38,495 bases of DNA from Pseudomonadota bacterium (GTDB taxonomy: Bacteria; Bdellovibrionota_B; Oligoflexia; Silvanigrellales; Silvanigrellaceae), in contig JBDLRP010000016.1 of the NCBI GenBank assembly GCA_039799905.1, forward strand, positions 1 to 38,495, written 5' to 3'. This document shows, one piece after another, positions 1 to 38,495 of the stretch. The notes below the pieces were generated by a model. The model had not been told where the DNA came from and ran no database searches. It saw only the letters and a program-made list of their open reading frames with translations. The position numbers and the translations under genes are program-made. Within the stretch, counting starts at the first letter, position 1; each line of letters begins with the position of its first letter.

Positions 1-1
1 T

Positions 2-520
2 ACTGGCATCAAGTCGCTCTGGGCACTTGGTGAGGTGGCCTGCACAGGACTTCACGGCGCCAACCGGTTGGCCTCCAATTCTCTTCTCGAAGGCCTTGCG
101 TTTGCAAGATTCATTTTTGAGGATGTCCAGGCGCTGTGGGAGAACATCAAGGCGAGTGAAGTGCCCAAAGTTCCCAAATGGCAGCTTGGCAAAGCCTGTG
201 AGCCCGACGAAATGACCGTGGTCAGTCAATTGTGGGACGAAATCCGCAGAACCATGTGGAACTACGTGGGTATCGTTCGCTCAGATAAACGACTTGCCCG
301 AGCCGATGCGCGCATACGACAGATTTCCGAAGAAATCGAAAATTACTACTGGGATGTCGTTCCAAGCCGCGCGCTTATTGAAGTGCGCAATCTTGCAGCA
401 ACGGCCGCCCTCACTGTGAAATGCGCACGCGCGCGCAAAGAAAGCCGCGGCATACATTTCTCCCTCGATTATCCACAGCTTGATGATGCGTCGTTCCGCA
501 AGGACACAGTTCTTTGCTGA
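2..520 (+). CDS. nadB: L-aspartate oxidase, C-terminal part (5'-truncated by the window edge)
   Basis: Frame is open from position 2 (TGIKSLWALGEVACTGLHGANRLASNSLLE). The C-terminal motifs WDEIRRTMWNYVGIVRS and RKESRGIHF are typical of NadB. Confidence 0.92.
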   Translation, partial: TGIKSLWALGEVACTGLHGANRLASNSLLEGLAFARFIFEDVQALWENIKASEVPKVPKWQLGKACEPDEMTVVSQLWDEIRRTMWNYVGIVRSDKRLARADARIRQISEEIENYYWDVVPSRALIEVRNLAATAALTVKCARARKESRGIHFSLDYPQLDDASFRKDTVLC

Positions 521-528
521 TTCGCCCC

Positions 529-556
529 TTGACAGTGTTTTACCGCCGCTTAGCCT
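529..556 (+). promoter_or_regulatory. Putative sigma70-type promoter of groESL
   Basis: Perfect TTGACA at 529-534, a 16-nt spacer, then TAGCCT at 551-556. SD GGAGG precedes ATG 631. Confidence 0.5.
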
Positions 557-630
557 TTCGCGCGTCGGCAGATTGGGGTATGACGCCCCACATACTTGTA
601 GTTGTACCTGAACCACTAGGGAGGCCATAA

Positions 631-927
631 ATGGCAAAGTCCATCCGTCCTTTGAATGATCGTATTCTCGTTCAACGCCTTGAAGCTGAGCAGAAGACCG
701 CCGGCGGAATTCTGATTCCGGACAACGCAAAAGAAAAACCGGCTGAAGGCCGCGTGATCGCTGTGGGCAACGGCAAGACACTTGAAAACGGCACCCGCCG
801 TCCTCTGGAAGTCAAAGTTGGCGACCGCATTCTGTTCGGCAAGTGGAGCGGAACTGAAGTTAAAATCGACGGCGCAGAACATCTCCTCGTCAAAGAAGAG
901 GAAGTACTCGCCGTTCTCGAGAGCTGA
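631..927 (+). CDS. groES: Co-chaperonin GroES
   Basis: [10 protein letters not shown], mobile loop [34 protein letters not shown]; lies directly upstream of groEL. Confidence 0.98.
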
Positions 928-961
928 TTACAAACATCACTGAAATTCAACCCAGAGGTAA

Positions 962-2635
<1,674 letters not shown>

Positions 2636-2661
2636 TGGTCGAAGGAGTCTGTTTGTGCTCC

Positions 2662-2703
2662 AAAAAAAAGGTGGCGCGGGATCGATCCCACGCCACCTTT
2701 TTT
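2662..2703 (+). terminator. Intrinsic (probably bidirectional) terminator after groEL
   Basis: A-run + GGTGGCGCGGGAT-CG-ATCCCACGCCACC + T6, a near-perfect palindrome with one mismatch. Confidence 0.9.
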
Positions 2704-3077
2704 ATTTAAACTCCGATTCTGAAGACGATTTCCATTCAATCCTGAAAGGCGTCAACGAAATACGTTCGAATCTCAAATGAAGATTGCGATGTTTTGGGCC
2801 CTCTATTAGCCCGGCCAAACGTAGTCGCTTGGGGTGTGAAATTGAGGCTCAAAAATTAAATCGACAAGTCGTTCAAATGTTCTTTTGCACACGTGGGCTC
2901 TTCGTAGCCAAGCCCCCTCTCCTCCCATCGGAAAGGTGGAGTTTATCTCTCGAACCTGACCTGCTTGCTTGGAAGAAAAACCCTGAGATTTTAGGTTGGT
3001 AATTCCGATTTTTTTTAACCCTTAAAGTGGCGATGACTTTGTGACGATCCAACCAGTGCTAGGGGGTTTAGGGGCGT

Positions 3078-5090
3078 ATGGTGTGGATGCGAAGTGTGAT
3101 TTATTTGATAACCTTTGCCGCGATCCCGTTATGCGGCTGTAACAAACAATCAAACTTTTCGACATCGACGACAGTGGAGGTCGACAAAGACGCACCTATA
3201 CCGCCCACACCGGTCACCGGAGGCTATCTCACTGGAGACATCTTTCGTTCCGATGGGAGCGCCGCGGCGAACGGGGTTTTAGACATCGTCGATGAGGTTC
3301 GAGGAACAGTTGCGTTCTCTGTGAACTTGAGCGATCAGGGCGATTTTTCGCTTCCATTAAGCAAAGTACTTTCTGCCGCACTCGCACTCCGCATCACAGA
3401 TCAGGAAAAGCATATTTATTCTGTCGTCAGGCTGCCGGCAGATATTGTTCAGTCAATCAACAGAATCAAAATTGCCGCTGGTGAACCTATCCTTGCGGAC
3501 TCGAGTCGGCCGCAGGGCGATGTTCAGGAGTCTAGCGGTTTATCGTTGAACCGTAGAATGAGCTTACAGTTGCCTGCCAACAGTATCATTGACAGTGGAA
3601 CAGCCGCGTTGGTTTGGCAGAGCGACAGATTACAGACTGTTTCATCAGCGTCCCTGCCGCTGAAGATTAACTCCATTGCAGATTCAGCACTTCTATGGAC
3701 GCAAGTTGAAAACAAGAGCGACGAATCAGGAGTTCTTTTTGCGTGGAAGAATGAAGGCTCGCGAGCACAATCTGTAAAAATAGTTTTTTCAGAGGATGAA
3801 GCTCAACTGTCGGGTTGGGACGGAAAATCAGACTCGATACCAGCTTGGTCGGGTCGATCGCCTCAAGATTATGTGATCTCCGATTTTGCACAATGCACTT
3901 TACGCAGAGCCGGACAGCATCCTGTCGGAGGTGAATTATCAGTCGCCGCAGGCGACGGGTGTGGAATTCGCCGAGGGTCAAATGTATTTCCATTCAGCAC
4001 TGGCAAAGATTTCTTCGCACGCGCAGTCGCTCAGTCTGCAGCGGCCGTCAGGTTGAGCCCGGTCTTCCGTGTGCCGGCAAATTCTCAAGGACCCCAGATA
4101 TCTGCAATAGCAGATCAGTTGGTCGCGCAAAACTCTGGAATTTCGAATCTACCAATCTCTGTTGTGGACCCGGATTCTGATTTGAGCTGCACGGCTTCTC
4201 TTTCGGCATCATCGTCGAATGAAATACTTATTCCCAACCGGAATATATATTTTTCAGGCTCGTTTCCGAACTGTAGGGTCAACATCACACCCGCCAGTAA
4301 TCAAACGGGCGTATCGACGATCGTGGTGTTGGCCTCGGACGGCCAGCATTCATCAACAGCAGTGTTTACAGTCGGAGTTGATTCTCCCATTGAAAAAAAA
4401 CTGGTGCTCGGACAAATAGACGAGATCCGTGGTGCAGCGATCGGCGGATGGACTTGTCAGCAAAACACTGAGAAATCCCTGAATATTGAAGTATATGCGA
4501 AAGGAATAGACAATTCCGGCATACTGATTGCAACCGGTCGTGCGGATCGTGTTTCGGAGTCCGAAGTCGGAGTAAATTGCAATTCATCTCTGGGCAAACA
4601 TCGTTTCCTCATTCCCATTCCCGCCAATTATGCGAAAGCGTTTGTGGGTGCACCCCTTTTTATAAAGTCACTGGATGCAATCAACACTGACGCACGCTGG
4701 TCAGCAGTTTTGCAAGGTTCTGGAAGCTTTTCAATTCCGAGCGGCAACACTGTGATTGGACGGATTGATATCGTTGCCGCCGACAGAATTGAGGGCTGGG
4801 CATGTCAACGCTGGAATGAAAATTCAATTGCAATTGACGTAAAGGCTACTTTTAACGGGCAATTTGCGAATGATATTGCAAGCGGAATTGCCAACAAAGA
4901 CTCGGAAGAGGAAATCGGCATCATGTGCGGCACGACGTCGGGCAAGCACAGGTTCGTTGTACCACTGGATTCCGGGACGTCTATAACCTACTCAGGTGCG
5001 ATAATTTCTGTTGTCGGAATTGATGGCCTGACTGCAAACAAACAGTTCACAGCACTCATCGAAAGGTCTGGAGAACTGGCACTGCCCTAA
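3078..5090 (+). CDS. Putative surface lipoprotein with one Ig/cadherin-like domain and two C-terminal GxID...GWxC repeats
   Basis: 670-aa ORF. Signal peptide with lipobox LCGC. Ig-like segment PQISAIADQ...NITPASNQTGVSTIVVLASDG. The C-terminal domain is duplicated. Confidence 0.8.
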   Translation: MVWMRSVIYLITFAAIPLCGCNKQSNFSTSTTVEVDKDAPIPPTPVTGGYLTGDIFRSDGSAAANGVLDIVDEVRGTVAFSVNLSDQGDFSLPLSKVLSAALALRITDQEKHIYSVVRLPADIVQSINRIKIAAGEPILADSSRPQGDVQESSGLSLNRRMSLQLPANSIIDSGTAALVWQSDRLQTVSSASLPLKINSIADSALLWTQVENKSDESGVLFAWKNEGSRAQSVKIVFSEDEAQLSGWDGKSDSIPAWSGRSPQDYVISDFAQCTLRRAGQHPVGGELSVAAGDGCGIRRGSNVFPFSTGKDFFARAVAQSAAAVRLSPVFRVPANSQGPQISAIADQLVAQNSGISNLPISVVDPDSDLSCTASLSASSSNEILIPNRNIYFSGSFPNCRVNITPASNQTGVSTIVVLASDGQHSSTAVFTVGVDSPIEKKLVLGQIDEIRGAAIGGWTCQQNTEKSLNIEVYAKGIDNSGILIATGRADRVSESEVGVNCNSSLGKHRFLIPIPANYAKAFVGAPLFIKSLDAINTDARWSAVLQGSGSFSIPSGNTVIGRIDIVAADRIEGWACQRWNENSIAIDVKATFNGQFANDIASGIANKDSEEEIGIMCGTTSGKHRFVVPLDSGTSITYSGAIISVVGIDGLTANKQFTALIERSGELALP

Positions 5091-5102
5091 AGATCCCCAA
5101 AA

Positions 5103-6545
5103 TCAAGTTGATTTCTTGCGCCCCGATGGCTTGCCTTTTGATTTGGAGCCACGAGCACCGTCACGCTGAGCAGACCGCGGTGCAGAGTCTGTTTTGCGGG
5201 GTCCATCACGTCGCGTGGAGCGCGGTGGCGATTCACTTTTGCGAGCGTCTTCGCGTCGTGCGGGACGCGGAGCCGATTCTGAACGACGCGCGTCATCGCG
5301 GCGTGCGGGACGCGGAGCCGATTCTGAACGACGCGCATCATCGCGCCGCGCGGGACGCGGAGCCGATTCTGAACGACGCGCATCATCACGACGTGCGGGA
5401 CGTGGAACTGATTCTGAACGACGCGCATCATCGCGGCGTGCGGGACGCGGAGCTGTTTCTGAACGACGCGCATCATCACGGCGCACGGGGCGCGGAGCCG
5501 ATTCCGAACCACGCGCATCATCACGACTCACGGGCCGTGGAGTCGGACGATCTCCGCCCGCGGACTTGGCATCCACCGCGCGCAGTTGCTCGTTGCGTTG
5601 CCTGCGCTTCACTGAGGCTTCGGCAGAGCGTCTTGAAGATTCAATCTCATATTCCTCATCACTCAAACGCAGCTGCCGCCGCAGTTTGCGCTTGGCCCGC
5701 GTCGCATCATCAATTGCTCCAGCCTTAGCAGAGGCTGTTTTGCCTGATTCAAGTGAGAGAAGCATGTCGCTTTTGATTTGCTCGAGCTGGCTTCGCGATG
5801 ACGCGTCAACAGCAAGAGCCTGTCCCGGCTTGAGCGTCGCCGGAAGAACTACGTCACCCATGCCAATGCGAACCAATCGGACCACTTTGAGTCCGATCGC
5901 CTCGGTCATACGGCGGATCAAACGATTGCGCCCCTCGGTGACGACAAGTTCGAGCCACTGTCCGCGACTGGCTCCCATGCGCTCTTTGTTACCCATGCGC
6001 ACGCTGACAGCTTTGGCCATACCGTCATCAAGCATGACTCCGGCGCGCAACTTTTCGACGTCTTCGATCGTCACACCGTCTGCAACTAATACGGCATAGG
6101 TCTTTTCCACAGAAAATTTTGGATGCGTGAGAGCGTAGGCAAGATCGCCGTCATTGGTCAGAAGCAACAACCCCTCAGAGCGATAATCCAAACGTCCGAC
6201 AGCCTGCACATTGGGCGGGAGATTCTTGACGGCTGGAAGGTCGAATATTGTGCGACGCCCTTTGGCGTCAAAACGAGTCGTCAGGCACATATCGGGCTTG
6301 TTCAGCACAAAGATGACCTTGGGAATATTTTTTACAGCCAACAACTTTCCGTGCACATGGACTTTATCGGAGCGGCGGATGCGAATGCCAAGCTGGGTCA
6401 CCGATTTTCCATTCACCTTGACAAATCCGGCCTCGATGAGCTCATCGGCTTTACGACGCGATGCAACCCCGCTCTCCTGAAGAAACACGTTTAAACGTAC
6501 CTCTTCTTCGCTGTCTGCGGGACGTTTCTTCGTGTCGTTTGTCAT
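5103..6545 (-). CDS. rluB: RsuA/RluB-family rRNA pseudouridine synthase with repetitive basic C-terminal tail
   Basis: S4 domain RLNVFLQESGVASRRKADELI and catalytic VGRLDYRSEGLLLLTNDG. Start moved to ATG 6545 (SD GAGGGAG). The subfamily symbol is less certain than the family. Confidence 0.85.
   Translation of the reverse strand: MTNDTKKRPADSEEEVRLNVFLQESGVASRRKADELIEAGFVKVNGKSVTQLGIRIRRSDKVHVHGKLLAVKNIPKVIFVLNKPDMCLTTRFDAKGRRTIFDLPAVKNLPPNVQAVGRLDYRSEGLLLLTNDGDLAYALTHPKFSVEKTYAVLVADGVTIEDVEKLRAGVMLDDGMAKAVSVRMGNKERMGASRGQWLELVVTEGRNRLIRRMTEAIGLKVVRLVRIGMGDVVLPATLKPGQALAVDASSRSQLEQIKSDMLLSLESGKTASAKAGAIDDATRAKRKLRRQLRLSDEEYEIESSRRSAEASVKRRQRNEQLRAVDAKSAGGDRPTPRPVSRDDARGSESAPRPVRRDDARRSETAPRPARRDDARRSESVPRPARRDDARRSESAPRPARRDDARRSESAPRPARRDDARRSESAPRPARREDARKSESPPRSTRRDGPRKTDSAPRSAQRDGARGSKSKGKPSGRKKST
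5125..5529 (-). repeat. In-frame 45-bp tandem repeat (15-aa unit RRDDARRSESAPRPA): 6 well-conserved and about 3 degenerate copies
   Basis: On the + strand, units start at 5260, 5305, 5350, 5395, 5440 and 5485. Degenerate units start at 5215, 5170 and 5125. Confidence 0.93.
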
Positions 6546-6668
6546 CGCCTGCTCTCCCTCAATTTTTCCGAAACTCATCCTGATCATAAACTAAAATACC
6601 CTGCGCGACACCTGCCGACGCAGAGCATTTGACTTAAGGCTTGCATGCAAATCACATGGAGGCAGTAC

Positions 6669-7901
6669 TCAGCCCATGAACAGGCAGGCCATGGGATCTT
6701 CAAAGAACGTCTTAAGCGTCTTGAGGAACTCAGCACCCTGAGCGCCGTCGATGACGCGGTGATCGCAGCTGAGTGTCACACGCATCCGCTGTTCGACGCT
6801 GATGTCACCGTCTTCGCCAACAACAGGAGTCGCAACGGTCGAACCCACAGCAAGGATCGCAGCCTGCGGCGGATTGATGATGGCAGTGAATTCCTCGATA
6901 CCGCTCATGCCGAGATTCGAAATCGTAAACGTGCCGCCAGAGTAATCTTCGGGCTGCAGTTTACCATCACGTGCGAGCTTGATGAGCTCGCGACCCTTCT
7001 GCGCGATTTGAATGAGGCTCAACTTGTCCGCGTGACGCACGACAGGTGTCACCAGACCGGCCGGTAGTGCGACAGCAACGCCCATGTGCACTGAATTGTA
7101 CTGGGCAATGTAATCATTTTGCCACGACGAATTGATGTTGGGATGCTTGCGGAGAGCCCGCGAAACAAGAAACACAATAAGATCGTTGACCGAGAATTTT
7201 TCCGTTTCGCTGAGTCTTGCCAGCGTTGCCTTGCGCCACGCGAGCAGCGGGCCCATGTTGATGCTGACCGTCAGATAAAAGTGCGGCGCAGTGCTCGTAC
7301 TTTCCACCAAGCGGCGCGCAATCGTCTTGCGCATCATGCTGAGCGGAACTTTTTCCATTTCGGCAGCGCCTGCAGCCGCAAATGCAGGAGTCGAAACAGC
7401 TGCCGTTCCGCCGCTGAGGTTCTCAACATCGCGCACAACAATGCGGCCATTAGGGCCTGAACCCTGAACGCTGCGCAAATCAATGCCTTTGTCGGCCGCA
7501 ACACGCTTGGCGAGCGGGCTCGCGCGCAGGCGATCGAGCGTCGAGGTGGGCGCTGCTGCAGACGTCGCTGCAGGAGCAGCTGCAGGAGCTGCCTTAGCTG
7601 GAGCCGCAGCTCCGCCCTTTTTCTTGGCAGCGTATTTGTCGATGGCTTCCTGCCAGTTCTCTTCGGGTTTTCCGATGACCGCTATGGGGGCGTTGAGCTC
7701 ACAGGTCTGCTTGTCGCCGACGATGATTTTGATCAGGGTTCCCGATGCAGGCGATTCGAATTCCATCGTCGCTTTGTCGGTTTCGATCTCCACCACAGGA
7801 TGTCCCGCCGTGACCTTTTCACCTTCCTTCTTCAACCAGCGTGCAACAGCACCTTCTTTCATGGTGTCGGAGAGCTTGGGCATTTCCATCACAGTTGCCA
7901 T
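6669..7901 (-). CDS. pdhC: Pyruvate dehydrogenase E2 dihydrolipoamide acetyltransferase (single lipoyl domain)
   Basis: Lipoyl motif EIETDKAT, E3-binding RASPLAKRVA, catalytic SCDHRVIDGA. Confidence 0.95.
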   Translation of the reverse strand: MATVMEMPKLSDTMKEGAVARWLKKEGEKVTAGHPVVEIETDKATMEFESPASGTLIKIIVGDKQTCELNAPIAVIGKPEENWQEAIDKYAAKKKGGAAAPAKAAPAAAPAATSAAAPTSTLDRLRASPLAKRVAADKGIDLRSVQGSGPNGRIVVRDVENLSGGTAAVSTPAFAAAGAAEMEKVPLSMMRKTIARRLVESTSTAPHFYLTVSINMGPLLAWRKATLARLSETEKFSVNDLIVFLVSRALRKHPNINSSWQNDYIAQYNSVHMGVAVALPAGLVTPVVRHADKLSLIQIAQKGRELIKLARDGKLQPEDYSGGTFTISNLGMSGIEEFTAIINPPQAAILAVGSTVATPVVGEDGDISVEQRMRVTLSCDHRVIDGAQGAEFLKTLKTFFEDPMACLFMG

Positions 7902-7932
7902 AGCGTTCAGCCTTTTCTTTTAGAGAATCAGA

Positions 7933-8910
7933 TTAACGGTACAAAACCTTCTTGATTGCTTCGATCGTACGTTCTTTGTTTGGAAGAACTTCGTGCTCGA
8001 GAGTCTCGTTGTAGGGCATCGGCACAAAATGATTGTGCACGCGTGCTGGCGGCGCATCGAGATCATCGAAGCATTCCGTCACAGTGCGATCAACAATGTA
8101 GTTGCCGATCGTCGAAATTCCCCAGCCCTCTTCAAGAACAACAAGACGGTGGGTTTTTCGAACGGATTCAAAAATCATGTTTTCATCGAGCGGCTGCAGG
8201 GTGCGCGGATCGAGCACTTCAACTTCGATGCCCTCCTGCGCGAGTTCTTCTGCAACTTCGAGCGCGAGGTAAACCATCTTGTTCCACGCCACCAGAGTGA
8301 CGTGCTCGCCTTTACGCTTGATGTCGCCAACCCCAATTGGAATCAGATATTCGCCGTCGGGCACTTCGCCCTCGCGGCCATACGTCATTTCGCTTTCAAG
8401 GAAGCAAACTGGATTGTTGTTGCGGATAGCAGACTTCATCAATCCCTTGGCATCGGCCGGGATCACCGTACTGATGACAATCATCCCCGGCACGTTGACC
8501 AGCATGTGGTCGACACATTGCGAGTGCTGGGCGGAGAGCATGTGCGCTGCACCGTGAGGTCCGCGGATCACCATTGGAATCGGGAACTGGCCGCCGCTCA
8601 TATAGTACATTTTTGCGGCATGGTTGATGATTTGGTCGAATGCCTGAATTGCAAAGTTCCACGTCATCATCTCGATGATGGGACGCATGCCGACCATCGC
8701 CGCACCTACACCCAGACCACAGAAACCCGCCTCGGAGATGGGAGAGTCCACAACCCGCATGGGGCCGAACTGCTGCAGCATCCCTTTTGAGACTTTGTAG
8801 GCGCCGTTATATTCGCCGACTTCCTCACCCATGAGAAAGACCGTCGGGTCGCGCTCCATCTCTTCGGTCATGGCCTGACGCAATGCTTCTCGATAACTAA
8901 TGACTGCCAT
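7933..8910 (-). CDS. pdhB: Pyruvate dehydrogenase E1 beta subunit
   Basis: GEEVGEYNGAYKVSKG, DSPISEAGF, AQHSQ. Confidence 0.96.
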   Translation of the reverse strand: MAVISYREALRQAMTEEMERDPTVFLMGEEVGEYNGAYKVSKGMLQQFGPMRVVDSPISEAGFCGLGVGAAMVGMRPIIEMMTWNFAIQAFDQIINHAAKMYYMSGGQFPIPMVIRGPHGAAHMLSAQHSQCVDHMLVNVPGMIVISTVIPADAKGLMKSAIRNNNPVCFLESEMTYGREGEVPDGEYLIPIGVGDIKRKGEHVTLVAWNKMVYLALEVAEELAQEGIEVEVLDPRTLQPLDENMIFESVRKTHRLVVLEEGWGISTIGNYIVDRTVTECFDDLDAPPARVHNHFVPMPYNETLEHEVLPNKERTIEAIKKVLYR

Positions 8911-8946
8911 TGTTATGAAAACCTCTTTTAACTCAGTTGCGCTTTG

Positions 8947-9915
8947 TTACGGAGCCAGCACGTGGTCATACAACGTGTGGAGTTCGGGCTCCGGCGACTC
9001 CTCGGCAAACGTCACAGAATCTTCGACGACCTCTGCGATTTCCTCTTCCCACTTGTCGAAGTCGTCGTCTGTTGCGACGCCTTTGGCGACCATGTGGTCA
9101 CGCAGCGTCTGCAGACAGTCTTGAGCGCGTTCGCGTTCAACTTCTTCTTTGCTGCGATAGGTTTGCGGGTCGGACATGGAGTGTCCACGGAAACGGTAAG
9201 TTTGCATCTCGACAAGAATCGGCTTGCTGGTTTTGCGAGTCTCTTCGACGATGTCGTACATCTGCGAATAAGTGTTCAAAACGTTGCGGCCGTCCACAAT
9301 CGCCTGCCGCATGGCATAGCCTTTGGCGCGGTCAGCCAGAACGTTCAAGCTACAGGTTCGCGAGATGGCCGTTCCCATTCCGTACAGGTTATTTTCTATG
9401 ATGAAGATGCAAGGGAGATCCCAGATGGCAGCCATGTTGAGCGCTTCGTGGAACTGGCCTTGGTTGATGGCGGCGTCACCCATGAAACAAAGAATCACGA
9501 GATCCTCTTTCATGGACTTAATCTTCCAGCCCACTCCAGCGGCCAGCGGAACCTGCCCGCCGACAATTCCGTGTCCACCCAAGTAGCGCAGCTTGGACGA
9601 GAACATGTGCATGGAACCACCGCGTCCGCTGGCACAGCCTGTGACCTTGCCAAGCATCTCGGCCATTACTTCACGTGCCGTCATTCCGAGTGTGATGGGC
9701 TGAACGTGATCGCGGTAGCCGCTGATCACATAGTCCTGCCCCTTGCGGATAGCGTTGAGGGTTCCCGTGGAGACGGCCTCCTGACCAATATAAAGGTGAC
9801 AGAAGCCACTAAATTTTTGCTGTACGTACAATTGGCCGCATCGCTCTTCGAAGCGTCGGGCCAGCAGCATGTCTTTGTAGAATTCGACGAGCTGTGCGTT
9901 TGTTGGCGCTGGCAT
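8947..9915 (-). CDS. pdhA: Pyruvate dehydrogenase E1 alpha subunit
   Basis: GFCHLYIGQEA, GRGGSMH, TPP motif GDAA...NN, YRFRGHSMSDP. Start moved to ATG 9915 (SD AGGA). Confidence 0.95.
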   Translation of the reverse strand: MPAPTNAQLVEFYKDMLLARRFEERCGQLYVQQKFSGFCHLYIGQEAVSTGTLNAIRKGQDYVISGYRDHVQPITLGMTAREVMAEMLGKVTGCASGRGGSMHMFSSKLRYLGGHGIVGGQVPLAAGVGWKIKSMKEDLVILCFMGDAAINQGQFHEALNMAAIWDLPCIFIIENNLYGMGTAISRTCSLNVLADRAKGYAMRQAIVDGRNVLNTYSQMYDIVEETRKTSKPILVEMQTYRFRGHSMSDPQTYRSKEEVERERAQDCLQTLRDHMVAKGVATDDDFDKWEEEIAEVVEDSVTFAEESPEPELHTLYDHVLAP

Positions 9916-10011
9916 CGGCGTTTTTCCTATGTTTGTGTTCACTCCAACGACCGTCCAAGCCGAAGGAGCCGCCACGCTATGCCAAATGCCGGAGGGCTGC
10001 AACAGAGTGTT

Positions 10012-10923
10012 TTAAAAGAACTGGAGCTTCATGCAGAAGACCGAGCCGCCCGACTTGATGAACTCCTCGGTCGACAATTCCACGGGCACGAATCCCGCGG
10101 ACTTGAGCGCGCTTACGGTCTTGCCGGCACCGCTCTGCAAGATCACATGCTTACCATCGGGGCAGTGGGCATTGCATGCAAACACCGGCGAATCAGCCTC
10201 ATCGAGCGAAACCTCGATAACGTTTGGAAAAATTTTCTGTACGAGGGTCCAACCATCGGCAGTGAACGCGTCTTTGCAGGCCAGTGCCGTCGTCGAGTTT
10301 AGGATACTGAGACAAGTGTCTAAATGATAAAACCGCGGATTGACTAACTCAAACGTGATGACTGTTGCATCAGTCTGCCGCGCGACTTCAGCGTAGATTT
10401 CTTTGGTCGTGCGATGCCCATACCCGCCAAGGAGTACGCGGTGCGATGGGAGCCAGAGGGCATCTCCCATTCCTTCGAACAACGTAGCCGGGCTGCGCGT
10501 GGGAAGCCCCATGGTCTTGTAGCCGAGTTTGCTGAGAGTGTTTTGAATCGTGGCAACCTCGCGGTGGCGGACATCGTTCGCCATGTTGCTCATCAGTGCC
10601 ATGCGCTCGCCCACACGAGAGACAAACGGGAGCGACTGATTTGCGCAAAAAACCATGTCAGGCAGGCCTTCCTGTGCCTCGGCCTCATGAACCGTCAAAC
10701 CCAGTTGGCGGTAAATGGCTCGAAGGGTCTCCCACTCCTGCATCGCCTTAACTTTATCCAGTACATGAAGTGACCCGTCAGCCTTGCGCATGTGCGGATT
10801 GATGGGATTTTCGACATGAAAATAGGTTGGCCGGACCATGAGAATCTGGCGGGCCAACGGCATTGAAGGTGTCTGCCGTATGTCAAAATTGAGCTCCGCC
10901 GAAGTGTGGATTATTTTATTCAT
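10012..10923 (-). CDS. Guanidino-group-modifying (amidinotransferase/DDAH/arginine dihydrolase-like) hydrolase
   Basis: Motifs LPDMVFCAN, FEGMGD, FYHLDTC, and C-terminal EFIKSGGSVFC carrying the catalytic Cys. Confidence 0.85.
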   Translation of the reverse strand: MNKIIHTSAELNFDIRQTPSMPLARQILMVRPTYFHVENPINPHMRKADGSLHVLDKVKAMQEWETLRAIYRQLGLTVHEAEAQEGLPDMVFCANQSLPFVSRVGERMALMSNMANDVRHREVATIQNTLSKLGYKTMGLPTRSPATLFEGMGDALWLPSHRVLLGGYGHRTTKEIYAEVARQTDATVITFELVNPRFYHLDTCLSILNSTTALACKDAFTADGWTLVQKIFPNVIEVSLDEADSPVFACNAHCPDGKHVILQSGAGKTVSALKSAGFVPVELSTEEFIKSGGSVFCMKLQFF

Positions 10924-11076
10924 TGTCTGTGTCTTCCTTCCTTATGGGAAACCCCGAGCATAACTCATTGTCATTGCCCCGCAACGGGGTTGCCGGAATT
11001 CCAGCGGTGATTTAGCCTGCGAAAGTGTCAGGGGCCTGCTTCATTCCGTAGCGGTGTCAAACAACTCAGAGGCTGC

Positions 11077-12378
11077 ATGTCGACCCCGTTTGTAATACAT
11101 CCGCTAAAAATCAAAGCAGGGCAGAAGTTTTTCCAGACTCAGAATTGCCTGTACAGCAACCAGATAGAGCAATTGCCATTACAGAAGTTGGGTGCCGATC
11201 GGTGTGCCTTTGTTGGAACAGGCGACCAGCGGCAGCCGGCACTATACTGCCGCGATCACCTGATGGCCGTCCGCTTTCTTCCGCGCAGGTGGTCTGAAGC
11301 GTTTCAAGCACACAGCATTTCAGCCGCAACATTGACCGACCTCATTTGCACCGACCTGCTCGAATTGCGCCACCGCAAACAACGATTGACTCATTCCGCA
11401 GGCGAGGCATTCCGCTGGGTGCACGGCGACGCGGACGGGCTCCCCGGAATCGTCGTCGATGATTATTCCTCAATTGTTGTTCTGCAGAGTGGCTCGCCAC
11501 TGGGTGATTTTTTACTCGAATTTGTGATAGCAGCATTACTCAAAACAACCGAGAAACCGATATTCGAGCGCAGCTCCGGACAAATCCGTGCTCTCGAAAA
11601 GTTGCCCGAACGGACGCGTTGGATCCGCGAACCGACGCGTGACCAGACCGCAAACATTCCAGACACGGTGCAGACAGAAATCGCCGGGTTGAGCATGAGT
11701 TTCCGGCCGCTGCGTTGCCAGAAAACCGGACTTTTTCTCGACCAAAAGGAAAATCTCGAACTCTTTAAAGTCATGTCCGCGCGTCTTGGGGCGAAATCGA
11801 TGCTCGATTTGTGCAGTTACGTCGGTGCTTGGTCGTGCGCGGGCGCGGCTGCCGGAATGCACGAATTTACCCTTGTGGATCAGGACAAGGATGCTCTTGC
11901 AACCGCCAGCATAAACATCGCCGCAAACACCCCATCACAACTGGTGGTACCTGCAGTTACGGCGTTGCATGGTGACCTGTTTGAGATTCTGGCCAAACTG
12001 AATAGGGACAAGCAGAGTTTTTCAGCAGTCGTGGCCGACCCTCCGGCATTTACAAAATCAGCCAAACATGTTGCCGAAGCGAAGCGCGCCTACCAACGGT
12101 TGACGAAACTCGCATCCAAACTCGTCAGCGCAGGTGGAGTTTATGTGGCATGCAGCTGCTCGCGGCACATCGGTGAAGAAGACTTTTACGAGATCGTCAG
12201 TGCAGCGCTCGACAGCGACGACTGGTGTTATCTGGGACGCGGACGACAGTCGCCCGACCACACGGTGTTGGCAGCCGACAAGCAGTCGCTCTATCTGAAA
12301 GTGCTGTTTTTCGAGCGGCGATCTTCGCTGTCGCAAATAGGCCCGCACGCGGGCAAGCCGCGGGGAGATGCCGATTGA
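11077..12378 (+). CDS. RlmI/RlmK-family class I SAM-dependent rRNA methyltransferase
   Basis: FRWVHGDADGLPGIVVDDY, QKTGLFLDQ, LDLCSYVG, DPPAF, ACSCS. Confidence 0.85.
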   Translation: MSTPFVIHPLKIKAGQKFFQTQNCLYSNQIEQLPLQKLGADRCAFVGTGDQRQPALYCRDHLMAVRFLPRRWSEAFQAHSISAATLTDLICTDLLELRHRKQRLTHSAGEAFRWVHGDADGLPGIVVDDYSSIVVLQSGSPLGDFLLEFVIAALLKTTEKPIFERSSGQIRALEKLPERTRWIREPTRDQTANIPDTVQTEIAGLSMSFRPLRCQKTGLFLDQKENLELFKVMSARLGAKSMLDLCSYVGAWSCAGAAAGMHEFTLVDQDKDALATASINIAANTPSQLVVPAVTALHGDLFEILAKLNRDKQSFSAVVADPPAFTKSAKHVAEAKRAYQRLTKLASKLVSAGGVYVACSCSRHIGEEDFYEIVSAALDSDDWCYLGRGRQSPDHTVLAADKQSLYLKVLFFERRSSLSQIGPHAGKPRGDAD

Positions 12379-13550
12379 ACTCAGCGCTGCGCAAACATAT
12401 CGTCATTGACGCACGCGTCGTTGTGAACAACCAGAGTCACGGCATCGCCCGCTACACCGACGAACTTGTCCGAAATCTTCGCGACATCGACAGCCCTTTT
12501 GATTTCACGCTGTTCGTCAACAAAACATCACCGTTCCTGCAACAAAAATGGCCGGCTCATATCCACTTCCGAATTCTCAAGACAAGTTGGATCAGTCTGC
12601 TCGGTCAAATTGAAATGCTGTCACACCTTCGACAGCTCAAGCCCGACCTCTTCCACTCGCCGAGCTTCATTGTTCCCTTTCTCAGCAGCGTGCCTCTGGT
12701 CACGACCATCCACGACCTCAATCACGTCGTCCTGTCGGAAAATTATTCGATATTCCACAGACTCTATTACAGCATTCTACTTGCCCGCAAAATCAAACGC
12801 TCCAAGGCAGTGATCACAGTCTCCGGATTCTCAAAGCAGGAAATCATCAACTTTTTCAGAACACAGCCTGAACACGTTCGAGTCATACACAACGGAATCA
12901 GCGAGCAGTTCCATAATCCACCCGTCCACGGCACGCAGGAACTGGAAAACTGCCGCAAGAAATACGAACTTCCGAATGAATACATATTATCCATCGGCAA
13001 CAAGAAGCCACACAAAAACATTGCTCGTCTGGTCGAGGCATGGGCTCGCAGCAACGTCAGCACTCCACTTGTCCTGCTGTCAGATTTTGACGCCTCGCTG
13101 CTGGAAATTGCCGAGGCCCATCATAAAAAACACAACTTGCACTTCCTGAGGTTTGTGCCCAATTCCGCACTTCCAGCGATTTACGCAGGTGCACGACTTT
13201 TTGTTTATCCGTCCATTTACGAGGGCTTCGGATTCCCGCCGCTCGAGGCTGCAGCCTGCGGAGTTCCTGTTGTTGTTTCGAATTGCTCTTCGCTTCCGGA
13301 AGTCATGCGCGACTGTGCGCTGTACATCAACCCGTCAAATACCGAAGACATCACTCGGACCCTTGAAAAAGCAATGACTGATTCTGCAGAACAGCAGGAT
13401 AGAATCAGCCGCGGCCGCGAGCTGGTAAAGAGTTATTCGTGGGCCAGAGCCGCTGAGGCTACACACAGTGTCTACGAGAACATCCTGATTCCAGAATCGG
13501 CACGAAGAGTCGGTCAGCTTTCCGCCACCGAGGTGACCTCGCGTGGATAG
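12375..13550 (+). CDS. Glycosyltransferase family 4 (GT-B)
   Basis: GIARY, TIHDL, KPHKN, YPSIYEGFGFPPLEAAACG. TTG start at 12375 with SD GGGGAG overlaps the upstream TGA. Confidence 0.9.
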   Translation: MNSALRKHIVIDARVVVNNQSHGIARYTDELVRNLRDIDSPFDFTLFVNKTSPFLQQKWPAHIHFRILKTSWISLLGQIEMLSHLRQLKPDLFHSPSFIVPFLSSVPLVTTIHDLNHVVLSENYSIFHRLYYSILLARKIKRSKAVITVSGFSKQEIINFFRTQPEHVRVIHNGISEQFHNPPVHGTQELENCRKKYELPNEYILSIGNKKPHKNIARLVEAWARSNVSTPLVLLSDFDASLLEIAEAHHKKHNLHFLRFVPNSALPAIYAGARLFVYPSIYEGFGFPPLEAAACGVPVVVSNCSSLPEVMRDCALYINPSNTEDITRTLEKAMTDSAEQQDRISRGRELVKSYSWARAAEATHSVYENILIPESARRVGQLSATEVTSRG

Positions 13551-14679
13551 CCCGCAGTTCGCAAATCCGAGAAAAAAAACCATCGGCCTCAATGGCCGTT
13601 TTTTGGTCGCACAACGGACCGGTGTGCAGCGCTCGGCCTATCGTCTTTTTCGCAGCGTCATTGAACAGGGGGAGCAGTTCAATTTCATCTTATTTACCGG
13701 TGACAGCGAACTTTTCGCACCGGAATGGCAGCGCCCGAATGTTCAGGTCGTCACGAGCCCGCTCTCGCAGCGCACCGTTCTACGCAATCATCTATGGGAA
13801 CAAGTGGAGCTGCCACGGCTTGCCAAGAGATTCGGGATCGATCTCCTGCACAGTCCAGCAAATCTGGCGCCGTTGAATTTCCGCGGACACAGCATCGTCA
13901 ACATCCACGACCTGTGCTTTTTGGTGCAGCCCGCGTGGTTTTCGCTCTCTTTCCGGCTCATCTACCGCTGGCTCGTGCCCAAAATCGCGCGCAACAGTTC
14001 CCTTGTTGTGACGAATTCTAACTATTCAAAAAATGATATTCTGAAGTTCCTGAAGTTGCAGGTCGACCGCATCCGCCTCACCTATTGGTCAGTCGACCCG
14101 ATTTTTTTTGAATTCAACAAGCCCTACCAGGAGCGGGAAGACAGAATTATTTTTGTAGGTTCACTTGAGCCTCGCAAAAATCTGCGCGGACTGTTGAAAG
14201 GGTTTGCCCTCTTCAAGCAAAATAACCCCGACAGCAAAACGCGTTTGACTGTGGTCGGCTGCGAGAGTCCGCTGTTCGCCGACATCGGAATCAACCGGCA
14301 CGAGGTCGGCGGAGACGTCGACTTTCGCGGATACATCAGCGACAAAGAACTCGCCCAACTATTCGGCAGCGTGCGCGCACTTGTGTATCCGTCTTTTTAC
14401 GAGGGCTTCGGGTTTCCCCCTCTCGAGGCAATGGCCGCAGGCACTCCCGTCGTGACAAGTCGCACTTCAAGTCTGCCCGAAGTCGTGGGAAATGCCGCAC
14501 TGCTGGTTGACCCCTATTCTCCGGATGACATTGCCGACAAAATCGCTCAGGCCCTCAGGCCGGATGTTGCAATGACACTGATTCAGCGGGGTTCCGAACA
14601 GGTTCGCCGCTTCAGCTGGGATCGCGTCGGCCAGCACATGTTGGAAATCTACTCCGAGATTCTGGCCGAACAGCCTTAA
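13543..14679 (+). CDS. Glycosyltransferase family 4 (GT-B)
   Basis: TGVQR, NIHDL, GSLEPRKN, YPSFYEGFGFPPLEAMAAG. GTG start overlaps the end of the previous gene. Confidence 0.92.
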   Translation: MDSPQFANPRKKTIGLNGRFLVAQRTGVQRSAYRLFRSVIEQGEQFNFILFTGDSELFAPEWQRPNVQVVTSPLSQRTVLRNHLWEQVELPRLAKRFGIDLLHSPANLAPLNFRGHSIVNIHDLCFLVQPAWFSLSFRLIYRWLVPKIARNSSLVVTNSNYSKNDILKFLKLQVDRIRLTYWSVDPIFFEFNKPYQEREDRIIFVGSLEPRKNLRGLLKGFALFKQNNPDSKTRLTVVGCESPLFADIGINRHEVGGDVDFRGYISDKELAQLFGSVRALVYPSFYEGFGFPPLEAMAAGTPVVTSRTSSLPEVVGNAALLVDPYSPDDIADKIAQALRPDVAMTLIQRGSEQVRRFSWDRVGQHMLEIYSEILAEQP

Positions 14680-14764
14680 ATCCCGAAACAAATCAGACAC
14701 AATTGTTTGCTTGTTTTCTGCCCGAGTGCGGGGTATGGCTGGGGCCAGTTCATTCGAGGGTTCT

Positions 14765-16579
14765 ATGAGCAGCAATCAAAAGATTCGTAATATCGCAATC
14801 ATCGCACACGTTGACCATGGTAAAACAACTCTGGTTGACGGTCTTCTTCAGCAGGCCGGTACATTTCAGGCCCACCAGACGGTCTCTGAACGTGTGATGG
14901 ACAGCATGGACCTCGAAAAGGAACGCGGAATCACCATCGCAGCCAAAAACGCGTCGATGATTTACAAAGACACCCGCATCAACATCGTCGACACCCCCGG
15001 ACACGCCGACTTCGGTGCCGAAGTGGAACGCACGTTGATGATGGTCGACGGTGCAATTCTCCTCGTCGACGCCGCCGAAGGCTGTCTGCCGCAGACGCGT
15101 TTCGTTTTGCAGAAAGCCCTGCAGCGCCACCTCTCTATGATTGTGGTCGTCAACAAGGTTGACCGTCCCGATGCGCGGGTTGAAGAAGTTGTTGAGTCCA
15201 TCCACGACCTCTTCCTCGAACTATCATTTGAAGACCACCATCTGGACTTTCCAGTGCTGTACGCATCTGGCCGGCAGGGCTGGGCAAGCAAAAAGCTTGA
15301 TGTGAAGACCGAAAACCTCGCCGATTTGTTCGACACGGTGCTCGAGCACGTGCAGCCGCCGCGCATCAAAGACAACGGCCCGACGCAGATGCTCATCAAC
15401 AACTTGTCCTACAACCCCTACCTCGGCCGCCTCGTGATTGGCCGCATTGAGCGCGGAAGCCTGACAACCAACCAGAACATCGCAGTGCTCGGCGAAAACG
15501 GCCGCGTGCAAACCTGTAAAGTTGTCAAATTGCGCGCTTACCGCGGACTCGAGCAGGTTGACGTGGAACGCATTGATGCCGGCGACATCGCCATCGTCGC
15601 GACCGGACTCACAGATTTGGCCATCGGTGACACAGTTTCCGATGCAAACACGCAAGAAGCTCTCGAGCGCATTCAGGTCGACCCGCCGACTGTGAGTGTT
15701 GAGGTTTCGGTCAACACCTCGCCCATGGCAGGCCGCGAAGGCAAGCCGTTGACGAGCCGCAAGCTATACGAGTTTCTGACCAAAGAGGCGATGCACAACG
15801 TTGCCCTGCGGATCGATGAAACAGACACGCCTGAAGTGTTCTTCCTTAAGGCGCGCGGTGAATTGCAGATTTCAATCGTGATGGAAAACCTGCGCCGCGA
15901 CGGTGGCGAGTGCATGCTCGCGCGTCCAAAGGTCATTACGAAAATGATCGACGGCGTTGAACACGACCCCATCGAACGCGTGGTTGTCGACGTACCTGAT
16001 TTCTCGGTCGGCGTTGTGACTGAAAAACTCTCGCTGCGCAAAGGCCGCATGGTCAACATGAACACACTCGGTTCCAATCGCGTGCGCATCGAATTTTCCG
16101 TTCCCACGCGCGGACTTCTCGGCTACCGCAGCACATTCCTGACCGACACCAAAGGCGAAGGAATCATGTCCAGCTATTTTGAAGGCTGGGAGCCGCTCAA
16201 AACTGGATTCCTTGTCCGACAGAACGGTGCATTGATTGCTGACCGCGCCGGAAAAACGACCGAATACGCGCTGCATGGTTTGGAAGACCGCGGCCGTTTG
16301 TTTGTCCGCGAAGGCGAGGAAGTTTACGAAGGTATGGTCGTCGGTGAAAACAACCGCGACAACAACCTCGACGTCAACGTGATCCGCGAGAAAAAACTGA
16401 CCAACATGCGTTCTGCCGGCACAGACGACAGCACAAAACTGTCGCCCATCGCCAAGATGTCGCTTGAGTCAGCCATCGACTGGATCGACGAAGACGAATG
16501 GATTGAGATCACACCCAAGAGCATTCGAATCCGCAAGCGGGTCCTGCAAGCCAACATGCGCAGTATTTCGAGAAAATAA
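14765..16579 (+). CDS. typA: Translational GTPase TypA/BipA
   Basis: IRNIAIIAHVDHGKTTLVD, DTPGHADF, KKLTNMRSAGTD, EITPKSIRIRK. ATG at 14765 follows SD GAGGG. Confidence 0.97.
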   Translation: MSSNQKIRNIAIIAHVDHGKTTLVDGLLQQAGTFQAHQTVSERVMDSMDLEKERGITIAAKNASMIYKDTRINIVDTPGHADFGAEVERTLMMVDGAILLVDAAEGCLPQTRFVLQKALQRHLSMIVVVNKVDRPDARVEEVVESIHDLFLELSFEDHHLDFPVLYASGRQGWASKKLDVKTENLADLFDTVLEHVQPPRIKDNGPTQMLINNLSYNPYLGRLVIGRIERGSLTTNQNIAVLGENGRVQTCKVVKLRAYRGLEQVDVERIDAGDIAIVATGLTDLAIGDTVSDANTQEALERIQVDPPTVSVEVSVNTSPMAGREGKPLTSRKLYEFLTKEAMHNVALRIDETDTPEVFFLKARGELQISIVMENLRRDGGECMLARPKVITKMIDGVEHDPIERVVVDVPDFSVGVVTEKLSLRKGRMVNMNTLGSNRVRIEFSVPTRGLLGYRSTFLTDTKGEGIMSSYFEGWEPLKTGFLVRQNGALIADRAGKTTEYALHGLEDRGRLFVREGEEVYEGMVVGENNRDNNLDVNVIREKKLTNMRSAGTDDSTKLSPIAKMSLESAIDWIDEDEWIEITPKSIRIRKRVLQANMRSISRK

Positions 16580-16586
16580 CGCATTC

Positions 16587-16624
16587 AAAAAAGCTCAGGG
16601 AGATTATTCTTCCTGAGCTTTTTT
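16587..16624 (+). terminator. Intrinsic terminator after typA
   Basis: AAAAAAGCTCAGG-N12-CCTGAGCTTTTTT. Confidence 0.88.
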
Positions 16625-16656
16625 ATTTGAGTGACTTTTCCATCGGGGCTTTTGTT

Positions 16657-19587
16657 ATGGCACATCATCCTCTCACCCTTGCGCTGCTGGAAACACTGCA
16701 AGCTCAGGGACAAGACCTCTCGCCCCATCACAAAACTGCATTTGAAAAGCTCTCGGATGAACATCCGGCCGGAATTGCGTTGGCGCAGATGGAAACCCCG
16801 ATGATGCGCCAGTTCAAAGAAGCCAAGGATGCCGTTCCCGACGCCCTGCTGTTCTTCCGTATGGGTGATTTCTATGAGCTGTTCGGTGCAGATGCTGTGA
16901 TTGCTGCCGAAGTGTGCCAGCTGACACTGACGAGCCGTGATCGCAACTCCGATAATCCCGTCCCGATGGCGGGTGTTCCGGCGGTCAATCACCGCGCGAC
17001 ACTCAAGAAGGCGCTCGCTGCCGGATTCAAAGTTGCGGTGTGCGACCAACTCGAAGACCCAAAACTCGCCAAAGGACTCGTCAAGCGCGACATAGTGCGC
17101 ATTGCGACTCCGGCTGTTCCCGGTGATCTGGGAGAAGATGATGAAGCCTCCACACCGTCCGGAACCTACCTAGCCTGTGCCGTCCCCGCGCAGGCAGGCC
17201 AGTGGGCACTGGCTTATGTCGACGTCTCAACCGGAGTTTTCCGCTATACGGGACGCCTGAGTTTGAGCGATCTCGAGCAGGAGCTCGTCACTCTGGCGCC
17301 TCGCGAAATAACTGTTCCAGCCAATCAGACCGAGCGCATGACGGAATTCGCACGCGGCAGGTTCACACTGATACCGCGCGTTTCTGCCATGCCCGCGTGG
17401 ATCTTCCGTTCGCCCTCGGACACCATGCGTCTTTTTGAAGATTTTTTTGAATTGCCGCAGCTCAATTCTTTCGGAATTCCCGCCATTGAAGGCTCTTTGC
17501 AGGCCGTTGCCGGGGTTCTGCACTACCTTAAAGAAACACAACGCGGAGTCGTAAAAAACCTGACCCGCATTGATTACTATGATGTTTCAAAGCACCTCGT
17601 ACTCGATGAGTCGACGAAACGTCACTTGGATTTCTTTGCCACCGCGACGGGTGAACGCAAGGGCAGCCTGTTTCACTTTTTGAATCAGTGCGCAACCGCG
17701 TGCGGCGCGCGTCTGTTGGCTCACAAACTCAATTACCCCGAAAAGTCTGCCGGCGCGGTGCAAGACGCACACAATGCGGTGGACGCGATTCTCGGAGCGG
17801 CACATGCAGAACGCGAAATATTCGGCGAATTGCGCAGCACGGCCGACCTCGACCGGCAGCTGAGCCGCGCAGCGCAAAACAGCATCGACCCCAAAGGAAT
17901 GGCATGGGTGGGACAGACACTTGCCCGTCTGCCGGCGTTGCAACTGGTCGTTCGTAAAATTTCTGCAAATTCAGATGCGCTCACACAGACGGACGAAAGC
18001 CTAGAGATTCAGCTGGCGGAAGTGAATTCGCTCAGCCATTTGCTACAGAGTGCTCTGGAAGACGAACCCGCTCAGATTGTCGGCAAGGGCGGAAAAATTT
18101 TCAAAAGCGGTTTCAATGCCGAGCTCGATGAACTTGTCGATCTGGAGGCAAATTTTGAGGGAAAGATTGCCGCACTGGAGCTGCATGAGCGGACAATCTC
18201 CGGAATTCCGACTCTAAAAATAGGCTACACCCGGGCGTTCGGTTACTATTTTGAAATCTCCAAAGGGAAACTTTCACAGGTTCCCGCGCACTTTGAGCGA
18301 AAGCAAACACTTGTCAACGGTGAGAGATTCATCACTCCCGAACTGAAAGAGCTCGAAGACAAAGCCCTGTCGGCCTCAGACAGGCGAACCACCATTGAAA
18401 GACAACTGCTTGAGCAGCTTCGCAATGAAATCATTCGATACGCAACACCGCTGACAGCACTGTCGCGTTTGATTGCGCAACTTGACGTCTGGCGTTGCTT
18501 TGCGCAGCTGGCAAGTGAACACCGCTGGTGCAAACCGGTGATCATCGAGCGACACGCGACTGCGCTCGAGCAATGCGTTCATCCCATACTCGCAGGGTTA
18601 CGCACCACACGCAGTAGGTTCGTGGCCAACGACATCGTTTTGGGCGACACAGCCGATATTCCTACCGGCGCCTTTGGACACAACCTTACGAGCGGACAAG
18701 TCCTGCTCATCACCGGACCAAACATGGCCGGTAAAAGCACCGTCATGCGACAGGTCGCATTGGCGCACATTCTGGCACAAATGGGTTGTTATGTTCCGGC
18801 AAAACGCGCGACACTCGGCATGTGCGACAAAATATTCACACGCATCGGCGCCGGTGATTTTGCCTTGCGCAACCAGTCAACATTTATGGTTGAAATGCTA
18901 GAAACTGCGCAGATGCTCCAGTTTGCAACTCAGTCCAGTTTGCTTTTACTCGACGAGATCGGCCGTGGAACCTCGACGTATGATGGCCTGAGTCTGGCTT
19001 GGGCAATTCTCGAAGATCTCGCAGCCCGCGTGCGTGCGCGGACTCTCTTTTCAACTCACTATCACGAACTCGTCGATGCCGCCGCAGCACAGTCGAACGT
19101 TACTGCGATGCGAATGGAGGTTGTTGAACAGCCTGCCAGCAACGGCGCGCAAATTATCTTCACCTACAGATTCCTTAACGGCGCGGCCGGAAAGAGTTAC
19201 GGTATTCACGTTGCACGATTGGCCGGCATTCCGGAACGTGTTGTCGCAAGGGCAAATGAACTGCTCAAAACACTGTCGGCTCACGACTCAACGGAACTCC
19301 GCAGCGTGGCAAAGGGCGAACCGCAGGGAGAAGCAGCGCCGCAGGCACACGCTGACGTTAACTATCCGCAGGCACAAACACTTGCCGACGACCCGCTGCG
19401 CACCTTTTTAAGTCATCTTGATCCCGACGAACTCTCGCCGCGCGAAGCACTCGACATCGTCAGCGAGCTAGTTAAGTGCAGCAAAGAAAAATTGCCTCCC
19501 AGTCACCCCAAAGACACAACTGGCGTGGCCCGCAAGGCTGCACGCAAAAAGCAATGGGACACGGAAAGTCTGCACTCGCTTTTCTGA
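16657..19587 (+). CDS. mutS: DNA mismatch repair protein MutS
   Basis: TPMMRQF, FFRMGDFYELF, GPNMAGKST, STFMVEM, DEIGRGTST, SYGIHVARLAG. The start codon is uncertain. Confidence 0.95.
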   Translation: MAHHPLTLALLETLQAQGQDLSPHHKTAFEKLSDEHPAGIALAQMETPMMRQFKEAKDAVPDALLFFRMGDFYELFGADAVIAAEVCQLTLTSRDRNSDNPVPMAGVPAVNHRATLKKALAAGFKVAVCDQLEDPKLAKGLVKRDIVRIATPAVPGDLGEDDEASTPSGTYLACAVPAQAGQWALAYVDVSTGVFRYTGRLSLSDLEQELVTLAPREITVPANQTERMTEFARGRFTLIPRVSAMPAWIFRSPSDTMRLFEDFFELPQLNSFGIPAIEGSLQAVAGVLHYLKETQRGVVKNLTRIDYYDVSKHLVLDESTKRHLDFFATATGERKGSLFHFLNQCATACGARLLAHKLNYPEKSAGAVQDAHNAVDAILGAAHAEREIFGELRSTADLDRQLSRAAQNSIDPKGMAWVGQTLARLPALQLVVRKISANSDALTQTDESLEIQLAEVNSLSHLLQSALEDEPAQIVGKGGKIFKSGFNAELDELVDLEANFEGKIAALELHERTISGIPTLKIGYTRAFGYYFEISKGKLSQVPAHFERKQTLVNGERFITPELKELEDKALSASDRRTTIERQLLEQLRNEIIRYATPLTALSRLIAQLDVWRCFAQLASEHRWCKPVIIERHATALEQCVHPILAGLRTTRSRFVANDIVLGDTADIPTGAFGHNLTSGQVLLITGPNMAGKSTVMRQVALAHILAQMGCYVPAKRATLGMCDKIFTRIGAGDFALRNQSTFMVEMLETAQMLQFATQSSLLLLDEIGRGTSTYDGLSLAWAILEDLAARVRARTLFSTHYHELVDAAAAQSNVTAMRMEVVEQPASNGAQIIFTYRFLNGAAGKSYGIHVARLAGIPERVVARANELLKTLSAHDSTELRSVAKGEPQGEAAPQAHADVNYPQAQTLADDPLRTFLSHLDPDELSPREALDIVSELVKCSKEKLPPSHPKDTTGVARKAARKKQWDTESLHSLF

Positions 19588-19649
19588 AACGAAGAAGCAG
19601 GTTAATCTCATCGCAATGGACTGTGCAACTCATCCAAGGAAGGATGAAC

Positions 19650-20981
19650 ATGCAACGTGGCAGCAATCGTCTCATATTCTCTTTGACTTGCCTGACACTT
19701 CTTGCGGGCTGCAAGAGCACGTCTGTGCAAGACAACCCAGCAACCAAAGATCGCCTTGCAACGAATCCTGTTCTTTTTATGGAGCAATATGAGAGCAACG
19801 AATTTTCTCGTTGTATCGATGAAGATGGCAAAACAACAGGTTCCCTAAACGCAATCTGGCGGGTGAAAAACTCTGCCGGACGCGAAATCAAACCTTACAT
19901 CGAAAGTTTTTCCGGCAAGGTACGCACACTGAAGGGTGAACTTCTCGAATTTCAAAGCTTCCTCGCAGTCTCAGAAAAAAATTTCGAAATCCCACAACAG
20001 GAACGTGTCGAGACTTTTCCACGCGGAAGCTATTCGGCCTTTAAAATCATCTTCACAGACGATGATGTTCGCAAAGGGCTTGCGGTCTTTAGACTGAACG
20101 GAATCACACCTCCAAACGCAGACTTTTCAACTGCAATTTTATACATTCCGCGTTTTGCGATTGGCGGTGAATATTCAACAAAATATTATCTTCAGAGACA
20201 CGACAAGCGTGTTCACGAATTGAGTTGCCAAGCAGTCAATGAAAGTACCCGCGAACAGCTCATCACATTTGCGGCAAAAGATGGTTTGCATGAATACAGT
20301 GGTCCGCGCGGTAAAAAAACCGCTTTTCTGACGACACCCATCAACCCTCAGGCAATTCAGGCGCGCGGTATTGCCTTAGACGCCGATGATCTGCAGGTGA
20401 CCAAAGAAACAAGTAAAGATCTGCGTCCTGCAAACCGTCCGGCGAATTACGACAAATTCTACAGGCACACGCGTCTCTTTGAGTGCGACACCGCCGGCAG
20501 CTTGGATGCGATTTGGAGGATTGCTGATGAAAAAGGGAAAAAGATTCCCGAATCAGAACAATTCATCACCGGCTTTGCGGGCGAACTGAAAGATAAAAAA
20601 TCCACACGCAATTTTTCCTTCAATGCAATCAGCATTGATCCGCAACCGGCATTTTATTCAGGTAAAATGCCCCCAAACGGTAAGTTCTTTTTTCCAGCAA
20701 TTGAATTCAAAGAAGACGACGTCAAGAACCAGGCCGCAGGGCACTCGCAACTCGGCAAGATCGATGCCGAGTTTGTCTCGGGAGGAGGCACAGTCTTTAT
20801 TCCTCGCAACGGTTCCGGAGAACCGATCTCTGTGTCGTTGTCTTTGGGCAAATCGTTGCGCGGCGAACCCTATCAAGTCACAATCCAATGCAAACCCGTC
20901 AGAAAAAACATCTCGGCATGGATGATCCATTGCCTTGGTCCCGACAACCGCAAGAGCGCAGGAAAGGCCTGCCAACCCTGA
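19650..20981 (+). CDS. Hypothetical lipoprotein made of two tandem homologous domains
   Basis: SD AAGGAAGG before ATG 19650; lipobox LAGC; internal duplication (GSLNAIWR / GSLDAIWR). Confidence 0.8.
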   Translation: MQRGSNRLIFSLTCLTLLAGCKSTSVQDNPATKDRLATNPVLFMEQYESNEFSRCIDEDGKTTGSLNAIWRVKNSAGREIKPYIESFSGKVRTLKGELLEFQSFLAVSEKNFEIPQQERVETFPRGSYSAFKIIFTDDDVRKGLAVFRLNGITPPNADFSTAILYIPRFAIGGEYSTKYYLQRHDKRVHELSCQAVNESTREQLITFAAKDGLHEYSGPRGKKTAFLTTPINPQAIQARGIALDADDLQVTKETSKDLRPANRPANYDKFYRHTRLFECDTAGSLDAIWRIADEKGKKIPESEQFITGFAGELKDKKSTRNFSFNAISIDPQPAFYSGKMPPNGKFFFPAIEFKEDDVKNQAAGHSQLGKIDAEFVSGGGTVFIPRNGSGEPISVSLSLGKSLRGEPYQVTIQCKPVRKNISAWMIHCLGPDNRKSAGKACQP

Positions 20982-20994
20982 GGAAAGGCTGTAA

Positions 20995-21921
20995 ATGAGA
21001 GATATATTGACCTCAGTGACGCAAGGAACTGCATTTTTAGTTCTCCTCCACTCAGCCCATGCTGCTGCATTTGTAAATCTGAGTGAGTGGAAAAAACCTA
21101 AGGTTTTTGGCCTTGCGCCATCCGCCGACACCGCGCAGGTTGGTACTATGATCCAATCCGGAAAGAACGCCTCCGCGGATCCACTGTTGAAAAAGACCAA
21201 TGCATCTTTGTTGGGACTTTATCCAATCATGCACGAGTTTGTCGGTGGTTTCACAGCCGGCGGAAACAGTGCCGAGATAAAAAATGTTACCACTCCACAG
21301 GGAAAGCAGACTCTAAAGACAAGCGCTTCATACGCAGAAATTGCAGGACTTTACGCATTCAGCGACAATCTCTCACTCTTTGTCGCACCGGGCTTCAGCA
21401 CAAAAACGGCAAAGACTGAAAAAGGTGAGACAAAGGAAAGCTTCATCACGCTGACCAGCTATAGCGTTTTGGCTGTGAGTGACACCTTGGGGCTGGGACT
21501 TGGTCTTTCCGGCAAAAGGAATGATCGCACACAGACGGTTATTCCATTGCTGGGTGGTGCGTGGCAACCCAACGCTGAATTCCGCTTGGACGGATGGCTG
21601 CCTGCGAACGTTCATGCGCGCTGGAAGTACAGCGCGAGCCAAGCACTCTTCGCAAGACTCGAACTCAATGGCGACACAGCGCTCTCAGAGCACCTCACCA
21701 CCTCCGAGAAAACGGATCTGCAGATGCTGGGCGCGCAATTCCTGATGGGTTGGTCGATAGGAATGCCGATTGGATTTGGAACAGGCTCTGTGCGCGTCGA
21801 TCCTTCACTGGGCGTCTTTAAGGGTCAATTGACTCAAACGAATACACAGACTGAGAAGCAAACCAAAACCAGCACAGAAATCAATCCAGTCGTCGACCTC
21901 AGAGTCGCCGTTGCTTTCTGA
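20995..21921 (+). CDS. Putative outer-membrane beta-barrel protein
   Basis: Signal peptide ending AHA, alternating amphipathic strands (LGLGLGLSG, IPLLGGAWQP), and a C-terminal beta-signal DLRVAVAF ending in Phe. Confidence 0.75.
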   Translation: MRDILTSVTQGTAFLVLLHSAHAAAFVNLSEWKKPKVFGLAPSADTAQVGTMIQSGKNASADPLLKKTNASLLGLYPIMHEFVGGFTAGGNSAEIKNVTTPQGKQTLKTSASYAEIAGLYAFSDNLSLFVAPGFSTKTAKTEKGETKESFITLTSYSVLAVSDTLGLGLGLSGKRNDRTQTVIPLLGGAWQPNAEFRLDGWLPANVHARWKYSASQALFARLELNGDTALSEHLTTSEKTDLQMLGAQFLMGWSIGMPIGFGTGSVRVDPSLGVFKGQLTQTNTQTEKQTKTSTEINPVVDLRVAVAF

Positions 21922-22062
21922 AGCAGGCAATCGTTTGGTCTGAAGGATTTCTGTGAGTCAGGACTTCTCCCAATACATGCATTATTGTCATTATTTTCGG
22001 AATGTTAAATTTCCACCGTAGTTTTGATCATGAAATATTTTTGTTGTGCCGATACACACCCT

Positions 22063-23607
22063 ATGAAGTGCGTGATGTATTTATGGACGGTGTGTATCGG
22101 TCTGGGCGGCTGTGCCGCTCAGAAGCCGGTCTGTTCGACGGCGAAATCCATCCCCGTGCTGAATGGATCAATTTACAACGAACTCAACGCACGAACTCTT
22201 CCTCCAGCATGGGGCGGAGTGATTGATCTTATCGAGGATCCGGACTCACCAGAAACATCAAAACGATCACGCTGCACGGTCAAGATGGATTACGTGCCGC
22301 TCGCCTCTGGACAATCTACGAACATCGCCAACCTTGCTTTTTGGACAGCGGACCACTGTTTGAATTTCAGCACAGCGCAAAGCGCGGAATTGAATTTGTT
22401 TGACCCAGATTTGAAAATTTTCCACCGCTTTGCGATTCGCCTGCCAGCGATGGAAGAATTCAAAGCAGGACTGAAGCTTTTTCAAGAGCGTTCAAAAACC
22501 ACCCCAGGCGGAGATGCTGCCTCCGACCTTGCGGCTTTTCAGGAAGCCGGAAAACGCAATCCTGTGTCTTTGGACAATAGCGGCACTCAAATCATTGAGC
22601 GTGGTTCTGCTGCCTGTCAGACTGATACGGCTTCATTCAAATCGTCTTCGCCCGGATTGACCGCCATCTGCAGCACTGTGCTTGATCTTGCGCGACTTGA
22701 GGCCACTGCGGATTCCGCCGCGCTCAATCGAACGGATGTGAAGGGAGCTTTAGAACGATTGAGCGCTTACCTGCAGAGCGCCGAGAAGAAACGCTTTGAC
22801 GATGCCGTCATTCTTGTCCCACCCATCCCGATTCCAGGTACAACAAGAACTCTCCAATCCGACTTCCTGTTTTTTCTCAACAATTGGCGTCTCAAAATCA
22901 TGCAAATGACTCGTTGGCGCGGGCTGGAGTCACAATCTTCACTCATCGAAAAAGTGCGCAACTGCGCTGCTGATGAGACGGAAGGAATTTGCGCTGCGCC
23001 TTTTAGAACTTTTTTCAATGATGCACTGAGCGAGTATGCGGGCTGGAACGTCAGCTCTAAAACTTATCCGGTTGCACTTCATGATGAAGTCAATGCTCCG
23101 GAAACACCCACCAAACACAACCTTCCATGGATTATCAAAGGACAGAATGATATCAAAAACTTTGCTTTTTTGAGCGCAGAAAGCAGCTTTGCCAGCAATT
23201 TTCTCCGCAAGGGAGTGACAGCCACCGTCTCCTCAACTTTACCGGTACTCGGAGAATCGGGAGCATTGTTCTTTGGCCTCGCAACACCGTTTCAGATGAT
23301 CGGTGCAGATTCTAATACCGACCCAACATCAATTATAAAGTTTTACGCAAAAACCGTCTTGATTCCCTATGCGACCACCTCCAATGCAGGGCTGTCGTTT
23401 TTACTGCAACCGGGAGACTCGGGCTCGGTTTGGATCGTGAACAACACACCTATCGGAGTGGTTGCAACTGTCGACGGAGTCGAGACCTCCGGTGGGGCTT
23501 CGGTCCGCCCGCTTCCAGAAATTCCCGAAGATGATGCCGCCTCACCAGAGACCCAAACCACCACGACCGCCCGGAAAAAAACTGGAAATCAACCGTTGTG
23601 CCTTTGA
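22063..23607 (+). CDS. Putative lipoprotein with divergent trypsin-like (S1) serine protease motifs
   Basis: Lipobox-like LGGC; WTADHCL (His), VLDLARL (candidate Asp), QPGDSGS (Ser). Start is uncertain (22030, 22063 or 22075). Confidence 0.7.
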   Translation: MKCVMYLWTVCIGLGGCAAQKPVCSTAKSIPVLNGSIYNELNARTLPPAWGGVIDLIEDPDSPETSKRSRCTVKMDYVPLASGQSTNIANLAFWTADHCLNFSTAQSAELNLFDPDLKIFHRFAIRLPAMEEFKAGLKLFQERSKTTPGGDAASDLAAFQEAGKRNPVSLDNSGTQIIERGSAACQTDTASFKSSSPGLTAICSTVLDLARLEATADSAALNRTDVKGALERLSAYLQSAEKKRFDDAVILVPPIPIPGTTRTLQSDFLFFLNNWRLKIMQMTRWRGLESQSSLIEKVRNCAADETEGICAAPFRTFFNDALSEYAGWNVSSKTYPVALHDEVNAPETPTKHNLPWIIKGQNDIKNFAFLSAESSFASNFLRKGVTATVSSTLPVLGESGALFFGLATPFQMIGADSNTDPTSIIKFYAKTVLIPYATTSNAGLSFLLQPGDSGSVWIVNNTPIGVVATVDGVETSGGASVRPLPEIPEDDAASPETQTTTTARKKTGNQPLCL

Positions 23608-23634
23608 GACTTTTGCGACCATGGCAAGGGAAGG

Positions 23635-24219
23635 TCAACGAAACAACAAAACACCAGCAGTGCAGTAAATCTTAGTCTTAATACCGCTAGGCAGGCGATT
23701 TTCCTTATCAACCCAAAAATCACCACTTTTGTCATTTATGCTGCGCTCATTTAATTTCCAGACAAAGAATTCCCTTTCCACGCCGAGATCAACAAAAAAA
23801 CCAGCCGACGTAGAGCCAATTAATTCTGAGCGATTGGGATTACTTTCCCAACGGACTCCTAGGTGAGCGTTGTAACCTGTGGCCCACGAGGCAGTTGTGG
23901 GGTTGCTCAGTAAACCGTCTGTTGAAAATAATTTTTGTTTAAAATAATTTTGATAGTCTTTCACAACATGAGCCGAAATACCGCCCGAAAAGCTAATACC
24001 AGGAGTGAGAGATGTGTGGCCCTCTGCGGCGAAATTAAGTGCATCATTCAATGCATCACCTGCGCCTAGTCCGAATCGCCATTTTGTATTCGATGTCGCA
24101 GTTTCCTCAAAAAGAACTGACAAACCAAATCCACCAAATGGCCCCGAGGGAAACACAGGAAAAACGAAAAAAGGTGTTGCATGCAACGAAAATGCAAATG
24201 CTGCTCCTACAAGACTCAT
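23635..24219 (-). CDS. Hypothetical exported protein, possibly a small beta-barrel
   Basis: 194-aa ORF with SD GGAGG, a short hydrophobic N-terminus ending LHA, and Gly/aromatic alternating strands. Confidence 0.65.
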   Translation of the reverse strand: MSLVGAAFAFSLHATPFFVFPVFPSGPFGGFGLSVLFEETATSNTKWRFGLGAGDALNDALNFAAEGHTSLTPGISFSGGISAHVVKDYQNYFKQKLFSTDGLLSNPTTASWATGYNAHLGVRWESNPNRSELIGSTSAGFFVDLGVEREFFVWKLNERSINDKSGDFWVDKENRLPSGIKTKIYCTAGVLLFR

Positions 24220-24263
24220 ATAACCTCCATTTTCCCGGAATCTCGCGTATCAAAATTCTATGT

Positions 24264-25397
24264 TCAGGACATTTCCAACAGCCCCTGGGCCGTCAGTGAC
24301 TGCTGCTGGTCTGTCAAATCAAAAAAAGTTTTCTCCCAGTATTCGTTCTCTTCAAAAAAGGAGAATGTTCTGCGGAAAAAGGGATCGTTCCAGCGGCCCG
24401 CAATCCACCCAAGATAATGAATCATCTTGAGCGTCCGCAGCGGTTCAACAAAAATCTCCCAGTCATTCGGCAGTGCACGAAAATCACGATAGCCCTCGGT
24501 GAGCAGACCAAGCGCGTAATCTGATGACGCAACATTCTCGAGATGATCGGGGACGATGATTCCGCACGTGGAGGCAAGCGGCCAGACGTCCTGCATTGCG
24601 AGCCCCATCTGACAATCATCAAAGTCGACAAACCAAAATTGCCCGCCCTCGGTCATCTGCACCAAGTTGAGACGGTGAAGATCTCCATGCACGGGAGTAA
24701 AAACATCCGCATGGGAAAGCCACTCCAACCCGCGTCCCACTTGTTCAATCAATTGAAACAGACCACCGCTGAACTGGCGCGGCACTCGGTTCCATTCTGT
24801 GAGGTTCTTTAATGGAGTGTGAACATACATGTCCAAGCTGAACTTAGGACGCACAAATTGAGCGGAGTCAATGTGACTCTCAAAAAGATTGTGCATGCGC
24901 GCGACTGTTCTGCCGATTCCAAGCAGATCTTTTTCCTCAAGCTCGAGGGGAACGCGGCCGTAGATTTTTTCCCAGACGGCAAAAGAAAAGATTCCTGCCT
25001 TGCCGAGAGTCGCAGACGTCGGGAAGGAGTGCGGCAGATCGCCGCGCAATTTGCTGCGCAGTGTTGACGCCTCAGGATGAATATAATCAGGCCTGATAAT
25101 CGGAATAAGTTTTGGAGTCTCGATGTTTTCTTCGGCAAGCAATCGCAGCAATGCATGCTCGCTCACCAGCATGGCCGGCGTCCAGCGCTGCGGACGATAA
25201 AACTTGATGATGATTTGCCCGACGCCGCGCGGCTGCTTTGGGTCCTCTATTTCAACCGCATAAACGCGATTTTCCATGCTGTTGAGCTGCTGAAAACGCC
25301 CTGTCGACCGCAATCCGGTGGATTCGGCGGCCGACAGGATGAGTTCGGCATCGAGTTGTGCGAAGTGGTCGGCAGATGCGCTGCTGATTTGATTCAC
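24264..25397 (-). CDS. srkA: Stress response Ser/Thr kinase SrkA (YihE/RdoA family)
   Basis: LNSMENRVY, KFYRPQRW, HGDLH, FVDFDD, EPLRTLKMIHYLGWIAGRWNDP. GTG 25397 forms a GTGA overlap with the upstream stop; alternative start 25430. Confidence 0.88.
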   Translation of the reverse strand: MNQISSASADHFAQLDAELILSAAESTGLRSTGRFQQLNSMENRVYAVEIEDPKQPRGVGQIIIKFYRPQRWTPAMLVSEHALLRLLAEENIETPKLIPIIRPDYIHPEASTLRSKLRGDLPHSFPTSATLGKAGIFSFAVWEKIYGRVPLELEEKDLLGIGRTVARMHNLFESHIDSAQFVRPKFSLDMYVHTPLKNLTEWNRVPRQFSGGLFQLIEQVGRGLEWLSHADVFTPVHGDLHRLNLVQMTEGGQFWFVDFDDCQMGLAMQDVWPLASTCGIIVPDHLENVASSDYALGLLTEGYRDFRALPNDWEIFVEPLRTLKMIHYLGWIAGRWNDPFFRRTFSFFEENEYWEKTFFDLTDQQQSLTAQGLLEMS

Positions 25398-26629
25398 TGT
25401 TGTGGCGGAATTGTCGGAGTTGAGGTGCACACGTAAGGCTTATTAGCATCACAACTGGTTGGCAAGCCGACTCCAGCAGTTTTGTTGAGGCAGAATGCAC
25501 TCGTACACAAGTCATCGATCTTTTTCTGGTCGTCTGGATTATTAATTGGATCTAGCTTTCCAATAATCTCATTGGCCTTTGCTTTTGCCTTATCCGCGGC
25601 TTCTGCCGTCGCAGTTCCCGTCTTGGCTGTTCCACCCTCCGATTTGCCCGCATCAAGATAGCTGTTGATGTTGTTCAATGCTGAATTCAAACCGTCGATA
25701 CCCTTGGAAATGCCAGACTTGATGCTTGCAGGAAGGTTTGTAGCACCAATCACGGCATCAATGATGCTGAATTGCGAAATCGCCAGCTTGAAGACTTCGC
25801 CCTGCAGTTGACTCAAAACATAGTTCAAGTCGTCGGTGGCTCTGGTGAGCGTCGCCACGTTTGCCGCAATGTCGCCGCCCGCGGTATTGAGACCGTCGAT
25901 TGAGGTCTTGGCAGCATTGGCCCGAACCTCAAGGTCAAATTTGCCGTCGCCATTTGCGTCCAAAATTGCTTTGTAGAGACTGGAGAATTGGCCGAGTGCC
26001 ATAGAGAGGGCCGCAATGCTGACGTTGGCATCGGTGCGGTCGCGTCCGTCGCCACATTTGCTGACTTCGAGCAGATCCAACGCACTGGCCGCTTTGGTTT
26101 TCAGAGCCGACATCGTTTCTTTCGAGAACAAGGGGCAAATTGCGAGAAATGCCTTTTGAAACGTGGCAAACTCTTCAATTTTCGCCCTGAGCTCGCTGAC
26201 GCTTGTCGTTGCTGACGCGTTTTCTTTCAACTCTTCAATAGTTTTGTCTGGCAAGCTTGATTTGCTCGTCAGGCTGGTAATATCGGATGAAGATGATCCA
26301 CCCGTGCTGCCGCCGGCAAACGACTTAATAAGTTCAATCGGTGTGATGCCCAGCGTTCCGTTATAGGCAAAAGCAAGACGGATGCGAGCTTCATCGTTGC
26401 TCGGGTCAACCACAATGACCTTTTCAAGCAGGCTTTGAGCCTTGGCATAGTCACCTGTGTCATAAGCGGCCTGGGCTTCCAACAAGAGACGGGAGGGAGT
26501 CTCGGCGCGGTCAGGATTTGCCAAAAAGCCACACGCCGAAACCACCGCGAAGGTCATGCTCAGCGAAACGAGCTTCAGTTTGCGCTGCACGTTTGTCTGT
26601 TTCATTGATTTGTCGGAATTGAGAATCAT
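25394..26629 (-). CDS. TPR-containing lipoprotein
   Basis: Lipobox VSAC; TPR LEAQAAYDTGDYAKAQSLLEKVIVVDPSNDEARIRLAFAY. Start set at ATG 26629 (alternative 26605); the longer ORF overlaps fusA. Confidence 0.78.
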   Translation of the reverse strand: MILNSDKSMKQTNVQRKLKLVSLSMTFAVVSACGFLANPDRAETPSRLLLEAQAAYDTGDYAKAQSLLEKVIVVDPSNDEARIRLAFAYNGTLGITPIELIKSFAGGSTGGSSSSDITSLTSKSSLPDKTIEELKENASATTSVSELRAKIEEFATFQKAFLAICPLFSKETMSALKTKAASALDLLEVSKCGDGRDRTDANVSIAALSMALGQFSSLYKAILDANGDGKFDLEVRANAAKTSIDGLNTAGGDIAANVATLTRATDDLNYVLSQLQGEVFKLAISQFSIIDAVIGATNLPASIKSGISKGIDGLNSALNNINSYLDAGKSEGGTAKTGTATAEAADKAKAKANEIIGKLDPINNPDDQKKIDDLCTSAFCLNKTAGVGLPTSCDANKPYVCTSTPTIPPQQ

Positions 26630-26778
26630 GGCGTGCCCCCCGCTGCCGAGACTTTCTGCGAATAGATGCTCTTTGATGTTAGCCAAGCGCAGAATAACCT
26701 CAATGTGAACTTTTTGCCGGTCGGGAGGCAGGCGGACAGACCGACGGTTTTGAATCGGCAAACCGACGGTCAAAAGAC

Positions 26779-28845
26779 TCAGACGAGTCCCATAATTTTG
26801 TCCTGCAGATTTTTTGGCACTGGCTCGTAGTGCGAGAACTGCATCGTGCTGCTGGCACGGCCCTGCGACAAGCTGCGGATGTCTGTTTCGTAACCAAAAA
26901 GCTCTGCGAGCGGGATTTCCGCCTGAACAACCTGCAAATGGCCGCGGGCATCGAGACCCAGCACCCGTCCGCGCCGGCCGTTCACGTCTGAAACGATTGT
27001 CCCGCTTGATTCGGGCGGCACAACAATTTCGACCTTCATAAATGGTTCCATCATGACTGGCGACGCTTTTTCCAAAGCTGCACGGGCTGCATTGGCCACT
27101 GCCACTTTGTAGCAAACTTCATCGACGAGCTGAGGGTCAAATGAAAAATCGGTGACCTCGACCTTGAGATTCACGAGAGGATAACCGCACAACGGCCCAC
27201 TGCTGACGGCGCCTTCAAGGCTTTCTCTGAGAGCAGCATAAATATTATTGGGAATGTTGGCTTTCTTGACAACATCCACTGCAGGAGCTCCGCGTTCGTC
27301 TGAGGCGACAACCTTGAGAGCAACCCATGCGGAGAAGTTTTTATTATTCACACTGCGCGAGAATTCTTCACGTGCAGCCGCAGATTTCGTGACCGATTCA
27401 CGGTAGCTCACCTGAGGCTTGCCGATATTGGCCTGCACCTTAAACTCTCGCAGCAGGCGATCGGCGATGATCTGCAAATGCAATTCGCCCATGCCCGAGA
27501 TCAGCACCTGACCCGTTTCTTCGGACGTACTCACACGCAATGAAGGGTCTTCCGTCGCCAGACGATTGAGGCTCTGCAGCAGTTTGTCGAGGTCAGCTGT
27601 CGACTTTGGCTCGACAGCAAGCGAAATGACCGGCTCGGGAAATTTCATAGCTTCATATGCGATAGGTGCATCAATCGCAGCCAGCGTGTCGCCGGTCACG
27701 GCAAATTTGAGTCCCACCAGTGCAACAATCTCGCCTGCCGAAACTTCCTCGACTTCGGCGCGATCGTTGGCATGCATCATGAGAATTTTTGTGACGCGTT
27801 CCTTCTTTTGCTTCAGCACATTCTGAACAGCATCGCCCACCTTCAGCTTTCCGCTGTAAATGCGCGCGAACGAAAGTGAACCCACGAACGGGTCGCTCAT
27901 AATTTTGAAGACAATCGCTGAGAACGGCGCATCCGCGGTGTGAGCGCGTTTTCCGGCGCCGACAATTCCCTCAACCTCTACTCCCTCAACTTGAGGAACA
28001 TCCAAAGGCGAGGGCAGGTAATCAACGATTGCGTTGAGCAAGGGCTGAATGCCTTTGTTCTTAAATGCAGTACCCATAAATACGGGCACGAGCTTCAGGC
28101 CGATGACCGCCTTGCGGAGTGCCGACTTGATCATCGCCGGAGAAACTTCGGCATCTGAGAGCACAGCTTCTGCGAGGGCATCGTCGAAGTCTGCGAGATT
28201 TTCGACCAGCTCCTGACGGTAAAGCTGGGCATCATCCATTAAACTTGCAGGTATAGATCCTTCTGTGAACGGCGAATCTTTGTCGTCGCCCTTCCACGTC
28301 CAAGCCTTCATTTCGACAAGATCAACCACGCCGGAGAAGGCGCTTTCAGAGCCAATAGGCAACTGTGCGAGTGCCACGCGAGCATTCAGTTTTGAACGCA
28401 TCGATTCGATACACATCTCGACATCGGCGCCCACCTTGTCCATCTTATTGAGGAACGCGATGCGCGGAACTTGGTAGCGTTCCGCCTGACGCCAAACCGT
28501 TTCGGACTGTGGCTCAACACCATTGGCTGCATCAAAAACAGCGACCGCACCGTCCAACACACGCAACGAGCGCTCAACCTCAATCGTAAAGTCTACGTGT
28601 CCGGGAGTGTCTATCAGGTTGATGCGCGTGTCTTTCCAGAAGACGGTCGTCGCAGCGGACGTGATCGTGATGCCACGCTCCTGCTCCTGCACCATCCAGT
28701 CCATCGTGGCAGTGCCCTCGTGAACTTCACCCAGCTTATGACTTTTTCCCGTGTAGTAGAGCAAACGTTCGGAGGTTGTTGTTTTGCCGGCGTCGATGTG
28801 CGCCATGATACCGATGTTGCGAAACAGACTGAGGTCGTGACTCAT
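26779..28845 (-). CDS. fusA: Elongation factor G, divergent in domain IV (EF-G2/recycling-type candidate)
   Basis: [51 protein letters not shown]; lies downstream of rpsL-rpsG. Confidence 0.95.
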
Positions 28846-28873
28846 GTGCTGACTCTTTCAGGTGCTAGTGACC

Positions 28874-28905
28874 AAAAAAAACAGCGCCGGTACAGGGCGC
28901 TGTTT
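28874..28905 (-). terminator. Intrinsic terminator between rpsG and fusA
   Basis: The minus strand reads AAACAGCGCC-CTGTACC-GGCGCTG followed by T8. Confidence 0.82.
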
Positions 28906-28928
28906 CTGCTTGAATGCGATGGCCGAAA

Positions 28929-29423
<495 letters not shown>

Positions 29424-29577
29424 TCAGTTCACCGACCTCAGCAACAACTGAAGTGCGGGTTCCTTACATCAGCTCGCGGACTGAAACTGAAAACGTTCCG
29501 CAAGCTGCCTCTTGCTGCAGACTTCAATCCGCACAACGGACTGACTCTGCGCGAAGCAACAAATCCAACCGGACTTG

Positions 29578-29991
29578 TTACTTCTTGCCTTTCTTTGCCG
29601 GTTCGGCGACAGCTGCGCCTCCCTTCGGCCTCTTGGCTCCGTATTTGGAGCGCGACTGGCGGCGCTTTGCAACACCGGCGGTGTCCAATGAACCGCGGAC
29701 GATGTGGTAACGCACACCGGGAAGGTCCTTTACACGACCACCGCGTACGAGAACGACGCTGTGCTCCTGAAGGTTGTGTCCTTCGCCTGGGATATAGGAA
29801 ATGACTTCAAAACCTGAAGTCAAACGAACTTTGGCAACCTTACGGATAGCTGAGTTCGGCTTCTTTGGCGTGGTTGTGTACACGCGAGTGCACACGCCAC
29901 GGCGTTGCGGGCAGTTCGCCATTGCCGGCGACTTACTGCGGTAGACTTTGGGGTGGCGCCCCTTTTCTACGAGCTGGTTAATGGTTGGCAT
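29578..29991 (-). CDS. rpsL: 30S ribosomal protein S12
   Basis: [41 protein letters not shown]. Confidence 0.99.
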
Positions 29992-30053
29992 CGCACACCT
30001 TTCTTATATGTATGCAAGAATAGCTTGTTTGTACCGCATTCAAGCAGGGCGGC

Positions 30054-30082
30054 ACCGTAGCGGCAAAGACCCCGATGGTCAA
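30054..30082 (-). promoter_or_regulatory. Putative sigma70 promoter of rpsL-rpsG
   Basis: Minus strand TTGACC-N17-TACGGT; the -35 element overlaps the ABC gene stop codon. Confidence 0.45.
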
Positions 30083-31848
30083 GCCTTGAAATCGGGTTTG
30101 TACCCTCGCTCAGAGGTCAGTATTTCCTGCGGCCGCCCCTGCCTGACAATGCGCCCGTCCTCCATGAGGACGACCCAGTCGGCCCGACTGGCCAAATCAA
30201 TTGAGTGCGTCGTCACGATACGAGTCTTTTCGACCCACAACCCACAAATAAGGTTGGCGATAATTTGATGGGCAGTGGCGCTGTCCAGTGCCGCCAAGGG
30301 GTCATCCAGTAACAATACGTCTGCCTCGTCAAAATAGGACAGCTGAGCCAGCCCCACCCGTTGCCGCTGTCCGCCCGAGAGGGTCACCCCCCGCTCTCCG
30401 ATGGCAGTGTCCAGGCCGGAGGGCATCACCCTGAGGTCCTCGGCGAACTCGCTCTGTTCCAAGAGGCCACGCAGCGCTCCATCACTTTCGCGATCGTTTT
30501 CAAACTCGAACCTGAGAACATCACGCAGAGAGGCTGAGGGAAGCACAACATCCTGAGAGAGAAATCCAACCTTGAGTCCGCTGCGCCGAACTATGTGACC
30601 CATCGCAGGCGCAAGTTCCCCGAGCAGTGCGCGCAGAAGTGTAGATTTACCCGAGCCGACAGGGCCGAGCACCACAACCAATTGTCCACGACGAACGTCA
30701 AGGGTGACGTCCTTCAAGGCGTGCTGTCCTTGACGCGTGGGGTATCCCAAGGAAACACCCTGCAGGCCAACCTCTGCCTCGGGCATCAGGCTTTTGTCGG
30801 GAGACACAAAAACCGGAGGCTGTTCGGGTGATTGTAAAAATGCATCGAGTCGCTGCGCCGATACGGCACCCACCTGAATAAAGCTCAGATAGGTCCCGAC
30901 AAATAAAAAAGAGTCCTGCAGCAGTCCCGAATACCAATTAACTGCGAAGAGCAGGGCAACCAATTCATGGGAATCAAATGAGACACCAAACAATGCCGGC
31001 GAATAGACCACCCACAGCAAAACCGCGGCCCAGGCAAACCAACGCAGTGAGGCAAAGACAGGCACGTACCGGCAGCTGATTTGATTTGAGGTCAGCTTCA
31101 TGTCCTGTTCAAGGTGAGCGAACGTGCGGATGCGCCGCTCAAATTCTTTTTCGGCGGTCAGCGACTTGACCAACAGCACCGAGCGGACTGACTCCTGCAG
31201 AACTGACAGGCGCTGCGATGAATAAATAGCTCTCTTTTGCAGCGCCGGTGCCATCTGCTTTGCGAATTTTCGTGCAAGAAAAACAAGCATCAACAAAACA
31301 AAGAAAAAAATACTTCCCGAAATCCCAATCTTGACTGTCAGGAAAATCGAGACACCGACAGTCAGAATCAGTGTCGTCAAAAACGACAGAATCCCCTCAG
31401 CCCAGACTCCCGCCAATTGGGCGGCGTCTGAAGAATGCAACTGAGCCACTTCACCCGCCGAGACGAGCTGCAGCTCGGAATAAGTCAACTGGCTGTATTT
31501 CTGAAAAATCCGTCGTCGCACAGCATTGGACAATGTGACCGAAACTCTATTTTGCAGATATCTCTTGAACCACTGCAGGACTTCAAAAAAGAATTGCAAT
31601 GAAAAAAAGACAATAAAAATCTGCAGCAGCTGTTTCCAGCCCTGCCCCGCGTCGCGGCCCAAAAACGAAAGCATGCGCGCCTGCGCGTCGATGGCGAATA
31701 AACCGCAGACCGTGACGGCAAACAAAAGCACAGCCATGAAATAAATTTGAACGCGGACAAGACGGGTACCATAGCGAAATGTTGGCGACGCGCGCAGGAC
31801 TTTTAAAGCACCGGAAAAGTCGGGGGCCTGCTGAGCATTGGTTTTCAT
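30079..31848 (-). CDS. ABC half-transporter (TMD+NBD), resembling the ABCC/MRP first half (NBD1-type)
   Basis: Walker A GPVGSGKS, IGERGVTLSGGQRQRV, Walker B LLLDDPLAALD (Asp in place of the catalytic Glu), TRIVTTH. ATG 31848 with SD GGAGGAG and an ATGA overlap. Confidence 0.9.
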   Translation of the reverse strand: MKTNAQQAPDFSGALKVLRASPTFRYGTRLVRVQIYFMAVLLFAVTVCGLFAIDAQARMLSFLGRDAGQGWKQLLQIFIVFFSLQFFFEVLQWFKRYLQNRVSVTLSNAVRRRIFQKYSQLTYSELQLVSAGEVAQLHSSDAAQLAGVWAEGILSFLTTLILTVGVSIFLTVKIGISGSIFFFVLLMLVFLARKFAKQMAPALQKRAIYSSQRLSVLQESVRSVLLVKSLTAEKEFERRIRTFAHLEQDMKLTSNQISCRYVPVFASLRWFAWAAVLLWVVYSPALFGVSFDSHELVALLFAVNWYSGLLQDSFLFVGTYLSFIQVGAVSAQRLDAFLQSPEQPPVFVSPDKSLMPEAEVGLQGVSLGYPTRQGQHALKDVTLDVRRGQLVVVLGPVGSGKSTLLRALLGELAPAMGHIVRRSGLKVGFLSQDVVLPSASLRDVLRFEFENDRESDGALRGLLEQSEFAEDLRVMPSGLDTAIGERGVTLSGGQRQRVGLAQLSYFDEADVLLLDDPLAALDSATAHQIIANLICGLWVEKTRIVTTHSIDLASRADWVVLMEDGRIVRQGRPQEILTSERGYKPDFKA

Positions 31849-33611
31849 TCTGGCTCCTCCGATTTTGGCAGGTCGGCGGGAAGGCCGCGCCAAGCAAGCT
31901 TTCCGTCTTTCAGGAGCCACACTTCATCGCACGACTGAAGAGTCAAAGCCCGATGAGCAATCAGTAGTATGGGCAATTGCAGGCGGATTTTTTGCAATGC
32001 AGAACTGACAAGGCGTTCGGTCTCGGCATCGACGGCGCTGGTGGCTTCGTCCAAAACCAGCAACTCGGGTGATTGAGCGAGTGCCCGCGCCAGACAAACA
32101 AGTTGACGTTGCCCCTGACTGAGATTCATACCGCGCTCGAGTATCTCGGTGGCGAGACCCTGAGGAAGCCGAGCTAACCAATCGCTTAATCCGACCGTGT
32201 TCAAAACAGCGACAGCACGCGACTGATCTGAACTATTTTCAAAACTGCCATGTGGGAGAATATTGTTAAACAGCGTACCTGAGAACAAAACAGGATCCTG
32301 CGGCACAAAAGCGATCCGCGATCGGGCATAGCCGGCAGGCCTTTCGGTGAGTGTCTGCCCATTTAGCAGAATGCGACCTTCGCGAAGGGGAACAAATCGC
32401 AGCAGCGCTGAAACCAACGTACTTTTTCCGGCACCGGTGCGTCCGGCTATGCCAACCATCTGCCGCGACCTAAGTGTCGCACTGAAGCCGTCCAGCACGG
32501 GTGGCTCAGATGTCGAATACCCCACGCAAACATTTTCAAAGCACACAATTGCTTCAACCTCCGGCTGAGCCTGAGCGCTGACAGCACTTTTTTCGAGTGT
32601 GTCCTCAGCGGGCAGCTGCGCAAATTCGTTGAGCCTCTCGATGCTGACAAAGCCCAACTCAACCGTATTGATGAGCTCAATGACCAGAACGAAGTTTCGC
32701 AAAATCACCATCAAGAGCGAGATGACCGCTCCGGCCTGCCCGACGCTCAATTGTCCGCGGCTGTGCGCCCATGCCGAAGCCAGGAGCGCGAGAGCAATCA
32801 CGATGAGTGCCAAAAAAGACTGAACGAAAGTTCTGTGACTGCTCAACTGCGCCGTTGCAAGCGTCAGCGATGCAGAGTCGCCAAGAAGTTTATCCATCCG
32901 GCGCGTCATCCTGTCTTGAAGCGACAAAGCTCTTACGGCGACTCCCAGCGAACCGATCTCGTTGAGATGAGCAAGTACGGCAGCATTGGCGCGACTGGCC
33001 GCGCGCTGACGCTCGCGCGCACGCTGACCAAAAACTCGACTCGCGAAATAAATTCCGGCGACAAACGGCATCGAGATGAAAAACACGAGCGGGTGTGAAT
33101 AAAGGATCGATATGGAACTGAAGAAGATCGCGAGAACTGCGTAGATGAACGTTGCCATCGTACGGTCCAGCGACTGCGAGGCATTTTGAAAATCATTTGA
33201 AAAGCGTGATATGACACGTCCGCTCGGGGTTTGATTGAAAAATGTCAACGGCGAGGAAAGAACCGCTGCCACGGCCCGCTCGTGAAGATCGGTGAGCGCC
33301 CTGATGAGTGTTTCATTGATGTACATGCGGCCAAAACGGTTGCCGAGGTACATTATATAAAGACAGGCGATCAGAGCCGCAAAGAAAATCGCAATTCTTG
33401 TATCTGCATGTATGAGCTGCTGAGCTGCGTCAACTTCAAGTATGCGATCGGCAAGGCGGCCGCCAAGAAGAGTGACTATCGACCAACACAACGACGCAAT
33501 CGACAGAGCAAAGAGCCCCGCAACAAGCGGGGCTCTTTGGCTGAGTGCCGAATTGAAAAAAGTTCGCAGGCTGCTCCAACGGATGCGGCCGTGAACCTCT
33601 GTTTCCTGCAT
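31845..33611 (-). CDS. ABC half-transporter (TMD+NBD), resembling the ABCC/MRP second half (NBD2-type)
   Basis: FFNQTPSGRVISRFSND, GRTGAGKS, PQDPVLFSGT, NLSQGQRQLVCLARAL, VLDEATSAVD, IAHR. Confidence 0.92.
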   Translation of the reverse strand: MQETEVHGRIRWSSLRTFFNSALSQRAPLVAGLFALSIASLCWSIVTLLGGRLADRILEVDAAQQLIHADTRIAIFFAALIACLYIMYLGNRFGRMYINETLIRALTDLHERAVAAVLSSPLTFFNQTPSGRVISRFSNDFQNASQSLDRTMATFIYAVLAIFFSSISILYSHPLVFFISMPFVAGIYFASRVFGQRARERQRAASRANAAVLAHLNEIGSLGVAVRALSLQDRMTRRMDKLLGDSASLTLATAQLSSHRTFVQSFLALIVIALALLASAWAHSRGQLSVGQAGAVISLLMVILRNFVLVIELINTVELGFVSIERLNEFAQLPAEDTLEKSAVSAQAQPEVEAIVCFENVCVGYSTSEPPVLDGFSATLRSRQMVGIAGRTGAGKSTLVSALLRFVPLREGRILLNGQTLTERPAGYARSRIAFVPQDPVLFSGTLFNNILPHGSFENSSDQSRAVAVLNTVGLSDWLARLPQGLATEILERGMNLSQGQRQLVCLARALAQSPELLVLDEATSAVDAETERLVSSALQKIRLQLPILLIAHRALTLQSCDEVWLLKDGKLAWRGLPADLPKSEEPE

Positions 33612-33615
33612 AAAA

Positions 33616-35001
33616 TCAGCGAGCCTCTGGTGTCGTCTCCGCTATGACGATTGACAATGCGCGGTCGACATTCAGCCGTCCGCCGCTGGCAATCTTATCT
33701 TCGTAATCAGCCACCTTGTCCACCGACTGCAACAATATTCTTTTAATTTCGATCGGAGAAAGGTTCGGCTTGTAGGCTTTCAGAAGTGCTGCAGCACCCG
33801 CGACGTGCGGACAAGCCATCGAAGTGCCGCTGTTGACACCATATTTGCCTTCAGGAAGTGTGCTGTAAATGTAATCGCCCGGTGCGGCCAAATGAACCGA
33901 ATTGACTCCATAGTTACTGAAGTCAGCCAGCCTGTCCTCTGAGTCGGACGCGGCAACCGCAATCACGTTGGGAAGATTGTATGCCGCCGGATACATCGGA
34001 AGGGTATCGTTGTTGGTGCCATCGTTTCCAGCTGCCGCCACGAACAAAACATTGCGCGCGGCGGCCTCTGCAATGGCATCCTCAAGTGCTTTGGAATATT
34101 CGTCACCGCCCCAGCTGTTGGAGAGAATTGATGCGCCGTTGTTGACCGCATAGCGGATGGCGAGAATTGCATCTTCGGTTGTTCCGGAGCCGTCGCCGTC
34201 AAGAAATTTCAGCGCCATCAATGAAGCCCGCTTTGCAACCCCCGAAATTCCGATTCCGTTTCCACCAGTCGCCGCAATGCTTCCGGACGTGTGAGTGCCG
34301 TGTCCGTTGTCATCCCAAGGCAGGGCATCCTTGTTCGTAAAGTCCCAGCCGAAAACATCGTCGGTGTATCCGTTGCCGTCATTGTCGCGACCGTCGTCGG
34401 CAATCTCTCTGCCGTTGCGCCACATGTTGTTGATCAAATCGGGATGGTTGTAATCGATGCCGGTATCGATGTCAGCGACGATGACGTTTTCACTTCCTAC
34501 TGTCTTGGCCCATGCGGCGGGGGCCTGAACCTTCTGCACACCATAGACTTTGTTCATCAGCGGATCCGCACGATTTCTGCGTGGCAGACGCGGAGGGACG
34601 TCCGGTTTGGGATCTGCGACGGAGTTCAATGAATGCCAAAGAAGGTGACGCTCAACGTGCAGAACATTCTCACTGAGAAAGCTGCTTGAATATATGTAAG
34701 CGCGTAGCTCGTCGAAAGATGCTGACCCGCTGGTGTCGGTGACCTTATACCACTGTCCGTCGGACGTTTGTAAAATCGGCTGTGCATTGAAGCTAAGAGA
34801 GAACTCCTGACTCAGTGCGCGTATCGCCTCGGCGGAGCGGGCCTTGATCAAGAATTCATCGACAACGAATTGGCCCCGAAATTTGTGTGTACGGACTCCG
34901 GTATCGGCCGCAGCGGAGAACACACACAGAGAAACCAGCAGATGAGCTGCAATCGCAGCTCGAAGCTTTTGCCGGAGTTTGCAAAGGTGCAAAAAAAACA
35001 T
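33616..35001 (-). CDS. Secreted S8 subtilisin-like serine protease
   Basis: Signal peptide and prodomain; triad IDTG / HGTH / GTSMA; oxyanion AAGN; DNDGNGYTDD insert. Confidence 0.93.
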   Translation of the reverse strand: MFFLHLCKLRQKLRAAIAAHLLVSLCVFSAAADTGVRTHKFRGQFVVDEFLIKARSAEAIRALSQEFSLSFNAQPILQTSDGQWYKVTDTSGSASFDELRAYIYSSSFLSENVLHVERHLLWHSLNSVADPKPDVPPRLPRRNRADPLMNKVYGVQKVQAPAAWAKTVGSENVIVADIDTGIDYNHPDLINNMWRNGREIADDGRDNDGNGYTDDVFGWDFTNKDALPWDDNGHGTHTSGSIAATGGNGIGISGVAKRASLMALKFLDGDGSGTTEDAILAIRYAVNNGASILSNSWGGDEYSKALEDAIAEAAARNVLFVAAAGNDGTNNDTLPMYPAAYNLPNVIAVAASDSEDRLADFSNYGVNSVHLAAPGDYIYSTLPEGKYGVNSGTSMACPHVAGAAALLKAYKPNLSPIEIKRILLQSVDKVADYEDKIASGGRLNVDRALSIVIAETTPEAR

Positions 35002-35030
35002 CGGAGCCTCCTTTTGGGATTGCTCCGATG
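34991..35030 (-). terminator. Terminator-like hairpin overlapping the RBS and start codon of the downstream subtilase
   Basis: Minus strand CATCGGAGC-AATCCCAAAAGGAG-GCTCCGATG-TTTTTTTT: a perfect 9-bp stem followed by T8. Confidence 0.65.
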
Positions 35031-35121
35031 ATTGTATTTCGCATTACAAGCAGGCAGCGGTAAAACGCTTGCCCACAACTGTCAGCGGGCTCGATGGGAA
35101 ATGGATTCCCAAACTGGGAAA

Positions 35122-36549
35122 TCAGTTCCCAGCAACAGGCTCGCCAAATTGCGATTTAGCCACCGCAAAGGCCTTGGAAATATTCAAACGACCACCTGTC
35201 TGAACTTTGCCTTCGAGATTTGGAAGCTTCTCAACAGCCTCCATAAGAACAGCCTTCAGCTCTTTTGCCTTCATGTTCGGATAGGCAGCCTTCAGAAGGA
35301 CAGCCGCACCTGAAACGTGTGGAGTCGCCATCGATGTACCGCTCAGGCTGTTGTATTTATTGCCCGGAACCGTGCTGAGAATTTTCACACCAGGTGCAGC
35401 AATGTGAACAGTCGTCGCACCATAGCAGCTGAACGATGCAAGTTTGTCCGCGGAATCAGTTGCTGCAATCGTCAGAACGTTCGGCAATTTGTAATTCGCA
35501 GGATACTGAGCCTTCTTATCGTTGTCGCTGCCGGAGTTTCCAGCTGCAGCCACAAACAAGATGCCTTTGTCGTTGGCGCGCGAGATTGCATCAAACATCG
35601 CCTGTGAGTAGCCTCCGCCACCCCAGCTATTGGACATGATCGATGCGCCGTTGTTGGTAGCGTATTCTATCGCCTTGATTGCATCTTCAAGCGAGCCTGA
35701 TCCTTCTGAACCGCCGAGGAAACGAAGCCCCATGATGCTGGCTTGCTGTGCGACGCCAGAGATTCCAACTCCGTTTCCACCTGTCGCTGCGATGGTGCCC
35801 GCGGTATGGCTGCCGTGCGAGTTGTCATCGAAAGGACGTGCGTCTTTGTCACGGAAGTCCCAACCAACGATGTCATCGATATAGCCGTTGCCGTCATTAT
35901 CCACGCCATCTGCGGGAATTTCAGCAGGGTTGCGCCAGAGGTTATTGATTAAGTCTTCGTGGTTGTAATCGATACCTGTGTCGATGTTGGCGAGAAGGAC
36001 TTTCGTGCTTCCGCTCGTGACCTGCCAAGCCTGCTGTGCGCCGATTTTACTCAGTCCGTACATGCGCGACAGATCTGGGTCCGCAACGGGAGGATTCGGA
36101 AGCGAAGGTACTGGGCTGTAGTCGGGACCAGCTTTGCCGCGTGACGGAGGGGAAGGCATGTTCTTTTCGTTGGCGGACAGCGTGTAGTAAAGATAATTCG
36201 GTTCCGCATAGACGACGTCGGCACTTTCGCGGGCCGAGAGAATTGCCTCGCGAAGCTTGTAGTCGTCGGCAACACGGACTTTGTACCAAAGGCCAGAATC
36301 GCGTGCTTCCATCACAGGAACTTTGCGCGCAACAGCGCCAACGCTTTCATATTGTTCTTCAAGGAGGCGCTCGAGTGCTGCACCTGAGCGGACTTTAACG
36401 AGATATTCACCGCGGATGTAGGGATAGCCGTCTTCTGTGAAAGCGATTTGTTTTGATGCGCGGCTTCCCTCGGCCTGACCCAAAAGTCCAAGCGAGGAGA
36501 CTGCGATAACGCCAAGAACAGACGCTAGTGAACGTGCAGACATTCTCAT
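35122..36549 (-). CDS. Secreted S8 subtilisin-like serine protease
   Basis: Signal peptide; prodomain ending YAEPNY; triad IDTG / HGSH / GTSMA; DNDGNGYIDD insert; SD AGGGAG. Confidence 0.94.
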   Translation of the reverse strand: MRMSARSLASVLGVIAVSSLGLLGQAEGSRASKQIAFTEDGYPYIRGEYLVKVRSGAALERLLEEQYESVGAVARKVPVMEARDSGLWYKVRVADDYKLREAILSARESADVVYAEPNYLYYTLSANEKNMPSPPSRGKAGPDYSPVPSLPNPPVADPDLSRMYGLSKIGAQQAWQVTSGSTKVLLANIDTGIDYNHEDLINNLWRNPAEIPADGVDNDGNGYIDDIVGWDFRDKDARPFDDNSHGSHTAGTIAATGGNGVGISGVAQQASIMGLRFLGGSEGSGSLEDAIKAIEYATNNGASIMSNSWGGGGYSQAMFDAISRANDKGILFVAAAGNSGSDNDKKAQYPANYKLPNVLTIAATDSADKLASFSCYGATTVHIAAPGVKILSTVPGNKYNSLSGTSMATPHVSGAAVLLKAAYPNMKAKELKAVLMEAVEKLPNLEGKVQTGGRLNISKAFAVAKSQFGEPVAGN

Positions 36550-36948
36550 ACCGACTCCCTTCGGAAACCCACACGGTTCAAAAACGCGCTATCCTTGTCG
36601 CGTCTTTTGCGGGAATCCGAGCACAATCCCTGTGCAGACGACCGCAAGCAGATGCTTTTCCGTGTGAGAATGCACCGGAGTGTAGGAGTCTGTGGCCAGC
36701 TAGTCAATTGACGGTGAATCTTTTATCAGTCCTGCGCATGATCAAATTCACACAAATATTTGAGACTCCCAAAGTTTTTTTTCCAGCTTGCATTTTAACC
36801 AAACAGTCTCAAAGCAATTTCTGCTGCGCAATTTTTCTGCACTTTGAAAAGTCTGCAGCGAAAAAACGGCGTTTCGTGCTGCAAATGCGACACTCAAGTG
36901 CACAATGCACTTCGACTAGACTCCGAGAGAAGTCGCAGGAGGCCTGTC

Positions 36949-38495
36949 ATGATCAATCAATCCAGACTCACACAAGTGAACAACGTGGCGAATGCGCGCA
37001 ACGCGCAGGACGAGGGCAAAACTCGTGACCGTCTGAGCGGTCTGACTGACGGTGGCGAAGGCCTCACCGGAGCTTCAGCACTGTTCGCAGATTCGAATCC
37101 GGCAACAGTGGGCAACGCCAACATGGCTGGCACAAATTCGTTTACCCAGCTTCTCGAGATGAGCAAACTCAACAAGCCGGAGATTCAGACTCAGAAAAAA
37201 CCGGAACAGGATAACGCAAAGAAGACAGCTGAAAGCGACCGCAGCCAAGATGGAACTCAGAAAAAGACAAAGAGTGAGTCCTCCACGGGGCGAAAATCCG
37301 TCAAGGCAAAAGACAAAAAGGAAGCCCCGCAGGCGGACACTGAACAGGCACTCTCACAATTGCTGACAGCTCAAAAGACGGCGGGAACCGACCTGCTTTC
37401 CGACAAGACAACTGCTGTGCAGAACAACGCCGCTGTCGATTTCAACCGCCCCAAAATGCAGGGCGACGTCACAAACAAAGCGGATCAACTGCGAACAAAC
37501 ACCACTGCCGTCGAACAGGGACCAAAGTCACTTGCAGATGTGATGAAGAACCTCGACAGCAAAATCGAAAACCTGAGTGCGATGCAAAAGAACGGCAATC
37601 CAGACCCGGCCCAACTGGGAACAGACCGGCTGTCCGAGCTTTCGTCCAAGTTTGACGACGTCAAGGTTGAATTCAATGTTGCTGAGAATTCTGCAGGCAA
37701 CCAGGCAAAAGTCATGAGCGGAAGTGCTGCCGATGAGCTCCAGACACGCGCAATGATGAAACAGCTTGCAGAGCAGGAGTGGAGTCAGAATGATTTGGCT
37801 TTGCGTGATCTTGTCTCAAGGCAGGCTCAGCAGGAGATGGCACTCGAGAGAATCGGTTTGGATAGACTCGACCAAATGTCGCAGATGAAACTTGAGCAGT
37901 TTGACAAACTGCAGGCACAGGATTTGCAATCAGCCGCTGTGTTGAAGCAATTGCAGATGCGTGAGGCCACCGCCAACAACCAGCCTCAGTGGTTATCCTA
38001 CAAAGACCTATCCCCTGATCAAAAAGCCATGGTTGACGCTCTTTCAAGCGGACAGTCGCTGCAGAATTTTAATCAGAACAGCAATGCTCAGACGAACGGT
38101 TCATCCGCAAATTCTCCACTCTCAAACAGACTTGAGAACGCAGCCACGACAAACAATCAAACAGGCCAGTCTGCGGGTGCCGCTCCACAGGATGCAGTTG
38201 CGGGTCTTCACAGTCTATCCAAACTGACGGGCGAAAATAACAGCCAACAACAGAGCCAGAACAACAATTCGCAAAGCTCGGCACGCGGCGACAATGGCGC
38301 TGTCGGCGGAGTGACAGCGGGTTCATCGCGCAATGACGAAGTGAAGGGCCGCTTTGACGAATCTGTAGCAGAACAAAAGAACGAAGCACGTGCGCGCGAG
38401 TCCGAAAGAACACGTGAAATGGCGCGCTCAGCAGCACTTCGTGCACAAAGCATAGCATCTGAACTTGCGGTCAAGGGCGGTGGAATGGCGAAGGT
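36949..38495 (+). CDS. Long low-complexity protein, probably flagellar hook-length control protein FliK-like (3'-truncated by the window edge)
   Basis: SD AGGAGG then ATG 36949. Manual translation (MINQSRLTQVNNVANARN...) shows no stop for 515 codons. The protein is Q/N/S/K-rich and ends RAQSIASELAVKGGGMAK, which resembles the start of a FliK C-terminal domain. Confidence 0.6.
   Translation, partial: MINQSRLTQVNNVANARNAQDEGKTRDRLSGLTDGGEGLTGASALFADSNPATVGNANMAGTNSFTQLLEMSKLNKPEIQTQKKPEQDNAKKTAESDRSQDGTQKKTKSESSTGRKSVKAKDKKEAPQADTEQALSQLLTAQKTAGTDLLSDKTTAVQNNAAVDFNRPKMQGDVTNKADQLRTNTTAVEQGPKSLADVMKNLDSKIENLSAMQKNGNPDPAQLGTDRLSELSSKFDDVKVEFNVAENSAGNQAKVMSGSAADELQTRAMMKQLAEQEWSQNDLALRDLVSRQAQQEMALERIGLDRLDQMSQMKLEQFDKLQAQDLQSAAVLKQLQMREATANNQPQWLSYKDLSPDQKAMVDALSSGQSLQNFNQNSNAQTNGSSANSPLSNRLENAATTNNQTGQSAGAAPQDAVAGLHSLSKLTGENNSQQQSQNNNSQSSARGDNGAVGGVTAGSSRNDEVKGRFDESVAEQKNEARARESERTREMARSAALRAQSIASELAVKGGGMAK

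Follow-up and report, generated by a model that had tools for sequence, protein, structure and literature searches.

In a 38,495-nucleotide stretch of DNA from a freshwater bacterium of the family Silvanigrellaceae (the whole stretch analyzed, called the window here), two adjacent genes resemble the two halves of an ABCC transporter, placed in the reverse of the ABCC order. Are they the remains of a pump that was once fused, an ordinary bacterial heterodimer with an ABCC look, or a form that was never fused? We consider it likely that they encode ABCC-lineage halves as separate proteins, forming a two-subunit exporter in which one ATP site is dead and the other works, in a lineage that never underwent fusion.

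Gene structure, overlap and order

The upstream gene, P0001 (31845..33611, minus strand, 588 aa), was assigned as an ABCC-type second half (TMD2-NBD2) from motifs, Pfam, TIGR00957 and PDB matches. The same kinds of evidence, together with lasso profiles, identified the downstream gene, P0002 (30079..31848, minus strand, 589 aa), as a first half (TMD1-NBD1) without a lasso. Each encodes one membrane domain and one ATPase domain (Pfam ABC_membrane and ABC_tran), with complementary motifs. In P0001 we located FFNQTP (residues 124-129), GRTGAGKS (390-397), PQD (437-439), the degenerate signature LSQGQ (497-501; 32109..32123, minus strand), which on motif reading would complete the dead site, LDEATS (520-525, with the catalytic E522) and H553. 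P0002 has GPVGSGKS (395-402), Q432, LSGGQ (490-494), LDDP (514-517) and H548; in the alignment, its Walker B LDDP (30298..30309, minus strand) has Asp where the catalytic Glu would stand and a Pro common to ABCC proteins. All the motifs that the sequence-only reading had named were thus found, including the short Walker A to Q-loop segment of P0002, and so was the ATGA overlap it had claimed, at 31845..31848 (minus strand), where the P0002 ATG (31848-31846) lies over the P0001 TGA (31847-31845). P0002 starts at this ATG at 31848; the listed 613-aa open reading frame begins at a GTG farther upstream, within P0001.

The overlap is ATGA in 9 of 11 distinct loci and GTGA in 2, and translational coupling of the two genes through it is likely; such coupling would supply the halves 1:1. 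At all 11 loci, which come from four genera of the Oligoflexia family Silvanigrellaceae, two ORFs in the order half 2, half 1 stand where the strict ABCC layout has TMD1-NBD1-TMD2-NBD2 in one polypeptide, and the two halves occurred together wherever a locus allowed both to be observed. The count excludes L134 and L136, whose junctions are near-identical to those of L024 and L022, and L137, an unrelated ATPase; L029 carries half 1 in part only. The G013 pair is also reversed, as judged by coordinates. The relatives repeat the layout at 24-62% identity, and one contig of an independent lagoon metagenome crosses the junction (30694-31895), where no indel is listed; this contig and the recurrence in relatives rule out a frameshift or assembly artefact. 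The reversed order and the co-occurrence of the halves are real. Among separate subunits, however, such an order is nothing unusual: half 2 also comes first in 1 of 12 named ordinary heterodimer pairs, and we do not count it as a rarity in itself. The swap would prevent the halves from fusing in ABCC order by simple read-through.

Directly upstream lie two subtilases in tandem (33616..36549, minus strand), which are context only; they occur at 7 of 11 loci and, being missing at 4, are weak candidates for partners. Also context only are the genes directly downstream (26779..29991, minus strand), rpsL, rpsG and fusA judging by their sequences, with rpsL next to the pair at 6 of 11 loci. In two RNA runs, contigs covered the upstream subtilase and rpsL/rpsG and not the pair; contigs indicate presence only and are uninformative on expression. 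A promoter and terminator scan did no better than chance (6 versus 3.8 and 7 versus 10.5). A plasmid search with P0001 gave no close match, the 25 matches listed being about 30% identical, and an ESM Atlas search returned generic ABC exporters only. Besides this pair, the genome encodes two fused ABCCs and two further ABCC-type pairs that are split. No protein of greater length with more than 39% identity was among the matches listed.

Membership in the ABCC lineage

The available text of PMC10305233 gives a 13-residue NBD1 deletion as an ABCC hallmark. P0002 shows such a deletion: its Walker A to Q-loop segment (30550..30666, minus strand, from segment lengths), which contains LLGEL, has 38 residues, compared with 36 in eukaryotic ABCCs (15 of 16) and 49 in the MdlA type, and is 11 residues shorter than the latter at the same place. 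The pair also has an NBD1 Walker B DDP, an NBD2 DEAT and a degenerate signature, which are listed as ABCC hallmarks in the accessible parts of PMC4649718 and PMC7756269. DDP was present in 6/6 half 1 orthologues, as were the Phe of RF and the Cys of LCLARAL in 6/6 orthologues of half 2, and these residues were found in 0/23 outgroups. The best PDB matches were first halves of MRP1/ABCC4 for P0002 and second halves of ABCC5/ABCC4 for P0001. Furthermore, the TIGR00957 profile aligned P0002 at positions 343-852 and P0001 at 1026-1506. As this is a full-length model and either gene spans half of it, the two scores (224 and 152 bits) stay below its cut-off of 1470.

In the trees, each half joined its ABCC counterparts (half 1 the first halves, half 2 the second halves), separate from the MdlAB/MsbA types. 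The clade comprising the pair, two other split lineages, fused bacterial ABCCs and eukaryotic ABCCs had a UFBoot support of 100 with 44 systems and a FastTree support of 0.999-1.0 in 7/7 trees (half, joined and enlarged); all support figures are bipartition values, and the G013 pair was absent from the 44-system set and its subset trees. The best tree of an incomplete IQ-TREE run with 79 systems left the backbone unchanged. A library search gave 143 new matches, and after removal of 11 without two clean halves, 0 of 132 two-domain matches joined any of the split lineages; the sampling for split ABCC-type pairs covered one bacterial class almost exclusively. Half 1 is on average 24% identical to fused ABCCs and 21% identical to outgroups, and for half 2 the averages are 27% and 23%; because identity to all groups is low, the deep branching is possibly distorted.

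An ordinary but divergent MdlAB/BmrCD-type heterodimer could owe its ABCC look to convergence and long-branch attraction. Dead-site motifs are indeed common to MdlAB-type pairs: the Asp-for-Glu Walker B and a degenerate signature also occur in E. coli MdlAB and in 12/12 named ordinary pairs, the first halves of which were assigned by that same Asp, and we rejected the Asp as an ABCC marker. The top NCBIfam profiles were MsbA-type or LssB-type, all below cut-off, the top Foldseek ranks were MsbA and TmrAB, and in a mixed 244-half tree the long-branched CydC/CydD were pulled near the ABCC halves. Nevertheless, we consider this explanation quite improbable. The ABCC-lineage branch was long (0.55-0.73) and fully supported against 23 outgroup pairs, which did not include BmrCD, TM287/288 and TmrAB; placing the pair among the outgroups cost at least 127 lnL, and several diagnostic residues occur in none of these outgroups, as described above. 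The highest Foldseek TM-scores among the matches listed belonged to ABCC chains (0.79-0.80 versus 0.66-0.77). MdlA-type NBD1s keep the 49-residue segment and have no DDP, and MdlA-type pairs fall outside the clade. Orthology with MdlAB/SmdAB was rejected (NF008055/NF008056: 119 versus 845 bits for P0002 and 180 versus 746 for P0001; separate in trees), as was CydDC identity (at most 175 bits versus NCBIfam CydC/CydD cut-offs of 329 and 435). As the sequence-only reading had proposed, both halves belong to the ABCC lineage (trees, PDB, TIGR00957) and not to the ordinary MsbA/MdlAB exporters, whereas two of its signatures, the Asp Walker B and the degenerate signature, are not ABCC-specific. Its term "eukaryote-like" does not convey how common fused ABCCs are in the same bacterial class, nor that this genome itself contains them.

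Position of the pair relative to the fusion

In our trees, the split pairs are arranged as a grade beneath the fused clade, within which the eukaryotic ABCCs are nested among bacterial ones. A clade of fused and eukaryotic ABCCs without the P0001/P0002 pair received a UFBoot support of 100 and FastTree values of 0.89-0.997 in NBD-only, TMD-only, slow-site and no-outgroup trees. When the pair was regrafted on a fixed backbone under LG+F+G4, only the basal placement among 45 passed the AU test, and placements within the fused clade cost at least 124 lnL; under LG+C20 PMSF with 11 placements, the within-fused cost was at least 98 lnL and that of sister-to-fused 51. Single-fission trees for all three split lineages cost 48-72 lnL. 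Two neighboring placements among the split lineages were rejected only at p of about 0.01-0.03, and the exact rank of the pair among them is soft.

Could a fused bacterial ABCC have split long ago, shed its lasso and linker, swapped its halves and been drawn to the tree base by fast evolution? The short NBD1 segment (38 residues versus 36), DDP and LLGEL are common to the fused ABCCs and not to the C19-type split lineage, and they tie the pair closer to the fused ABCCs than the tree does. Fused paralogues are present in the same genomes, and the pair is restricted to one family. Moreover, the half 2 N-terminus coincides exactly with the motif closing the linker of fused ABCCs, an acidic E..E..G motif (33588..33605, minus strand, by sequence comparison) homologous to that linker end. 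By eye, however, the motif is alike at the start of free MdlB-type subunits of Acetoanaerobium and Rhizobium, and it is therefore likely older than the fusion. Every within-fused placement was rejected under two models, and the basal position was stable in the slow-site and no-outgroup trees. A lasso (L0) ahead of TMD1 is described as an ABCC feature in the available text of PMC10305233; no relic of it was detected in half 1, where profiles from eukaryotic and bacterial fused lassos, which fail on some true fused ABCC members too, gave at most 0.4 bits in 6/6 orthologues. The P0002 structure model opens with an elbow helix. On this evidence, an old fission appears unlikely. Of the two origins suggested from the letters, the pre-fusion state is favored and fission from any sampled fused lineage is rejected; the pair is probably a primitively unfused form.

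The pair shares the dead-site pattern, the short NBD1 segment, DDP and the tree lineage with the eukaryotic short ABCCs (ABCC4/MRP4, ABCC5/MRP5) and the cores of MRP1, Ycf1, SUR and CFTR. It differs from them in having two polypeptides in swapped gene order and no lasso, linker or TMD0, and the NRW and LRFP stretches found in the cavities of eukaryotic and fused ABCCs are not conserved in it. With the fused bacterial ABCCs (Oligoflexia and some cyanobacteria; about 1200-1350 aa) it has lineage, genomes and NBD pattern in common, whereas those are single chains in half 1-half 2 order, mostly lasso-bearing, and form a clade with eukaryotes that excludes the pair. One fused bacterial ABCC carries the source annotation "subfamily C (CFTR/MRP) member 1".

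Predicted two-subunit exporter and the origin of the ABCC family

With two neighboring TMD-NBD genes whose degenerate motifs complement each other, the pair fits the type IV heterodimers, whose bacterial exporters have one degenerate and one consensus site according to the available text of PMC7756269 and PMC4046567. MdlAB/SmdAB, BmrCD (YheI/YheH), TM287/288 and TmrAB consist of two half-size subunits of the same fold, and by analogy the pair would work like these. From the roles in TM287/288, BmrCD and MRP1, site 1, to which half 1 would bring Walker A and Asp515 and half 2 LSQGQ, would hold ATP and seldom split it. At site 2, half 2 would supply Walker A, Glu522 and His553 and half 1 LSGGQ; this site would split ATP and drive alternating access across the inner membrane. 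The substrate would most likely be a small amphipathic compound or peptide, as in analogous systems; when the MRP1 pocket was mapped, the pairwise match of W273 with MRP1 W553 was lost in the multiple alignment, and no substrate was inferred from it.

The complex model gave a score of 0.75, compared with 0.00 for the best of 3 controls; the score mark was reached by 51/78 solved pairs and 2/108 mismatched pairs. At least 92% of contacts agreed between runs, and partner pLDDT was at least 77. No alignments were used in folding the complex, and half 2 was truncated at residue 420, which removed most of NBD2; since like complexes are already solved, the score shows likeness only. Alternatively, each half might take a paralogous half as partner or dimerize with itself, or the halves might import: two further split pairs in the genome could provide partners, and some type IV folds import, with the importers IrtAB and YbtPQ among the Foldseek matches. 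Such alternatives seem very improbable in view of the strict co-occurrence, the conserved overlap and the predicted pairing; a dimer of two half 1 subunits would lack a catalytic Glu. The complementary motifs, co-occurrence and predicted pairing agree with the heterodimer with one degenerate ATP site that the first reading had put forward.

As a machine, the pair would be ordinary. What makes it interesting is its evolution, and the case for that depends on deep trees, which can mislead. An ABCC origin by fusion of two unlike halves (heterofusion) is already proposed in PMC4649718 (Xiong et al., 2015). That paper also reports small prokaryotic half-structure clades basal to both NBD clusters of ABCC, N-terminal and C-terminal, and cites bacterial clusters from Igarashi et al. 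(2004); its available text names no living unfused form and no organisms for the half-transporter clades, which we liken to the pair by description only (PMC4649718). Our literature search, with most subscription papers outside its scope, found no paper on split or fused bacterial ABCCs in the Silvanigrellaceae/Oligoflexia lineage. We tentatively suggest, as a possibility rather less than even, that the ABCC family was assembled inside Oligoflexia/Bdellovibrionota and that single Silvanigrellaceae genomes keep the stages: lasso-less split pairs (P0001/P0002 and the C19 type with a long NBD1 segment), a C42-type split pair with a lasso-like start, and fused pumps, one branch of which would be ancestral to all eukaryotic MRP, Ycf1, SUR and CFTR proteins. 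The pair also points to a bacterial donor of a eukaryotic family. A two-subunit relative with a remodelled NBD1 and no lasso would make the contributions of NBD1 deletion, lasso and fusion separable in a bacterial host. ABCC pumps, including MRP1, CFTR and SUR, are a medically important family, and a surviving never-fused form, if true, would show how the MRP/CFTR pumps were built.

The P0001/P0002 pair and its motifs

The window, one entire contig, carries on its minus strand P0001 (33611-31845, 588 aa; ABCC-type half 2) and P0002 (31848-30079, 589 aa; ABCC-type half 1), the ORFs of which overlap through ATGA as the sequence-only reading had described; the motifs it listed were also all found in the two proteins by sequence inspection. 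One ABC_membrane and one ABC_tran domain were detected in each protein using Pfam. The closest match of P0001 was the second half of ABCC5/ABCC4 and that of P0002 was the first half of MRP1/ABCC4, and the TIGR00957 profile assigned them to these same ABCC halves. Furthermore, a contig of an independent lagoon metagenome spanned the P0001/P0002 junction with no indel listed.

The dead-site motifs had been taken as ABCC signatures. They are present but not ABCC-specific, since a Walker B Asp in one subunit with an altered signature in the other was also observed in E. coli MdlAB and 12/12 named ordinary pairs; judged from these sequences, the combination is a mark of an asymmetric heterodimer, not of ABCC, and such dead-site heterodimers are already known. 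The ABCC-type marks in half 1 were the short NBD1 segment and DDP, the latter observed in 6/6 orthologues of the pair, 29/34 fused proteins (both ABCC halves in one chain), 16/16 eukaryotic proteins and 0/23 outgroup pairs. The same four groups gave 6/6, 33/34, 15/16 and 0/23 for the Phe of RF in half 2, and 6/6, 34/34, 16/16 and 0/23 for the Cys of LCLARAL. The pair combines DDP with a 38-residue Walker A to Q-loop segment and LLGEL and has no lasso, the motif before TMD1 that PMC8640958 describes as a feature of CFTR and other ABCCs. Nor does the pair conserve NRW and LRFP, two stretches present in eukaryotic and fused ABCCs. Half 2 starts with an acidic E..E..G motif, which also ends the linker of fused ABCCs. 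Because a similar acidic start was observed in second halves of another split type (C19 type) and, judged by eye, in free-standing subunits of the MdlB type from two further phyla, this motif likely predates fusion.

Distribution and neighbourhood

When the half 1 profile was run on 104 genomes of the phylum, each at least 85% complete, true orthologues were found in the source genome and 7/26 others of the family and were absent from 77/77 genomes of other families; G013, another genome of the family, held a very divergent one. The profile found no half 1 orthologue in four same-genus genomes (86-94% complete), so the pair is likely dispensable. Orthologue-bearing records (8 loci) were labelled Silvanigrellaceae, Silvanigrella, Oligoflexia or vaguer, and when 1.84 billion representatives were searched by profile, only six close single-half relatives scored above the level at which full-length ABC proteins began.

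The reversed gene order held at all 11 distinct loci (the window, L021-L028, L040 and L135), spread over four genera, with an ATGA overlap at nine and GTGA at two; half 2 likewise came first in 1/12 named ordinary pairs. Subtilases lay upstream at only 7/11 loci and rpsL downstream at only 6/11, two contigs stopping there. The pair therefore moves as a unit, and its varying neighbours give no substrate.

Several further features were observed. The G013 pair (L040:4077-7621), also in reversed order, is 24-28% identical to the P0001/P0002 pair and has decayed motifs (GPTASGKT, LSAGQWQ, DEFT, H-loop Ser). Two tandem subtilases with hydrophobic N-termini occupy 33616-36549 (minus) of the window; the upstream one shows 78-86% identity within the genus, and two metatranscriptomes contain RNA contigs of it. 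At 24264-29991 (minus), downstream of rpsL-rpsG-fusA come a TPR protein and an NF008738-family kinase, not tuf, an order conserved in several relatives. A long Gln/Asn-rich ORF (36844-38495, plus), interrupted by the contig end, is 33-47% conserved at the same position in relatives and had no Pfam match above cut-off; five ORFs of 194-670 aa (3078-5090, 19476-23607, 23635-24219) matched no Pfam family at E 0.001.

Related systems and the history of the pair

The source genome also encodes two split ABCC-type pairs in forward order, the C42 type (C42:13348-17252) and the C19 type (C19:46478-52181, with an opposite-strand gene between the halves), a fused ABCC of 1215 aa (C39:82259-85903) and a second fused ABCC apparently broken across contigs (C43:2-3157 with C4:1-756). 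Relatives carry the same paralogue types, with forward order in 8/8 C19-type and 3/3 C42-type pairs. The C19 type (8 pairs used) has a 49-residue Walker A to Q-loop segment, as MdlA does, and DDC/A/T; in the C42 type (3 pairs), DDP occurs together with an insertion in this segment and a weak lasso-like start (2.9-13.2 bits). In C42-type first halves (L092:3684-5834, L093:3824-5908, G000:C42:15189-17252), the insertion of 10-14 residues falls at the site of the ABCC NBD1 deletion, and the weak lasso-like N-terminus is present despite the unfused state. Fused full-length exporters of Actinomycetota and other bacteria (P0137, P0252, P0342, P0356, P0271, P0283, P0316) fell outside the ABCC lineage and retain the long NBD1 segment; such halves thus likely fused more than once.

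The same topology was obtained from the alignment of either half and from the joined one: outgroups, (P0001/P0002 pair, (C19 type, (C42 type, (fused bacterial + eukaryotic)))). In the UFBoot tree (44 systems, 1038 columns), support was 100 for the whole ABCC lineage, for fused plus eukaryotic proteins and for these with the C42 type, and 99 once the C19 type joined. Trees restricted to NBDs, TMDs or slow sites, or built with no outgroup, retained the fused and eukaryotic clade (0.89-0.997); in two of them, the node placing the pair below the C19 type dropped to 0.58-0.59. To judge from shared NBD1 features, the C19 type may in fact have branched off first and the pair after it.

The reading had left a pre-fusion state or fission as alternatives. 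With backbones fixed and identities of 21-30%, regrafting the pair on 45 branches left the basal placement alone unrejected (2000 replicates). Under LG+C20 PMSF (11 placements), the likelihood fell by at least 98 lnL for placement inside the fused forms, by 51 for a sister position to them and by 12 for the two neighbouring basal positions (p about 0.03). A single fission for all split lineages was 48-72 lnL worse. Moreover, 116 of 132 two-domain library matches fell in the fused and eukaryotic clade and 16 among outgroups, none grouping with a split lineage. One fusion is therefore simpler than three or more fissions, and the pre-fusion history is favoured. Eukaryotic ABCCs (mostly animal, with a few fungal, plant-like and other proteins) nested within bacterial fused ABCCs (UFBoot 100), adjoining a subclade that comprises P0381, a protein of Nostoc/Roholtiella, and proteins of Oligoflexia; a tree with the eukaryotic ABCCs outside all fused bacterial ones, as their sister, was 41 lnL worse. 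Split forms were sampled almost wholly from one class.

Predicted mechanism and standing of the pair

By analogy with TM287/288, BmrCD and MRP1, as described in PMC7756269, PMC4046567 and PMC10305233, the halves would assemble into a type IV exporter with 12 helices, predicted to work in the same way as BmrCD or TM287/288. ATP would be held where Walker A/Asp515 of half 1 meets LSQGQ of half 2, and hydrolysed where Glu522/His553 of half 2 meets LSGGQ of half 1. Half 1 as modelled by AlphaFold (pLDDT 81.6) has the type IV fold with an elbow helix. Complex prediction scored 0.75 versus 0.00 for the best control; the pass mark was reached by 51/78 solved and 2/108 mismatched pairs. Runs shared at least 92% of contacts, with partner pLDDT at least 77. 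As this prediction used single sequences and a half 2 truncated at residue 420, and as structures of similar complexes already exist, it shows likeness only. The swapped order would prevent read-through fusion in ABCC order.

PMC4649718 reports that small clades of prokaryotic half transporters branch below each of the two ABCC halves, proposes heterofusion and, on ABCC-related bacterial clusters, cites Igarashi et al. 2004. Among the publications listed by literature searches, none dealt with the P0001/P0002 lineage; the split lineages may already have been placed by Igarashi et al. 2004 or the PMC4649718 supplement. The ABCC reading stands for lineage, to which the pair belongs as judged by the trees, but not for strict membership, the pair being split and without a lasso. 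Taken together, the pair is real, conserved, mechanistically ordinary and evolutionarily informative.
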